Source of the DNA: a virus
Taxonomy: Duplodnaviria; Caudoviricetes
Reading direction: 5' to 3' (one strand)
DNA: 50,596 bases
Virus record (IMG/VR): IMGVR_UViG_3300005663_000063
Span: 1 to 50,596 of that record
Made by a program: the position numbers and the translations under genes. Below the pieces are notes generated by a model. That model was not told where the DNA came from and searched no databases. It worked only from the letters and a program-made list of their open reading frames with translations. Position 1 is the first letter of the stretch, and each line of letters opens with the position of its first letter. Of the stretch, positions 1 to 50,596 are shown one piece after another.

Positions 1-77
1 ATTTGTTTATTTTGAATAAGGGGGTTTTTGATGAGCGACTTTGAATATTACGGCACAAAATGGGAAGTGGGTAGACA
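1..77. repeat. Terminal overlap, identical to 50520-50596 (circular contig)
   Basis: Exact 77-nt match between the window ends; the methyltransferase 3' end and the 28..315 ORF start both lie in it. Confidence 0.97.
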
Positions 78-315
78 GGAGTGCTTATCCCACGAGGGGC
101 ATTGCTATACCAGTGATATCTTTCGCTTGGGTGATGAGGGGTGTAGCTTTGAGGAAAAAAATAGTGAGGGGATAAGCTCTGGTGAGGATTATAAGAGGGA
201 GGGGGTTAGATATTGTAAGCATTGCGGTTGTAGGCAAATAGGCTATTCTCCAAAGCCCGCTATAAGATGGCTAACCATTAAGGAACCCAGCCAGTGGAGA
301 GTCACATTAGACTAA
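28..315 (+). CDS. Small Cys/His-rich hypothetical protein, paralog of 28317..28693
   Basis: ECL..EGHCY and RYCKHCGCRQIGY motifs; AAGGGGG RBS. Confidence 0.65.
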   Translation: MMSDFEYYGTKWEVGRQECLSHEGHCYTSDIFRLGDEGCSFEEKNSEGISSGEDYKREGVRYCKHCGCRQIGYSPKPAIRWLTIKEPSQWRVTLD

Positions 316-324
316 GGGGGCGAG

Positions 325-1092
325 ATGTTAGATGCAAGGTCAATCCAACTAAGAAGAAAAATAATAAGCGTTTTAGATGCTTCAAGAAAGGGGCATATCA
401 AGTCTGCCTTCTCTTGTCTTGAGATTGTCAGAGTTCTCTATGACGATATTCTTAGAGAGGGGGATAAGTTCATTCTCTCTAAGGGGCACGGTTGCCTAGC
501 TCAGTATGTAATGCTTGCTGATAAAGGTTATATTTCAGATGATGACTTGTTTCAATTCTGTAAAGAGGGGGCTTTATTAGGTGGACATCCATCTCACAAG
601 ATAAATGGTGTTGAGGTTTCCACTGGTTCATTGGGACACGGGCTTCCTATTGGAGTAGGCTTTGCTCTAGCAGGACACCGCACCTTTGTTCTCTTGGGAG
701 ATGGAGAATGTAATGAGGGTTCAGTATGGGAAGCTGCTATGTGTGCATCTAAACATAAGTTAAGTAACTTGACTGTTATAGTGGACTGTAATGAACAGCA
801 GTCCTATGGTTCCACTCGTGAGGTTCTTCCGTTAAAACCATTTACTGCAAAGTGGGAGGCATTTGGGTTTTTCACGAGAAATGTTGATGGGCATAACAGT
901 GATAGGCTCCTTGATGCCTTTTCAAGGGCATCTTTTATTCCAAGTAAACCGCAGTGTATCATCGCTCACACCACCAAGGGCAAAGGTATTAAGTTTGTAG
1001 AAGATGACCCAAGATGGCACTACAAGAATGATATAACAGACGAACAAATTAAAGAACTCTATGAAGGATTGGAGGGATACAATGAAGGCTAA
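325..1092 (+). CDS. Transketolase, N-terminal ThDP-binding subunit
   Basis: LSKGHG, STGSLGHGL and GDGE...EGSVWEA...N ThDP motif, HTTKGKG. Confidence 0.95.
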   Translation: MLDARSIQLRRKIISVLDASRKGHIKSAFSCLEIVRVLYDDILREGDKFILSKGHGCLAQYVMLADKGYISDDDLFQFCKEGALLGGHPSHKINGVEVSTGSLGHGLPIGVGFALAGHRTFVLLGDGECNEGSVWEAAMCASKHKLSNLTVIVDCNEQQSYGSTREVLPLKPFTAKWEAFGFFTRNVDGHNSDRLLDAFSRASFIPSKPQCIIAHTTKGKGIKFVEDDPRWHYKNDITDEQIKELYEGLEGYNEG

Positions 1093-1303
1093 GTTTTTTT
1101 CATCACTACTTTTCTTAATTCTGGGTATTGGTGTCTGGGTTTGGTTTATGGCTACGCTGATAGTTCTCGGTAATTCGGGTGTGGAGTTACCCCCGATACT
1201 TAACTTCGGGTTTGCTTTTCTTATTATCTATTTAATGTATAGTGTAGGATACTTCATTGTTTGTTTGATCAAATGGGTAATAAAGGATGATGAAGATGCG
1301 TAA
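1082..1303 (+). CDS. Small two-TM membrane protein between the transketolase halves
   Basis: Two hydrophobic stretches; GGAGGG RBS before ATG 1082; overlaps both neighbours. Confidence 0.65.
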   Translation: MKAKFFSSLLFLILGIGVWVWFMATLIVLGNSGVELPPILNFGFAFLIIYLMYSVGYFIVCLIKWVIKDDEDA

Positions 1304-2186
1304 GACTTGCTTTGATATGATATACGAACTAGCCAAGAAGGACAAGCGGATAGTCTACATTGGCTCAGATGTGGGGGCTGGTACTCTACAAAAGATGAAG
1401 GAGGAGATGCCTAACCAGTTCTTTATGGAGGGAATACAGGAGCAGAACATAATCGGTATGGCTACAGGGCTTGCGCTGTCTGGTAGGATAGTCTATGTGA
1501 ATACACTGGCTTGCTTTTTAACTAGAAGGTGTTATGAGCAGGTTTACCTAGATGTGGGGCTTCACAATGCTAATGTCCGTTTATTAGGTAATGGTGGTGG
1601 GTTGGTTTATGCCCCTCTTGGTCCAAGTCACATAGCCTGTGATGATATAGCTCTAATGAGGAACATCCCCAATATGACCATAGTAGCCCCTGCTGATGCC
1701 GATGAGATGGCCAGGTTAATGCCGCAAACAGTAGACTATCAGGGGCCGATGTATATCAGGCTTGCTATAGGTGGAGACCCAATAGTATCCAAGCCTCCCT
1801 TTGAAATAGGTAGGGCTATCTTGATGAAGGAAGGGGAGAGGGCGCTTGTTATAACCACAGGGATTACCCTTAAGTTGGTAATGGCAGTGGATGATGTAAC
1901 TGTTATTCACCTCCCAACCCCTAAACCCATAGACGAGTGGCTTATTACCAAACACGCAATAGGGGCACGTAGAGTTATTGTAATAGAGGAACATAATTTC
2001 ACGGGGGGGATAGGTAGCGCTGTGGCTGAGATAATTTGTGCGAGGAGATTGTCGTCATATCTTTGTGTAAAAAACTTTTATAGAATTAGTATCCCAGATG
2101 TGTATGTAGATAGATACGGCACACAAGAGAGCCTTATGGAATACTATGGTATTACAACGGAGGGAATAGAGAATGCGATTTCTTGA
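1287..2186 (+). CDS. Transketolase, C-terminal (pyrimidine-binding) subunit
   Basis: EGIQEQNIIGMATGLA, GPSH..DDIALMR.IPNM, YIRL, EEH...GGIGS motifs. Confidence 0.95.
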   Translation: MMKMRKTCFDMIYELAKKDKRIVYIGSDVGAGTLQKMKEEMPNQFFMEGIQEQNIIGMATGLALSGRIVYVNTLACFLTRRCYEQVYLDVGLHNANVRLLGNGGGLVYAPLGPSHIACDDIALMRNIPNMTIVAPADADEMARLMPQTVDYQGPMYIRLAIGGDPIVSKPPFEIGRAILMKEGERALVITTGITLKLVMAVDDVTVIHLPTPKPIDEWLITKHAIGARRVIVIEEHNFTGGIGSAVAEIICARRLSSYLCVKNFYRISIPDVYVDRYGTQESLMEYYGITTEGIENAIS

Positions 2187-3171
2187 CCAGTTCCCCTACA
2201 CCGCTGAGGATATTATCGAGAGACTTGAAGGACTCAAGGGGCTGAAAGTCTTAGTTATTGGGGATGCTATCATAGACCAGTATCATTACTCTAGTTCAAT
2301 AGGGAAGTCACCAAAGGATAATGTTATGGTGGTGAGGTACTTATCAGAAGAGAGTTTTGCTGGCGGTGTGTTAGCTGCTGCCAATCATATCGCTGGCTTT
2401 TGTGATGATGTTCACCTCGTAACTTGTCTGGGTATGCAGAACACTCAAGAAAGGTTTATCCGCAATCATCTGAAAAAGAACATCACACCTAAGTTCTTCT
2501 ATCGGGAAGACACTTACACGGCGGTCAAGAGGAGATATATAGAACCCAATTCTTTGACAAAGATGTTTGGGGTTTCTTACCTTGACGATTACGATTTACC
2601 TGAAAGTATATCACGGTCAGTAAGTAGTTATCTGTGGGCGAATATAATAGACTATGATTTAGTGTTAGTAACTGACTTTGGGCACGGGTTCCTTGACCGA
2701 AATACTATAAAGGCGCTCTGTGAGGGGGGTTCCTTCATAACAGTTAATACCCAAACTAACACTGATAATGCAGGCTTTAATCTTATAAGCAAGTACCATA
2801 AGGCAGATTATATATGCCTTGATGAACCTGAGACAAGGCTTGCCTTTCAGGATAAGTATGGCGATATAAAAAGTATGGTCAAGAAACTAGAGTGCGATAA
2901 GGTTGCCATTACTCACGGGCGATATGACACTGTAATGTATGACGGGAGTTTCTATAAGATACCTACCTTCACAAACGGAATCAAAGATACGACAGGGGCA
3001 GGGGATGCTTTCTTTTCTATCACCGCCCCTTGTGTTCAAGCAGGCTTCCCAATGGATATGGTAGGGTTTATAGGAAACGCAGTAGGAGCATTGAAAGTAG
3101 GAATAGTATGTAACCGTTCTTCTGTAGAACCAGAACCATTATTTAAGTTTATTAAGGAGTTATTAAAATGA
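2173..3171 (+). CDS. PfkB/ribokinase-family sugar kinase, RfaE/HldE domain I-like
   Basis: VLVIGD.IID.Y, AGG..AA, DFGHG and the DTTGAGDAF PfkB signature. Confidence 0.88.
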   Translation: MRFLDQFPYTAEDIIERLEGLKGLKVLVIGDAIIDQYHYSSSIGKSPKDNVMVVRYLSEESFAGGVLAAANHIAGFCDDVHLVTCLGMQNTQERFIRNHLKKNITPKFFYREDTYTAVKRRYIEPNSLTKMFGVSYLDDYDLPESISRSVSSYLWANIIDYDLVLVTDFGHGFLDRNTIKALCEGGSFITVNTQTNTDNAGFNLISKYHKADYICLDEPETRLAFQDKYGDIKSMVKKLECDKVAITHGRYDTVMYDGSFYKIPTFTNGIKDTTGAGDAFFSITAPCVQAGFPMDMVGFIGNAVGALKVGIVCNRSSVEPEPLFKFIKELLK

Positions 3172-4163
3172 ATGACTTTGGATTAGATACCCACAAACTA
3201 ATGCTACACCCAGAAAGAGTCTCTAAGTGGCTCGACGGAGAGGATACAGCACCTATTCTCGTAGAGATATGTCCTATAGGAAGGTGTAATCATAGATGCG
3301 TGTTCTGTGCTTACAACTATACCGATTACAAGGGGCCGCAACTAGACTACACCACAATGATTGAGACATTAACCGAGATGGGTAAGATGGGAGTGAAGTC
3401 AATAGATTGGGATACTGAGGGGGAGCCCCTTCTACACCCCCACCTTGCCCACTTTATAAATCATGCCAAGCTCTGCGGGATTGACTCCGCTGTGGAAACC
3501 AACGGGGTATTCCTAACTAAAGAGTTTATGAGGGAGTGTGGTCATAATATAACCTACATCAAGGTCAGTGTAGACGCAGCCTACAACGATACGCACTACA
3601 AGCTACATAGAGGGGGGGAGAAGGATTTAGTTAAGGTATTGGGGAACATACGAACTGCGGTGCAACTTAACACGGGTTGTACTATCGGAATACAGATGGT
3701 TTTATTAAAGGAGAATGAGGATGAGGTTAGGGATTTAGCAGAGATAGCTAAATATCTGGAGGTTGATTGGTTCGTGGTTAAGCCTTTCTCTGTGCATCCG
3801 TTTCAAGATGACTCATTGGTTCACATGGGGGATATAAATAAGGCACTAAATGTGCCATTTGTCACATTAAGGGAAGAGACCTTTGGTAGATTATTCCAAG
3901 AGAGGGATTACCCTGTGTGTTATGGAGTTAATTTCATATCAAACATAGACTGCTATGGGAATGTAACTGTCTGTAATACACTCACACGGAGTTACGAGTA
4001 TAACCTTGGGAATATTTACAATGAATCATTTGGGGAAGCATGGAAAAGGAGACCGAGAGAGTTTAATATAAAGAAATGCAAGAGGGAAGTGTGCAGGATG
4101 GATAAGCAGAACTTATATCTGTGGCAGTTGAAGAATCCAACCAAGCATGTGAATTTTATTTAA
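3168..4163 (+). CDS. Radical SAM protein with SPASM/twitch domain
   Basis: CNHRCVFC motif, GEPLLHP, C-terminal C...G.V..C...LGNI...C...C. Confidence 0.92.
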   Translation: MNDFGLDTHKLMLHPERVSKWLDGEDTAPILVEICPIGRCNHRCVFCAYNYTDYKGPQLDYTTMIETLTEMGKMGVKSIDWDTEGEPLLHPHLAHFINHAKLCGIDSAVETNGVFLTKEFMRECGHNITYIKVSVDAAYNDTHYKLHRGGEKDLVKVLGNIRTAVQLNTGCTIGIQMVLLKENEDEVRDLAEIAKYLEVDWFVVKPFSVHPFQDDSLVHMGDINKALNVPFVTLREETFGRLFQERDYPVCYGVNFISNIDCYGNVTVCNTLTRSYEYNLGNIYNESFGEAWKRRPREFNIKKCKREVCRMDKQNLYLWQLKNPTKHVNFI

Positions 4164-4174
4164 GGAGGTAAGAT

Positions 4175-4399
4175 ATGTATAGACCTGAAGGATGGGAGGA
4201 AAAGAAGTGGAAGGATATTCCTTATAACTGCCCATTGATTAGCGGTGAGCAGGTCGCCAATGTCTACGAAGCAGGGGCTGATGCTATGCTGGAGGGGTTG
4301 AGGGAGGACTGCCAAAAGCATATCACAGATAAGAATGGTGAGTGGGTTTTGATTATGGAAGATAGGTCAGGGTGCGTAGTCTTTATCCCATGGGAATAA
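4175..4399 (+). CDS. Hypothetical protein, last gene of the plus arm
   Basis: AAGGAGGT RBS; ORF track. Confidence 0.7.
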   Translation: MYRPEGWEEKKWKDIPYNCPLISGEQVANVYEAGADAMLEGLREDCQKHITDKNGEWVLIMEDRSGCVVFIPWE

Positions 4400-4401
4400 T
4401 C

Positions 4402-4623
4402 TTAGCCACCTAATAATTGAGAGATACCCATACCAACACCACCACTACCGAGGACACCAAGTCCGATAAGGATACCCTTTAATCTACTTTGTTTATTCTC
4501 TACATCCCTTAGTCGCCCATTCATCTTCTCTAGGTGTTCTTCTTGGCGTTCAGTGGTGTCCTTAATAGCTTCCGTTCTCTCATCCAGACGAACAAGTAAC
4601 TCATCACGCTCTGCTGGTTTCAT
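4402..4623 (-). CDS. Coiled-coil protein with C-terminal TM helix (possible holin-like or XhlA-like)
   Basis: Heptad-rich N-terminus, hydrophobic Gly-rich C-terminus, last gene of the late arm; function is inferred. Confidence 0.45.
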   Translation of the reverse strand: MKPAERDELLVRLDERTEAIKDTTERQEEHLEKMNGRLRDVENKQSRLKGILIGLGVLGSGGVGMGISQLLGG

Positions 4624-4722
4624 GGCTTTCTCTTCGGCACAAATATTTCAATGAGTTTCTTTAATAGGTGGGCTATTAGGTTTATCAGGTCTATCATAGC
4701 TTGCTTGTTCATTCTTCACCTC

Positions 4723-6552
4723 CTATGAAATAGTAAACGAAACTTCCTGTAGTCTGACGACTAGTGCCAATTCGGGTTGCCTCTGCTTGGCGTGCTTTAC
4801 CTCAACCTCCTTGGGATAACCTGGCATCATGGTACACCATACATAGTCAGTAGTTGAAGTTGACTGCCCATATCTCAGGTCGGCAAACTTAATCAAAGTA
4901 GTAGTGTTCCTACCCTCTCTTAATAGAGTTCTAACAGTCTTTACCCTATCGGTGGGTTTATCTCCTATGGCGTAATATGCTTCATGTATCCTCACTGTCT
5001 GAGGTTTCTCTACCCCCTTAGCCTGAAAGGAATAGACTACAGGGGTAGCTGTGTTAGAATTGGAAGCAAGGTGTAATTCGTATTGTATTCTCTTATCATT
5101 AATCGCTAAGGAGAAGTTTGTCTCCACCACTCCAGCCGTGATATAAGCAGCGATAGCAGATGTAGACCCTATATCAGCGTCATCCCTGTAGAAAACAGCA
5201 GTTGTCTCACCCGCTGAGGCAGCTGTGATTGTTCCTGAATTTACCCTGTGCTGTTCAATAACTGCCGACTGCCATAGTTTGTCATGTATCGGGTCAGCTC
5301 CATAAGTGTAGCTCATTCTAATAAAACCAGAGGTGGTGTATTTATAAGCAGAATCAGCTAATGGATTATCAGATAGTAAAACATACCCAGTGTTTGTCCC
5401 GTAACCAAACCACAACCTTCTATCCGTAGTTGAGTGCTGAGCAACCTTTATTGTAGTGCAAGCCTTAGTTCCTAAAAAGACAAATGGGCAATATTCCCAT
5501 CTTAGTTTTTGCCCAGTCCACACCTCTCTACACTTGTATATTATAGTGTTAACCTGTTCTTTAATGGCTACATAAAGCCAATCCCTATCAGAGGTTATAC
5601 CTACTATATCACCCAGTTTTCCTATGTCATCTATCTCGGTTAGTGGTCCCATAGGTCTAAAGGTCTCGGCAGTGGTCATCTCCCCCATCCCTCTTAAAAG
5701 AGAGAAATAACTTGAGGTCTGCCAGTTTGATACATACTTAAAGTTATCAGTGGAATGACTTACCTTGAGTTCGTCAGGAAGTTCGGCATGAACCCCGCCA
5801 GCGGAGTCAAGCCAGAATAATCCATCCTCTTTACCTGTGTATATCTTATTAGCATTGAGAAAGATGTTTGTAATGTTATTCCCTGTTTCTCCGATAAAGG
5901 TAGGAGACTCCCATTCAACCCCCCCAGAACCCCCATTAGTAGTTCTGGTTAGTTCGTTGGGAACTTTGAACTTCCACAAGTTTTCTGCCAAGCCGTCAGG
6001 GTCGGGAGCAACCAGCCATCCATCAGCCTCATTATCCGTCAGGTCAGTTGCAGCCCACGTATCACCATCAGCGGAAGTGTAATAGGTAGTTCCAGAACCC
6101 AAGCCAGCATACATAACAGCATCAAACTCTACCATTTGTTTAACACTCGCTATGTCAGTTGTCGCTGCTTCCCAAGAAGTTCCATAGAGGTAAATCTTCC
6201 CAGCCGTAAAGACCTGCCACTTAGTGTTGGCTTCTGACCACGCAAAACCTACAGGGGCAGAGTCTAAATCACTTGCGTCATCCTCCTTAATCTCCGTAAT
6301 TTCGGGCCCAAGAAACACCTTGCCTGGCTGTGTAGTATCAATCGCCTGCCCCTCATAATACTTATCAAATTCTCGAAACACATCCTGCCCATGACCCCCA
6401 ATCCAGTCAGTCTGTCCAAAGCGAAGCCTTGAGGGAGACTCAGGGGCTTCTTCAATAACCTGATACATAGCCCTGCCATCATCACCTCTTAAAAGATAAT
6501 ATCGGGAGTCTGTACCGTTTATATTTAATTGATGGTCAAATGTATGTGGCAT
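4723..6552 (-). CDS. Virion structural protein, probable tail nozzle/tubular protein
   Basis: 609 aa, beta-propeller-like repeats (YAG.G, YTGKEDG, LYVA, LWFG), position at the end of the tail module. Confidence 0.55.
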   Translation of the reverse strand: MPHTFDHQLNINGTDSRYYLLRGDDGRAMYQVIEEAPESPSRLRFGQTDWIGGHGQDVFREFDKYYEGQAIDTTQPGKVFLGPEITEIKEDDASDLDSAPVGFAWSEANTKWQVFTAGKIYLYGTSWEAATTDIASVKQMVEFDAVMYAGLGSGTTYYTSADGDTWAATDLTDNEADGWLVAPDPDGLAENLWKFKVPNELTRTTNGGSGGVEWESPTFIGETGNNITNIFLNANKIYTGKEDGLFWLDSAGGVHAELPDELKVSHSTDNFKYVSNWQTSSYFSLLRGMGEMTTAETFRPMGPLTEIDDIGKLGDIVGITSDRDWLYVAIKEQVNTIIYKCREVWTGQKLRWEYCPFVFLGTKACTTIKVAQHSTTDRRLWFGYGTNTGYVLLSDNPLADSAYKYTTSGFIRMSYTYGADPIHDKLWQSAVIEQHRVNSGTITAASAGETTAVFYRDDADIGSTSAIAAYITAGVVETNFSLAINDKRIQYELHLASNSNTATPVVYSFQAKGVEKPQTVRIHEAYYAIGDKPTDRVKTVRTLLREGRNTTTLIKFADLRYGQSTSTTDYVWCTMMPGYPKEVEVKHAKQRQPELALVVRLQEVSFTIS

Positions 6553-8082
6553 TTATGCCTCCAATGACGGCTTCGTAGTTGCGTATCTTAACTCTATAAG
6601 ATTTAGAATTATATCATCCACCTCAGATGTATCTGTTTCAAGGTTGAGGGCGAATGAAAGAATATCCAAAGAGGCAATCTCACTACCACTGCCATCATGG
6701 TCTATAGTAAATACAGTCTTGTATTGTTTATACTGAGCCGAAGCCCCAACAGTCGTGGCTACTTCTACCGTTTGAGTTTTAATCGCTGTATTACCTTCCC
6801 CCTTATATCTAACAACAAGCTGAAGGTCGGCTGTGTCAGTAGCGGTACCGCCAGTATTGTCTACATTAACCTCCCACCAAGCGTTTACTATCAGGTCACT
6901 TGCTGCATCCCACTCCGCTTCCATATGAGCTTCAAAGTAGAGCGTCTCGCCAACAGCATTCATTTGCCAACCACCCAGAGTATTAGCATCTGGAGAAGTT
7001 CTGGTCGCCCCAGAAGCACCTGGGTCAAGAGATGTAGCGAAGAGGTCGTGTTCATGATTCCAAACTGAAGAGGCAGCCGTGATAGTTCCTGTTTCAATCA
7101 ATCCTTGACCATTCCAGTCAAAGTTAGCAGTACCAGTATTACTTAGGTCTGCAAGAACATCCGCATAGGCTATTCCCTCAAACCCCGTTCCCGTGAACTT
7201 GGCATAATCATTATCAACCGCTGCGGTATCCATTATCGGATAGTTACCACTACCAGTTCCTATATTGGACTCTAACATATATCCTGTATGGGGGTCAGCA
7301 GAACCTACGTGGTCAAATGCCCAGTTACTTGAAATGGGGGCAATGGTAACTCCATTTACAGGTGTGTCATCTACATCTCTTGTGTGGAGATAGGTATCCT
7401 CAACGGCGTTCTCCTCGAACCCTCGAAGATTCTCGTCCTCCATCCAGATATACCCAGCGTGGACAAGGTTTATTACCTGTAAGTCTTGAGAATAACCGCT
7501 TTGTGTATTATTTACATTGTTGTCTCTTGTGATAGCACCATGTACATACCTGTAATCTATCTTGGCAGCATGAAGGGTAATTGTAAGATTTGCAAGTGCC
7601 TCGCCAGCAACCCTGGAGGAATTGGGAAAGACATCGCAATAAAATGTGCCGTATGTCCCAACATCCTCATCCCTGCGTATCTTAAGGTAGTAATTCGTTC
7701 CTCTCGTTAATGTATAGAAAGCTGCCGACTCAGCTTGTGTACCCCCATAATACTCCTGTATTACTATCCTTAATTCATCTGGGCTTGATGGATTTGTTAG
7801 TCTCACGCAAAGTAAGTTACCACTAGCATCGGCGATACCCTTTATATCATCCAATGAATTGGTCATTGCCCAAGGGAACATCTCTGATGTTTGTGCGGAC
7901 GCTGTTGTGTTGATGGTTAGATAGGATACGAAATTACCAGCAAAATGCTTTACCCCAAAGTCCCTATACACATAGGCATCCTCGTTTGCAGTAATACCTG
8001 TCCATGTAACTCGAGATGCCGATACAGCAATCCTTGAGTTCGGGTCCACCTCAGTATAGGTAGTAAAATCTTGTACCGCCAT
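6553..8082 (-). CDS. Tail fibre / receptor-binding-like modular structural protein
   Basis: Thr/Asp/Gly-rich beta-type modules; 'ISSNWAFDH...DPHTGY' fibre-like linker. Confidence 0.5.
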   Translation of the reverse strand: MAVQDFTTYTEVDPNSRIAVSASRVTWTGITANEDAYVYRDFGVKHFAGNFVSYLTINTTASAQTSEMFPWAMTNSLDDIKGIADASGNLLCVRLTNPSSPDELRIVIQEYYGGTQAESAAFYTLTRGTNYYLKIRRDEDVGTYGTFYCDVFPNSSRVAGEALANLTITLHAAKIDYRYVHGAITRDNNVNNTQSGYSQDLQVINLVHAGYIWMEDENLRGFEENAVEDTYLHTRDVDDTPVNGVTIAPISSNWAFDHVGSADPHTGYMLESNIGTGSGNYPIMDTAAVDNDYAKFTGTGFEGIAYADVLADLSNTGTANFDWNGQGLIETGTITAASSVWNHEHDLFATSLDPGASGATRTSPDANTLGGWQMNAVGETLYFEAHMEAEWDAASDLIVNAWWEVNVDNTGGTATDTADLQLVVRYKGEGNTAIKTQTVEVATTVGASAQYKQYKTVFTIDHDGSGSEIASLDILSFALNLETDTSEVDDIILNLIELRYATTKPSLEA

Positions 8083-8285
8083 TATATATCTCTGTACTTA
8101 TCTGTTCCAGTGGGTATCTTTAATGAGCTTCTAACTGTCAAATTATTGACTATCAGGTTATCAAAGTCTAAGGTAATCCCCACAGTCGTATTATTCTGAA
8201 TATGCTGAACAGCACCAAGTAGATCCTTCTGGGTTCCTTTACCACTAAACCCAGCCTGTAGTTTTCTCCAAGCGATTAAACTCAT
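8082..8285 (-). CDS. Small structural-module protein
   Basis: Overlaps both neighbours at its start and stop codons. Confidence 0.6.
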   Translation of the reverse strand: MSLIAWRKLQAGFSGKGTQKDLLGAVQHIQNNTTVGITLDFDNLIVNNLTVRSSLKIPTGTDKYRDI

Positions 8286-9577
8286 TCGTGCCCCCAGCTA
8301 ATCGTTATCGGAAGAATGGGCATTCCGTACTTACCCTTCTTCTTTCTGGCTTTATCCTCCCAGTAGGCTAGCATTTGTTGATAGTCTTCTCTTGTCCCTG
8401 ATTCAAAGTTGGGCATAGACATCCAAGTATAAAGATAAACAGCAGCTTCGGCAGCCAATATCTCAGTCTGAGGAGAGTTTAGGTTAATCGTTGCTGACCA
8501 AGACTCTGAACTCGTACCACTGGAAAGGAAGTCTAGTATCGCTGGTCCGACAATCCTCAAACGGTAATCAGACCTGAGTTGAGTAGTGAAGTATATATAC
8601 CCATCCTCATCTACTTCCCAGTCGTGTATACCAATCCACGGTTCTTGGTTGCTGTAGTTTTCAGGTTCAACCTCTACTCTATAGGGACGGTTCTGGTGAA
8701 TACCAAGATGTCCGATATAAAGTCTACCTCTGTAGTCAGATATAACCCTGGCATCATCCACATAAGAAGTCGCAGCAGTCACCTCGTGAACTATCTTAAA
8801 TGTAACCTCAGTGGGGTTGTAGTCTATCGTAGCAATGACTTCTAATGGAAGATTGTTTTCTGTCCACGCCGTTCCCCCATCATGGTAAGACGAAAAGGAA
8901 TCAGTGGTTCCGTCACTAACAACTAACCTTAAGCAGTCTGCGGTATCACAATGCCCCTGAACAGAAAACCTGACTGTCTTGCCTGCAAGGAATTTTAAGT
9001 CGTCATTCTCGGTGTAGCCCTGAGAAAGTGTCCCCGCTGCCGTGCTTAGTTTAGCACTGGTTAAACCATGCTTGAATAAACCATTGGTAGTAGTTTTGGT
9101 AACGGTCACGGTATTTGCTACCCAATTAGATAAGGCAGTTCCAGCACTATCCCATATTTCAAATGAGCCATCATATAACCAGTTCCCAGTAACAAGAGAT
9201 TCATCCCACACCATATCATAGCATTCAGGGAATATGTTTTTAGCTGCGGTAATCAAAGCCCTTCGCTTTTCAGAGGCTTCAAACAACCTGTGAACTCTAT
9301 AAGTAACACCAGAAGCAATAGAACCACCATGAGTACCAACAGATAGAGTCCCCGTACTGACAGAGGAATTAGCATGCGAAATCTTTCGCTCTTCTTCACT
9401 CCGACTTCCACTGGTAACCATATCGTAGGAGACATCGGTTATCCAATCATCAGGGAACCTTATTAAGGCTGTGTCTACTATGGTTATAGCGCCCGAGGCA
9501 CTTGTCGTAGTCCCTTCCCAGTAGTCCCCTATTTGTTTGGATAAAATTACCTCGCAGTTAAGTAGGGTAGTTGTCAT
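8282..9577 (-). CDS. Probable head-tail adaptor with an inserted carbohydrate-binding-like domain
   Basis: Adaptor-like helical ends; central GNWLYDGSFE.W ... YVDDARV segment resembles a CBM4/9 jelly roll; GGAG RBS before ATG 9577. Confidence 0.5.
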   Translation of the reverse strand: MTTTLLNCEVILSKQIGDYWEGTTTSASGAITIVDTALIRFPDDWITDVSYDMVTSGSRSEEERKISHANSSVSTGTLSVGTHGGSIASGVTYRVHRLFEASEKRRALITAAKNIFPECYDMVWDESLVTGNWLYDGSFEIWDSAGTALSNWVANTVTVTKTTTNGLFKHGLTSAKLSTAAGTLSQGYTENDDLKFLAGKTVRFSVQGHCDTADCLRLVVSDGTTDSFSSYHDGGTAWTENNLPLEVIATIDYNPTEVTFKIVHEVTAATSYVDDARVISDYRGRLYIGHLGIHQNRPYRVEVEPENYSNQEPWIGIHDWEVDEDGYIYFTTQLRSDYRLRIVGPAILDFLSSGTSSESWSATINLNSPQTEILAAEAAVYLYTWMSMPNFESGTREDYQQMLAYWEDKARKKKGKYGMPILPITISWGHE

Positions 9578-9810
9578 ATCTCCACCATAGTGTCGGAACA
9601 CTTGATTTGGTTACTAGGGTCGTCATGGTAACAAGTATGATATGTAGCCTTGACGGTCATTTCCTCGTTCGCCAAGCCATCATTTATTCTGACAGATAAA
9701 GCCTTTAGAGCCTTAACTTCTTTAAGGAAAGCCTTCCTTCTTGTTAAAGATATAGCGTCATACACCGCCATAGGTATTGCTAGGGCTATATCAAATCTCT
9801 TCAAAGCCAT
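9574..9810 (-). CDS. Hypothetical protein
   Basis: GGAGG RBS; ATGA coupling to the next gene. Confidence 0.65.
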   Translation of the reverse strand: MALKRFDIALAIPMAVYDAISLTRRKAFLKEVKALKALSVRINDGLANEEMTVKATYHTCYHDDPSNQIKCSDTMVEI

Positions 9811-9812
9811 TA

Positions 9813-10505
9813 TTAATACCTCCCCCTAGTTCGATTATAAATATATAGCATTTCATCAGTACTTAAGGCTCTATTGTAAACCCAAACATCACCAACGGAA
9901 CCTGTCAAAAAAGTAGGAGTATCCTTACCCTTACCTACAAGAAGGTCTGTTCCTGATGCTGTGTTCAAAGCAGCAGCACTAGAAAGAGCATCCGTATTTT
10001 TGAGGTCTCCATTAACATAAAAAAGAATGTCAGTGGCATCAAGGGCATAAGTAATCCCAATCAACTGCGAAATACCAGCTGTAAGGTTGAAACCGCTATC
10101 AGCATTATTGGTATGCCCACCAAACTTAAATTCCCCAGTAGTCTCTTGTATGAACAAACCACAATACTCATTATTGGAAAATGTGCCATAGACAAAGATG
10201 TGGTTACTCCCAACAACAAAGTCATCGGGCTTTACCCAGATTAGCATAGTGCGGGCCTCACTACCAACGGGTATGCCAGTTGGGTTTGTAACAGTGATAA
10301 CATCATCACCATCAAAAACCCAGCCATCATCACCATGAGTAGCACCAGTAACCGTACCCGTATGCCCATAGGGGTCGGGTGATTTAAAAACAGGTCCCTT
10401 CAAGCTCGGATGCCACGCTGGTAAGTGCAACACACAACCCCTAGGGATAGGATTATAAGACCAGAGACTCTTTGAGTATCTTAAGGCAATTATTTCTGTG
10501 CCCAT
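9813..10505 (-). CDS. LamG / concanavalin A-like lectin domain protein
   Basis: FDGDD, T...WVKP, FYVNG, G.VGDVWVYNRALS.DE LamG signature. Confidence 0.85.
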   Translation of the reverse strand: MGTEIIALRYSKSLWSYNPIPRGCVLHLPAWHPSLKGPVFKSPDPYGHTGTVTGATHGDDGWVFDGDDVITVTNPTGIPVGSEARTMLIWVKPDDFVVGSNHIFVYGTFSNNEYCGLFIQETTGEFKFGGHTNNADSGFNLTAGISQLIGITYALDATDILFYVNGDLKNTDALSSAAALNTASGTDLLVGKGKDTPTFLTGSVGDVWVYNRALSTDEMLYIYNRTRGRY

Positions 10506-11776
10506 CCCCTCCCTCCTCCTACTGCTGCCGCTGACCACTCAACATATAGTTGTGCTCCTAAGCTTGTACCATCATCCCAAGCCCAGAAGTTCAATACCTT
10601 TTCAACATCGGTGTTAGGTCTAGTAAGAACAGCTACCCTCGTTGAGGAATAGGCATCTGTTACTTCCTGCATTGGGGTAACAAGTGAGGGTGAATTTTTG
10701 TAACCAGACACCCCTCCTCTTATACCATCTGCTATCCATGAAACACTTGCCTCAGTCCTGTCCCTACCCGTAATGTCGCTACCAGTCGTAGTAAAATCGA
10801 CAGGTGCAGCCAGTTCTTCTATATGCAGGTTGAGGTTGGCATCATCTTTGGCATCATGGTATATATAAATCCTGATATAGCAGGTATCTATTGTATCACC
10901 AGAACTTATAGTGTCGCCCAAATCCCAGACTAGACCTGCCCAGTATCTAAGGCTGGCAGCATCACCTGAGTTTGCAACAATGGCAATGTCATCTATATCT
11001 ACAACACCACTACTCTCAAGCTCTTGGGCATCTTCCCCAGAAGCATCAACCTCGACATCCACTGTAGCATTCTTTAATAAGATAGGGAACTTCATATCAC
11101 TTAGGTCAAAGCCCAGTTCTAGTTGACCATCTTTAAACGACCAATCAAGCCGTCTCCGTTTAGGGTGTAACAAAGACTCATCTGCTTCAATGAGTTGTGG
11201 ACTGGGTATACCCACCCCTCGTTTTGATTTTAGGAGTTCGGCTATGTCCAACCCAGCAGTCTCAGCGTCAAGGACAAATCGCTCCGCAAATCCTCTAGGC
11301 GGTGCTTTCTTGAACAGTGTGTTGAAACGCATACCTGTATTAGTAAAGCTTATGATAATATCCGCCCAATCGCTAAGGGGTATGACAATCTTGTTTGGAA
11401 GCATTTGCCCATCTATCTGTGTGGGGCTACTGACTACCTTCTTATTTAAGGTAAACATCAAAGGTGCATTAGGTAACTTGAAATACTTGCTTCGCTCAAA
11501 CTTGTCGGGACAAAATAGCCTCGTCCCATTATCCTTAAACTCAGCATAGTAAGGAGCACCCTCTATATGCCAACCATCAGTATCCCTGACAAGGTGAGGC
11601 TTTATGTCCACCCACGGCTCAGTATCATCTACCCTCATCTGGACAGCACCAAGAAAACAATTGAGGGCAAACTTATTACTCTTTGCAACTAAGGCAGGTG
11701 TCGCTAGTTTGCGGGGTAATGTTTGCCCGTCTAGGGTTATTGGTAACCGTGTGAGCTTACTATTCCGAAGTTCCAA
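10490..11776 (-). CDS. Virion structural protein, hypothetical
   Basis: 428 aa in the tail module; C-terminal acidic beta-sandwich-like domain. Confidence 0.55.
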   Translation of the reverse strand: MELRNSKLTRLPITLDGQTLPRKLATPALVAKSNKFALNCFLGAVQMRVDDTEPWVDIKPHLVRDTDGWHIEGAPYYAEFKDNGTRLFCPDKFERSKYFKLPNAPLMFTLNKKVVSSPTQIDGQMLPNKIVIPLSDWADIIISFTNTGMRFNTLFKKAPPRGFAERFVLDAETAGLDIAELLKSKRGVGIPSPQLIEADESLLHPKRRRLDWSFKDGQLELGFDLSDMKFPILLKNATVDVEVDASGEDAQELESSGVVDIDDIAIVANSGDAASLRYWAGLVWDLGDTISSGDTIDTCYIRIYIYHDAKDDANLNLHIEELAAPVDFTTTGSDITGRDRTEASVSWIADGIRGGVSGYKNSPSLVTPMQEVTDAYSSTRVAVLTRPNTDVEKVLNFWAWDDGTSLGAQLYVEWSAAAVGGGRGWAQK

Positions 11777-12194
11777 CTTGCACCTCTAATCCTATGAACC
11801 TCAGATTGGCAGCAACTTCGACAAGGCGGTTATCCGTAAAGCGACTGAGTTTCTTGCCATAAGAATTTTTAGTGGATAGAATTCTCCCTGCTTTCCTCTG
11901 ATTACTAGAGGCATTGGGATTACTCAATAGACTGTCAAGACTCTCTGTAGTAGTTATATCAAATATCTCCTTTAGTAAACTTACCAAACCCTTACGGGAC
12001 AAGGCAGGATCAATTGCTATGAAGTGAGTAAACATTGCTCTCTGTCCCTGTTTATTAAAAACTGGGGGATTCTCACCCTCCAGTTTATAGGATTCAAAAA
12101 GGCTTTTATGGGATGATTCGGCATAGAGGTCTACCCCGATTTTCAGGAAACCACCCATCCGATGCGTTCTCAGTCTATTGAACTTCGCTATCAT
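11760..12194 (-). CDS. Hypothetical protein
   Basis: ORF track; coupled to both neighbours. Confidence 0.6.
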   Translation of the reverse strand: MIAKFNRLRTHRMGGFLKIGVDLYAESSHKSLFESYKLEGENPPVFNKQGQRAMFTHFIAIDPALSRKGLVSLLKEIFDITTTESLDSLLSNPNASSNQRKAGRILSTKNSYGKKLSRFTDNRLVEVAANLRFIGLEVQVGTSE

Positions 12195-12499
12195 TATATG
12201 TACCCCACAACGACCTTACACGTTCCAGTTGACACATCAAGATAAATGCCTAAGTCAAACTGTAAAGGGGGATCAAAAATCCACATACCATACCCGTCGG
12301 CTGGTATGTCCACAGCCCATTTGTCGGCACCAGTACCAACAAGACTATCGTTTAGTTCGATAGCCAAAGCCGCTGTATCACTCACCGAAATCCAAAAAAC
12401 ATTCCCAGGGTTAGCCTTAATAGCAGTATCTGTTCCTAGCACACCACTGGATGAAAGGTTATCACCTCTATCTCTTACAACTGGCATTACAGGAGGCAT
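12194..12499 (-). CDS. Small beta-rich structural protein
   Basis: GGAGG RBS; FDPPLQFDLGIY motif resembling small phage spike/decoration proteins. Confidence 0.6.
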   Translation of the reverse strand: MPPVMPVVRDRGDNLSSSGVLGTDTAIKANPGNVFWISVSDTAALAIELNDSLVGTGADKWAVDIPADGYGMWIFDPPLQFDLGIYLDVSTGTCKVVVGYI

Positions 12500-12514
12500 T
12501 TCTTTTATTCCTCC

Positions 12515-13207
12515 TTAATACTGTTCGACTGTCAAATCAATTCTGGTTGTTAAGTTCGTTCCTGCGGTAACGGCATCCCTGGTTACAAGAAGTGCATACA
12601 AGTCATCAGCCCCTGAAGCACAAGTAAAACCCAAGGGTAAACCACCCACAGTACTAGGGGTGACCAATGCCTCCGAATCACCACCAGTACCCAATGTCTC
12701 CAGAGACATGAAGTCTATCGCACCGATATAACCATCCTGGTCTGTTCCCTGCACGTTGTCGTTTACGACACCATCACGGATAGTTCCCCCGACTACAGTA
12801 CCAACATTGAATATAAGAGCCGTAATACGGGGAGATAAGAGAGTGGTGCCGAGGGAAAGATGGGCGTTGGTGATGTAACCACTACCACCATTTTCTCTAG
12901 CAACCGCAGCGAAGGCGGTCATAGTTCCAGTGGCGGTTGAATCACAAACCATCTCATTGACAGCATAAGCACCTGTTGAAATTGCTGAAGATGTACCAGT
13001 GATTGTCTTCATTTTACCAGGTACAACATCACCCTTGATTACCCAGTTCACCCCCCTGTCATGGGTAACAAACGTATTCCCCGTATCATACTCGTATACA
13101 GTGGAGCCTGGGGGGACTTGCAACCCACTCCCCTCACTAGGTTTAGTGGTAGCGGCTGTCAGAATCCATCTGGTTGGAGCGACTACCCGTTGGTCGGCTG
13201 TAGCCAT
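12515..13207 (-). CDS. Structural protein, hypothetical
   Basis: AGGAGG RBS; Thr/Gly-rich; 'GSTVYEYDTGNTF' fibre-type N-terminal motif. Confidence 0.6.
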   Translation of the reverse strand: MATADQRVVAPTRWILTAATTKPSEGSGLQVPPGSTVYEYDTGNTFVTHDRGVNWVIKGDVVPGKMKTITGTSSAISTGAYAVNEMVCDSTATGTMTAFAAVARENGGSGYITNAHLSLGTTLLSPRITALIFNVGTVVGGTIRDGVVNDNVQGTDQDGYIGAIDFMSLETLGTGGDSEALVTPSTVGGLPLGFTCASGADDLYALLVTRDAVTAGTNLTTRIDLTVEQY

Positions 13208-13221
13208 TTCGTTTTCCTCCT

Positions 13222-13872
13222 TTAGTCTTTGTTCACTCTATCTTTATCGCTAATATAAAGAGGGGCTTCTTCTTCAGCCTCCAGTGTAGCCTGTGCCTTG
13301 GACTCCTCAGCTTTCACGGCTTCCAATTTAGCCTTTCCCTTAGCAACCACATCAGCTTTTAGTTTAGATTCCTCCCCTACACTCTCCTTTGCCTCACCCA
13401 ACATCTTACCAAGAACAGCACGCTGGAGTGCCCTGTCTTCTTCTTCCTTCCGTTCTTTCTGCTCTTCTCTAATAACATCATATTCTTTAGGATGTTTCCT
13501 GAGCATGTGCAGGTTTCTTTCGTGGAAGTTCCTTATATTGTCTTTCTTGCAAACCCTCAATCCTAGAAAGTTATAGTGCTTTCTATCTTCACCATCCTTG
13601 TGTAGCAAGCACTTTACATCCCCTCTGATTTCTAACTGATGAGGGTCTTTAGTTGTCCACCTGCGTGAGCCATCTTCCCTTATATCCCTTAGTTTGGCGT
13701 TCAGCATATAGGCAAGAACATAACCAGTGTGGTAAGTTCTGGTATCCCATATCTGCACCTTCTCGGCTTCACTGATTACCTTTACCCTGCCCATCTCTGC
13801 CTCGGCGGGTATCTTGTCTGACATTGCCTCAACAACCGCCTCTTCTACTCTGCCTTGTGTGTCTGTCGTCAT
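13222..13872 (-). CDS. Hypothetical protein with possible Zn-binding motif and charged C-terminus
   Basis: AGGAGG RBS; C..H...C...H...H pattern. Confidence 0.65.
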   Translation of the reverse strand: MTTDTQGRVEEAVVEAMSDKIPAEAEMGRVKVISEAEKVQIWDTRTYHTGYVLAYMLNAKLRDIREDGSRRWTTKDPHQLEIRGDVKCLLHKDGEDRKHYNFLGLRVCKKDNIRNFHERNLHMLRKHPKEYDVIREEQKERKEEEDRALQRAVLGKMLGEAKESVGEESKLKADVVAKGKAKLEAVKAEESKAQATLEAEEEAPLYISDKDRVNKD

Positions 13873-13922
13873 TTTTCCTCCTTATGACTTAACCGTTTCC
13901 ACTTGCCACGGCATAGCTTCGC

Positions 13923-14237
13923 TTAAACTAATTTAGCCTCATTTAATTCCATGAAGTCCATAACATCTAACTTTGGTCTACCCCTTAATTCGTCTGCTAA
14001 ATCCATTAACTCATCAACTGTGTGCTCCATGAAACTTGGTATATTTATCTGGTTAATCCCCTTAAATAAACTAGCCAACCCCATATCTTTACGCCATTCT
14101 GCCCTCCTGCCATCCCTGATAACACTAATAATCTGATAGCGGTGGAATCCCCCAAAGGTGGGGGATTGCTCATGCCTTTCCTGTAACCATAAAGCCTTCT
14201 CGTTTCCACTTATTGTATTCGCTGCTATAGTAATCAT
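13923..14237 (-). CDS. Hypothetical protein
   Basis: GAGGT RBS; ORF track. Confidence 0.65.
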   Translation of the reverse strand: MITIAANTISGNEKALWLQERHEQSPTFGGFHRYQIISVIRDGRRAEWRKDMGLASLFKGINQINIPSFMEHTVDELMDLADELRGRPKLDVMDFMELNEAKLV

Positions 14238-14244
14238 ATTACCT

Positions 14245-14303
14245 CACCCCAGCGGGGGTTTCCCCCCCGCCGAGGATTAAAAGGGGGTCTCTCACCCTCT
14301 CGG
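14245..14303 (-). terminator. GC-rich stem-loop in an intergenic gap of the late operon
   Basis: GCGGGGG/CCCCCGC inverted repeat; weak U-tract, so it may be a processing or stability hairpin. Confidence 0.4.
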
Positions 14304-14308
14304 ATGAG

Positions 14309-14470
14309 CTATTCAAGTAATCTATTTATCAGCCTGTATTCTCCCTGAAGCCTAATCTGCTCCATCTTTGCCTTTCTTTGCTCTTCGCCTAGCCGCTCTA
14401 TTATCCCCGCTAGGCTTTGAAACTCCGCTTCTATCTTTTGCTTTTCCACTCCCAGTTCCTTTTTTGTCAT
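14309..14470 (-). CDS. Small coiled-coil protein
   Basis: MTKKELG start with AGGGGG RBS; overlaps the 3' end of the glycosyltransferase ORF. Confidence 0.55.
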   Translation of the reverse strand: MTKKELGVEKQKIEAEFQSLAGIIERLGEEQRKAKMEQIRLQGEYRLINRLLE

Positions 14471-15335
14471 CCGTACCCCCTTCTCTATTAAATCCTGACG
14501 CCATACTTTTCGGCATATAGATTCCATTTACTTGGTTCTCATCGTCAGGATTGATTGGTTTCCTGTCTGGTATCTGTCTCCGTTTCTTGTCAATCGCCAC
14601 CCAGCCTTTCCACTCAGTCTCAAGCCCTCCATAATCCACTGGATAAGTCGGTCTGCGTGTTATCGCTAACTCTGTGTTCGTATCCTGATAACCTTTATGC
14701 CCGTAATGTCTTAACTTGTTGAAGAACCCTGACTCTATTCCCACCGTATTAAAGGGTTGTGTAAACGGGAAACAATTCAATACTTTCGTGTAAATCAACA
14801 CACAGGTAAATACCGCCCACTGTATTGGTTGTAACCCACTGCCCTTTTTGTAGAATGGTGCACATATAGGTTTTTTGAGTACGCTATCCATTATGTAAGG
14901 CACAACAACTGGCATGTCCCAATGAAGCAACTTTAATAATAGGTCTGATTCAGGCATGGCATCATTCTCTATTAGCATCACCCACTCAAACCCAGCATCA
15001 ATGGCATACATACAAGCCGAGTCCCTCATCATGTTAAGGTGCGCAGCGGGTATCCCCGCATTGATGTCTGTCATCTCATGCAACCAGCAACAGACACCCG
15101 CCTCATTTGTCTTAACTACCATCTCTACGGTTTTCTGCCAAGCCCCTGGTTCCCACATCACCCCAATCGGAGCCACAAGGGTAGACCCTGGTCTTATATG
15201 GATGGGGCGGAAGTGCTGTGTCTTAAACGCCCTATCCTTCTCTACTTCATTGGCAAAGAACCTGAGTTCTATCCCCGTGTTGGCATTAGGATTTTGCGAC
15301 AAAAACTCTTTTTTGTCTTCGTCACCCATATTCAA
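14352..15335 (-). CDS. GT-A fold (family 2-like) glycosyltransferase
   Basis: 'MRD..C..A...GFEWVMLIENDAMP....LL.LL..D..VV' DxD-type region; 'FTCVLI..KV', 'YQDTN' typical of phage GT2-like proteins. Confidence 0.65.
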   Translation of the reverse strand: MNMGDEDKKEFLSQNPNANTGIELRFFANEVEKDRAFKTQHFRPIHIRPGSTLVAPIGVMWEPGAWQKTVEMVVKTNEAGVCCWLHEMTDINAGIPAAHLNMMRDSACMYAIDAGFEWVMLIENDAMPESDLLLKLLHWDMPVVVPYIMDSVLKKPICAPFYKKGSGLQPIQWAVFTCVLIYTKVLNCFPFTQPFNTVGIESGFFNKLRHYGHKGYQDTNTELAITRRPTYPVDYGGLETEWKGWVAIDKKRRQIPDRKPINPDDENQVNGIYMPKSMASGFNREGGTDDKKGTGSGKAKDRSGVSKPSGDNRAARRRAKKGKDGAD

Positions 15336-15356
15336 TTACCCCCCTTTATTTTATGG

Positions 15357-16124
15357 CTACTTCTGCCATGTTGGAAAGTATCTTTGAGACCCATCCTCAT
15401 TTAGCATAACTGCCCATTCAGCAACCGTTGTTCCTAATCCTGACACTCCAGAAGTACCAAAATCAACAATGGCTGTGCTCGTTGATTCCCAAGTAGCAGT
15501 ACCATCAAGTCGAATATACCCATGAGTACCAGTACCTTCACCAATACCAGGTGTGAGGATGACATCCCCAGGGTCTCCTTCGGCTACAGCAGCGGAACCA
15601 GCAGGACTATTACCTGCTACTAATTGAACGTCCCCACCATCAGCACCAGTTCCAGGCCCTGTGTCACCCACAGTACCCCCAGCACCTGCCGTGATAGTAA
15701 TTGACGCACCAGTCCCACCAGTAGTTGTAGCACCTGCCCCGCCATCTTCTGCCTTAATAAAGACATTTTGTCCCGCAGTAGCTCCAGCTTCAGCAGCTAA
15801 AGTGATAGCAGAGTCATCAAAAGCCAAGAAGTCAACTGCCCCAATTTGGATGGTTAGTGCCTCAACGGAGTCTATCACCACAGCACTACCAGCTATGGTA
15901 TTTGAAGTTACTTTCATCCAGTCTGTCGCAGAGCCTGTTCCATGAATATAAAGAGTAGTAACTGAATCCGCCGATAACGCCAAATCCAGTTCAGTGTCAA
16001 GTATCCCTATGATGTGGACTTGCTTTGTAGTATCGTCTGGGACTATGCCTAGAGTTCTCCCAAGAGACTCATCTCGGTAGAGCTTCTTAAAACCACCATC
16101 CCACGCCTTATCGTTTACTCCCAT
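15357..16124 (-). CDS. Gly-rich virion protein (head fibre/decoration-like)
   Basis: GG.I.I.AG.GG beta-helix-like repeats; follows the capsid genes. Confidence 0.55.
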   Translation of the reverse strand: MGVNDKAWDGGFKKLYRDESLGRTLGIVPDDTTKQVHIIGILDTELDLALSADSVTTLYIHGTGSATDWMKVTSNTIAGSAVVIDSVEALTIQIGAVDFLAFDDSAITLAAEAGATAGQNVFIKAEDGGAGATTTGGTGASITITAGAGGTVGDTGPGTGADGGDVQLVAGNSPAGSAAVAEGDPGDVILTPGIGEGTGTHGYIRLDGTATWESTSTAIVDFGTSGVSGLGTTVAEWAVMLNEDGSQRYFPTWQK

Positions 16125-16169
16125 TTTATCTCCTTGATGCGGAAGCTGTCCGCACCTGAATCAAGTTTA

Positions 16170-16196
16170 ATTGGCGGTTTATACGATACCGCCAAA
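16170..16196 (-). terminator. Stem-loop after the duplicated capsid-associated genes
   Basis: TTGGCGGT/ACCGCCAA perfect inverted repeat. Confidence 0.5.
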
Positions 16197-16200
16197 CGAC

Positions 16201-16965
16201 TTAGTCTGCTATTGATTGCTCCCAATAGGGAAGTTTAACAAACACCCCTCTGGCAATCCCAGCCTTATTCATGACATTTAGTGACCAGCAAAGAGCTTGG
16301 TCTCCATCTACTGTCGTGTCGAACTCACTGGTCCAGTGTTTGCCATTATGTACGGCATGGAAGGTTGCCCTTATAGGTTGCCCCGACCCCAAACTCTGTG
16401 TCTCTATACGCATCCAGAGCCATTTATCGGCAACCATATTCATGCCCCGCATCCTCAAGTTTGTCAGTTTCTCCTGAGTATCAACATCGTCATCAACCCA
16501 GAAAGCGTGAAGCTCATCGTTAGTCGCATCAAAGTCTTTAACAATACCAATAAATGTGGATGCTGATGACTGCCATGTAGCAGTCTGGAGTGAAACTGGT
16601 AAGTCATTGGATGACTCCCCCACCTCGTCATTGAAGCCGAAGTTGAAAGCCATAGATGAGGCTTGGTCAACCATAAGCATGACCTCAATAGCCTGATGCC
16701 CCACTGAACCATAGAACATCAACTGGTCTCCACATATCTCCATTACATCGTCATTAGTTGAATCAAGTGAACCAGCCCAATGCAATCCCTTACTGGCGCT
16801 TACTGACCGTGTGAACGATGTATTCCCAGAATCCATGTTCTGTATCCACGCTATCCCCGTAGCTTGCGATGTTCCACCAAGATAGGTTGGTAACCCTGTC
16901 CCCAAGTTGTCAACTGCAAAGGTTTCCTCGTATATTACTATTCCCTTTCTACCTACATTAGCCAT
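16201..16965 (-). CDS. Capsid decoration-like protein, paralog 2
   Basis: Co-linear with 16976..17737 from MANVGR.GIV.YEETFA to WEQSIAD. Confidence 0.65.
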   Translation of the reverse strand: MANVGRKGIVIYEETFAVDNLGTGLPTYLGGTSQATGIAWIQNMDSGNTSFTRSVSASKGLHWAGSLDSTNDDVMEICGDQLMFYGSVGHQAIEVMLMVDQASSMAFNFGFNDEVGESSNDLPVSLQTATWQSSASTFIGIVKDFDATNDELHAFWVDDDVDTQEKLTNLRMRGMNMVADKWLWMRIETQSLGSGQPIRATFHAVHNGKHWTSEFDTTVDGDQALCWSLNVMNKAGIARGVFVKLPYWEQSIAD

Positions 16966-16975
16966 TCATCTCTCC

Positions 16976-17737
16976 TTAATCCGCAATGGATTGTTCCCAC
17001 GCAGGTAGTTTCATGTATATCCCTCGTGCAGTCGCACCCCTGTTTGCAACACCTAGATACCAGCCCATCGCCTGGTCGTTGTCCAGTGTGGTATCAAATT
17101 CCTTAGTTACATGCTTACTACCCTGAACAGCATGGAAGGTTGCCCTCACACCAGTTCCTGAACCCCTATCCTGTGTCTCAACACGGAGCCATAACCACTT
17201 ATCAGCAGTCAAAGACATACCCTTCATTCTGAGTTTATCTATGGGTTCAGTGCTATCCACGCCATCGTCTGTCCAGAAGGCGTGCAGTTCATCGTTGGTA
17301 GCATCAAAGTCTTTAACAATGCCTACAAACGAAGCAACCGTGGAAGAAATAGTTGTGGTAGAGATTTCCACTGGTAAGCGAGCACTCCCCGTAAGGTCAT
17401 CATTGAGACCAAAGCACATAGCAAAAGTCCCCACATTGTCGAACTGAATCATGAGTTCGACTGCTTGCTGTCCTACTGACCCGTAGAACATTGTCTGATT
17501 AGAAGTAAGTTCCACTAAATTGTCATCAGTAGCAGCCATTGACCCAGCAAGATGTAATCCCTTACTAGCACTCACGGCTCTTCCGAATGGTGTATCACCT
17601 GTATCCATAGCCTGAATCCACGCAATACCTACGGCATCGGCGGTTCCGCCATCAACACCTGCTATTCCTGTACCGATATTATCGGCAGCAAAAGTTTCTT
17701 CGTATCTTACGATACCTTGTCGGCCTACATTAGCCAT
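16976..17737 (-). CDS. Capsid decoration-like protein, paralog 1
   Basis: Immediately after the capsid gene; paralog of 16201..16965. Confidence 0.65.
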   Translation of the reverse strand: MANVGRQGIVRYEETFAADNIGTGIAGVDGGTADAVGIAWIQAMDTGDTPFGRAVSASKGLHLAGSMAATDDNLVELTSNQTMFYGSVGQQAVELMIQFDNVGTFAMCFGLNDDLTGSARLPVEISTTTISSTVASFVGIVKDFDATNDELHAFWTDDGVDSTEPIDKLRMKGMSLTADKWLWLRVETQDRGSGTGVRATFHAVQGSKHVTKEFDTTLDNDQAMGWYLGVANRGATARGIYMKLPAWEQSIAD

Positions 17738-17809
17738 TTATTTTCTCCTTTATCTGGAGGCCTTCACCCCCAGCGTTTATCTGTTTTTTCGACAAAGGAT
17801 TATCCTCGT

Positions 17810-18688
17810 CTAGCTCGTGGGTGCTGTAGCATCACTTACCATCGAATAAACCCAATTGCTCAGTCTCTCACCATAAGCGTACTCGTCATAGTGATAGACA
17901 TGATGTCCACCACCACCACGCTTCTCGTTACGAACACTTACAATCCTTGCACCCCTACCCTGAACGAATATGATGCCATCTTTGGCGAACACCCCACCCA
18001 TAGCATCACCGCTACCATCTATTGAGATATTATTGTCGTTATAGACGGTAACATCAGCAATGGGTAGATTGAACCCATGCTTAAAGATTTCAGCAGTCGG
18101 GCCTTCCGTTACTATACCCGTGCCAACATTAGCAATCAGTTCATTGAAGAGATCGTGCCTTTGGAACGAATGTATGACACAATAGACGGGGTCTTTCCCT
18201 GGCTCAGTCGTGTTGCCCCTGATATTCTCAGCAGCAGAAGCTATATAACCACTTGCCAGAGTATTCCCAGCCCCTGGGTCAGATGTACCTGTTGCAGTAG
18301 TAAAAAGGCTTAATCCATCCTCATCTATCTTTCTCTCTATAGCATTCGCCTGAAGCGTCCCTAATTTAGAGAAGCCCATTTTGGTTATCCTTAACTGAAC
18401 CCTATCAGTAAGGAATGTCTCACTCCCGATTAAACTTGGAGTGATTGAGATGATTGTGTCAGACATCTGTTGAGGATTGTCCAGCTCTGTGGTTTCGGTG
18501 ATTGCCTGAGCTACCATTTTGGCATAGAGTATTTCCTGCCACGAGTTACCAATACCCTCACCTAATGTCTCCTTGGTGACGAGTTGCTTCATAATGCCCT
18601 CGTCTTCCCTTACTATCCTTGCTGAAGAACGGACATCATCCATACTATCAGCAAGTGCTGAAGTAGTTGTCCATCCACTGTTAGCCAT
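17810..18688 (-). CDS. Major capsid protein (HK97-like fold)
   Basis: 292 aa after the scaffold; 'ANAIERKIDEDGL', 'YCVIHSFQ..DL', 'YAYGE' capsid-like pattern. Confidence 0.8.
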   Translation of the reverse strand: MANSGWTTTSALADSMDDVRSSARIVREDEGIMKQLVTKETLGEGIGNSWQEILYAKMVAQAITETTELDNPQQMSDTIISITPSLIGSETFLTDRVQLRITKMGFSKLGTLQANAIERKIDEDGLSLFTTATGTSDPGAGNTLASGYIASAAENIRGNTTEPGKDPVYCVIHSFQRHDLFNELIANVGTGIVTEGPTAEIFKHGFNLPIADVTVYNDNNISIDGSGDAMGGVFAKDGIIFVQGRGARIVSVRNEKRGGGGHHVYHYDEYAYGERLSNWVYSMVSDATAPTS

Positions 18689-18698
18689 ATTTTATCTC

Positions 18699-19457
18699 CT
18701 AATATTTCGCTTGTATTTGTTTCAACCGAGCACGGTTTTCCTTGGTGAGTGAGAGACTTGCGTCCCCCATCCCCGCCATAAAATCCGCATCCGATTGATT
18801 AACCACACCAGCTCCTCCGCTAGTGTCATGAGAGTCAAGATTATGTTCTTTGCGAAATTCGGTTTCCAATTGCTTAAACCGCTCTTCCGCTTTCCCAACT
18901 AAGGTCTTCTCCTTATCTTCCCTGTCAGAGTTGAGTATCTTTGCCACAGAAGCATCGAGTTTATTTCTAGCCTCAACGTAATCCCGTGAACCTTCTCCCC
19001 AATCTAACCTCTTGTCATCCCTTAGGATGCCAAGACTTTCCAGATGGCTGAAAACCCCATCGTTCATCCTTTGATAGAAAGCATCAGTCTGTTGTTTCTG
19101 TGTCTCCTCCTGCATGGTTGAACGATTATACTTGTCTTGCTCTCTGAATCTTGCCAGTTCTATATCTTTTTGAACTTCCTCATCGAGACCCTTAAAACTG
19201 GTTTCGTAGGCACGGACATCACTTTCAGCCCGTTGCCTAGACTGTTTTTCAAGTCTATTAGATTCTTGCTGGCGTTGCAATTCCCTGCGGCCAACCTCTT
19301 TCGCATCCAGTACCGCCTTAGCAGTAGCCTCGGCTATTAACTCTTGTACCCTTTCCTCAGTAAGGGTTGCTTTCTCTTCACCCTCTGTTTCTACAGCGGG
19401 TGGAGAAGTGTCGCCCTCAAGCGTTTGCTCCTCAATCACGGTATTTTTTTCCGTCAT
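18699..19457 (-). CDS. Capsid scaffolding protein
   Basis: Acidic N-terminus, coiled coil, directly upstream of the capsid gene; AGGAGG RBS. Confidence 0.7.
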   Translation of the reverse strand: MTEKNTVIEEQTLEGDTSPPAVETEGEEKATLTEERVQELIAEATAKAVLDAKEVGRRELQRQQESNRLEKQSRQRAESDVRAYETSFKGLDEEVQKDIELARFREQDKYNRSTMQEETQKQQTDAFYQRMNDGVFSHLESLGILRDDKRLDWGEGSRDYVEARNKLDASVAKILNSDREDKEKTLVGKAEERFKQLETEFRKEHNLDSHDTSGGAGVVNQSDADFMAGMGDASLSLTKENRARLKQIQAKY

Positions 19458-19470
19458 ATCTCCTCCTTTG

Positions 19471-19517
19471 AAAATAAAAAGCCCACACCGAGCGTCTTGC
19501 GCTTCAAAATGTGAGCT
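19471..19517 (-). terminator. Terminator/attenuator-like hairpin in the scaffold-capsid leader
   Basis: Minus strand AGCTCACAT...AGCG-CAAGA-CGCT...GTGTGGGCT followed by TTTTATTTT, just before the RBS. Confidence 0.55.
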
Positions 19518-19559
19518 TCTACGAGCTTCTAAATATTCTATTTTTAATGTACTTCAAAC

Positions 19560-19588
19560 AGTATACACTATAAATCAACTCTTGTCAA
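19560..19588 (-). promoter_or_regulatory. Sigma70-type promoter for the scaffold/capsid operon
   Basis: TTGACA-17 nt-TATACT on the minus strand. Confidence 0.75.
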
Positions 19589-19694
19589 GTTTTACCATAT
19601 TATAGGTCTTACACTTCTGGCAAACCCACTCAATTATGCCAAATTCAACCTCAGCAACCTTCTTCCCACATTTCTTGCATCGCAAATCTATCAT
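19575..19694 (-). CDS. Mu Com-like zinc-finger protein (39 aa, not in the ORF track)
   Basis: Translated by hand: [39 protein letters not shown]. Confidence 0.7.
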
Positions 19695-19825
19695 TTCTTT
19701 TTTCGTGACTTCCCCGCCTTTGAAAAAGCTATGGCTACTGCCTGCTTCTGTGGTTTTCCAGCGTGCATCTCCCTGCGTATATTCTCAGAGATAACCTTCT
19801 TTGAACCCCCCTTTTTAAGTGGCAT
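19691..19825 (-). CDS. Small basic phage protein (44 aa, not in the ORF track)
   Basis: [44 protein letters not shown]; AGGAG RBS; ATGA-coupled to the Com-like gene. Confidence 0.75.
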
Positions 19826-19833
19826 AATTTCTC

Positions 19834-22800
19834 CTAAAAACGATAGAACATATTTAGAGCATTGGCTATATCTTGATTGGTTGCCTTCATCTGTCTCTTT
19901 CTGAGTGCAATCATCTTTCTAGCGAAAACTATCTGGGGATACCTAAATAACTGCAAATCCGCCCCCCGTGGATCGGTTCTTGCTAAAATCTCAATCTGTT
20001 CTGATATTTCCTTAAATCCTTGAGGAAGGTTCGCCCATATCTGGTTTTCTATTTGCCAGTATGGTTGAAGGATTTGTTGTGCCTGTCTTAGTAACTTAAC
20101 CGAGGGCGGTTCGTCTGCCCGCCTTTCTCCAATAACCTGCTCTACAGAATTAAGAGCATCCAAGCCATACATCTGAATAAACATCTGCCTACGCCTATCA
20201 GCTTCAGTGAAATTATATTCTCCGAATTCGGTAAACATATCAGAGGCATACATCAACTCGTTATAATCACGGTATAGTAACTTCTGGGGTTCCATCTGGG
20301 CACGTGCCTCTGGGGATAACTCTCTGCCGAATGAGTCCCTTACAATGGCAAATTCATCCTTCTTTAGTATATCCCTCATCATCTGACTCTTCATCCAGTA
20401 TGCCTGATTAACACGGTCTCTTAGTTGCGACCCATCACGAGTAGCAACAAATTGTCTATCGGCTTGGTTTAGTTCGTTAGTGACCATATTACCTATACGG
20501 TCTACTTCCCTACCATATTTATTCCATTCAAGTTGGTCTCCACGTGCAAACTTGGCAGACTCTAATTCCGCTTTGTCTTCTAAATCTTTTAGTTCTTGGG
20601 TTTGAGATAACCTAATCTGCTCTGTAAATCCATTGGGCTGTTGCCCTAACTCATCCCATGACACACCGAATTGCTGTCGGGCTAGTTCGTCTTGTTTATC
20701 TTTCAAGTCGGCAAATGCCCCTGCTGGATATGCCCTTAATCCCCCAAACTCTGCCAAACCTCTAGTTACCCTTTCATTCAACTCCCCGCCTTCAAAGGCA
20801 ACACTTTGAACCCAAATGGGGAGAAGGTTGTTTCCTATTACTGTTTCTGTCAAACTGAGTAGCCCATCCCTCGTTGGGTCTCCTAAGAAGTCCTTACCTG
20901 TGATTAAATCTATACTCGTTCCCAAGAACGGGGAGAAGTTCCCCTTTAGAAATCTACCAGCATGAAACGCTGCGTCCTCTGGGTTTTTTGTAATCTTACC
21001 GAAAGTAGCTAGTAGACTTCTAACCTTTGAACCTGGACCAATCCGCTGTCCCGCTATATCCCATGTCATAAAATTAGATGAACGGGGATTGAGATGGTCT
21101 ATGATTTCTTCTTGACTTTCTCCCATAGCATAAGACACAGCCACTGTCATTGCCATTATAGCAGTAACACCCTTAGCCATATGCTCCCTTGCCAACTGAC
21201 CCCTGAGATTACCCTGTCCTATATCCCACAGTAAAGCACCAACAGCACGATTATACTGGGGAGCTAATACAATGGTTCTTTCTATCTGCCTTTGCCCGCT
21301 ACTAATCCCTATCCTTGTTGTACTAAGCAAGCCCCTGAACTCATTAATGAAAGCATCTACTTGGGCTGTACGCATTGGGGTGGTCGCTAGATGGTCTAAT
21401 GATTCTGCCATATAAATCCCCGCAGTATCCAATGCCCCCTCAAAACCCCTTTGAAACGGCTCTAATGCTTTACCGAATAACTTAAATGGTTGTTTTCTTA
21501 AAAGACCCCCCCTAGCCATTGCCTCAGTCATTTCAGTTGAACCACCACGGGTGATTACCATCCCTCGATGCTTCTGTATCGTTCCTAAATGTTTGCTTAT
21601 AAGATTATCGTGATAGAGAGGGTCAAACATCGCCTTAACAAATCCACCCACAGCCCTACCGAATATCCTGGGTTGAGAACCTGCAAAGAATATAAGTTGA
21701 ATAGAAAATGGACTGGCATCACCAGCCAGTGCAAAATATCTGCCAACGGCATTAACTTGGTTTATTGCCGAGAGTGCCTGATTGGATTGGGGATTCAGTT
21801 CCTTTCTAATAATGTTGATATACTCTTTGGCTTCAGGGCTGGTAAAAACTTTCCCCGCAAACGCAGGAATGTCTGGAGCCTGAACTTCACCAAACCTAGT
21901 AACTCTAGCTTTCCCCTTTAGTGTCTCGTGAGGGACTAGCTTCAAGAACCACTCACTAAACTGCTTATTTGCTACTCGGTTATAGGCATTCACTATATTA
22001 TGATAAAGAGCTTCTTCTTCTGGTAAGTATCTAAATTTATCTTTGATAGCATCTTCAATGTTGGCATAACTCCTCACCTTTTCTTGTGCGGATTTTGCAC
22101 CAACCCTTGTTGGCTGCCTAGCACCAACATAAGCTACATCTACTAATTCATTTCCCTCAAATCTACCAACAACTCTGCGACCAGCATATATTCCACCCTC
22201 TTCAAAGGTCAGGTCAGAGATTTTAATACCAGCCCTCTTGAATAACTCTCTTTTTTCACCTTCTAATAGTTGAGCTTGTGTTATCCATTCTTTTTGGCGG
22301 GTAGTGAGTTGGGTTTCGTATCTCTTGGGGAAGGTTCTAACTGTATTGATATGAACATCCTTTCCACCTATCCTCATAAACCCATCATTAGTAAGGTTGA
22401 ATACTGTCTTAGAACTTCCCATACGGTTCAATGTTGCAACAGAAGCCAATGCCTTGTTAGCACCCTCAAACCTTAGAACATTTCTACCTGTCAAAGCTAA
22501 TAACGCAGGGTTATCAGCCACCGCAGCCATACCGCCAACTATCTCAGCAATACCCCTTAGTGGTTGTTTTCCACCTATAGTTTTCCCTAAAACTTTTATC
22601 GAAGGAGTAGTAATATTAACCAACTTACGTAACTTAGTTGGGTCGGCAGCAATACTTATAGCTTCACCGATAGGTTGTAAGTCAGGTACAAGACGAACAG
22701 ATGTGTCTACTACTTTCTTGGCTATCCCTTTTGCTGCTTTTGCCAATGGTTTAGTAACAGGAGCTAATATCTTACCCGCTACCTTAAATGGGGCGGCGGC

Positions 22801-23400
22801 AGCAACCGCCTCAGCAGTCCTTATAGGCTTTAGTACCCTCAATCCTGCCTGTGCGGCTCTAGTTATTCCAGTTGCCCCCACTCTAGCACCCAAAACACCA
22901 GCAGCACTCAATCCACCAGTGGCTATTGCGGTAGCAAACCAAGGTACTGTCTCTATCGCACCCTTAATACCAATAGTCCACGGTCTCTCCCTTTCTTCCT
23001 TAGATGTCCAAGGAAGTCTGAATAATGGGTCTACTTGAAAACTGGGTTCATCCCAAGCCTTATATTCAAGTTTCTCTCTTTCAAAAAATGACAAACCTTC
23101 TGTGCCTGGAACAGAGGGAGTAAATGGGGCAGTAACCAATGCACCGAACCCTGTTTCAACGCCTCTTATAAAGTTTAAGGGGTGTTGCCACCAAGGAATC
23201 TGTTGAGGGGCTTCCTGCCCTATCTGGGGTTGTCTGGTGGTAGGTTGTGGTGTAATCCCTTGAGGGAATATATCGGATAGTTCAGGCATAGAGACAATAC
23301 GGGCATAAGTCGGGTCTCCAGCCCTTGCCCTTTCAAAAGCCTGTTGCTTGAATATACGGAGAGCTCCAGGGCTTAATGCCCTGATTCGTTCTTGTACCAT
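19834..23400 (-). CDS. Large internal virion / ejection protein
   Basis: 1188 aa, helical; C-terminal '[18 protein letters not shown]' resembles the large polyvalent/internal protein domains of podoviruses. Confidence 0.6.
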
Positions 23401-23403
23401 TTA

Positions 23404-24471
23404 CTACCTCAAAAAGCGGAGTCCTGGGTTTCTACCGCCAGGGGCTGCGCCTATCCTTTGTTGAAAAGCAGTTTGCTGTGGGGTTGCCCCTGTCCTGGCT
23501 TGACGGAAACCTGCGAATTGAGCCTGTACATCTGGCCCTTGCCTTGATAGAAACTGAGCAGATGGATTAGTTAATTGAGGTAGATTTTCAAATGATGCAC
23601 CTTGCCCACCAAAGCCAGGTAAAGGTTGCCCTGCTGTTAAATCATCGCCTCCAGCAAGACCCAACTGTTCCATCCATGGCTGAACGCCAGGGTCTTGTCC
23701 AGTAAAAGAGGCTAATTCAAGCCAACTTACTGGCCCCCTTGCTGCCAGACCTGCTATATGTTGTAATCTCTGATTCTCTGCGTTCTGTTGGGATTGTTGT
23801 TGCATAAAATCAAGTTGTTGCTGTTCAAATTCTGAAACGAAACCAGGCTCTCGTGTTGGGTCAATTCTCTCTAATCCCCAACCATCACCCACTTGGACTG
23901 CTCTGAATCCTTCTGGTGCAGCAGCATCCGCTTCTTTGAATGTCTTATAGATATTACCCGCCGCTCTTTGTCTAGTAGGGACACGCTTAATAGTAAAAAA
24001 CCCAAACTCATCCCTATCTACAACCCATCCCTCTGGAGCAGCAGCACTAGCCTCTTCAAATGTTCTGAACTGTAATGGTAGTAAATCACCATCCCCATCA
24101 TCAGGAGTGGGTTCGTCAATATCTCTCTGAATACCCAATGCCCCTATTCTATCAGCGACTGGTATCTGGGATGGATCAGGGGGAGGTGCCGTAGTTACCC
24201 CAGCAGGGACTCCACCAGTCCTTGCCAGTATATCGGTAGCACGAGGTGTAAGGGCAGTAGCACCTGGAGGGATGTCAGGCGCTTTCCTGAAGGCATTAAA
24301 TCCCTTCCCACCACCTTGGTCTTGATAAAATTTCCAAACAGCGTGTACTGCGCCAGTATTGGAAATAGCCCCTACGGCCTTTCGGGCTATAGCAGGACCG
24401 CCTGGTATGTCACGCATCCACGGGTGCTTAGTATAAACATCCTCTACTGACCTAAATGTTTCGTTAGCCAT
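23404..24471 (-). CDS. Probable internal virion / ejection protein
   Basis: Gln/Gly/Pro-rich, with an internal repeat (FRTFEEASAAAPEGW / YKTFKEADAAAPEGF); lies between the portal and the large internal protein. Confidence 0.5.
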   Translation of the reverse strand: MANETFRSVEDVYTKHPWMRDIPGGPAIARKAVGAISNTGAVHAVWKFYQDQGGGKGFNAFRKAPDIPPGATALTPRATDILARTGGVPAGVTTAPPPDPSQIPVADRIGALGIQRDIDEPTPDDGDGDLLPLQFRTFEEASAAAPEGWVVDRDEFGFFTIKRVPTRQRAAGNIYKTFKEADAAAPEGFRAVQVGDGWGLERIDPTREPGFVSEFEQQQLDFMQQQSQQNAENQRLQHIAGLAARGPVSWLELASFTGQDPGVQPWMEQLGLAGGDDLTAGQPLPGFGGQGASFENLPQLTNPSAQFLSRQGPDVQAQFAGFRQARTGATPQQTAFQQRIGAAPGGRNPGLRFLR

Positions 24472-24650
24472 TATAATTCCTCCTCTAGTCTGTGCATTTC
24501 TGCTATTTCTCTATTAGCTATCTTTTTTTCCCGTTCAGCACGGAATTTAATCAATGGTAAAATAGTCTCTTCTACAAGTTCTTTTAGAGCTTCTATATCA
24601 CCCTCCCCAAGTATCTCCTGCATTATATTTAGTACGTTTTCCTTAGCCAC
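24471..24650 (-). CDS. Small hypothetical protein (59 aa, GTG start, not in the ORF track)
   Basis: Fills the portal-to-next-gene gap; GGAG RBS; TAATG coupling. Confidence 0.6.
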   Translation of the reverse strand: MAKENVLNIMQEILGEGDIEALKELVEETILPLIKFRAEREKKIANREIAEMHRLEEEL

Positions 24651-26364
24651 GATTTACAACTCCAAACTGAGAATTACCACCCCCACCTTGACCTTGCCCC
24701 GGGGGTTTGGGTATATCAGGTACTAATGGTCTACCTTGACCAGTTGTTTTTTCTCCTGATGGTAGGGGTTGTCCTGCAAGTGGGTCAACTGCTGGAAGCC
24801 CAGCTTCCGCTAAGGCTTGATTAACCAATGGTATGAAGTGTTGTAAGAGAGTCCCCAGATATGCCTCTGAGCTCCTAAGCATTTCCTTTAGCTCCTGCTT
24901 TTCTAAAGCCTTCACATCCACATCGGATAACTTACTTCTAGCGTGCTGTTTGGTGTAAAGACCCGAATTAAACATCTCCATTAAGTCCTGATGCCTGCGA
25001 TACTCATCTTCTTCTGAGATAGGAGAGAACTCAACATAGAAGTTAAACGGTTCTCTAAAATCCTTCTTGTTCACAGAAACATCGAAATCCATAGATGAAC
25101 TCTTTGCCCATATAGAGAAGTCACCAGGAATTACATCCTTCACTAATTTGGCACACTTAGCAAGAATCTGTGCCCATCCATTGCCAAAGGCATCTTTTGA
25201 GTAATTTAGTTTAGACTGCGCTTCAGCTAACACCAATCTCCTGTCAGCACCCGATCTCACACCTGTCTCCCCTAGACCAAACATTGACTTCGGGGCAGAG
25301 TGAATATCAATCAAATCCGTAATAAAGGCTAAATGAGCATAGGCTTCTCTGGGAGCAAGATTTCTTTCCCACCTGTTAAATTTAATATCCTTATTGGGAT
25401 ATGCTGTCCATTTTCCATAGGCTTGTGATATTTTACCCACAGTTCCCGCATCAGCCCCAGTAATATATCCACCAATCATTGTCTCCAGTTTAGTTAAAAT
25501 GTCAGCCATTGAATAGATAGACGACTGCGAAACTAAGAGCCCCTTCATATATCTTAAAATGCCAACATATCTCTTAACAAGACTATTATCAACATCGACA
25601 TTTCCCAACCCTGACTCAATGGCAGTATAAGGGAGAAAGCCATACTTATGAGCAACCACTCCACGCCCCACAGTCCACACGGGTTCTCTCTCTATTAAGA
25701 TACACCGATACTTATCATCCCAATACTCTATCTGCTCTACTTCTACATCACCCTCCATATTCTCTAGCCTTGCACCGACCATTGAATTTTTCTTATACCA
25801 CGGCATACGCTTGGCATCATAGACAAGTTTCTTCCTGACCTCGAAGATATAATCCCTTCCATTGTGATAGGGGTCTGGTATAATGTTTGAGGGATTAATT
25901 GCTTGTAAGATAATCGGGAGGGATGTGCCGCCATCCTTATCCCAAACATCCCTATCAAAGACAGTCTTAATCCACGATATCCCGTGAAGCCAGAAATGTT
26001 TGGCACTTACCCTTAAGGGTGAAATATCGGATTCCACATTAGTCCTATGTATAAGACCCTGCCCAAACTTCTCAAGCATTTCCAATCTATTAAGTTCAGC
26101 CCCACTGTGCCTTCTTTTGTTCACAGTAATCCTAGCATTAGATATATCGGTATGGTCAACTAGAGCATCTAACCTGTCCCTCGCTGTTGGTAAAACAGTA
26201 GCATCTTTCTTGAATTCAGTGGGGATATTCAAGTCAGCCAAAAAGTCAAGTTCATAAAACCTGTTATCCTCTATAAAGGCTTCTTGAAGTTTTGATGCTT
26301 TATATGTTTTCAGACTCTTATCATAGACTTCCAGTATTTGTTCCCAAGTTGGTTTATCTGCCAT
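24643..26364 (-). CDS. Portal protein
   Basis: About 570 aa downstream of TerL; 'INPSNIIPDP', 'HKYGFLPY', Pro/Gly-rich tail; GGAG RBS before MADKP. Confidence 0.8.
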   Translation of the reverse strand: MADKPTWEQILEVYDKSLKTYKASKLQEAFIEDNRFYELDFLADLNIPTEFKKDATVLPTARDRLDALVDHTDISNARITVNKRRHSGAELNRLEMLEKFGQGLIHRTNVESDISPLRVSAKHFWLHGISWIKTVFDRDVWDKDGGTSLPIILQAINPSNIIPDPYHNGRDYIFEVRKKLVYDAKRMPWYKKNSMVGARLENMEGDVEVEQIEYWDDKYRCILIEREPVWTVGRGVVAHKYGFLPYTAIESGLGNVDVDNSLVKRYVGILRYMKGLLVSQSSIYSMADILTKLETMIGGYITGADAGTVGKISQAYGKWTAYPNKDIKFNRWERNLAPREAYAHLAFITDLIDIHSAPKSMFGLGETGVRSGADRRLVLAEAQSKLNYSKDAFGNGWAQILAKCAKLVKDVIPGDFSIWAKSSSMDFDVSVNKKDFREPFNFYVEFSPISEEDEYRRHQDLMEMFNSGLYTKQHARSKLSDVDVKALEKQELKEMLRSSEAYLGTLLQHFIPLVNQALAEAGLPAVDPLAGQPLPSGEKTTGQGRPLVPDIPKPPGQGQGGGGNSQFGVVNRG

Positions 26365-26629
26365 TTTGTTCTCCATTCATCCTTAAAAGAAATGTGCTTT
26401 TTATCATCCTAGCCAGACATTCAACACCACCCCTGTTGAGTTTAGAAAGAACTATAGGTGTAATTGCGGTATCTATACCCATCACACCATCAGTGTCCTC
26501 CTTGTATGTATAAATATGCCAAGATGGACAATCCTCCTTGTCCACCTTGTTTTCTTTCCACACACTAGCAACACTATCAAAGAATGGTTCAGCCCTTAAT
26601 ATATCAGTCACCCCACTAATATTTTTCAT
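26354..26629 (-). CDS. Hypothetical protein
   Basis: AGGAGTG RBS; overlaps the portal start. Confidence 0.6.
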   Translation of the reverse strand: MKNISGVTDILRAEPFFDSVASVWKENKVDKEDCPSWHIYTYKEDTDGVMGIDTAITPIVLSKLNRGGVECLARMIKSTFLLRMNGEQNGR

Positions 26630-26643
26630 TATTTCACTCCTAC

Positions 26644-26931
26644 CTAACTATATTGAAACACGTGCCCACATAAACCACAACGGTCTTCTTCATAATAATG
26701 ATACGAGCCAGTAACATTCTTTAGCGGATGTACCTCTCCGCAATCAGGTATAGAATGATGTCCCCCAGAACATAAATCACCCTTTATATAACTATGGAAG
26801 GTATTTACTGCTTTACAGTTGGGACATCTTCTCTCAAACTCTTTCGCCTCAGTGAGTGTAAATGGGCGGTCACAAACAGGACATAACCTCTCGCCGCCAC
26901 ATTTTAAACAAAACCCATCATCATCTCCCAT
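26644..26931 (-). CDS. Multi-CxxC zinc-ribbon protein
   Basis: CLKC, CPVC, CPNC, CGLC; TAATG-coupled to the rSAM stop. Confidence 0.7.
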   Translation of the reverse strand: MGDDDGFCLKCGGERLCPVCDRPFTLTEAKEFERRCPNCKAVNTFHSYIKGDLCSGGHHSIPDCGEVHPLKNVTGSYHYYEEDRCGLCGHVFQYS

Positions 26932-28316
26932 TATTTCACTCCCACCATATCGCAAGCATTCCTGCGTGTTTCCTTCCGAATTTCGTCAAGTTCTTCCAGC
27001 GTTACTTCCATCATTTCCGCAGTTCGCTTTCTCTTCTCTGGATTGGTGAAGTTAATTCTGTCCCACTCATAAGCCCTTAGAATAGTCAAGTCTTCAGGGG
27101 TGAACTCTCTAGTTCTTATATTCCCCTTACTCCATACGAAATGCCCATTCCCGCCAAAGGCGTTTTCCTGCTCACACAAGTCCCATAACCTTGTATGGGG
27201 TAAAGGAACAGCGTGGAACAATTTGATATAATCCACATCTATTTCTTCGGCGAATTCAATGGTCTGCCTGATTTCCTCCCATGTCTCGGTGGGAAAACCC
27301 ACTATAAAGTTAGCCACAATATAAATCCCCGCTTCCTTAATCGCCTTAATCATCTCTCTGGCATGCTGGAAATTGACAGGCTTCTTTATAATCTCTTTCA
27401 AAACCCTGTCTGTGCCCGATTCTATAGCAACGGCTAAATACTGGCAACCACTTGCCTTCATTAACCCCACTAACTCCTTATCCATCTTGAAAACGGCCAC
27501 CGCCAGTGAACTCCACGGCATAACCAAGTCTCTGTCAATCATCCCTTGGAAAAGCTCCTTGGCACGATCCATATCATACAAAAGGTTATCATCATCAAAG
27601 ATAATGGACTTAATACCATACCTTTCCTTTAGCCATTGCATTTCATCCAATACCTTAGAAACACTGCGTGGTCTAAACTTCGCACCCATTATTGTCTCCA
27701 CCTGACAGAAGGCACAGCCAAACGGACACCCCCTGGAAGCCATTATTCTGGCAAAGGGTAGTGGTCTGGGTGTATCCACGCTTTTCCTTGGAGCACTGTT
27801 AATGTATTTCTTGTAACCTATCAAGTCATAGGCAGGTAATGGAATGTCATCAAGATTCTTAATCCGCCCACCAACTAAATGCTCTTGCTTCAACCATTCA
27901 CCCCTTTCGTAAAGACCAAGCAGATAGGGAAGCATTTCCTCGCCCTCTCCCTCAATCACGCAATCTATATTACAATCCTCAAGCACCTTCTCTGGGTTGG
28001 TTGTAGCATAGACACCACCCATTACAGTCTTGATTTTTCTACTAACCTTCTTAGTGAGTTCGGCAACTTTATGTGCACTGGGGGCATACTGGTCAAACAA
28101 CATCGTAATTCCCACAATGTCAGGTTCTAATTTCCTTAGCTTGCGAGAGAACTCCTTTTCAGTCATATCATCTTTATAAGCATCAATTATAGACACATCC
28201 ACCCTATCCCTGATGACACTTGCCAGTAGGCACAGATTATAGGGTATATAGTGCCACAAGGTGTTTTTATCTGTTTCACACCATCTAAAGTTAGGAACTA
28301 CGAGTGCTACTTTCAC
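26931..28316 (-). CDS. B12-binding radical SAM protein (class B methyltransferase-like)
   Basis: N-terminal B12 domain (PDIVGIT, VMGGVYAT, GEGE), SRGCPFGCAFC, DDN, IESG, GFPTET. Confidence 0.93.
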   Translation of the reverse strand: MKVALVVPNFRWCETDKNTLWHYIPYNLCLLASVIRDRVDVSIIDAYKDDMTEKEFSRKLRKLEPDIVGITMLFDQYAPSAHKVAELTKKVSRKIKTVMGGVYATTNPEKVLEDCNIDCVIEGEGEEMLPYLLGLYERGEWLKQEHLVGGRIKNLDDIPLPAYDLIGYKKYINSAPRKSVDTPRPLPFARIMASRGCPFGCAFCQVETIMGAKFRPRSVSKVLDEMQWLKERYGIKSIIFDDDNLLYDMDRAKELFQGMIDRDLVMPWSSLAVAVFKMDKELVGLMKASGCQYLAVAIESGTDRVLKEIIKKPVNFQHAREMIKAIKEAGIYIVANFIVGFPTETWEEIRQTIEFAEEIDVDYIKLFHAVPLPHTRLWDLCEQENAFGGNGHFVWSKGNIRTREFTPEDLTILRAYEWDRINFTNPEKRKRTAEMMEVTLEELDEIRKETRRNACDMVGVK

Positions 28317-28693
28317 CTACTTTTCATCCACGTGCAGTCCTGGACCGAGGGAAAAATTGAAGGGCTTTTTATCATCAATATCTTCCCACCGTATCAACTC
28401 AGGCAAGTATTTCCGTATCTTCCCCATAGCCCCACCTTCTACTCCAAGAGGAGGATAGCCTGCCTGTCTATTACCACAATGAGCACAGGCACGGACAGAA
28501 CACTCAAAATCCGACCTCACGTGGTCGCCAAGGGTGGACATCACCATTCTATAACAATGCCCACCAAGAGCCAAACACTCTTCTGGCTTCAATTTATAAT
28601 CCTCTTTTAATAGAGAATATCTACCTGAATCTGTCCCCCAAGAATATTCATTTTCCTTTATCTCCCACGGATATGCAGGTGGCTCACCTTTCA
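28317..28693 (-). CDS. Cys/His-rich hypothetical protein, paralog of 28..315
   Basis: ECLALGGHCY and RACAHCGNRQAGY; AAGGGGG RBS before MKGEP. Confidence 0.65.
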
Positions 28694-28696
28694 TTC

Positions 28697-30361
28697 TTAC
28701 CCCCTTGCTAATTCTTTTTCCCAATGTTCCCTTTCGGCTTTTAATTCCAGTACCCGCTCCATTATCTTAGACTTTTCATCGCTTTCCTCTTCAAAGTGAA
28801 CACTATCAATGCCTTCAACCTCTTCCAAGCCAAAGGATACGGTTTTTCTCATTAAGTTAGCTATTCCTACGGCTATGGGATAATCGTCATGTCCTGAAGG
28901 GCGAGCTTCTATCCTACCCTTTTTATCAGCGTTTTTTATCACAGACCCGAAGTGCTGTATGCCTAAAGGATTGAATAGAGTAATCTGGAAATTATTGATA
29001 GCAGGGATTAAGGCGGAGAATAAGTCCATTCTTGTCTTTTCGTCAGTTATAAAACCAGGCTTCTCTCTCTTAGCATCCCGATAGCCTAGATTCCTATAGT
29101 TGTTACTTTGGGCTATACCAACGACCCTTCTGCCGTATAAATTGTATTCAGGCCACCACTTCGGATTATTGAAAACATCTAATAGTTGAAGAGTCAGCAT
29201 AGCAAACATTTCCTCGTTAATCGTGTTGTCTAAAATATCAGCCACTACGACTCCCGTCCTGACATTCATAATCGCTGTTGCCTGATAATCCCGCCCAACT
29301 CCTAAAGAAATATCTGAACCCGCTATATAGAACTCTCCCAAGTGAAAGTCCCGATAGATATTTATGTAATTATAATCCAGTCCATCTTTTCCAACATGTA
29401 TAGTGGGTTGTTTTTCAGCTTCTTCGAGCATCTGCTTAAGAACATCCTTATTAAAGGCACTGACTGTCTGGGGAACAGATAGAGCCTCTTCTATGGAACG
29501 AGGATAGTTTTTAAGCATGTAAAGTTCGGGGGTAAGCCCACTTAACTCACCTTCGGGAATACTGTCCTTTACATCGCTGTACCACTTGTCGTCCCTGCCC
29601 TCCATCACACTATAAGGATAAAATAAGGGTGTCCAACCATTCTTCCCTTCTAATGCCCCTTCAAATAATTCGGTGGCAAGATTATCTTTATCCCAGGCGT
29701 TCTCTGTAAAACAGGAGATACACTGCCCTGCTTTATCAATTGTAGGTTTGGAATGGAGATAATTCTGTCTGGCGTATTCGTGTTCAGCATGTTCGTCCCA
29801 AACTATAATAGAAGCCGTAAAACCAATCCCAGCAGTCTCTGTGGAAGGTAATGCCCTGATAATACTCTGCATTACAGGAAAACTCATCTCTTCCCGACTA
29901 TCAAGACCTGCCTTCGGTCTTAAGAAAGCAGGTAACTGATTATAAATCCGCTTCGATTTATCCAGAAGTTCCCTTGCCTCTAACTGCCCTTTCGAATATA
30001 AAAGAACATTAGCCCCCTCATGAAAAATGGCATACCACAAAACATAAGTGGCAATCGTAGTGGAAAGTCCTATCTGACGAGCCTTTAAAACAGTCACAAA
30101 CCTCTTCTCAAGAAACTGTAAGAGGATTTGCTCAACATGATGAAACAACTGGAAGGGAATCAAGCCACCGCCAGAACTTGTAGGCGATGGAGCTTCTACT
30201 ATCTTACAATACCTCAAAAAGCGGAAGATGTTTTTCTGGCACAAAGTCCACTCATACTTAAGCATACCCCTGTCTTCAGGAGTATATGTCTCAATGGGCT
30301 TTAAGAGTATCTTATCTATCTTCTTATCGTGCTTTTGTAGAAAAGTCTCTACACCAGCCAT
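28697..30361 (-). CDS. terL: Terminase large subunit
   Basis: Walker A LKARQIGLST, Walker B IIVWDE, RNase H-like GSDISLG.G.D and HDD motifs. Confidence 0.93.
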   Translation of the reverse strand: MAGVETFLQKHDKKIDKILLKPIETYTPEDRGMLKYEWTLCQKNIFRFLRYCKIVEAPSPTSSGGGLIPFQLFHHVEQILLQFLEKRFVTVLKARQIGLSTTIATYVLWYAIFHEGANVLLYSKGQLEARELLDKSKRIYNQLPAFLRPKAGLDSREEMSFPVMQSIIRALPSTETAGIGFTASIIVWDEHAEHEYARQNYLHSKPTIDKAGQCISCFTENAWDKDNLATELFEGALEGKNGWTPLFYPYSVMEGRDDKWYSDVKDSIPEGELSGLTPELYMLKNYPRSIEEALSVPQTVSAFNKDVLKQMLEEAEKQPTIHVGKDGLDYNYINIYRDFHLGEFYIAGSDISLGVGRDYQATAIMNVRTGVVVADILDNTINEEMFAMLTLQLLDVFNNPKWWPEYNLYGRRVVGIAQSNNYRNLGYRDAKREKPGFITDEKTRMDLFSALIPAINNFQITLFNPLGIQHFGSVIKNADKKGRIEARPSGHDDYPIAVGIANLMRKTVSFGLEEVEGIDSVHFEEESDEKSKIMERVLELKAEREHWEKELARG

Positions 30362-31097
30362 ATATTGTCTCCCACGAATCAGGTTGGTCGAAATCACTCT
30401 CTAATGTCGTATTCGGATGTCCTATCTCCGCCTCTACAGGATTCACCAGACTTAAATCTACCCCTATGTAATTAGCAAAATGGTAAGCTATCCTGTCGTA
30501 AGTTAAGTCACTATCCCCCGAAACCTGCAATAGACCACCCATTCTATCCCTGCCTATCTTATAAAGTATGTCAGAAACAAAATGGACACTCATCGGGGAC
30601 ATCGACATGTTAGAATAAGGATATATTGTCCTCCCACCTTTTAAATCGGTAATCCATCCTTCAAACAAGGGTACATCATAACCTAAGACCTTCGAAAGTC
30701 TAATTACTGTCACACCCATATCCAGTAAAATCCTTTCTATGCCTGCCTTCTGCCTGCCATATTCAGTTGTTGGACAAACTGCATCATTAACATTGCGAGA
30801 GGCCTTAGAACCATCAAATACCCTCTCGGAAGACAACCACACTACAAAACCTTTTAACTTTTCGGCCAACCTAATAGTACCATCTACATTTATCCTCCTC
30901 GTTTCCTCAGGATATCGCTCACACTTCTCTGTAGACGTCTCGGCAGCACATATATACGCCACATCACTCTCAGGTAAATCCCAATCAGTACCATCAAGGC
31001 TAACAACATCACGACCAAGTATGACGGCATTACCCATCCTCCTTAAATAATAATAAAGATTCCTCCCTATTAAACCATTGCCTATTACTAAGTTCAT
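30324..31097 (-). CDS. RmlD-like NAD(P)-dependent nucleotide-sugar reductase (extended SDR)
   Basis: IGNGLIG, CAAET...CE..PE.T..INV.GT, LSSERVFDG, YGRQK. Confidence 0.88.
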   Translation of the reverse strand: MNLVIGNGLIGRNLYYYLRRMGNAVILGRDVVSLDGTDWDLPESDVAYICAAETSTEKCERYPEETRRINVDGTIRLAEKLKGFVVWLSSERVFDGSKASRNVNDAVCPTTEYGRQKAGIERILLDMGVTVIRLSKVLGYDVPLFEGWITDLKGGRTIYPYSNMSMSPMSVHFVSDILYKIGRDRMGGLLQVSGDSDLTYDRIAYHFANYIGVDLSLVNPVEAEIGHPNTTLESDFDQPDSWETIYGWCRDFSTKAR

Positions 31098-31107
31098 ACC
31101 AATGATT

Positions 31108-31272
31108 CTACGGCCACAACGAATCAACAATACGCCAAAAGCGATTGTTTATCTGGGTATCGTAGAATTTGACTAAATGGTCTATTAATGTGAACTTTCT
31201 CATTATATCCTCCCTTGCTGCAGTTTGCGGTGATTTACCTTGAAGCATTTGCATTATCGTCCTTAACATCAT
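31108..31272 (-). CDS. Hypothetical protein
   Basis: ATGA-coupled to the upstream ORF. Confidence 0.5.
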   Translation of the reverse strand: MMLRTIMQMLQGKSPQTAAREDIMRKFTLIDHLVKFYDTQINNRFWRIVDSLWP

Positions 31273-31478
31273 TCCTTCTCTATCAATGGCTTTACTATCC
31301 AATAACCTGTATATATGTTGTGTTCTTCTACCTTTATCACTACACCTTGAGAGTGCAGATACTCAACAATCTTAAAGGAAAATTCCTCTGATTGGTTATG
31401 CTTATCAAGTAAATCCCTATTGTTTTCCAGGGCATACAATAAACCCCTTATCCCTTCCCTTATCTCTTCTCTAGTCAT
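31269..31478 (-). CDS. Small 'TREEIREGI...LHSQGVVIKV' family protein, paralog of 43846..44139
   Basis: Shared N-terminal, central and C-terminal motifs. Confidence 0.75.
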   Translation of the reverse strand: MTREEIREGIRGLLYALENNRDLLDKHNQSEEFSFKIVEYLHSQGVVIKVEEHNIYTGYWIVKPLIEKE

Positions 31479-31627
31479 TATACCCCCCTTATGTAAAGTA
31501 CCTTAATTTTGTTGTAAAATTCTGTGTGAGGTCAATACTAATAATAACCCCGACCCACTGTCCCTGCCACTTCCAAACGAGCCTTGCCTACCAAAGGTTT
31601 AGGGCTCAAGCATACATACCTGACTAT

Positions 31628-32047
31628 CTATGACTCATCAGTTATCATCCTCTGCTTCCTATCCTCAAGGTCTGTCTTCATAGCTTGTAACCCCAATTGG
31701 GCATAATCATTGCCTATATGTATAAAGGCAGCCTTAATATTGACATCAGTAGGTATACGACCATCCGTTCTGTCGGTTATCTCAACAGTATGAGGCAATA
31801 AGCCCTTCTTTGCCAAATCTACAGCCTTAAGAGCTATCTCTTGGGCTGCAATACCCTCATTTTCAGCTAATATCCGCTTATACCAGTAAGTAATAGAGGA
31901 TGTATTGGGTGGCCTACCATTGGGATTGCCTGACTGCTGAGGTTTCCATTGATTATCAATGAAAGCCTTGTTATGTCCTTGTTTGCCTTCGTTTATGTTT
32001 AATTCTTCTTCTGAGTAAGAGAATGGATCTCTTAGTGGTTTAGTCAT
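31628..32047 (-). CDS. terS: Terminase small subunit-like protein (DUF5681-type motif)
   Basis: QWKPQQSGNPNGRP motif and ITDRTDGR; first large gene of the late arm. Confidence 0.7.
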   Translation of the reverse strand: MTKPLRDPFSYSEEELNINEGKQGHNKAFIDNQWKPQQSGNPNGRPPNTSSITYWYKRILAENEGIAAQEIALKAVDLAKKGLLPHTVEITDRTDGRIPTDVNIKAAFIHIGNDYAQLGLQAMKTDLEDRKQRMITDES

Positions 32048-32213
32048 TATTATTCCAGGGGGAGGCTTTGCATATTCTCATGGCGGTTAGCAGTTGTTCT
32101 TTGGTAAGTGACCTTCCCTTCCTTTTATTTTTAGTCATAGATGCTCCTTATAGCCTATGCCTCCCTCCCCTGGCTTTAAAGGCTATTAGACCCACCATAT
32201 CTCACCTTGGTAT

Positions 32214-32242
32214 ATTATAGTCTATTAAGGGAAGTTTGTCAA
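32214..32242 (-). promoter_or_regulatory. Consensus sigma70 promoter, leftward
   Basis: Perfect TTGACA-17 nt-TATAAT on the minus strand. Confidence 0.85.
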
Positions 32243-32436
32243 GTCAGGATTTGTTTTTGTTCAGGGGAATAGCCTTGGCTGGCGCAGGTAAGGCATTGAG
32301 CTTCCTTCTTAAGGGGGATATAATAAAACTCATCTCTTGGTAAGATGGGTTTACCGCATCTACAGGTAGATTTATATTTAGCAATCAGCCATTTACCGGT
32401 ATCATACAGGGGAGTGTATTGGTTAATATAGCTCAC
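32239..32436 (-). CDS. Small zinc-finger-like protein
   Basis: AKYKSTCRCG...CLTC; lies between two consensus promoters. Confidence 0.65.
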   Translation of the reverse strand: MSYINQYTPLYDTGKWLIAKYKSTCRCGKPILPRDEFYYIPLKKEAQCLTCASQGYSPEQKQILT

Positions 32437-32506
32437 ACCTTACCACCTAATAGCTTATTTTTATTATCTTCTCATTTAGTTACGATAATAAATAGAACTA
32501 TTTGCT

Positions 32507-32535
32507 ATTATACTCTTTTTAAACAGGTTTGTCAA
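32507..32535 (-). promoter_or_regulatory. Consensus sigma70 promoter, leftward
   Basis: Perfect TTGACA-17 nt-TATAAT on the minus strand. Confidence 0.85.
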
Positions 32536-32622
32536 GTATACATAGACTAACTAAGTATATAGCCTTGGAATGATACGAAAGGATAGTTTATTCTAAAGTA
32601 GTGAAAATAACTTGAAAGGGTA

Positions 32623-32652
32623 TTGACAATAGGGTAATTAGTATGATATGCT
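32623..32652 (+). promoter_or_regulatory. Rightward early promoter
   Basis: TTGACA-18 nt-TATGCT with TGn extension, in the AT-rich divergent region. Confidence 0.6.
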
Positions 32653-32679
32653 ATTGACAATTGAACAAGGAGGGTAGAA

Positions 32680-32835
32680 ATGGGGGCAAGGGCAAGTAGA
32701 CCGCACAACCCAACTAAAAGACAGTTCTTAGCCGTAGCTGACAGAATAGCGCAAGAAATGGGTTACAAAGACCATGCAGATGCTATTCGTAAAATAAAGG
32801 AAGCCGGAAGGCAGCAAATAAAAAAAGGAGGGTAG
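32680..32835 (+). CDS. Small basic early protein (51 aa, not in the ORF track)
   Basis: AGGAGG RBS; MGARASRPHNPTKRQFLAVADRIAQEMG... Confidence 0.6.
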   Translation: MGARASRPHNPTKRQFLAVADRIAQEMGYKDHADAIRKIKEAGRQQIKKGG

Positions 32836-32841
32836 AGAGGG

Positions 32842-33036
32842 ATGCAAGTTGGACAAGAACATAGAGTGGGTTTAGTCAATTCAATTTTAACAGACGGCGA
32901 AAAGTTGACAGCCTTGAGAGTAATAGACCTCTTGAGAGAGGCAAACATGATGACTGAGGCACTGGAAGTAATTTCAAGAAGATTTGCTATAAGGGTAAAG
33001 GCTATAGCAGATTGGTATTATTCACAAAGAAGCTAA
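32842..33036 (+). CDS. Hypothetical early protein
   Basis: RBS; ORF track. Confidence 0.6.
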   Translation: MQVGQEHRVGLVNSILTDGEKLTALRVIDLLREANMMTEALEVISRRFAIRVKAIADWYYSQRS

Positions 33037-33079
33037 TCTCTTGACTACTCCCAGGTAGGCTGAGATGAGGAGGTAAGAA

Positions 33080-33292
33080 ATGGCTATGGTTAGTTTAGAT
33101 TACATTCGAGGGATAATGGTAGCAAGTGGTATAAAATATCTCTATCTCAAGACACCAGACAAGGTTTCAGGACTGTCGGAGTGCCCAAGCGCTGGACCAT
33201 ACCCAAACATCAGTGGCATGAGGAAGTTATATTGGGGAAAGGATGCTCTTATAGTGAAGCAAGGGGCGTATGCTTATAATGTAAGCGGTTAG
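33080..33292 (+). CDS. Hypothetical early protein
   Basis: GAGGAGGT RBS. Confidence 0.7.
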   Translation: MAMVSLDYIRGIMVASGIKYLYLKTPDKVSGLSECPSAGPYPNISGMRKLYWGKDALIVKQGAYAYNVSG

Positions 33293-33317
33293 CTTGAGAA
33301 TAAAAGGGAGGTAAACT

Positions 33318-33752
33318 ATGGAATACACTGAAGGGGAATTGAAGATGGGCAAGAAAAGAATCTATCAGACTGATTGCTCCAAGTGTGGTGAGACTTTTGC
33401 AAGAAAGCCTAACGAGTCTATAACCTGCCCCAAGTGCAGAGAGAAAAAGGTAGGAGGTCTAACAATGGAATATACTAGAGGGGAATGGGAAGTTAAGGGC
33501 TATCCGAGCGGGCGATATATTCAAACTAATGAGAAAATCGTTGCTCAGATATGGGGACAGAAACCAATGGCTGAAACAGAAGCCAATGCCCGCCTGATAG
33601 CAGCAGCACCAGCTATGTATGAGGCTTTGAAGGGACTCATCCCAGGAATTCATACTATGTTCTTTGAGCAGTTTGAAATAGATGGGACAATTCCTTTTAT
33701 TGAAGGATATAAGGATGCAGTATTAGCCCTAGCCAAAGCGGAGGAGAAATAA
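33318..33752 (+). CDS. Zn-ribbon module fused in frame to an 'ANARLIAAAP' phage protein (internal start at 33465)
   Basis: CSKC..CPKC; second AGGAGG RBS and ATG at 33465; EANARLIAAAP.MYEAL motif. Confidence 0.7.
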   Translation: MEYTEGELKMGKKRIYQTDCSKCGETFARKPNESITCPKCREKKVGGLTMEYTRGEWEVKGYPSGRYIQTNEKIVAQIWGQKPMAETEANARLIAAAPAMYEALKGLIPGIHTMFFEQFEIDGTIPFIEGYKDAVLALAKAEEK

Positions 33753-33931
33753 TGGCAGCGAGAATTATGAGAGGGCACGGGGAGTATTGCCACACATGCC
33801 ACTGTGAAATACAAAGGGGAGAGCGGTGGGAAAGGTATGACGGAGTAAGATGCACGGAAACAAGAAAGATATACCATTTTGACCGGAGAATATGTTACAA
33901 GAACCTAAACGATAAGAAGGAGGAGAAATGA
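33752..33931 (+). CDS. Small Cys/His protein (59 aa, not in the ORF track)
   Basis: TAATG coupling; CHTC...H...C; GGAGG RBS. Confidence 0.55.
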   Translation: MAARIMRGHGEYCHTCHCEIQRGERWERYDGVRCTETRKIYHFDRRICYKNLNDKKEEK

Positions 33932-34234
33932 ACTTTAATCTTGATGGATGGGACTATCTGTTTACACTTGGTCCCTTAGATGTCTATGCCTATGGTAGCT
34001 TAAGGGTAGGAATAGATATCCGAACAGGCAGGAAAGTAATATCATATGTGAGGTAGATAATGCTAACCAAAGAACAGTTTATGAAAATGTATAACACGAT
34101 ATATGCAGACGGAGCTACCCAAGGGTATGAACTGAGAGACCTGATGGCAAAGGTCGAGAAACGCAACCGGGAATACACACCTAGACTAACCCAAGAGCTA
34201 GAGCAAATACTTAAGGATAAGTCAATAACATAAC

Positions 34235-34263
34235 TTGACAAGTGCTAAGTATTGTGGTAGTAT
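34235..34263 (+). promoter_or_regulatory. Promoter of the HTH gene with an overlapping inverted repeat
   Basis: TTGACA-17 nt-TAGTAT with TGn; GTCAA-N9-TTGAC inverted repeat at 34221-34239. Confidence 0.65.
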
Positions 34264-34280
34264 TGTAAATAAGGTAAGAT

Positions 34281-34451
34281 ATGGATAAAAAAGACCGCAG
34301 TTTGATGTTCCAAGCCATCGCTGGAACAGTGGGCAGGAATAGGGAGATTAGACGACTACACTTTGAGAAGGGCAAGAGTATTCCTGAGATAGCCAGGATG
34401 TATAAAATGTCCCGTCAGGCAATATGGGTAATATGCACAAGGGAGGAATAA
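34281..34451 (+). CDS. Helix-turn-helix DNA-binding protein (56 aa, not in the ORF track)
   Basis: Translated by hand: ...RNREIRRLHFEKGKSIPEIARMYKMSRQAIWVI... Confidence 0.75.
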   Translation: MDKKDRSLMFQAIAGTVGRNREIRRLHFEKGKSIPEIARMYKMSRQAIWVICTREE

Positions 34452-34452
34452 A

Positions 34453-34728
34453 ATGACAAAACGAGAAGCAATTAGGGAATGTAAAGGACTGTGGAAGGAG
34501 ATTGAGAGGTCGGGGAAATCTAAGTGGGAGTTTCTCGAAAGTCCTGCTGGTAAAAAGTGGAAGGATAAGGATTATACCAGCGATTGCCCGCTATGTGAGT
34601 ATAGTGATGGAGATTGTGATAAATGTCTACTTCTAATACAGTATGGAGAGGATTGCTACGACTTAGGTTATGAGGATGATAGATTAAACTCCCCATCCTT
34701 CTTTGAGGCAGTAAGGGGGCTGAAATGA
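34453..34728 (+). CDS. Cys-rich hypothetical protein
   Basis: GGAGG RBS; CPLCEY...CDKC. Confidence 0.7.
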   Translation: MTKREAIRECKGLWKEIERSGKSKWEFLESPAGKKWKDKDYTSDCPLCEYSDGDCDKCLLLIQYGEDCYDLGYEDDRLNSPSFFEAVRGLK

Positions 34729-34874
34729 TATGTCCGTTGCCGTCAGATACTAAACCAGGATACATTAGCTCAGGTGATTGCTATGGGGAAGAGTGTGCTT
34801 GGTGGGATAAAACTAAAGGATGCTGTGTTATTCTCAGACTAGCCGACATCGCTAGGGCTATTAGGGAGAGATAA

Positions 34875-35252
34875 ATGAGAGAGATAAAGTTTAGGGCTTG
34901 GATAAAACCATCATACAAAAGTAAAGGCAAAGGGCAAATGGTTGACTGGGATACAATTTGGTCAACTTGGGATGTCGCAGATTTATTTGGTAAAGTGGGG
35001 ACAATCCCTTTAGAGTGGACAGGACTCCAAGACAAGAACGGCAAGGAGATTTATGAGGGGGATATACTAGACTTTGGTGATTACTCTATCGCTAAATATG
35101 GGAGATGCTTACATATCGTTTATTGGAATGATGAAGATGCTGGCTTTAATTCTAGGGAAGTCGGGTTTCAGAAATTGGCGGGGTTCGGTATAGATGAAAC
35201 AGGTGCAGTCATCGGCAACATCTATGAGAACGAGGAGTTGTTGAATGGATAA
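34875..35252 (+). CDS. YopX family protein
   Basis: MREIKFRAW, TGLQDKNGKEIYEGDIL and VIGNIYEN signature. Confidence 0.92.
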   Translation: MREIKFRAWIKPSYKSKGKGQMVDWDTIWSTWDVADLFGKVGTIPLEWTGLQDKNGKEIYEGDILDFGDYSIAKYGRCLHIVYWNDEDAGFNSREVGFQKLAGFGIDETGAVIGNIYENEELLNG

Positions 35253-35343
35253 TTTTCTTATAGGTATATTGGTTTTTCTCGGTGTTATCCTTATATGGGT
35301 TATTGGAGTCTTTTGTGGTAAAGATTGGGCAGGGAGAAAATAG
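35245..35343 (+). CDS. 32-aa single-TM protein (not in the ORF track)
   Basis: MDNFLIGILVFLGVILIWVIGVFCGKDWAGRK; GAGGAG RBS. Confidence 0.6.
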   Translation: MDNFLIGILVFLGVILIWVIGVFCGKDWAGRK

Positions 35344-35535
35344 ATGGATAATTTTTATGGTTGGCTAGAAGGCGGTATATTCTGCTTAGATGGGTATGGG
35401 TATGGAGTAACAAAGTCAGGTAGGACTGTTAGTGTTGGCAAGACAGAAGATTTGATTAAAGAACACCCTCCAGCACCAAAGGCTGAACCTGTTATGAGAC
35501 GACCTAGAATAAGCAAGAAGGGGGGTAAAAGATGA
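35344..35535 (+). CDS. Hypothetical protein
   Basis: GGGAG RBS; ORF track. Confidence 0.6.
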   Translation: MDNFYGWLEGGIFCLDGYGYGVTKSGRTVSVGKTEDLIKEHPPAPKAEPVMRRPRISKKGGKR

Positions 35536-35744
35536 AAGCTAGTGACAATTACCCACGCTTTGACGCTAAGGGTGTAAAGGAGCACTACCAAGAATTAAGT
35601 CGCCAGCATTGGATTGATATAGGTAGAAAGGAAGTGGTGGAGTGGGCAGAAAACCATAGCCACAAGATGAATACCAATATGTATGGTATATCTCTTGGAC
35701 GTGATGAATGGCAAAACCAACTTAAGGAATGGGGGATAGAATGA
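35532..35744 (+). CDS. Hypothetical protein
   Basis: ATGA coupling; GRKEVVEW...WQNQLKEWG. Confidence 0.65.
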   Translation: MKASDNYPRFDAKGVKEHYQELSRQHWIDIGRKEVVEWAENHSHKMNTNMYGISLGRDEWQNQLKEWGIE

Positions 35745-36061
35745 AACTAGAGTTACACATTAAGAATACTAGAGGAGTTAAGTACAATGACATAGACGAG
35801 TTAGCAGAAGCACTTAAGCGAGAAGGCTATGAGGCTAGGGTTGACGCTCCAGGGGACTCTTGGAATAGATATATCGTAGTAAGTAAGGAGGTAAAATAAG
35901 TGAAAGTTGACTTATATTATGATGACAACGGTTGGCAGTTCGGGGTAGAGCCAGAAACGGAGATGGAAAAATGTGCCCTTGAACAGCTAGCAAGTATACC
36001 CACAGAGCAGGTAACTATCTTAATTACTCGGCTTGGTCTATTCAAAAGGGAGGTGAAATAG

Positions 36062-36511
36062 ATGGCAGAACCTAAGATAGAGCGATATGAGGTGATTATA
36101 CCAGACACAGTTGCCAATGATGGCTACGGAAATATTGTAGTCCAAAGACAAGGCGGGCAAGAAGTAAGGGTGAATAAGAAGCACGAACCCTTGCATGGTT
36201 TATTCCGTGAGGCTGCTGAAACTAACAGGGCGTTGAAGCTGGGCTTTGCAGTCTATCTGGATAAAGAGTATGTCCACACAGCCGAGTTCTTTGACGGTGA
36301 GCCGCCAGGAGAGAGGCAAGTTGAGCATATAACTGCTCGAGAGAAACCATTACCAGCACCCCAAGAATTGGGCATGTGGTGGAAGGAACTAGGGAATCGT
36401 ATCGGGGATGGCTCTATTGAAAGGGACTATCCCACTGAAGCAGTTAAAATTAAGACACAGTATTACAGACAGATGGCTAAGGTAACGGGGGTTAAATTCA
36501 CCATGGAGTAA
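36062..36511 (+). CDS. Hypothetical protein upstream of the structured RNA array
   Basis: GGAGGTG RBS; 149 aa. Confidence 0.75.
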   Translation: MAEPKIERYEVIIPDTVANDGYGNIVVQRQGGQEVRVNKKHEPLHGLFREAAETNRALKLGFAVYLDKEYVHTAEFFDGEPPGERQVEHITAREKPLPAPQELGMWWKELGNRIGDGSIERDYPTEAVKIKTQYYRQMAKVTGVKFTME

Positions 36512-36526
36512 CAATTGAATATGTGG

Positions 36527-36919
36527 CTTGCTGGTGTCCTGAAATAAGAGGATTAAATGTTGGGAGGCATCTGCAGATAAACTCCGTATCCGAGCCAGCA
36601 AGATTGCCAGTTTGCCCAATAGTGATGTTGGGCTTAGGAAGGACGAGGGATAAGGTCATCCTTGTCGGTGGCAAACTCCCTGTCTTTGACTGGCAGCCAG
36701 CCACCCCCCAACTCATTGGAGTGGTAGCAGTAATGAGGTACTCTGATCTACCGATTGGGGCTGGCAAAACCTGAGCCGAGGAGTAGCGTGCGCTGGGGAA
36801 GGCTACTACTAATGATTTGGAACGGGAGTAGGCTCAGGTTGGCTTTAGGTGGGGTGAACAAGGAAGGTGCTTTGTCTACCTTCTGCGTGGTGGGGAAGTA
36901 CACCAGCCCCACCTGAGCT
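36527..36919 (+). ncRNA. Putative structured RNA: five abutting 70-91 nt multi-stem domains
   Basis: Closing stems 36527-35/36594-602, 36605-12/36688-95, 36696-702/36759-65, 36768-77/36831-40 and 36841-55/36906-19, each enclosing hairpins; non-Watson-Crick pairs are G-U on the plus strand. Confidence 0.65.
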
Positions 36920-36930
36920 AAGGAGGAATA

Positions 36931-37056
36931 ATTAAGAAAGTAACAGCGCCACTCCAAGCTAAGATAGTAATTGTCTGCCCTACCTGTGGTGAAGTCATAG
37001 AGGTTAAAGTAGAAGGGGTATCTAATTATAAGGAGAATAATGAGAACACTGAGTGA
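36931..37056 (+). CDS. Possible 41-aa CxxC protein with an ATT start
   Basis: AAGGAGG RBS, then ATT; (M)KKVTAPLQAKIVIVCPTCGEVIEVKVEG... Confidence 0.4.
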   Translation: MKKVTAPLQAKIVIVCPTCGEVIEVKVEGVSNYKENNENTE

Positions 37057-37279
37057 TGAGGCATACAAAGAACTAATCGGCTATATTCCTATACCCGAAC
37101 ACGATGTGAGGAAGGTAGCCCGCAAAGCAGAGCAGGAGGCATGGAGGCAGGTAGAGGAACAATTTATATGGGGACAAGTTCCTTACCACGACATAAAAAG
37201 TGGTACTATAAAAGAGCGGACTATGCACTGTATATCTGATGAGGATTGGCAAGAACTCAAAACGGAGGAGAAAGGATAA
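37040..37279 (+). CDS. Hypothetical protein
   Basis: AAGGAG RBS. Confidence 0.65.
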   Translation: MRTLSDEAYKELIGYIPIPEHDVRKVARKAEQEAWRQVEEQFIWGQVPYHDIKSGTIKERTMHCISDEDWQELKTEEKG

Positions 37280-37407
37280 TGAAAATCATCCCTTTTGTCA
37301 TCGCTACTATATTGGCACTAATGGTTGTATTAGGTATAGCAGGTGGTGTAGCCTTTGTCATTTTAGTCTGGCAAGGATTCTTCACCCCATTGGTAGGAGG
37401 CTAAGTA

Positions 37408-37647
37408 ATGGCTAAAAAAGGACTCTATAAAAAGTATATTGTCACCAAAACTAGTGGGAAGCCAATCCCACCTGAAGCACAATTCATTGTTCTCCGTGTT
37501 GATGCAGGGCAATATGTTGGGGCTTGCAGAACAGGAGTAGCAGCCTTCGCTAAAGCAGTTGAGCCGCTAAACCACAATTTATCTTGGGATATACAGATGT
37601 TGTTATTAGGGTTAGTCGCAAAGGATATAAGGGAAGGTGGAGAATAA
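37408..37647 (+). CDS. Hypothetical phage protein
   Basis: AGGAGG RBS; GLYKKYIV.K..G.P...FIVLR.D motif. Confidence 0.7.
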   Translation: MAKKGLYKKYIVTKTSGKPIPPEAQFIVLRVDAGQYVGACRTGVAAFAKAVEPLNHNLSWDIQMLLLGLVAKDIREGGE

Positions 37648-38534
37648 TGGCTAAGAAAAGACAGGTCATACCTCTTGGCAAGAAAAGAAAGTTGACACCA
37701 GAGAGAGCTATTGAGTTATTAGATACAGCGAAAGAGGGATTTCCTGCCAACGATACCGAGAAATACTATCTTGCTATGGAGCTAGGTATTGAAGCCTTGA
37801 AAGTCCAACTAGCCAAGAGCCAAGAGGTATGCCCTGAGTGTCACGGGGAAGGGAAACACGCCTATGCTGGAACAACAGTTGATATATATGTGGGTACTTG
37901 TATTACCTGTCAAGGAACAGGCAAAGTCTTATCCGACACAAGAACTGCCTCTCGCTCCTCACCTCAATTTCATAGTGTCGGAGCTATATGTCCCACCTGT
38001 CAAGGTAAGAAGCACTATATCGCCCCTTTCGGAAAAGTGCCTGACGGTACAGGTAAGAGGCTGGATATAGCACTAGACAATGTAGAGAGGATGGGGCATT
38101 TTGGGGTAGTCAGAGATTGGACTATCAACCTTAAAGATGGAATGGAGGTTTTACTTAATGCTAGGGTTATTCAAGAAATAATTAAGCACGAAAATGCCGA
38201 GCAAAGGCTGGATAGACCCAAAATTATATGCCTTTGTGGTTCCACCCGCTTTGTGGCTATATTCAACGAGTGGCGACAGAAGTTAACACTAGAAGGTAAG
38301 ATTGTAGTCTCCATAGAATTAGTGTTGCCCCAATCTGAAAGGGAAGACCCTCAGCATAGTAATTACAAAGTGAAACAGGCACTTGATGAACTTCACTTGC
38401 GGAAAATTGACCTTGCCGATGAGGTAATGATACTAAATGTTGGTGGTTACATCGGCGAATCTACCAGAAATGAATTGAATTATGCTATGCAAATAGGCAA
38501 GACAATTACTTACTTGGAGGAACAAGATGGATAG
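37647..38534 (+). CDS. Modular protein: DnaJ-type CxxCxGxG repeats plus a C-terminal nucleoside 2-deoxyribosyltransferase-like domain
   Basis: CPECHGEG, CITCQGTG, CPTCQG; IICLCGSTRF...LHLRKIDLADEV.ILNVGGYIGESTRNE..YA. Confidence 0.7.
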   Translation: MAKKRQVIPLGKKRKLTPERAIELLDTAKEGFPANDTEKYYLAMELGIEALKVQLAKSQEVCPECHGEGKHAYAGTTVDIYVGTCITCQGTGKVLSDTRTASRSSPQFHSVGAICPTCQGKKHYIAPFGKVPDGTGKRLDIALDNVERMGHFGVVRDWTINLKDGMEVLLNARVIQEIIKHENAEQRLDRPKIICLCGSTRFVAIFNEWRQKLTLEGKIVVSIELVLPQSEREDPQHSNYKVKQALDELHLRKIDLADEVMILNVGGYIGESTRNELNYAMQIGKTITYLEEQDG

Positions 38535-39006
38535 ACCTGATAGGGAGAAGATAGCGACCTATGAGAAGATATGTCTGTCCTTTTGCATTAGAAACTCTGA
38601 TAAGGCACAAGTGGCAGGGATATTCAAAGAAATCCTAGCTCTCTTACCTGAACCTATAGATAGCCCTAAGCTGAGGGAGAAGATAAACCAGATTTTACAC
38701 CAATACATTATCCGCAATCTTTATGAAACTACTATTATAAGCGAAGGGTTGGTAACTGACCAAATCCTAGCCATTTGTGAGGAAGAGATAGGGAAGCACT
38801 ATAGTCCTGACTGCCCACAATGCTATGAAAACCTTCTTGAAAGTGGAGTTATTAAACAAGCCAAGCGTGAGGAGAGGAAGAGGATAATGAGGGAACTCGG
38901 AAATTATGCTTTTGCTGAGGCTCAACACATACCACAGTCGGGGCGAGAACCTGTTATTATTTGTTTAACCGAAGCTGATTTGCAAGCACTTCGAGGTGAG
39001 GAATGA
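38527..39006 (+). CDS. Hypothetical protein with an internal 44-codon repeat
   Basis: DRPDREKI...ILA / DSPKLREKI...ILA. Confidence 0.7.
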   Translation: MDRPDREKIATYEKICLSFCIRNSDKAQVAGIFKEILALLPEPIDSPKLREKINQILHQYIIRNLYETTIISEGLVTDQILAICEEEIGKHYSPDCPQCYENLLESGVIKQAKREERKRIMRELGNYAFAEAQHIPQSGREPVIICLTEADLQALRGEE

Positions 39007-39215
39007 AAGCGGGAGATAGAGTTAGGAACATATATTCAGGTAAAGCTGGTGTTGTGATTAAGGTGTGGGATGGCAAATATACAGTATCATATTATAAAGG
39101 GGAGCAATACAACCCTTACAGGATAACGGTAGAGTTAGACCATCAACCCCATGCAGCCCTTGACTCTTATATCCGTACCTTCAAAGCTGAACACTTAGAG
39201 GTAAGTGAAAAATGA
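39003..39215 (+). CDS. Small SH3/KOW-like protein
   Basis: MKAGDRVR...G.VIKV...HLE pattern. Confidence 0.6.
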   Translation: MKAGDRVRNIYSGKAGVVIKVWDGKYTVSYYKGEQYNPYRITVELDHQPHAALDSYIRTFKAEHLEVSEK

Positions 39216-39394
39216 TAACAACATGGGAAGAACTGGGTGAAGTTTTGGCTGAGTTTGAGAACCGCATCTCTTTATTAGAGAACTCTCTACCTTCCCATTC
39301 ACAGGAAGTAAGGGGAGTTAACTTAGAGCCAATTGTAAAAATCGTAAGGCATGTTTATGCAAGTAAAAAGAAAGAGGAAGGTCTTTATGAATAA
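39212..39394 (+). CDS. Hypothetical protein
   Basis: GAGGT RBS; ATGA coupling. Confidence 0.6.
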   Translation: MITTWEELGEVLAEFENRISLLENSLPSHSQEVRGVNLEPIVKIVRHVYASKKKEEGLYE

Positions 39395-39419
39395 GATAAT
39401 ATATGGAGGGTGGGGATAG

Positions 39420-39566
39420 ATGAAATGTTGTGTGTGCGGATGTAGTTCAACAAAAGAAAACCCCATGATAAAAGACCCTGACCCATACGAGTCGGAAATA
39501 AACAATGATGAAACAGAGGTGTGGGAATGCGAACAGTGTAGGGATGATTCAGCAATGGATATTTAG
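39420..39566 (+). CDS. 48-aa zinc-finger-like protein (not in the ORF track)
   Basis: MKCCVCGC...DPYESEINNDETEVWECEQCRDDSAMDI. Confidence 0.65.
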   Translation: MKCCVCGCSSTKENPMIKDPDPYESEINNDETEVWECEQCRDDSAMDI

Positions 39567-39594
39567 GCAATGAAGTAGAGAGTGAAGAGCTATG

Positions 39595-39700
39595 ATTGTT
39601 CTAAGTTGTTCTGTTTGTTCCACTCTAGGCGTGAATATACCATTTCTTGTTCTAATCTGTGTTGTGTGTTCCTCTTGTTCTCTTTGTTCTGTCTGTTCTA
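39595..39700. repeat. TGTTC iteron tract, putative replication origin
   Basis: TGTTC at 39597, 39607, 39616, 39648, 39667, 39676, 39685 and 39694, mostly at 9-10 bp spacing, directly upstream of the helicase-like gene. Confidence 0.6.
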
Positions 39701-39709
39701 GGAGTGGAT

Positions 39710-40597
39710 ATGGATTTAACTAAGGAAGCACTAAGGGCTTGGTGGATACAGACCACAGGTGAGAATCACTATAAGGCAGCCCTTGATGGGGATTTTAAGG
39801 TAAAGGATACTTTCTTTTATGACAAACTGCGTAAGTTAACCTTTGAGCTTGTGGCGGATAAAGTTATAACAAAGGTTCGCACCAAGAAGGATGGGATATA
39901 CCGCCTAGTGGATAAGGCAGATGAGGAGATAATGTGGTGGGAAGGGGAAGGCATAGATGATAGTAAGGTTAATCTCTTATTACCATTTGGATTGCATAAG
40001 GCAGTCTATGTACCACGCCCCGCCCTCATTCTTATATCGGGTGATACAAACGCTGGCAAGACAGCTATCGCCAATCAGATACTAAATATCAACCAAGAGA
40101 AGTTTGATGATATTCTGTTATTAATGACTGAGGGTTTGGATATGGTAAAGGGTAGGATGATGAACGCTATACCGAAATGTCCTATGCCACCCAAGTTCCG
40201 CACCTTCAGGAAGATGAACCACTTTGAGGATGACGTGCTTCCCAACGGGTTAACAGTAGTAGATTATCTAAGACCACCCAACCCTACATCCTTAATGTCT
40301 ATTGGCGAACCCTTAGAAGCAATTGCGGGAGTATTAAATAAGGGTACAGGGATAGCTGTAGTATGCCTTCAGAAGCCACGAGGCGAACGAGGGGAGGCTT
40401 TCGGGGGTATAATCACTCAATGGGACGCCTCTTTGGCTATGAGCATCCATACTACCGATACAAACTTCGTAAGCTATCTAAAACTCAATAAGATTAAGAA
40501 GCCCCTTATGTTGGATAAGGATTTATACAAGCTCAAGATACGGTTTAAAATATCACATGGAATACAACTGACAGAACTGGAGAAGGTTTATGAATAA
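39710..40597 (+). CDS. RecA/DnaB-like P-loop ATPase (putative replicative helicase) with an N-terminal winged-helix-like region
   Basis: Walker A GDTNAGKT, Walker B LTVVDYL, VCLQK; AGGAG RBS before MDLTKE. Confidence 0.75.
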   Translation: MDLTKEALRAWWIQTTGENHYKAALDGDFKVKDTFFYDKLRKLTFELVADKVITKVRTKKDGIYRLVDKADEEIMWWEGEGIDDSKVNLLLPFGLHKAVYVPRPALILISGDTNAGKTAIANQILNINQEKFDDILLLMTEGLDMVKGRMMNAIPKCPMPPKFRTFRKMNHFEDDVLPNGLTVVDYLRPPNPTSLMSIGEPLEAIAGVLNKGTGIAVVCLQKPRGERGEAFGGIITQWDASLAMSIHTTDTNFVSYLKLNKIKKPLMLDKDLYKLKIRFKISHGIQLTELEKVYE

Positions 40598-40621
40598 GAT
40601 AATATATGCTGAAAGGAGGGA

Positions 40622-40900
40622 ATGATGCCTATTGCCATTGTGGAAGAAATAATTATAGCTTTTTGTTCGCTGGTAATGATAACAGCAATTATGGTTGTTA
40701 TCTACTTTGGGCTAAAGGGGCTAAATATAGCTTGCCGATTAGGTCATCACCAACCTAGCCTTAGCGAAATGAGTTATAACTTTGAGACTAGAGAGATAAG
40801 TGTTCATTGTAAGGTCTGTCAGAAGGTAGTATATAAGGTTAAATCTGAAGACCAACTCACCGATAAGCAGTGGCTTGGGTTTAAGCAGATATTTGAATAG
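40622..40900 (+). CDS. Small protein with an N-terminal TM and C..GH / CxxC motif
   Basis: AGGAGG RBS; hydrophobic N-terminus; CRLGHH, CKVC. Confidence 0.65.
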   Translation: MMPIAIVEEIIIAFCSLVMITAIMVVIYFGLKGLNIACRLGHHQPSLSEMSYNFETREISVHCKVCQKVVYKVKSEDQLTDKQWLGFKQIFE

Positions 40901-40923
40901 CGTAGGCAATGAAGTAGAGAGTT

Positions 40924-41262
40924 ATGAAGATAAAGATTGACCCGCTGGATAAGCTAGTAGCCAAATATATTAAGTTAAGGGATAAATGGTGTCAGCGGTG
41001 TAGTGGCACAAGCGGTCTGCAAACTGCTCACTTTCATTCACGGCGGAAGCGGAGTGTGCGATACGATGAGGATAATCTGTGCCTTCTTTGCTTTGGCTGC
41101 CATAGTTACCTTGATGGCAACCCCTTAGAGAAAGTGGAATTCTTTAAGCAGAGACTAGGGGATAGGTTCGACTTCTTGGTAGCTAGGGCTAACAGGCCAG
41201 CCAAGCCAGATAAATCAGCAATCGCTTTATACCTGAAAGAACGAATAAAGGAGATGGAATGA
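40924..41262 (+). CDS. NinG/Rap-like HNH-fold recombination endonuclease
   Basis: LDKLVAKYIKLRD..CQRC, AHFHSR...RYDEDN...LC.GCH. Confidence 0.8.
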   Translation: MKIKIDPLDKLVAKYIKLRDKWCQRCSGTSGLQTAHFHSRRKRSVRYDEDNLCLLCFGCHSYLDGNPLEKVEFFKQRLGDRFDFLVARANRPAKPDKSAIALYLKERIKEME

Positions 41263-41408
41263 AGTATAAAATTACCATGCAAGTATTGATGCTCCTTTGG
41301 GGGATATGCCTAATGACTATACCTGCCTTTGAAGAGATTGGTGGTTATATCTTAGGCACTATCTGGATAGTGGGCAGTATCATTGTTGGTGCTATCCCTA
41401 ATAAATAA
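41259..41408 (+). CDS. Small two-TM protein (not in the ORF track)
   Basis: MKYKITMQVLMLLWGICLMTIPAFEEIGGYILGTIWIVGSIIVGAIPNK; ATGA coupling. Confidence 0.6.
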   Translation: MKYKITMQVLMLLWGICLMTIPAFEEIGGYILGTIWIVGSIIVGAIPNK

Positions 41409-41422
41409 CGGAGATGGAATAG

Positions 41423-42274
41423 ATGGCTGAAGAAGAACTAATACTTAGTGGAGAACCGATATATTATTCTCATACGCTCAACCCTAAATTCAAGGGCTTA
41501 ATCATAGCCCCTATATCTGATGTGCATTACGGCAACCCCCTCTTCTCCAAGAAGCACTTTCTACAGACAGTAAAATACTTAAAGGATACACCGAATGCTT
41601 ATACGCTTTTAAATGGGGATATGTGCGAGTCAACCATTAAGACCTCAAAGGGTGAGATTTTCAAACAAGTCGGCTCTCCGCAAGACCAGAGGGATTGGAT
41701 AATAGACCAACTAGAACCTATCAAAAAGAAGATACTCGGAATGACTATCGGCAACCACGAAATGAGGATTTACAATGAGGTTGGTATAGATATATGTAAA
41801 GACATTGCCAAAGCCCTCGGTGTGCCATACAGGGCGTCTGGTATGCTACTGAAGATAGCCTTCGGGGACTGGAACAGGAGTGTAGATGGGAAACCGTTTG
41901 TCTACTGGGGTTACTTCTCTCATGGATATGGTGGGGCTAGAACTAAGTCGGCTAAAGCAGTGAAAGTTGAGCGAGTAGCCACTTGGATACATGCTGATTT
42001 CTACTGCCTGTCGCATGACCATGTAGTGAATGCTGCCCCTGATATTTACTTATTACCAGACCCTAGAACTCGTGCTGAGAAGGATGCCGATGGTAAGGAA
42101 ACGGGTTTTACTGTGGGTAGACTAACCGCACATAGAAAGATGCTGGTTAAGACCAATGCTTATTTGAAATGGGGTGGCTATGCAGAGATGTTGGGCTTTC
42201 CGCCCAGTGATTTAACTACACCTTTAATCAAACTGTTTGGAACGGGTAAACCAACTGTAAGGGTAGAAGTATAG
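41423..42274 (+). CDS. Calcineurin-like metallophosphoesterase
   Basis: SDVHYG, NGD, GNHE, HG and SHDH motifs. Confidence 0.9.
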   Translation: MAEEELILSGEPIYYSHTLNPKFKGLIIAPISDVHYGNPLFSKKHFLQTVKYLKDTPNAYTLLNGDMCESTIKTSKGEIFKQVGSPQDQRDWIIDQLEPIKKKILGMTIGNHEMRIYNEVGIDICKDIAKALGVPYRASGMLLKIAFGDWNRSVDGKPFVYWGYFSHGYGGARTKSAKAVKVERVATWIHADFYCLSHDHVVNAAPDIYLLPDPRTRAEKDADGKETGFTVGRLTAHRKMLVKTNAYLKWGGYAEMLGFPPSDLTTPLIKLFGTGKPTVRVEV

Positions 42275-42514
42275 ATGAGTTTAGCAGAATGCCCTATCCA
42301 GGATATCTGTCAGAACTTTATTACAGGTGATAATAAGCCACCCAATAATCATGTCCGTACCATTGTGCCATGCAAATCATTCTTGGATATGTCTTGTGAG
42401 GAGAGTGTAAGAATACAAGCTTGGCTTGGGGGTGGTGAGGGAATAAGTTGTAATATTGAAAAAATAGGAAGAATAAAAAAAGAACTTCACAACTCGGATG
42501 TAGATGTGGTATAA
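42275..42514 (+). CDS. Cys-containing hypothetical protein
   Basis: ORF track; abuts the phosphoesterase stop. Confidence 0.55.
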   Translation: MSLAECPIQDICQNFITGDNKPPNNHVRTIVPCKSFLDMSCEESVRIQAWLGGGEGISCNIEKIGRIKKELHNSDVDVV

Positions 42515-42534
42515 TATGAATGGAGGTGATTATT

Positions 42535-43167
42535 ATGCCACAAATAGGTGATACCAAAAGAGCCAGGGAGATAGGAAAGTGGTTTAAGAAAGGCACAGGA
42601 AGTAAGGGGACTAAATATATCTGGTATGCTTGCGAGGATTGCGGTAGGGAGCGCTGGGTAGCAGTAGTGAAAGGTAAACCTAGTTACTTGTTTTGTAGAT
42701 ACTGTGTTCGTAAGGGCAAACGCTTTGACGATGTATTAAGAAAGAAACTTTCTCTATGTAATTCTGGGGCTAATAATAGGCGTTGGAAGGGGGGGCGGAG
42801 TGGAACCACTTCTGGTTACATAATGGTTAAAGTTCATCCTGATGACTTCTTCCTCCCTATGGCAACTAAGGATTGCTATATAATGGAGCATCGCCTTGTT
42901 ATGGCAAAACATCTCAATCGTTGCCTTTTACCGTGGGAGATTGTTCATCACAAGAATGGAATTAGAGATGACAATAGATTGGAGAATTTGGAATTATTAC
43001 CCACGAACAAACAACATGCTCCATCAATGAAATGGCAAGCGGAAATATTAAAACGTGATAATCAGATAATTGAATTGAAAAATGAAATAGCGGAATTACA
43101 ATTATATCTAGGAGAAGAACTTGCTTGCGATATTGAGAAAATAAAGAGAATAAAGGCAGGGAAATAG
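42535..43167 (+). CDS. Free-standing HNH homing endonuclease with an N-terminal Zn ribbon
   Basis: EHRLVMAKHL.R.L..WEIVHHKNGIRDDNRLENL; WKGG; GGAGGTG RBS and TGnTATAAT upstream. Confidence 0.9.
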   Translation: MPQIGDTKRAREIGKWFKKGTGSKGTKYIWYACEDCGRERWVAVVKGKPSYLFCRYCVRKGKRFDDVLRKKLSLCNSGANNRRWKGGRSGTTSGYIMVKVHPDDFFLPMATKDCYIMEHRLVMAKHLNRCLLPWEIVHHKNGIRDDNRLENLELLPTNKQHAPSMKWQAEILKRDNQIIELKNEIAELQLYLGEELACDIEKIKRIKAGK

Positions 43168-43171
43168 AGCT

Positions 43172-43357
43172 ATGAAAAATAACTCAACAGAATGTGATTT
43201 CCTTGACAAGTATAATGTGAATGCTGCGTCAATTGGTAAGGGGTTGGTTACTTTGGAAGATGGGACTGTCTGCCCTGAAGCCGACTTATGCCTTGATTAC
43301 TGTCCTTATAAGAAGTGTGTCTTGATAAAAGGTAAAAAAAAGGGAGGAATTAGATGA
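43172..43357 (+). CDS. Cys-rich hypothetical protein
   Basis: C....CL..CPY.KC. Confidence 0.55.
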   Translation: MKNNSTECDFLDKYNVNAASIGKGLVTLEDGTVCPEADLCLDYCPYKKCVLIKGKKKGGIR

Positions 43358-43671
43358 AAGTTAAGATACCAAGAGAGATTAAGATAGCAGGACACTGGTT
43401 TGCTATTGGATATGAAGAGGGACTCGCTTCTAGGCACCATAAATATGGGTTTGTCAGTACTGATACCCTTGTAATCCATGTAGAACCGACAATTCCCGAT
43501 TCATTGAAATCACAAACCTTACTCCATGAACTTGTGCATACACTGAGCGACCAGTTCATTTGTGCAAATGCCTTCTCAGAAGAAGTGGTGGGGCAAATAG
43601 CAACGGGTATTTGGGTAATGCTTTCAGATTTGGGTATTGAGTTTGACTGGTCAGAGATAAAGGAGGAATGA
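43354..43671 (+). CDS. HExxH zinc metallopeptidase-like phage protein
   Basis: TLLHELVH...E motif; GGAGG RBS. Confidence 0.75.
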   Translation: MKVKIPREIKIAGHWFAIGYEEGLASRHHKYGFVSTDTLVIHVEPTIPDSLKSQTLLHELVHTLSDQFICANAFSEEVVGQIATGIWVMLSDLGIEFDWSEIKEE

Positions 43672-43856
43672 TGACTAGAGAAGAGATAAGAGCAGATAGA
43701 GAGTTAGAGTTAGGTAACTACCAAGAATTCAGTTCAGTAGATGCGCTATTGGGGGACTTACATTCTTGCAGTTACATTTCGTGTCCTCTTTGCGGGTGTG
43801 TATTCTATCCAGAGACGGCGAGTTCCGTCTGTTGTGGGGTAAATAATGCCAACTAG
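43668..43856 (+). CDS. Small Cys-rich protein sharing its N-terminus (TREEIR) with the downstream gene
   Basis: AGGAGG RBS; CPLCG...CC. Confidence 0.55.
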   Translation: MMTREEIRADRELELGNYQEFSSVDALLGDLHSCSYISCPLCGCVFYPETASSVCCGVNNAN

Positions 43857-44139
43857 AGAAGAGATAAGGGAAGGGATAGCTAGAACTTATTTCAGTCATC
43901 GGTTTGCGGGTGATGTTTCCTTTGATGAGGTTAGTGATGAATGCTATGCCTTCGCAGATGTTGATATGGCAAATCTCCACTCTCAAGGTGTAGTAATCAA
44001 GGTGAAGGGGGAGTTGCCTCAGGTTGAGATTACTTACACGGGTTGGCTTACACCCTCTCAAATTACAGAGATAGGTGCTGCTTATCGCAAGGCTTATGCT
44101 GGCTTCGGAGCTTTTGAGCCATTGATAAAGGAGAAGTAA
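43846..44139 (+). CDS. 'TREEIREGI...LHSQGVVIKV' family protein, paralog of 31269..31478
   Basis: Shared motifs. Confidence 0.75.
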   Translation: MPTREEIREGIARTYFSHRFAGDVSFDEVSDECYAFADVDMANLHSQGVVIKVKGELPQVEITYTGWLTPSQITEIGAAYRKAYAGFGAFEPLIKEK

Positions 44140-44348
44140 TGCTCTGGTATCTTTCAGCCTTAGCCTTAATGTCTTACCCAATAGCGGAACTCAGTAGGGT
44201 TATAGTTATAGTGATAGTACGCTATCCCAATATCGCTATTGGAGCAGGGGAAGTTCCTCAGTCCGACTTTGTATGGGAGATTATATTGATGTGGATAGCT
44301 TACATTGTAGGAGCTGCTATACTAGCTTGGAGATTAAACAAAAAATGA
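44139..44348 (+). CDS. Small membrane protein
   Basis: Two hydrophobic segments; coupled to both neighbours. Confidence 0.6.
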   Translation: MLWYLSALALMSYPIAELSRVIVIVIVRYPNIAIGAGEVPQSDFVWEIILMWIAYIVGAAILAWRLNKK

Positions 44349-45709
44349 AACCAGTGTATTTCTTCAATCCGTCCTACGATGAGAGGAATATAAACTTCTA
44401 CAACCTCGGACTGATTAGTATTGCCTCTCATCTAAAAAGGAAGGGTATCCCTGCCTATGTTTATATGAACTACCTAGACGAAAGGCATACCAAGGACAAA
44501 GATTATGACCTTGTGTTGGAAGATGTATTAAAGGAGAACCCACAATATGTAGGGATTTCTTGTATGACAACACAATATATGGGGGCATTGGATTTAACCA
44601 AGAGGATTAAGGGGCTATCTGATGTTCCCGTTGTATGGGGCGGGCATCATGTTAATGCTTATGGGTGCAATGGGGCTGACTTAGGGGTAAGGGGTTGGGG
44701 GGAATTTAATGCAGAGAGGATTTATAATAATGCCCCACTATTTGTAAAGCGTGGAATACCAGCGAACCTTCCCCTAGATTTCTCTACTGTTATCAACTAT
44801 CAACCAGTAGAACGCCTGATGAGAGGCAGGATGGTCAAGCAGGCATCTATAATGACCTCTTATGGGTGTCCATATAAGTGCAGGTTCTGTGTTAATGCAA
44901 TAAAGGATAGCCAAGTTATCTATCGGGATATAAAGGCAGTGGTTCAAGAGATAAAGCAAGTCCTGAGTATGGGTGCTAACTCCATAGCTTTTTATGATGA
45001 GCTGTTCTGGGCAAAGCCTAAAAGGGTGGTTGACATAATAAAAAACCTAAAAGTTGAGGGTTTTAATTTTCCATGGTTGGCACTTGCAAGGATTGATAGT
45101 AGGCTGGAGGACTTAAAATATCTGGCAAGCAACGGTTGTGAGGAGATACACTTTGGAGTGGAGTCAGGCTCTCAGAGAATGATAGATGAGTGTATCAACA
45201 AGAGGATTAAGATAAAGGATGTTATCCCTGTTCTGCAAAGAGTATTGGATGCAGACATTATGCCCAGGGCTTCGTTCATATTTGGTATGCCTGGGGAGAC
45301 AATGGATGATGTATCACAAACCATTCACCTGATAATGGAAATGGCAGAGAGGTTTGGTAATCGGTTCGTGATAAACGCTTTCTTCTTCTATCCTATACCC
45401 AACACTCCTATGACAGACGAGGCGTTTAAAGGATTGAGTGCTCAGGATTGTATTGATGCAGCAAGACTCTCAGTCCATCCCTATAAACTCTTTGAACACT
45501 TTGATGCATATGACTGGTTGCCTGATAAGAAGTTCTTTGCTGAGTGTTGGTATATAGCAAGGGTTATCTCAGAGATATGTGCTCCTTATAAATATTACGA
45601 AGGTTATAAGCCAGAGTTCGGGGGGATGTCAGTATCTGATGGGACTTATAATGAATTGAATAATAGTGAACTAGCAAAGAAATGGCTAGATAAAGTAAGG
45701 GGGTTTTGA
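44345..45709 (+). CDS. B12-binding radical SAM protein (class B methyltransferase-like)
   Basis: LGLISIA, YVGISCMT, VVWGGHH, TSYGCPYKCRFC, GVESGSQR, GMPGET. Confidence 0.92.
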   Translation: MKPVYFFNPSYDERNINFYNLGLISIASHLKRKGIPAYVYMNYLDERHTKDKDYDLVLEDVLKENPQYVGISCMTTQYMGALDLTKRIKGLSDVPVVWGGHHVNAYGCNGADLGVRGWGEFNAERIYNNAPLFVKRGIPANLPLDFSTVINYQPVERLMRGRMVKQASIMTSYGCPYKCRFCVNAIKDSQVIYRDIKAVVQEIKQVLSMGANSIAFYDELFWAKPKRVVDIIKNLKVEGFNFPWLALARIDSRLEDLKYLASNGCEEIHFGVESGSQRMIDECINKRIKIKDVIPVLQRVLDADIMPRASFIFGMPGETMDDVSQTIHLIMEMAERFGNRFVINAFFFYPIPNTPMTDEAFKGLSAQDCIDAARLSVHPYKLFEHFDAYDWLPDKKFFAECWYIARVISEICAPYKYYEGYKPEFGGMSVSDGTYNELNNSELAKKWLDKVRGF

Positions 45710-46074
45710 TGAAGATAGTAAATAAACCTTGGGGATATGAGAAATGGCTACACGAAGGAAAGTATGTTCTCAAAGAGATATTTATTAAGAAAGGATTTAA
45801 GACAAGCCTTCAATACCACAAAAAGAAAACTGAAACAAACTATATCATAAGGGGGAAGGCAAAGCTCCAATGGTCTATAGTCGGTTACGAAATTAAGAAG
45901 AAGGGAGACTACTTCCATGTGAACCCAAATGAGGCTCATAGAGTAGAAGCACTTACTGACCTCCTTATGATTGAGGCATCTACACCAGAAGTGGATGATA
46001 TTGTAAGGCTAGAGGACGACTATGACAGAGGGAATGGGAGGATAGATAGTGAGCACGAAGAAGATAATAAATAA
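45706..46074 (+). CDS. Cupin (mannose-6-phosphate isomerase type II-like)
   Basis: KPWG, SLQYHKKKTE, HRVEA, STPEVDD.VRL.DDY.R. Confidence 0.85.
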   Translation: MMKIVNKPWGYEKWLHEGKYVLKEIFIKKGFKTSLQYHKKKTETNYIIRGKAKLQWSIVGYEIKKKGDYFHVNPNEAHRVEALTDLLMIEASTPEVDDIVRLEDDYDRGNGRIDSEHEEDNK

Positions 46075-46300
46075 AAGGAGGGGGAAAATAACTGATGTTG
46101 AGAAATCTGAAAGGTTAAGGATAAAATGCCTCATTGTATGGGGCATCATAGGCATCTTGATGCTAATTTCATTTGTAGTATTTAATAGCTTTCTTGAGGG
46201 CAAGTCTATGCGTGAATTTCCTGCTAACGTTGCTGGTGCTTTTCTAATGCTTTGGATGCTTACAGGTATTGGATTATCAGGTGGTGGGGGGGGTATGTAA
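46049..46300 (+). CDS. Small two-TM membrane protein
   Basis: Hydrophobic segments; lies between sugar enzymes. Confidence 0.55.
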   Translation: MSTKKIINKRRGKITDVEKSERLRIKCLIVWGIIGILMLISFVVFNSFLEGKSMREFPANVAGAFLMLWMLTGIGLSGGGGGM

Positions 46301-46304
46301 TAAT

Positions 46305-47894
46305 ATGAATAAATTAGCTATTCTTGTAACAGGAACATATAGAGAGATAGACTTCCTGTTGGATGTCTTTCCACAGATAACTAAAGGGATAGACCACGAC
46401 ATTTATGTTGTTTTAAGGCATACCGCTGGAGAGTTAAGTAGGCTTGGGTTAAAGGAACAGGACTTCACCCTTCCGAAAGGTGGGGATAATGTCTTTATGT
46501 GTGAGTTACCCAGTATGGATAAAGATGAAGCCCACTCTCGTTACCTGATACCAGTTGGGCCGACAGATAACGATAGGGAATGTGCTATGCTCAGTATGTT
46601 TCATGGAGTGTTCACTGCCATCTCTATGATGAAAGCCTCTCTTAGAAATTACACCTATGTTATGAAGACACGGACAGATTATCTCCCCCCAATGTCTATA
46701 CCTGAGATGATTGAGGCTCACACAAAGACGGGGAAGATTATCGTTGATGGGTGTGCTAACTGGCACCATCGCTACCCCGATAGGGGCGATATTCATTGGC
46801 AAGGTTCGTTGAATGATATATTTTGCTTTACCACCTATGATGGGTTTCTTAAACTGTGGGATTTTGAGGACGAACTCAGCAAGTATTGGACAGGCATACC
46901 AGAAACGACTCTATTCAGGGTGGCTATGAAAAGGTTTCTGGGTGATGAGATGCAGTCCCCTCGCAAGAACGAGACTTTCCTGAAGAAGTATTTTACTTGG
47001 GATGATAATGATACCAAGCAATCCTTCCACGTTCTAAGAAGAAAAGGGGATGGGTTGCCCAAGATGGGTGAGGCAACCTTTTTCAAGGGGGATGAGGTTG
47101 TTAAATACTTCGTCGATAAAGAGAAGGTTAAGGGTAGAGTAGAACGTGCTATACTATTGAGCGGGTTTGTCCCTGAACCAGTAAAAGTATCGGATAACTT
47201 TTTTACCTACAAGTATGTAGGGGGGAAGTTGCTTTCAGATACGGATGTGGATACCTTTACCGAGTTCCTTGAGTTTATGAAGAGGAATATATGGGTTGGC
47301 AATTACCACAGTATCAGGAAAGCCTGTGAAGAGTTTTACATTACTAAGACAGATGAGCGCATTAAATTATTTAGGGAAAAGACTGGGATTATAGATAAAA
47401 AGGAGGATATTAACGGTGTAGAAGTACCCTCCATAGAAGATACGCTGGAAAACATAGATTTGAAGTGGCTGTGTGATGGGATACCCGCCATCATACACGG
47501 AGACCCACAACCAGAGAATGTGATTGTAACTGAGGATGGGTTTTCTCTACTAGATTGGCGTGAGGACTTTGGGGGACTACCCTATGGTGATGTCTATTAT
47601 GATTTAGCCAAGATTTACCACGCCCTCTGGGTAGCAGGGGAGATAATCCGCCAAGAGAGATACACTATTAAGGAAGACCCCATAGAATATACCATAGATT
47701 TCAAAGATAACCTAATGGAGTTCAAGGATGTGATGGAGAAGTTTATCGCAGATAATGGATATGACCTATACAAAGTTAAAGTCTTATCAGCACTCATTTA
47801 TCTAAACATAGCACCCTTACATCACGAACCTTACAATAAATTCCTTTACTACTTTGGGAAGAAATATCTTTATGAGTTACTGGAGGAGAAATGA
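46305..47894 (+). CDS. Fusion of an N-terminal GT-like domain and a C-terminal APH/choline kinase-like phosphotransferase
   Basis: LAILVTG..R and YVMKTRTDY in the N-half; IHGDPQPEN, LLDWR, GDVYYDLAK in the C-half. Confidence 0.72.
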   Translation: MNKLAILVTGTYREIDFLLDVFPQITKGIDHDIYVVLRHTAGELSRLGLKEQDFTLPKGGDNVFMCELPSMDKDEAHSRYLIPVGPTDNDRECAMLSMFHGVFTAISMMKASLRNYTYVMKTRTDYLPPMSIPEMIEAHTKTGKIIVDGCANWHHRYPDRGDIHWQGSLNDIFCFTTYDGFLKLWDFEDELSKYWTGIPETTLFRVAMKRFLGDEMQSPRKNETFLKKYFTWDDNDTKQSFHVLRRKGDGLPKMGEATFFKGDEVVKYFVDKEKVKGRVERAILLSGFVPEPVKVSDNFFTYKYVGGKLLSDTDVDTFTEFLEFMKRNIWVGNYHSIRKACEEFYITKTDERIKLFREKTGIIDKKEDINGVEVPSIEDTLENIDLKWLCDGIPAIIHGDPQPENVIVTEDGFSLLDWREDFGGLPYGDVYYDLAKIYHALWVAGEIIRQERYTIKEDPIEYTIDFKDNLMEFKDVMEKFIADNGYDLYKVKVLSALIYLNIAPLHHEPYNKFLYYFGKKYLYELLEEK

Positions 47895-48124
47895 GGGAAA
47901 TGAACCATCGGCGTTTAGGAAGGCTTGTGCTAGTTGTTACCTTGATTGGTTTCTTTTGCTGGCTTGGTAATATCTGGGTCAACAAACTAGAACCAGATAT
48001 TACATTAGCGCAGGAGATATTGGGCAGTATTGTTTTTGGTACGACGATAGCATTTGCGACCACCCTTTTGATAAGTGTACTTTACATCCTCTATGATTGG
48101 CTATACTCCAAGGAGGAGAAATGA
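47891..48124 (+). CDS. Small two-TM membrane protein
   Basis: Two hydrophobic helices; ATGA-coupled at both ends. Confidence 0.65.
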   Translation: MREMNHRRLGRLVLVVTLIGFFCWLGNIWVNKLEPDITLAQEILGSIVFGTTIAFATTLLISVLYILYDWLYSKEEK

Positions 48125-48630
48125 AATTGGATTATTCTCAAGAGTTAGCCTCATGTTGTGGAAATGAAACTGAAATGAAAACATTTGTAATAGATGTAGA
48201 TGGTTGTATGACTGATGGGAGGATGTACTACACCGCAGAAGGTAAGCAGATGAAAGCCTTTGGAGCTGATGACCACGATGCGCTGAATATGTTAAAGGAG
48301 TTTATTAAGATACACTTTGTCACTGGCGACCATATAGGATTTGACATTTCTGCAAGGCGTATTGCCACAGATATGGATTTTAATATATGGCTAGTAGAGG
48401 TGGAAAACCGCACCAACTGGATAAAGGAAAATTTTGGCTTATCAAAAACAATCTATATGGGCGATGGCATACTTGACCCACCTATCTTTGAGAAGGTAGG
48501 GTATAGTATCTGTCCTGCTGATGGGTTTTATCTGGCCAGAGAAAAGGCTGACTTTGTAACACAATCAGGGGGAGGACACCGTGCCGTAGCAGAAGCCTGT
48601 ATGCACATTAAGGAGAAGTTCTTTGTATAA
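48121..48630 (+). CDS. KdsC-like HAD sugar-phosphate phosphatase
   Basis: IDVDGCMTDG, K.F...D, YMGDG..D, GG..AVAE. Confidence 0.88.
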   Translation: MKLDYSQELASCCGNETEMKTFVIDVDGCMTDGRMYYTAEGKQMKAFGADDHDALNMLKEFIKIHFVTGDHIGFDISARRIATDMDFNIWLVEVENRTNWIKENFGLSKTIYMGDGILDPPIFEKVGYSICPADGFYLAREKADFVTQSGGGHRAVAEACMHIKEKFFV

Positions 48631-49303
48631 AGTATGTATCCTGACAGCGGGTATGGGAACACGGAATAAGTATGCCAAGGATACTAATAAAGCTTGTCTT
48701 CCCATAGGGGGTAAGCCTGCCATCTCCCGTATGATTGATAAATTCCCAGAAGATGTTGAAATTGTTATCGCAGTTGGGCATAAGGCGGAGTTGGTAATAA
48801 ATGTTGTGATGTCCTCATACCTCGGTAGACCTAACCTAATATATATGCACGTTAATTATCAGGGGGAAGGTAGGGGTCCAGGATATTCGTTACTTCAATG
48901 TAGACCCTTCCTGCAATGCCCGTTTATTTACACTTGTTGCGATACTCTTGTTCTTGAGGATATTCCCGAACCAAAGGTGAACTGGATGGGGGTATCTCTC
49001 GTAACAGAGAAATTACCCTATCTAACCGCTGATGTTGAAGATGGATTGATAAATAAAGTTTATGATAAGGGGGATAAAAATGCTACATATCTAGCTTCTA
49101 TAGGTCTGGTCGGAGTAAGGGACTATAAAGCCTTCTGGGAAGGATTAGCTAACCCGACAATAGTTGAGGGAGAACACCAGGACACTTCGGGAATAAACGC
49201 CCTTATTCCCTTATACCCAGAATACTTTACTTGGTTTGATACAGGAAGTACGGAGGGTTATGAAAATGCAAACAGATACTTTAGTAAACAGATACCTAAA
49301 TGA
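48623..49303 (+). CDS. Sugar-phosphate nucleotidyltransferase
   Basis: ILTAGMGTR......NKACLPI, CCD, WFDTG. Confidence 0.88.
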   Translation: MYKVCILTAGMGTRNKYAKDTNKACLPIGGKPAISRMIDKFPEDVEIVIAVGHKAELVINVVMSSYLGRPNLIYMHVNYQGEGRGPGYSLLQCRPFLQCPFIYTCCDTLVLEDIPEPKVNWMGVSLVTEKLPYLTADVEDGLINKVYDKGDKNATYLASIGLVGVRDYKAFWEGLANPTIVEGEHQDTSGINALIPLYPEYFTWFDTGSTEGYENANRYFSKQIPK

Positions 49304-49898
49304 ACACGTAAGTATAGCACAAGGGTTTCCTGTCCTTGATGTGATTGAATTTTTTGATTTGGTAGAAAACACATATAAGATGAACGGTGAGGTGTTTGTC
49401 TTTGGGAATGGTGGTGGGGCAAGTATAGCTGAACACTTTGCTAGTGACTTAAAGATGCACCCATTTGTATCTGATGACAAGCACAAGCCGACAGATACTC
49501 ATAGGTTGAGGGTTCACTGCCTCAATGAGTCTAATGGGATAATCACACGCATAGGTAATGATATTGGGTACTATCACATCTTTATTGAGCAACTTAAAAA
49601 CTATGACCTTAATGAGCTTGCCTTAGTAGTAGCTTTCTCTGGGAGTGGTAATTCCCTCAATATTATTAAGGCTCTTCAGTATGCAAATGATTGTGATGCC
49701 ATAACTGTCCTTATCGGCGGGCGTGACGGTGGGAAGGCTAAAGACTTAGCTGACCTTTGTATCTTAATCCCAGGCACTTCTAAGTTCCCAGGTCAGGTTG
49801 GAGCTAACGATAACTGTTTCCACATTGAGGACTTTCAGTGTAGTATAACCCATATAGTAACAGGTCTATTAAAGGAGGCAGTAGATGAGGGAAATTGA
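49236..49898 (+). CDS. SIS-domain phosphosugar isomerase, GmhA-like
   Basis: FGNGGGASIAEHFASD, GND.GY..IF, SGSGNS.N, DGGK, IED. Confidence 0.88.
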   Translation: MIQEVRRVMKMQTDTLVNRYLNEHVSIAQGFPVLDVIEFFDLVENTYKMNGEVFVFGNGGGASIAEHFASDLKMHPFVSDDKHKPTDTHRLRVHCLNESNGIITRIGNDIGYYHIFIEQLKNYDLNELALVVAFSGSGNSLNIIKALQYANDCDAITVLIGGRDGGKAKDLADLCILIPGTSKFPGQVGANDNCFHIEDFQCSITHIVTGLLKEAVDEGN

Positions 49899-50538
49899 AT
49901 TAGTTACCCCACTGCACAAGCAGACAAAGAGAAACTATCTAGCTAGAATGAATGACGACAAGGTTCACTGTATGCTCAAGGCTAAAGAGTATGGGTATGA
50001 TTACTGGGATGGGGACCGAAGATACGGATATGGAGGGTATAAATATGATGGAAGATGGAAACCAATCGCTGAAAAACTTATTGAGACATATGGACTTAAG
50101 TTTGGAGACTTGGTTTTGGATGCTGGGTGTGGGAAAGGGCATCTCTTATACGAGCTTCAAGAACTGGGTATGCGAGTTAAAGGGTTTGATATTTCTCACC
50201 ATGCGTTAGTAAACGCCCCCGCAGAAGTTCGGACTTCTGTAGGCATTATGAAGGCACAAGACTATTATCCTTGTCCCGACAAATACTATGATTTAGTAAT
50301 CTCTCTGGGGTGTCTTCATAACTTGCGCATCTTCGACTTAGAAAGAGCTATTAAAGAGATAGAAAGGGTGGGCAAACAGAAGTATATTATGGTGGAGAGT
50401 TGCCGCAACGAACAGGAGTTATTTAATTTGCAATGTTGGGCTTTGACGGCGGAGTCATTCTTTGATAGGGATGAATGGGTATGGTTGTATAAACACTTTG
50501 GATATACAGGGGATTATGTATTTGTTTATTTTGAATAA
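49885..50538 (+). CDS. Class I SAM-dependent methyltransferase
   Basis: DYWDGDRRYGYGGY, VLDAGCGKG, GFDIS, DLVIS..CLHNL. Confidence 0.9.
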   Translation: MREIELVTPLHKQTKRNYLARMNDDKVHCMLKAKEYGYDYWDGDRRYGYGGYKYDGRWKPIAEKLIETYGLKFGDLVLDAGCGKGHLLYELQELGMRVKGFDISHHALVNAPAEVRTSVGIMKAQDYYPCPDKYYDLVISLGCLHNLRIFDLERAIKEIERVGKQKYIMVESCRNEQELFNLQCWALTAESFFDRDEWVWLYKHFGYTGDYVFVYFE

Positions 50539-50596
50539 GGGGGTTTTTGATGAGCGACTTTGAATATTACGGCACAAAATGGGAAGTGGGTAGACA
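50520..50596. repeat. Terminal overlap, identical to 1-77
   Basis: Exact 77-nt match with the window start. Confidence 0.97.

Follow-up and report, generated by a model that had tools for sequence, protein, structure and literature searches.

Two short genes of unrelated sequence, each enclosed by the same ordered pair of repeats, lie on either side of a putative replicative ATPase gene and its iteron-like tract in the window, by which we mean the whole 50,596-nucleotide stretch of caudoviricete DNA that was analysed (Table 1). The repeats are referred to below as arms, a left (R1) and a right (R2) arm together as a shell, and the enclosed gene as its cargo.

Table 1. Features of the two shells and their neighbouring genes in the window
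Feature	Positions	Strand	Description
R1a, left arm of shell 1	39374..39410	+	RBS region, former MT-A70 ATG at 39387 and first codons, Shine-Dalgarno (SD) GGAGGG
Cargo 1	39420..39566	+	48-aa Cys-rich (Zn-ribbon-like) ORF
R2a and tail, right arm of shell 1	39564..39595	+	Last MT-A70 codons (GNEVES-EEL, then stop); nhmmer E 2e-5
Iteron-like tract	39596..39700	+	Five exact TTGTTCT and eight TGTTCY, upstream of the ATPase gene
RecA-fold P-loop ATPase, 295 aa (resident)	39710..40597	+	DnaB_C/AAA_25/KaiC-like; stop inside R1b
R1b, left arm of shell 2	40578..40620	+	RBS region, former MT-A70 ATG at 40590, codons to GCTGA, SD AAAGGAGGG; nhmmer E 1.9e-7
Cargo 2	40622..40900	+	92-aa ORF; hydrophobic helix at the N-terminus, Cys/His pairs
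R2b, right arm of shell 2	40903..40922	+	MT-A70 3' codons; nhmmer E 8.5e-5
NinG/Rap-like HNH endonuclease (resident)	40924..41262	+	phrog_5034, E 2.8e-13

R1 (22 nt) occurs in two exact copies in the window (39384-39405 and 40587-40608), still two when up to three mismatches are allowed, and R2 (20 nt) is likewise present in two exact copies (39564-39583 and 40903-40922); for either repeat, two or more matches arose in 0 of 100 shuffles. The two arms are unrelated to one another and are not inverted. Read directly from the sequence, the similarity between R1a and R1b extends ~10 nt further upstream with one indel, R1a corresponds to R1b minus six bases (CTGAAA) before running on into GGAGGG, R2 carries stop codons in all three frames together with an ATGA restart, and R2a retains 12 additional methyltransferase-derived bases as far as the ATGA stop/start overlap in which its tail terminates. 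A TAA stop inside R1 ends both upstream ORFs, a 60-aa ORF (39212-39394) and the ATPase ORF (39659/39710-40597), each in the residues YE. Relic mini-ORFs lead into both cargos, the first (39387-39419) ending immediately before the ATG of cargo 1 and the second (40590-40625) overlapping that of cargo 2 (ATGA). The TAG stop of cargo 1 is formed by the first three bases of R2a, and the NinG-like start codon follows one base after R2b. The first-pass annotation had described exact paired repeats that hold the YE-stop of the upstream gene, enclose unrelated cargo in two slots and amount to more than simple RBS motifs, all of which is borne out here.

An assembly artefact, which would have undone these observations, was rejected: one 23,707-nt contig covers positions 38900-41400 with 0 differences, its independence being incomplete as it derives from a public run that is possibly the source sample. 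No further degenerate shells were found in the window by nhmmer beyond the four arms. An R2-like nhmmer match (E 0.011) lies within a coding region at 15232-15253 on the minus strand. No promoter-like site fell on R1 or R2 (7 sites in 38500-41500, against 7.3 expected from shuffles), and no terminator-like site was detected at the arms. Nor did they show a stable stem-loop (fold z-scores of -1.0, 0.05, +1.3, -2.9, the last with only -6 kcal/mol, and 0.5), an inverted repeat, a palindrome, or any consistent or attC-like fold.

Cargo 1 and cargo 2 are mutually unrelated and matched no Pfam or PHROG family, and cargo 2 had no relatives among viral contigs. Of the 10 exact TTGTTCT copies in the window, 5 are packed into 95 nt of the iteron-like tract, which separates R2a from the ATPase gene; a 43-aa ORF (39592-39723), which may be coding, overlaps the tract. 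The adjoining ATPase, called a helicase in the first-pass annotation, gave no Pfam, PHROG or PDB sequence match; the ESM Atlas places it near viral DnaB_C/AAA_25/KaiC-type RecA-fold ATPases, a lead only, and it is a putative replicative helicase or initiator. Viral contigs yielded no confirmed close relatives of the ATPase, the NinG-like gene or cargo 2, and the phage GenBank collection no match. Among 72 window ORFs, a set that included ORFs shorter than 75 aa only within 33-44 kb, Pfam and/or PHROGs identified no transposase, integrase or serine recombinase, and none of these ORFs was recognised as a recombination protein such as Erf, RecT, Sak or a similar SSAP. A second HNH gene is present at 42520-43167.

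Origin of the arms in an MT-A70 methyltransferase gene

Sequence comparison identifies R1 and R2 as the two ends of an MT-A70 (N6-adenine) methyltransferase gene whose interior has been replaced. R1 corresponds to the first ~29 nt of such a gene (MKKYQIIYA, ~9 codons, up to GCTGA), and R2 to its last ~7-12 codons (WGNEVESDIEL) plus the stop. An intact 183-aa ORF at locus L057 matches Pfam MT-A70 (PF05063) over positions 1-172 of 172 (E 5.2e-29), begins MKKYQIIYADPPW, and reads WGNEVESDI in frame across R2. In nucleotide alignment R1 and L057 are identical and in register as far as GCTGA; beyond this point the shells have AAGGAGG in place of the DPPW codons of the intact gene. MT-A70-type genes combining the R1 core with DPPW codons were found at 67 loci, comprising 64 complete ORFs. 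The intact gene of L306 matches the R1 consensus at 29/29 positions and R2 at 17/18, and ends in WGNEVESDIEL followed by the stop, with an ATGA overlap, and the MT-A70-type ORF of L314 matches R2 at 18/18.

When the intact protein was compared with six genomes by tblastn, only residues 1-10 and ~164-178 were recovered, in G001, G002 and G003/G005, and the same search found no credible MT-A70 protein or DPPW catalytic core in the window. What the window retains of the gene is ~9 N-terminal and 7-10 C-terminal codons, in two copies. The ends of intact MT-A70 genes are 71-85% identical compared with 36-64% for the interior, a contrast that was set aside because the ends had served as search keys. 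Since the arms correspond to the 5' and 3' ends of a coding gene, they are fossil gene ends and not purpose-built sites; the earlier view of R1 and R2 as fixed arms distinct from RBS motifs stands, but it had missed where they come from.

Cassettes in metagenomes and their alleles

A search of metagenomes identified the exact 21-nt R1 core on 91 contigs, with R2 (up to 3 mismatches) downstream at 40 of 93 R1-core sites within the DNA fetched. The exact 22-nt R1 had no match in viral contigs, and the short R1 variant of the window was absent from every other fetched locus. From these data we obtained 49 distinct R1..R2 units, 38 of them with a single ORF; together with cargo 1 of the window, the latter give 39 cargos that fall into 39 blastp clusters. 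The first-pass annotation had proposed that cargo is exchangeable between fixed arms, and had named a constant cargo and layout among relatives as the result that would overturn this; the tabulated units, in which R1 and R2 bracket unrelated genes on many phage contigs, are clearly of the opposite kind and support the proposal. Cargo families include two alternative DNA methylases and a Tad6-family Thoeris inhibitor, and the 27 of 36 scanned cargos without any family are reasonable counter-defence candidates. As exact R1 or R2 words were the seeds of the census, arm conservation within it is partly built in, and as its contigs come mostly from a few metagenome records, the runs of the window being labelled marine sediment, the sampling is not independent. 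Two matches to the R1 core in bacterial genomes (a Clostridia MAG and a Lachnospiraceae genome) were set aside as chance or unrelated, both lacking the methyltransferase-start context and having a common, different downstream sequence.

The polarity R1-gene-R2 is the same on the other phage contigs. The left junction is constant at the SD, and the right junction varies, keeping 15 nt of extra methyltransferase sequence in 2 of 49 units and 0-6 nt in the other 47. Also identified were tandem arrays: in 11 of 87 contexts R1 is preceded by an R2 tail at a distance of no more than 60 nt, and arrays also occur at L001 and L084. R2 lies directly ahead of NinG-like homologues or analogues in G002, G003, L081 and L119 as well as in the window, and the slot that immediately precedes the NinG-like gene has a different cargo in each of the window, G002 and G003; most census cassettes do not adjoin NinG. 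Relative to the window, G003 has its ATPase and NinG modules in the opposite order, and it has a different repeat (ATACAA, seven copies) at the position of the iteron-like tract. The window ATPase is 34% identical to its homologue in G003 and 24% to that in G002 (full length, E 1e-18), so any swap of the module must be ancient. The arms are identical, compared with ~34% identity for neighbouring proteins between the window and G003 and 65-75% nucleotide identity for shared structural genes; they are thus short boundary sequences conserved far above their surroundings.

Examination of individual loci further revealed three alleles of one site: an intact methyltransferase gene (L306), a shell with a Dam-type gene (L200), and a shell with four genes (L088). 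L306 and L088 share 76% nucleotide identity over 263 nt starting at R2, and L200 and L088 share 88% over 260 nt, again starting at R2, with matching R1 regions and unrelated DNA in between. The gene downstream of all three has only a sub-threshold NinB match. Among 50 cassettes we also found six pairs that share one flank only (right in 4, left in 2; 70-86% nucleotide identity) around unrelated cargo, so that mosaic junctions coincide with the arms both in these pairs and in the allelic series. No pair among the 50 shared both flanks around different cargo, and a recent, clean double-crossover replacement was therefore not caught.

A hollowed-out gene as a probable docking shell

Taken together, the derivation of the arms, the missing interior, the varied cargo, the series of alleles and the breakpoints at the arms suggest that the ends of the MT-A70 gene form a shell whose cargo is exchanged by homologous recombination at the arms, a reading to which we assign a probability of about 0.7. 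In a founder event, ~480 nt of the methyltransferase interior would have been replaced by a foreign ORF together with a Shine-Dalgarno sequence (AAAGGAGG). Such a shell would be directional and bipartite, with the left arm supplying the stop of the upstream gene, a short relic ORF and the SD, and the right arm supplying three-frame stops and the restart of the downstream gene; cargo would therefore fit into an early operon and leave its neighbours undisturbed. Related phages of one habitat, many of them carrying the intact gene or a shell, would thereby share arms of ~30-45 nt that could provide the homology by which co-infecting genomes recombine, through general or phage functions and probably with no dedicated recombinase, and the outcome would be cargo swaps, tandem shell arrays and reshuffled neighbouring modules. 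New cargo might enter on the left through crossovers within the ubiquitous SD, and on the right through joins, short or illegitimate, in the vicinity of the W-G-N-E codons. The two shells of the window would then have come to lie one before the iteron tract and ATPase gene and the other before the NinG-like gene. Against this reading stand the lack of a pair sharing both flanks among the 50 cassettes and of a recognised recombination protein in the window, and 39 different cargos with one identical left junction are hard to ascribe to rare illegitimate capture alone.

The arms may instead be kept for translation, the relic leader ORF and SD coupling cargo to upstream ribosomes and R2 providing stops and restarts, with cargo diversity due to ordinary illegitimate recombination and the arms having no role in exchange. 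Such a constraint would account for the 31 of 81 contexts in which the relic ORF stop overlaps or directly adjoins the cargo ATG, for the cargo ATG 5 nt beyond the SD in 21 of 36, for the three-frame stops and ATGA restart of R2, and for the 22 of 38 cargos whose stop R2 supplies (TGA at +8 in 14, TAG at +13 in 8). The arms nevertheless decay: R1a has lost 6 nt, part of the tail is gone from both R2 copies of the window, and the former MT-A70 start codon survives in 38 of 86 unique contexts and is lost in 48, which argues against strong functional constraint. Mosaic breakpoints exactly at the arms are moreover what crossovers there predict, and we consider constraint on its own improbable; it is nonetheless compatible with exchange at the arms, which may well also matter for expression. 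Somewhat less probable again is a dedicated site-specific recombinase, homing-type nuclease or transposase that recognises the methyltransferase-gene ends, for instance the adjacent NinG-like or another HNH protein, or an integron- or IS607-like movement. It would be in keeping with the identical left junction of all cassettes, the 39/39 unrelated cargos, the HNH/NinG-like genes right after R2 in five of the genomes and loci named above, and the second HNH gene of the window. Weighing against it are the heterogeneous right junctions, the scarcity of NinG beside other cassettes, the absence of inverted repeats, palindromes and attC-like folds at the arms, and the lack of an integrase, serine recombinase or transposase among the window ORFs scanned; NinG/Rap nucleases are also known to be structure-specific rather than sequence-specific.

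The first-pass annotation had instead proposed a swappable replication module, in which a 1.2-1.3 kb circle with origin and helicase would be cut out by recombination of R1 with R1 or of R2 with R2. In its favour, the iteron tract and ATPase gene do lie between direct repeats of 20-22 nt, which lengthen if gaps are allowed, the module order is reversed in G003, and PeSL mini-circles set a precedent in T4-type phages (PMC2839356). But the predicted joints (39405>40609 and 39583>40923) were absent from the contigs of three runs, which counts as absence of support and not as disproof because contigs drop rare variants; excision would also delete the ATPase, probably the sole replicative one of the phage, and two shells inserted at two gene boundaries are a simpler account. 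The circle is thus unsupported, and we regard it as very improbable.

Mosaic junctions are ubiquitous among phages, and the short sequences that enable homologous recombination there are almost never visible. Here such sequences are explicit, they can be traced by name to the 5' and 3' ends of a single gene, and dozens of unrelated genes are enclosed by the same pair, which makes the docking shell a concrete, testable case of accessory-gene swapping without a dedicated mobility enzyme and a route by which a widespread gene may become a landing pad. The arms also provide a practical search key, given the methylases and Thoeris inhibitor already among the cargo. A broader proposal is possible but tentative: the MT-A70 shell may have become a universal, directional and recombinase-free cassette system by which many uncultured phages of sediments exchange early accessory genes, those for counter-defence included. 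If so, the original occupant would itself have been an anti-restriction methylase, and the arm pair could serve as a handle for retrieving hundreds of anti-defence candidates from metagenomes.

Comparison with known systems

Integron cassettes resemble those described here in being promoterless, single-gene, very diverse, uniformly oriented and sometimes arrayed in tandem. Unlike integrons, in which attC and attI sites are served by IntI, no integrase was found in the window, the arms show no attC-like palindrome at the cassette 3' end, and they derive from a coding gene. Transposons or MITEs, for which terminal inverted repeats, target-site duplication and a transposase are expected, do not match either, the arms being unrelated and not inverted and no transposase having been found. 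Morons, defined as promoter-ORF-terminator insertions in phage genomes in the concept as cited in PMC3029335, similarly place extra accessory genes between resident genes of related phages; they bring their own promoter and terminator, however, whereas neither was found at the arms and cargo is tied into the operon by translational overlaps. Phage MT-A70 adenine methyltransferases (PF05063) themselves are related through the arms, which are their nucleotide remnants, and through intact alleles at the same site elsewhere. We found no paper in the open-access literature searched that describes methyltransferase-gene remnants as cassette arms.

Closer parallels are offered by the promoter-early stem-loop (PeSL) cassettes of T4-type phages (Arbiol et al. 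2010, PMC2839356; Comeau et al. 2014, PMC4122927). PeSLs are short conserved sequences around small, mostly unknown and non-essential genes of plastic early regions, hold an upstream stop, an SD and a downstream start, and through recombination between copies account for insertions, deletions and replacements among related phages, all of which finds a counterpart here, as do the repeated motif around variable ORFs and the breakpoints of relatives at that motif. A PeSL is, however, a single composite motif with a sigma-70 promoter and a stem-loop terminator, whereas the present arms are two different, directional sequences from the ends of a coding gene, with neither a sigma-70-type promoter nor a stable stem-loop. 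Mini-circles, demonstrated for PeSLs, were not seen here in the contigs of three runs, and the phage is a ~50-kb DTR phage and not T4-like.

Primary papers on the boundary-sequence concept in lambdoid phages are reportedly those of Susskind and Botstein and of Clark et al. As that concept is cited in PMC3029335, short conserved boundary ("linker") sequences were proposed to underlie lambdoid mosaicism, homologous recombination at gene boundaries giving mosaic junctions much as at the arms. The neighbourhood is also nin-region-like, with NinG and a weak NinB-like match. Unlike lambdoid linkers, the arms form an explicit, ordered pair of named origin, the MT-A70 ends, around at least 49 units with unrelated cargo. 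On balance we rate the shells as a variant of boundary-sequence or PeSL-type modular exchange.

Two repeat-bounded units in the window

As a complete IMG/VR virus record bearing a 77-nt terminal repeat, the window encodes a large terminase; structural genes occupy its minus strand, and small ORFs make up an early region on the plus strand. Left (R1) and right (R2) repeat arms each occur twice, where the first-pass annotation had placed them, bounding two units that we refer to as shells. These were the sole matches in the window, for R1 even at 3 mismatches, and two matches were found in 0/100 dinucleotide-preserving shuffles for R1 and R2 alike; the repeats are not due to chance. As annotated, both upstream ORFs end in YE with their TAA stop within R1, and the two enclosed ORFs (cargo), for neither of which a family was found, are unrelated to each other. 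Mis-assembly had also been raised. A 23.7-kb contig from a public run, which may represent the source sample, covers positions 38900-41400 with zero differences, and the repeat layout is therefore not a mis-assembly.

Features of the window, with strand where reported
Feature	Position	Description
R1a	39384	left arm, shell 1; 22 nt
Cargo 1	39420-39566	Cys-rich ORF, 48 aa
R2a	39564	right arm, shell 1; 20 nt
ATPase gene	39710-40597	RecA fold, 295 aa
R1b	40587	left arm, shell 2; 22 nt
Cargo 2	40622-40900	ORF, 92 aa
R2b	40903	right arm, shell 2; 20 nt
NinG-like gene	40924-41262	
R2-like sequence	15232-15253 (-)	3/18 mismatches; nhmmer E 0.011; inside a 327-aa minus-strand ORF
Tandem paralogues	16201-16965, 16976-17737 (-)	adjacent ORFs, ~254 aa; 65% nt identity over 789 nt
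316-aa protein	37584-38534	DnaJ-type CXXCXGXG zinc finger at N-terminus
Inverted repeat	31449-31475 / 43852-43878	27 nt, perfect; connects gene blocks of both strands
Direct repeat	43667-43695 / 43845-43873	near the inverted repeat; common "TREEIREG" N-termini of small ORFs
Auxiliary metabolic genes	325-4163, 26931-28316 (-), 30324-31130 (-), 44273-50538	

Both window R1 copies lack two consensus codons (TATCAG), with six further bases missing from R1a, and both R2 copies have TAGGC in place of TGGGGC, plus shortened tails. These copies are closer to each other than to copies elsewhere, a mutual likeness that points to duplication or gene conversion within the window lineage. A third, weaker R2-like sequence (Table) could be chance or an old remnant. 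The "TREEIREG" N-terminus of the direct repeat also occurs in the cargo of another contig (L211) and in one ORF of comparison genome G002. Also identified was an auxiliary metabolic gene set of a size unusual for a 50-kb phage, comprising a split transketolase, PfkB kinase, radical-SAM/SPASM protein, two B12-binding radical-SAM proteins, cupin/mannose-6-P-isomerase-like protein, APH-like kinase, HAD, NTP-transferase, SIS, SAM methyltransferase and RmlD-like reductase, which looks like a sugar-nucleotide or modified-sugar pathway.

Relationship of the arms to an MT-A70 methyltransferase gene

At locus L057, on another contig, an intact 183-aa ORF opens MKKYQIIYADPPW, the same as the small ORF inside R1 (MKKYQIIYAERR...), carries R2 in frame near its end (WGNEVESDI), and encodes an MT-A70 adenine methyltransferase over the full length of the family (Pfam 1-172 of 172, E 5.2e-29). 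Nucleotide alignment revealed R1 to be collinear with the first 29 nt of the MT-A70 gene up to GCTGA, past which shells have AAGGAGG whereas the intact gene has DPPW codons. A scan identified 67 viral loci with the R1 core followed by DPPW codons, including 64 complete ORFs; one (L306) agrees with the R1 consensus at 29/29 positions and with R2 at 17/18, its C-terminus reading ...WGNEVESDIEL* and its TGA stop overlapping the following ATG, and another (L314) matches R2 at 18/18. With the intact protein as tblastn query, residues 1-10 and about 164-178 alone were found in comparison genomes G001, G002 and G003/G005, and no credible match was obtained in the window, where a second search was also empty. 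Together, the collinear ends and the restriction of matches to terminal residues identify R1 and R2 as the termini of a methyltransferase gene that has lost its interior. In G001 (locus L001), 20 nt after R2 come the 3' portion of R1 and, unchanged, the sequence found after window R1b. A 23-nt word across R1b and its Shine-Dalgarno (SD) is present in five viral contigs, lying in G002 and G003/G005 upstream of a gene with R2 behind it.

The left arm contains the upstream gene's stop, the RBS and start of the former methyltransferase gene, and a short relic ORF whose end is on or adjoins the cargo ATG in 31/81 contexts. As the former start codon is kept in only 38/86 contexts, this relic ORF is not obligatory. 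The arm terminates in AAAGGAGG, with the cargo ATG 5 nt after in 21/36. Within 33 nt the right arm presents a stop in each of the three frames, and an ATGA restart stands at its end; R2's own TGA or TAG is the stop of 22/38 cargo ORFs, and a few continue in frame into the old methyltransferase tail. The left junction is identical everywhere. At the right junction, extra methyltransferase sequence amounts to 0-6 nt in 47/49 units and 15 nt in 2/49, a pattern that fits one founder shell with cargo entering many times. No sigma-70-like promoter or terminator, consistent fold or palindrome was found in either arm. At locus L011, several ORFs open MKKYQIYAD and then run on as other proteins, one C5-methylase-like; the methyltransferase N-terminus can thus be fused in frame to cargo.

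Cargo diversity and exchange at the arms

Exact words of the arms seeded a census based on simple ORF calls, as used throughout, and on contigs from a limited set of metagenomes, with many loci incomplete. The exact 21-nt R1 core was found on 91 metagenome contigs (about 19 record prefixes), with R2 (<=3 mismatches) downstream at 40/93 R1-core sites within the DNA fetched, a lower bound given many short loci. A loose 15-nt R2 word was found at no fewer than 117 viral loci, with the full 18-mer in at least 16 and a same-strand R1-like word in at least 8 of those listed. Pooling all sources yielded 49 distinct units. Single ORFs occupy 38 of them, and adding window cargo 1 gives 39 cargos of 48-262 aa (median 90). 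The first-pass annotation had predicted exchangeable cargo, and all 39 were unrelated singletons at blastp E<1e-5, a threshold at which short cargos may hide distant relationships. Pfam names were assigned to 9/36 cargos scanned, including an N6_N4 DNA methylase (G002), a Dam-type methylase, a RlaP nucleotidyltransferase, an HTH protein and zinc ribbons. One cargo strongly matched Tad6 (Pfam, E 2.7e-59), described in PMC13728456 as a Thoeris inhibitor that binds ThsB. Another (L238, 114 aa) shares 49% identity with the C-terminal domain of the window 316-aa protein; cargo genes thus also occur outside shells, and the window protein contains a cargo-type gene in fused form that is free-standing in L238.

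R2 lies directly before a NinG-like gene with differing cargo in the window (92 aa), G003 (210 aa) and G002 (a 245-aa DNA methylase), and has the same placement in L081 and L119. In the window (48-aa cargo) and G003 (64-aa cargo), a further shell stands upstream of the RecA-fold ATPase. Three loci form an allelic series with the same downstream gene, comprising intact MT-A70 (L306), R1, a Dam-type gene and R2 (L200), and R1, four ORFs and R2 (L088), in which nucleotide similarity (76% and 88%) begins exactly at R2. The arms do not differ between genomes that share only ~34% identity in the adjacent ATPase and NinG-like proteins and 65-75% DNA identity in their best-conserved structural genes. 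Across 50 cassettes, four pairs have just the right flank in common and two just the left, with unrelated cargo; none has both in common. Tandem R2-R1 junctions occur in 11/87 contexts. Contigs from the window's own samples match it at the arms alone and diverge on both sides; potential exchange partners therefore co-occur there. In run X3, a low-depth contig links an R2b-like end (window 40892-40921) to an R1b-like start (window 40588-40627) via 39 other letters; this R2-spacer-R1 junction belongs to another genome of the sample, and its arms are very near the window variant.

The two slots had also been read as flanking an origin-helicase unit, excisable as a circle by R1xR1 or R2xR2 recombination. 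Between R2a and the ATPase gene lies a cluster of short direct repeats (5/10 of the window TTGTTCT copies and 8 TGTTCY), also spanned by a 43-aa ORF starting at the ATGA overlap, and G003 (L144, minus strand) carries ATACAA x7 in about 90 nt at the equivalent position, just upstream of its 290-aa ATPase gene. The 295-aa protein falls among viral DnaB_C/AAA_25/KaiC-type ATPases, as a lead only, and is homologous to G003 and G002 proteins. Given this cluster, grouping and homology, "iterons plus replicative ATPase" is a reasonable reading. Excision gained no support: among contigs of three runs, which would miss rare forms, none joined 39405 to 40609 or 39583 to 40923, and divergence among the ATPase genes is too great for any recent swap. 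A shell at each of two gene boundaries is the simpler reading; relative to the window, G003 has its ATPase and NinG units in reverse order, which is compatible with old arm-mediated reshuffling.

Proposed mechanism and known systems

With no integrase, transposase or serine recombinase found among the 72 window ORFs scanned, the most economical mechanism would be for co-infecting relatives to undergo homologous recombination at their ~30-45-nt arms; new cargo might be captured via the ubiquitous SD at left and short or illegitimate joins at right. Shells do not class as integron cassettes (no integrase among these ORFs, no palindrome at the arms), transposons (no transposase among these ORFs) or morons (no promoter or terminator at the arms). 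In the open-access literature searched, we found no account of cassette arms formed by the remnants of a methyltransferase gene.

The nearest documented parallels are PeSL motifs in T4-type phages, described as mediating modular shuffling with mini-circle formation (PMC2839356; PMC4122927), and the "short conserved boundary sequences" that have long been proposed to underlie phage mosaicism. Shells resemble both in working but differ in kind of sequence: their arms are a directional pair, the fossil ends of a coding gene, with a right arm serving as universal stop/restart, and the lack of promoter or stem-loop sets them apart from PeSL motifs proper. The arms offer a handle with which to search for accessory genes, some possibly with counter-defence roles, and make boundary-sequence exchange concrete.

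Follow-up and report, generated by a model that had tools for sequence, protein, structure and literature searches.

The window analysed here is the whole 50,596-nt stretch of IMGVR_UViG_3300005663_000063, the ~50-kb genome of an uncultured marine-sediment phage. Both of its ends consist of the same 77 bases, indicating a complete, circularly assembled phage genome of ~50.5 kb (a unit of 50,519 bp once this end overlap is subtracted), and IMG/VR also classifies the record as complete with terminal repeats. A tightly coupled, co-directional run of genes occupies 44139-50538 and then 31-4399 of the + strand (Table 1), covering 10,574-10,780 bp or ~21% of the unit, which agrees with the one fifth estimated in an earlier note made from the letters alone. 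All the domains named in that note are present, on this strand and where it had placed them. The translational coupling that it described is visible as starts and stops that overlap by 1-4 nt at 44345, 45709, 47891 and 3168 and as Shine-Dalgarno-like GGAG/GGGGG motifs upstream of most starts. That the run continues across the origin, as also claimed, is supported by the end identity, by a 23,707-base Logan contig that spans 40000-50596 and extends beyond the window end, and by a related phage contig (G001) in which the methyltransferase and transketolase genes lie within one run. The run is located on the early/middle strand, in the same direction as the early genes. The earlier note overlooked four small two-helix membrane ORFs within it, as well as three pathway genes outside it, in the late operon, where an RmlD-like reductase and a second B12-binding radical SAM (B12-rSAM) enzyme flank the terminase and a GT-A-fold glycosyltransferase (GT) lies beside head genes. 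Putative enzymes for making, activating, tailoring and attaching an unusual, heptose-like sugar take up about a quarter of the 50 kb.

Table 1. Features of the run and of related genes elsewhere in the genome (window positions; Pfam, NCBIfam and PHROG values are E-values).
Feature	Position	Strand	Basis and remarks
Small two-helix membrane ORF, 69 aa, putative gene	44139..44348	+	First in run; ORF list and sequence; stop overlaps next start by 4 nt; AAAGGAG motif upstream; homologue not found in G001
B12-binding radical SAM enzyme 1 (AprD4-like dehydratase or class-B methylase)	44345..45709 (alternative start 44273)	+	Pfam B12-binding 2.5e-11, Radical_SAM 1e-17; CPYKCRFC motif; 71% identity to G001, whose alignment fits the start at 44345
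Small cupin, phosphomannose-isomerase C-terminal type	45706/45709..46074	+	Putative sugar isomerase or epimerase; from 45709, Pfam Cupin/MannoseP_isomer 7.9e-9, PHROG 7851 1.4e-17
Small membrane ORF, 83 aa	46049..46300	+	GGGAGG ahead of GTG start; GatZ/KbaZ-like gene at this position in G001
GT-A-fold domain of fusion, putative glycosyl- or phospho-glycosyl-transferase	46305..47054	+	Predicted structure; mostly viral family
APH/protein-kinase-like small-molecule kinase domain, putative sugar kinase	47040..47894	+	C-terminus of 541-aa fusion; Pfam APH 6.5e-6
Small membrane ORF, 77 aa	47891..48124	+	ATGA overlap coupling; GGAGGAG motif upstream; not found in G001
HAD phosphatase, KdsC/YrbI type	48097..48630	+	Real start probably downstream of 48097; Pfam Hydrolase_3 7.3e-4, slightly short of cut-off; DVDGCMTDG motif; 58% identity to G001
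Sugar-1-phosphate nucleotidyltransferase, NTP_transf_3 type	48623..49303	+	Pfam, motif, homology; NTP_transf_3 9.7e-6, slightly short of cut-off; GxGTR motif
SIS-fold ketose-phosphate isomerase, GmhA-like, distinct H-x3-D clade	49236..49898	+	Pfam SIS_2 5.2e-8
Class I SAM-dependent methyltransferase	49885..50538	+	Pfam Methyltransf_11 7.4e-14
Cys-rich ORF, 94 aa	31..315	+	Between methyltransferase and transketolase; AAGGGGG ahead of ATG; no Pfam match; not found in G001, which has a third radical SAM gene at this position
Split transketolase, ThDP-binding N-terminal subunit	325..1092	+	Pfam Transketolase_N 2.1e-26; NCBIfam transketolase 2.4e-65; GDG...N motif
Small membrane ORF, 80 aa	1061..1303	+	Between transketolase subunits; weak ribosome-binding site; not found in G001, whose subunit genes overlap directly
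Split transketolase, pyrimidine-binding and C-terminal subunit	1287..2186	+	Pfam Transket_pyr 2.8e-29, Transketolase_C 3e-15
PfkB sugar-phosphate kinase, RfaE/HldA type	2173..3171	+	Pfam PfkB 1.9e-15; GAGD motif
Radical SAM/SPASM enzyme	3168..4163	+	Pfam Radical_SAM 3.2e-19, SPASM 1.3e-5; CNHRCVFC motif; 75% identity to G001
ORF, 74 aa	4175..4399	+	Last in run; AAGGAGG ahead of ATG; no Pfam match
GT-A-fold glycosyltransferase in head-gene block	14352..15335	-	Predicted structure, AF2 pLDDT 78.5; 70% identity to G001
Gly/Ala/Thr-rich protein, 255 aa	15357..16124	-	Directly upstream of head-block GT; partial homologue in G001
B12-binding radical SAM enzyme 2, putative C-methyltransferase	26931..28316	-	Pfam Radical_SAM 6.1e-25, B12-binding 2.5e-20; 66% identity to G001
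Cys-rich ORF, 135 aa	28317..28724	-	Between large terminase and B12-rSAM 2; paralogue of ORF 31-315 (36% identity over 64 aa); not found in G001
RmlD-like NDP-sugar (keto)reductase	30324..31130	-	Between putative small and large terminase genes; Pfam RmlD_sub_bind 4.1e-16; 46% identity to G001, same position

Heptose-pathway enzymes are the nearest solved relatives of the isomerase, the PfkB kinase and the nucleotidyltransferase, which cover three of the four core steps. The 13 best PDB matches of the SIS-fold isomerase are all phosphoheptose isomerases (top match GmhA, 1.2e-14), the PfkB kinase matches the heptose-7-phosphate kinase HldA (4e84, 7e-9) and the best match of the nucleotidyltransferase is 6jq8 (2e-4), a '6-deoxy-D-mannoheptose pathway protein' of the heptose-1-P guanylyltransferase type. 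No run enzyme reaches a curated heptose equivalog cut-off in NCBIfam, the isomerase scoring 69 bits against 209 for gmhA (3.4e-19) and the kinase 87 bits against 345 for rfaE_dom_I (1e-24), so that each substrate is assigned by analogy. The HAD phosphatase matches the KdsC phosphatase (2.7e-20, 72.9 bits against a cut-off of 106.95) and KDN-9-P phosphatase (3.6e-15) families; enzymes of the KdsC/YrbI type strip the terminal phosphate from C8/C9 sugar acids. The APH-type kinase domain belongs to the fusion protein at 46269-47894: its HGD..N and DWR motifs are invariant across the alignment, a profile search matched APH(2'') structures at 7e-5, and 1391 relatives were found at E<=1e-3. This domain and the nucleotidyltransferase each match one half of a single bifunctional enzyme family, with 47% identity to the corresponding half of the nucleotidyltransferase-kinase P0125 (for the nucleotidyltransferase over its full length, E 1e-70, with 38% identity to P0129), and the cupin adjoins the nucleotidyltransferase-kinase in 68 of 79 viral loci.

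Among the tailoring enzymes, B12-rSAM 1 has AprD4 as its best PDB match (6fd2, 2.6e-16) and matches the NCBIfam PhpK (1.2e-33) and AprD4 (1.6e-21) families well short of their cut-offs. B12-rSAM 2 is 37-38% identical over its full length to enzymes of three bacterial cassettes (L050, L061 and L060; 311-341 bits), compared with 25-28% for enzyme 1, and is the orthologue of the bacterial-cassette B12-rSAM. The PDB matches of the radical SAM/SPASM enzyme are weak (viperin-like enzymes and BlsE), and its 35-39% identical orthologues adjoin PfkB/SIS genes in 12 bacterial or metagenome loci; epimerase, dehydrogenase and C-C or C-O tailoring activities are candidates for its chemistry. The methyltransferase is 48-68% identical to methyltransferases within bacterial PfkB/transketolase loci, and the transketolase N-terminal subunit 48-53% identical to subunits from bacterial loci. 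The RmlD-like reductase, which is the only Epimerase-family match in six frames and the genome's only SDR, has 26-33% matches inside the bacterial cassette loci L012, L045, L011 and L060, and in L060 an RmlD-like gene adjoins the methyltransferase gene.

The half of the fusion protein previously described as 'GT-like' has no Pfam match, and Pfam GT2 matched nothing in six frames. Structure predictions suggest a GT-A fold for both this domain and the head-block protein, the matches of both having modest TM-scores (0.33-0.46). With the fusion domain (AF2 pLDDT 79.3, pTM 0.82), Foldseek retrieved GT6, GT8, GT31 and GfsA structures from the PDB in that TM range (E 3e-6 to 6e-5), and the best 50 VIA matches were all glycosyltransferases, led by BoGT6a (Z 12.7, 3.7 A, 186 residues). 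Matches in BFVD (E to 1.5e-9) included Catovirus, cyanophages S-PRM1 and S-SKS1 and a DUF7796 protein, the closest ESM Atlas clusters were all viral, and GTYRE, TRTDY and WQGS motifs are conserved. For the head-block protein, 50 of the 50 Foldseek matches listed have the GT-A fold, and nearly all bear glycosyltransferase names; its best VIA match, LH3 (Z 16.1, 2.9 A, 174 residues), covers the range of the non-catalytic accessory domain of LH3, and GLT25D1 (Z 15.0), Mnn9 (14.9), Mimivirus R699 (14.7), TarP and STIV A197 (both 14.2) also matched. UniRef names two of its 28 homologues 'Glycosyltransferase'. The Gly/Ala/Thr-rich protein encoded next to it might, speculatively, be the glycan acceptor.

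Genes of this set were found elsewhere, as the earlier note had proposed to check, both in a phage and in bacteria. In G001 they recur in identical order at 46-75% identity (73% for the terminase), and this shared arrangement argues against a chimera. Two modules make up the cluster, which is thus a mosaic. Module A, found repeatedly in bacterial glycan loci, comprises the isomerase, the PfkB kinase, the split transketolase, the rSAM-SPASM enzyme, the methyltransferase, a B12-rSAM and the reductase. Module B comprises the cupin, the nucleotidyltransferase and the APH-type kinase; uncultured phages carry it widely, with 336 confirmed IMG/VR matches versus 1 in 50,697 GenBank phage records. Across 93 bacterial or metagenome loci (E<=1e-8), we found PfkB (49), the transketolase subunits (TKN 20, TKC 18), B12-rSAM 2 (14), rSAM-SPASM (12), methyltransferase (11), SIS (10) and the RmlD-like gene (4). 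Module A genes have SDR dehydratases and further glycan-locus genes as neighbours in L007 (DegT aminotransferases, APH kinase) and L060 (IspD-like and TagF-like genes). In five Module A-bearing genomes, P0125-like genes gave no convincing match and the two modules do not co-occur.

Altogether, this phage probably holds a complete, self-contained glycosylation system for a tailored heptose-like sugar. That the product is a nucleotide sugar is well supported, and we infer its identity and its target, as we infer each pathway step from enzyme family and gene context. The split transketolase would provide or lengthen a ketose phosphate such as sedoheptulose-7-P or one of its relatives, and may thus serve either to supply the precursor or to extend a branch or chain. 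The GmhA-like isomerase and/or the cupin would convert this ketose phosphate into an aldose phosphate, the RfaE-like PfkB kinase would phosphorylate C-1, with the APH-type enzyme as a second or salvage kinase, the KdsC-like phosphatase would take off the terminal phosphate and the NTP_transf_3 enzyme would form the NDP-sugar. Tailoring could include deoxygenation (AprD4-like B12-rSAM 1 with the RmlD-like reductase), C-methylation (B12-rSAM 2), O-methylation (SAM methyltransferase) and a further, unassigned radical step (rSAM-SPASM enzyme), and the two GT-A-fold transferases would attach the product. Against a single product, there are two kinases but one nucleotidyltransferase; since, in addition, Modules A and B do not occur together in bacteria, the cluster may make two products, or a phospho-sugar instead of one NDP-sugar.

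Our preferred, still tentative, target is a protein of the virion head, because the head-gene block contains one GT and the late operon has two tailoring genes beside the terminase. Virion glycosylation is favoured over host-surface remodelling, in which the sugar from the same pathway would be added, in the course of infection, to LPS, capsule, S-layer or a teichoic-type polymer of the host envelope and could block superinfection or keep progeny off lysed-cell debris, a role proposed for cyanophage 'LPS' clusters. We regard this as rather unlikely, even though Module A derives from bacterial glycan loci, the run shares its direction with early genes and holds four small membrane ORFs, and clusters in jumbo cyanophages that combine SDRs, cupins, PfkB kinases, HIGH nucleotidyltransferases and GTs have been interpreted in this way (PMC7824862, section 3.4.10). 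Among the ORFs scanned, none was recognised as a flippase, a polymerase, or a Gtr-type or polyprenyl-phosphate transferase, and no integrase or resolvase was found in the genome, which makes lasting seroconversion unlikely. As a separate observation, the early/middle strand of the run and the membrane ORFs fit an envelope role as well as a virion role.

It appears improbable that the pathway instead ends in a small, soluble compound, for example a modified sugar nucleotide or a metabolite resembling an aminoglycoside or nucleoside, that serves as a signal, an inhibitor or a counter-defence agent. AprD4, BlsE and viperin-like enzymes, to which the radical SAM proteins are related, do act in antibiotic or antiviral small-molecule pathways, the nearest solved kinases of the APH-type domain are aminoglycoside phosphotransferases and the PfkB kinase is without its usual nucleotidyltransferase partner, but two GT-A-fold transferases are conserved along with the pathway, the bacterial counterparts lie in glycan loci rather than typical secondary-metabolite clusters, and neither aminotransferase, cyclase nor exporter was found in the phage. 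Even less probable is a sugar that hypermodifies phage DNA against restriction, as in glucosyl- or arabinosyl-hydroxymethyl bases. Virus GTs adding diverse glycans to DNA are known (Pyle et al. 2024, as cited in PMC12619734), two pathway genes flank the terminase and the head-block GT has a basic disordered tail, but this tail is not kept among homologues, no DNA polymerase or nucleotide-metabolism gene was found among 39 window ORFs scanned with Pfam, and six-frame searches gave no thymidylate-synthase-like hydroxymethylase, whereas the positive control matched in 10 of 14 genomes. Thus, of the targets listed in the earlier note (virion, DNA or host surface), DNA drops out as unlikely. Finally, that the run is host DNA misassembled onto the phage, or a decaying functionless passenger, is effectively already refuted: the closest named relatives of its genes are bacterial and the record is a metagenome assembly, but an independent contig from another record has this gene set in the same phage surroundings, homologue lists suggest further contigs (48,034, 27,252 and 34,720 bases) with both PfkB and GT, read depth in a second sample is equal over the cluster (288-362) and early phage genes (~294) and even over the junction, which a single contig crosses, and the genes have whole catalytic motifs, no internal stops and a protein identity equal to that of the terminase. 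Read coverage and catalytic residues, both named as checks in the earlier note, therefore revealed neither a join to host DNA nor degradation.

The heptose-like NDP-sugar route first proposed holds in its isomerase/anomeric kinase/phosphatase/nucleotidyltransferase logic, but a heptose as such is not supported. The isomerase has an Asp where GmhA has a Glu, as do 20 of 20 cassette-linked copies of its clade; the phosphatase is KdsC-like, unlike the GmhB of the heptose pathway; and the PfkB kinase lacks the HIGH-type nucleotidyltransferase domain to which it is fused in bacterial homologues, most of its best 120 homologues being ~511 aa long with PF01467+PF00294. Together with the sub-cut-off scores, these differences make 'heptose' an analogy, albeit a good one, and an octose or other ketose-derived sugar is equally open. 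Strict GmhA, HldE and GmhB orthologues were rejected on these scores, the Asp and the KdsC-like phosphatase. It was fair to call such a full pathway unusual for a 50-kb phage, although jumbo cyanophages have already been described to carry sugar clusters that contain PfkB, cupin, nucleotidyltransferase and GT genes (PMC7824862, section 3.4.10).

Searches with Pfam and NCBIfam models recovered every domain that the earlier note had listed for the run of co-directional sugar-enzyme genes, each at its place and on the plus strand: a B12-binding radical SAM enzyme (B12-rSAM 1), a cupin, a protein fusing a GT-A domain to an APH-type kinase, a HAD phosphatase, a nucleotidyltransferase (NTase), a SIS isomerase, a methyltransferase (MT), the two subunits of a split transketolase (TKN and TKC), a PfkB kinase and an rSAM-SPASM protein. 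As proposed, the run crosses the record origin, with the MT stop at 50538 and the next start, at position 31, lying within the 77-bp repeat and followed by the transketolase subunits, PfkB and rSAM-SPASM, and its 10.6-10.8 kb (about 21% of the genome) agree with the one fifth that had been estimated. The genes are tightly packed: start and stop codons overlap by 1-4 nt at four junctions, and a Shine-Dalgarno-like motif precedes most starts. Catalytic signatures, whose degradation had been named as a sign against a working pathway, are intact: CxxxCxxC in B12-rSAM 1 and rSAM-SPASM, GAGD in PfkB, DxDGxxTD in HAD, GxGTR in the NTase, GDG...N in the transketolase, GxGxG in the methyltransferase, and HGD..N and DWR in the kinase. 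Together with three pathway genes that lie outside it, the run amounts to about 13.8 kb, or about 27% of the genome.

Several small ORFs accompany these genes. Three of the four small membrane ORFs within the run have good Shine-Dalgarno motifs, and none of the four has a homologue in G001, a related viral contig in which the flanking genes abut or overlap. Two of three Cys-rich ORFs are paralogues, each adjoining pathway genes, and all three are absent from G001; these small proteins could perhaps be zinc-ribbon or electron-transfer helpers. Maturation of the Cys-rich ORFs by the radical SAM enzymes, as in RiPP pathways, was rejected, since G001 lacks the ORFs yet retains the enzymes.

Positions of the sugar run and of other features in the window
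Feature	Coordinates	Strand	Basis or remark
Sugar run	44139-50538, then 31-4399	+	Across the record origin
Large terminase	28697-30397	-	PHROG terminase families, best E 7e-20
RmlD-like reductase	30324-31130	-	RmlD_sub_bind 4.1e-16
B12-binding radical SAM 2 (B12-rSAM 2)	26931-28316	-	Pfam B12-binding and Radical_SAM
Head-block glycosyltransferase (GT)	14352-15335	-	Predicted GT-A fold, directly after probable head genes
Tandem paralogues	16201-16965 and 16976-17737	-	254 and 253 aa, 60% identity, downstream of putative capsid gene
HNH-type endonuclease genes	40924-41262 and 42520-43167	+	HNH 1.5e-4; HNH_3 3.3e-8; early arm, directly upstream of run
YopX-family protein	34875-35252		
Small membrane ORFs	44139-44348, 46049-46300, 47891-48124 and 1061-1303	+	69-83 aa, two hydrophobic helices each, between run enzyme genes
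Cys-rich ORF	31-315	+	36% identity over 64 aa to the ORF in the next row
Cys-rich ORF	28317-28724	-	
Third Cys-rich ORF	26644-26955		After B12-rSAM 2

The IMG/VR record is classed as complete with direct terminal repeats, and its first and last 77 bases are identical (unit length 50,519 bp), a pattern that marks the assembly as circular or circularly permuted. The genes form two arms, one on the plus strand from about 32.8 kb through the window end to 4.4 kb and the other on the minus strand from 32.0 kb down to 4.4 kb. On the minus arm lie the large terminase, a probable small terminase (a DUF5681 protein) and many late genes, for most of which neither Pfam nor PHROG had a match. Seven of ten large late or early proteins fell into no PHROG family, nine of ten proteins in one Pfam scan were likewise without a family, and the window contains no tRNA gene. 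There was no close relative among 50,697 GenBank phage records, a DNA search with the cluster gave no match, and protein searches with a 609-aa late protein and with the two ORFs flanking the cassette in another viral locus (L111) returned none or one trivial match. The named sources of bacterial homologues were scattered over Nitrospirae, Rokubacteria, Brocadiales, Chloroflexota and Elusimicrobia. Downstream of the putative capsid gene, the tandem paralogues have a single-copy counterpart in G001 that is 51-52% identical to both.

Since the earlier note had considered that a chimeric join to host DNA would undo its reading, the continuity of the record matters. When IMG/VR was scanned with patterns from single sequences, neither the fusion protein nor B12-rSAM 1 brought up any relative; an alignment-based scan found G001 (also L002), a second viral contig of 49,751 bp that we compared whole. 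G001 has homologues for 34 of the 77 called window ORFs in conserved order, and these include all eleven enzyme genes of the run, in the same order and with 53-75% protein identity (73% for the terminase). There, the run sits mid-contig, between homologues of the window early and late genes; G001 also carries a third radical SAM gene and one that is GatZ/KbaZ-like. Contig depth in a second sediment sample was 288-362 over the cluster against about 294 over neighbouring early genes, and in a first sample the stretch 40000-50596 lies on one 23.7-kb contig that continues beyond it, both samples coming from one study that is possibly the source of the record. Altogether, the synteny, the even depth and the spanning contig effectively refute a chimera, and the same gene set is indeed found in another phage. 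Contigs of 48,034, 27,252 and 34,720 bases were present in both the PfkB and the glycosyltransferase homologue lists, and these shared protein matches point to further relatives; another, of 48,704 bases, was likewise seen as a protein match. The window sequence itself was present in three DNA runs; these belong to one marine-sediment study that may be the source of the record and are thus not independent support. The runs listed as containing it include none of RNA, which carries no information on expression. At position 50519, contigs from both sediment samples have A where the record has T, a mismatch that is probably an assembly-end artefact, as the 77-bp terminal repeat begins with the very next base.

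Two of the outlying pathway genes, encoding the RmlD-like reductase (the only SDR in the genome) and B12-rSAM 2 (one of exactly three radical SAM enzymes), flank the large terminase and occupy the same positions in G001, with 46% and 66% identity. Both B12 enzymes combine an N-terminal B12-binding domain with a radical SAM core, as in class B enzymes, the CxxxCxxC motif having been seen for enzyme 1. The third outlying gene encodes the head-block GT, where "head block" is defined by gene order (a coiled-coil 252-aa protein, a 292-aa protein and the paralogue pair) and by G001 synteny only. Its predicted structure (pLDDT 78.5) had GT-A-fold proteins, nearly all named glycosyltransferases, in all of its best 50 Foldseek rows, and its VIA matches were LH3 (Z 16.1, rmsd 2.9 A over 174 residues), GLT25D1 (15.0), Mnn9 (14.9), Mimivirus R699 (14.7), and TarP and STIV A197 (14.2). 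Among its 28 homologues, two are called glycosyltransferase by UniRef, and the G001 copy is 70% identical; the protein had no Pfam match and no PDB sequence match, and the 292-aa putative capsid protein had no significant PDB sequence match either.

The same fold recurs in the 541-aa fusion protein of the run, whose residues 13-262 are predicted to fold as GT-A. Its best VIA match was BoGT6a (Z 12.7, rmsd 3.7 A, 186 of 231 residues) and its best 50 rows were all glycosyltransferases, with modest Foldseek TM-scores of 0.33-0.46. The nearest predicted viral structures were those of uncharacterised proteins of Catovirus, Tupanvirus and cyanophages S-PRM1 and S-SKS1 and of a DUF7796 protein, a family for which we found no description in the full-text papers searched; the nearest ESM Atlas clusters were all viral, and a PDB sequence search with the whole protein was blank or insignificant. 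Neither the head-block GT nor the fusion domain matches a Pfam GT family, and the acidic residues of TRTDY and ENDA, which may represent the DxD-like motif expected after strand 4 of a GT-A fold, are invariant in the GT alignments. The C-terminal half of the fusion protein is an APH/protein-kinase-like kinase with 1391 relatives at E<=1e-3 in a representative library. In six of the seven long relatives scanned, this kinase is fused behind an NTP_transf_3 domain, followed in one of them (P0198) by a GatZ/KbaZ-like domain. One such bifunctional relative, P0125, shares 47% identity with the window NTase in its N-terminal half (E 1e-70) and 47% with the window kinase in its C-terminal half, so that a bifunctional NTase-kinase was split in this lineage and its kinase fused to a viral GT-A domain.

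NDP-heptoses are made through GmhA, HldE (or HldA/HldC) and GmhB, or through HddA/HddC for GDP-alpha-heptose. The earlier note had called the phage pathway heptose-like, and its logic does follow that scheme, with a ketose-phosphate isomerase, an anomeric kinase, a phosphatase and a nucleotidyltransferase; moreover, at three of the four core steps (isomerase, PfkB and NTase) the best solved relatives come from the heptose pathway. For the SIS protein, the first 13 PDB matches are all phosphoheptose isomerases (E 1.2e-14 to 2.5e-9), PfkB best matches HldA (4e84, E 7e-9, residues 19-312) and has a DTTGAGDAF motif, and the nearest solved relative of the NTase is a heptose-1-P guanylyltransferase-type protein (2e-4). 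What did not hold is membership in the heptose families themselves, since scores are three- to fourfold below equivalog cut-offs: the SIS protein reaches 69.4 bits against 209.45 for TIGR00441 and 48-65 bits against 265-320 for other GmhA models, and PfkB reaches 87.3 bits against 345 for rfaE_dom_I. PfkB also lacks a HIGH-type (CTP_transf_like) domain, the 332-aa phage protein being PfkB alone, with the TKC gene abutting its start. The HAD protein is not of the histidinol-phosphatase-like HAD-IIIA subfamily of GmhB (HAD-SF-IIIA only 2e-4); its best models are KdsC/YrbI (2.7e-20) and KDN-9-P phosphatase, and the KdsC family removes the terminal phosphate of C8/C9 sugars. The Glu of the GmhA His-x3-Glu motif is catalytic. 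In the phage isomerase, an Asp replaces it (HFASD against HFAAE in 5i01), as in all 20 cassette-linked SIS copies matched by a motif scan, a comparison that covers His-x3-Glu, the GmhA C-terminal catalytic His falling outside the alignable part. The phage further differs from NDP-heptose synthesis by an NTP_transf_3-type NTase from another bifunctional family and by its additional APH kinase, dedicated split transketolase and three radical SAM enzymes. Considering these failed memberships, we read the product as a heptose-like higher-carbon sugar of open chain length and configuration.

What the phage makes, in which order the steps run and where the sugar ends up are inferred here from the gene set. 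The split transketolase would supply sedoheptulose-7-P, or else a longer ketose like that of the lincosamide octose route. Its tight conservation in bacterial glycan loci whose hosts have a housekeeping copy argues for a dedicated reaction; its alternation with GatZ in phages argues for precursor supply. The lincosamide GDP-octose branch is built by LmbR, LmbN, LmbP, LmbK and LmbO, and there too a dedicated carbon-transfer enzyme generates a higher ketose phosphate that is isomerised, 1-phosphorylated, dephosphorylated and nucleotidylated; it differs in belonging to a bacterial antibiotic cluster, in using a transaldolase instead of a split transketolase and in having no radical SAM tailoring known at this stage. 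The phage pathway has two kinases for one nucleotidyltransferase. The APH kinase may act at C-1, as it must in viral cassettes without PfkB, and PfkB at another position, or vice versa.

For tailoring, B12-rSAM 2 would carry out C-methylation and the SAM methyltransferase O-methylation. Since a six-frame search found no 4,6-dehydratase-type SDR in the genome, any deoxygenation would fall to B12-rSAM 1 and the RmlD-like reductase. AprD4/AprD3 carry out a radical deoxygenation in apramycin biosynthesis, likewise by pairing a B12-domain radical SAM dehydratase-type enzyme with an NAD(P)H reductase; by analogy, such a pair could explain deoxygenation without any 4,6-dehydratase, although the B12-rSAM 1 and reductase genes are not adjacent in the phage. 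The best solved relative of B12-rSAM 1 is AprD4 itself (6fd2, E 2.6e-16, over the radical SAM core only, residues 191-376), PhpK-type methylases scoring higher in NCBIfam, and on these matches AprD4-type non-methylase chemistry and class B methylation appear equally possible. Two other pathway types were rejected: a Kdo-type pathway, for want of a KdsA-like gene among those seen and because the isomerase resembles GmhA and not KdsD, and a phosphonate pathway, because the PhpK-like match is only a partial one and a PEP mutase did not turn up.

Comparison with other genomes resolved the system into two modules. Module A comprises PfkB, SIS, rSAM-SPASM, the two transketolase subunits, MT, B12-rSAM 2 and the RmlD-like reductase, and it was traced in scans of species genomes (32 loci) and metagenomes (58 loci). 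HldE carries its kinase domain first. PfkB homologues number in the thousands, and the best 120 are mostly proteins of about 511 aa with the reverse order, a HIGH-type cytidylyltransferase-like domain (PF01467) standing ahead of the kinase. At E<=1e-8, window proteins matched the 93 loci other than G001 as follows: PfkB in 49, TKN in 20, TKC in 18, B12-rSAM 2 in 14, rSAM-SPASM in 12, MT in 11, SIS in 10 and the reductase in four. Five to seven Module A genes lie side by side in L046, L058, L060 and L062, and the kinase is accompanied by split transketolase, rSAM-SPASM, B12-rSAM and MT in glycan-type loci of Bradyrhizobium, Elusimicrobia, Nitrospinota, the cyanobacterial Microcoleus and a human-gut metagenome contig (L005-L016, L038-L064). 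B12-rSAM 2 is 37-38% identical over its full length to proteins of L050, L061 and L060, a much better match than B12-rSAM 1, and the reductase matches genes in L012, L045, L011 and L060. Judging from their gene content, L007 and L060 are glycan-type loci: L007 (Bradyrhizobium sacchari) also encodes SDR epimerase/dehydratases, two DegT aminotransferases and an APH kinase, and L060 a TagF-like protein, two IspD-like cytidylyltransferases, a HAD protein of the Hydrolase_like/PNK3P type, a GDP-mannose-dehydratase-like SDR, a second rSAM-SPASM protein and an RmlD-like reductase. The expectation that the gene set would turn up in bacterial glycan loci was therefore borne out for Module A, of which we found no published description in the main texts of the papers searched. 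A P0125-like NTase-kinase was sought in five Module A genomes and gave only two weak partial matches (E 4e-7 and 6.5e-6), suggesting that the modules are independent in bacteria and were combined in this phage lineage.

Module B, in turn, is a phage cassette of cupin, NTase and APH kinase, joined in G001 by the GatZ-like gene. An IMG/VR scan with the kinase alignment found at least 336 stretches encoding relatives among the 599 pattern matches listed; 80 loci were kept, or 79 without G001. In 78 of these 79 viral loci the NTase is directly before or fused to the kinase, while the cupin and the GatZ/KbaZ-like gene are each present in 68, HAD in seven, TKN and TKC in six each and SIS in five; the fusion GT-A domain was matched in none of the 79. 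A 269-aa family present in 39 of them compares with that domain at an hhalign probability of 13.6% (E 0.002) and 12-15 bits in hmmsearch. The GatZ-like gene and transketolase are mutually exclusive (both in no locus, transketolase only in six, GatZ only in 68, neither in five; Fisher p 1.7e-6) and all five SIS matches fall in transketolase loci, which suggests two interchangeable sugar-phosphate supply routes. Most of these loci (L102-L180), on uncultured phage contigs of 4-336 kb, have the kinase at about position 8001, and in six of the 79 the GatZ gene is replaced by SIS and split transketolase. A T4-type Gp23 capsid protein was found in four of the five large carrier contigs tested; a giant-virus origin of such contigs was rejected, NCLDV capsid being found in none of the five (the control of that model also matched nowhere). 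The kinase occurs in one of 50,697 GenBank phage records, an unannotated marine single-cell virus. We found no published description of the viral cassette in the main texts of the papers searched, and the supplements of PMC7824862 may list further phage sugar clusters. A different heptose-like set was seen on a 38.7-kb viral contig (L003, IMGVR_UViG_3300046798_000030, 7373-15461), with SIS, a transaldolase, two extended SDRs, a PfkB (39% identical), a short SDR, a UDP-glucose-dehydrogenase-like piece, a split acetolactate-synthase-type ThDP enzyme that is possibly branch-forming, and a methyltransferase-like gene.

The earlier note had left the virion, the phage DNA and the host surface as targets for the sugar. 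We tentatively favour the virion, a plausible target if not a probable one, over the envelope, since the head-block GT lies next to a Gly/Ala/Thr-rich protein and two tailoring genes surround the terminase in the late operon. This arrangement is conserved in G001, and passages of PMC12619734 offer a mycobacteriophage precedent. Decoration of the host envelope is possible but rather doubtful; it would fit the location of the main run on the early/middle strand, the four small membrane ORFs of the run with their good ribosome-binding sites (absent from G001) and the surface remodelling that published readings of cyanophage sugar clusters favour (PMC7824862, section 3.4.10). Its variant as lysogenic seroconversion is unlikely given the lack of an integrase, six-frame family searches having found no tyrosine or serine recombinase while their controls matched. 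A soluble product seems improbable, and DNA, one of the targets that had been suggested, even more so, since PF00303 found no thymidylate-synthase-like hydroxymethylase in six frames at E<=0.1 (the control matched in ten of 14 genomes) and the 39 window ORFs scanned with Pfam include no DNA polymerase or nucleotide-metabolism gene.

As a small phage here spends about 27% of its genome on its own precursor, the sugar is probably beyond what the host can supply. A more far-reaching reading, which we hold to be rather unlikely as a whole, is that this lineage coats its head with an undescribed heptose or octose that radical SAM enzymes have C-methylated and deoxygenated; that the core of H-x3-D SIS, split transketolase, rSAM-SPASM, B12-rSAM and MT would be an uncharacterised sugar pathway common to diverse environmental bacteria; and that the cupin/NTase-kinase/GatZ-like cassette, carried by hundreds of contigs from uncultured phages (some of them T4-like), would represent a major but so far unrecognised phage route to a nucleotide sugar in which a GatZ-like aldolase/epimerase and transketolase plus SIS are interchangeable suppliers. 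The same core occurs in many bacterial glycan loci, which solving it would annotate, and the presence of the viral cassette on at least 336 IMG/VR stretches, with its near-absence from sequenced isolates, marks a gap in what has been catalogued of the auxiliary metabolism of phages. As the genes are all short and intact, synthetic genes and reconstitution under anaerobic conditions would allow the pathway to be tested directly.

Sugar pathways and GTs encoded by phages are of an already known kind. To our knowledge, most phage-encoded glycan pathways come from very large cyanophages and from giant viruses, while the proven cases of glycosylated virions are mostly mycobacteriophages. What is new here is the scale of the system relative to genome size, the use of three radical SAM enzymes with a split transketolase (pointing to a sugar chemistry for which we found no characterised counterpart in the full-text papers searched), the distinct H-x3-D isomerase clade, the kinase-GT-A fusion and the mosaic build, in which a glycan cassette of bacteria is joined to a phage cassette frequent in metagenomes and essentially unsampled in culture. 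Mycobacteriophages with glycosylated virions reportedly use host nucleotide sugars and encode GTs, some of the phages methyltransferases as well, with no full precursor pathway. Their glycans are on capsid and tail-tube subunits (Freeman et al. 2023, cited in PMC12619734) and, in the passages of PMC12619734 that treat them, their GT genes are associated with structural genes, as is the predicted GT by the probable head genes of the window. The closest described systems for precursor synthesis are the "LPS"/sugar clusters of jumbo and T4-like cyanophages of the P-SSM2 type (Iyer et al. 2021, PMC7824862), which, in the sections of that paper devoted to them, likewise employ PfkB kinases, cupins, nucleotidyltransferases, methyltransferases and GTs for phage sugar production. 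In the window, too, a sugar kinase and a nucleotidyltransferase are clustered with tailoring enzymes and one or more GTs, the combination by which phage sugar clusters are recognised. In those same sections of PMC7824862, however, the cyanophage clusters belong to genomes over 170-250 kb, are built on SDR epimerase/dehydratases and HIGH-type NTases and are described with no radical SAM enzyme or transketolase, whereas the window phage devotes about 27% of a 50-kb genome to its system and has only one SDR.
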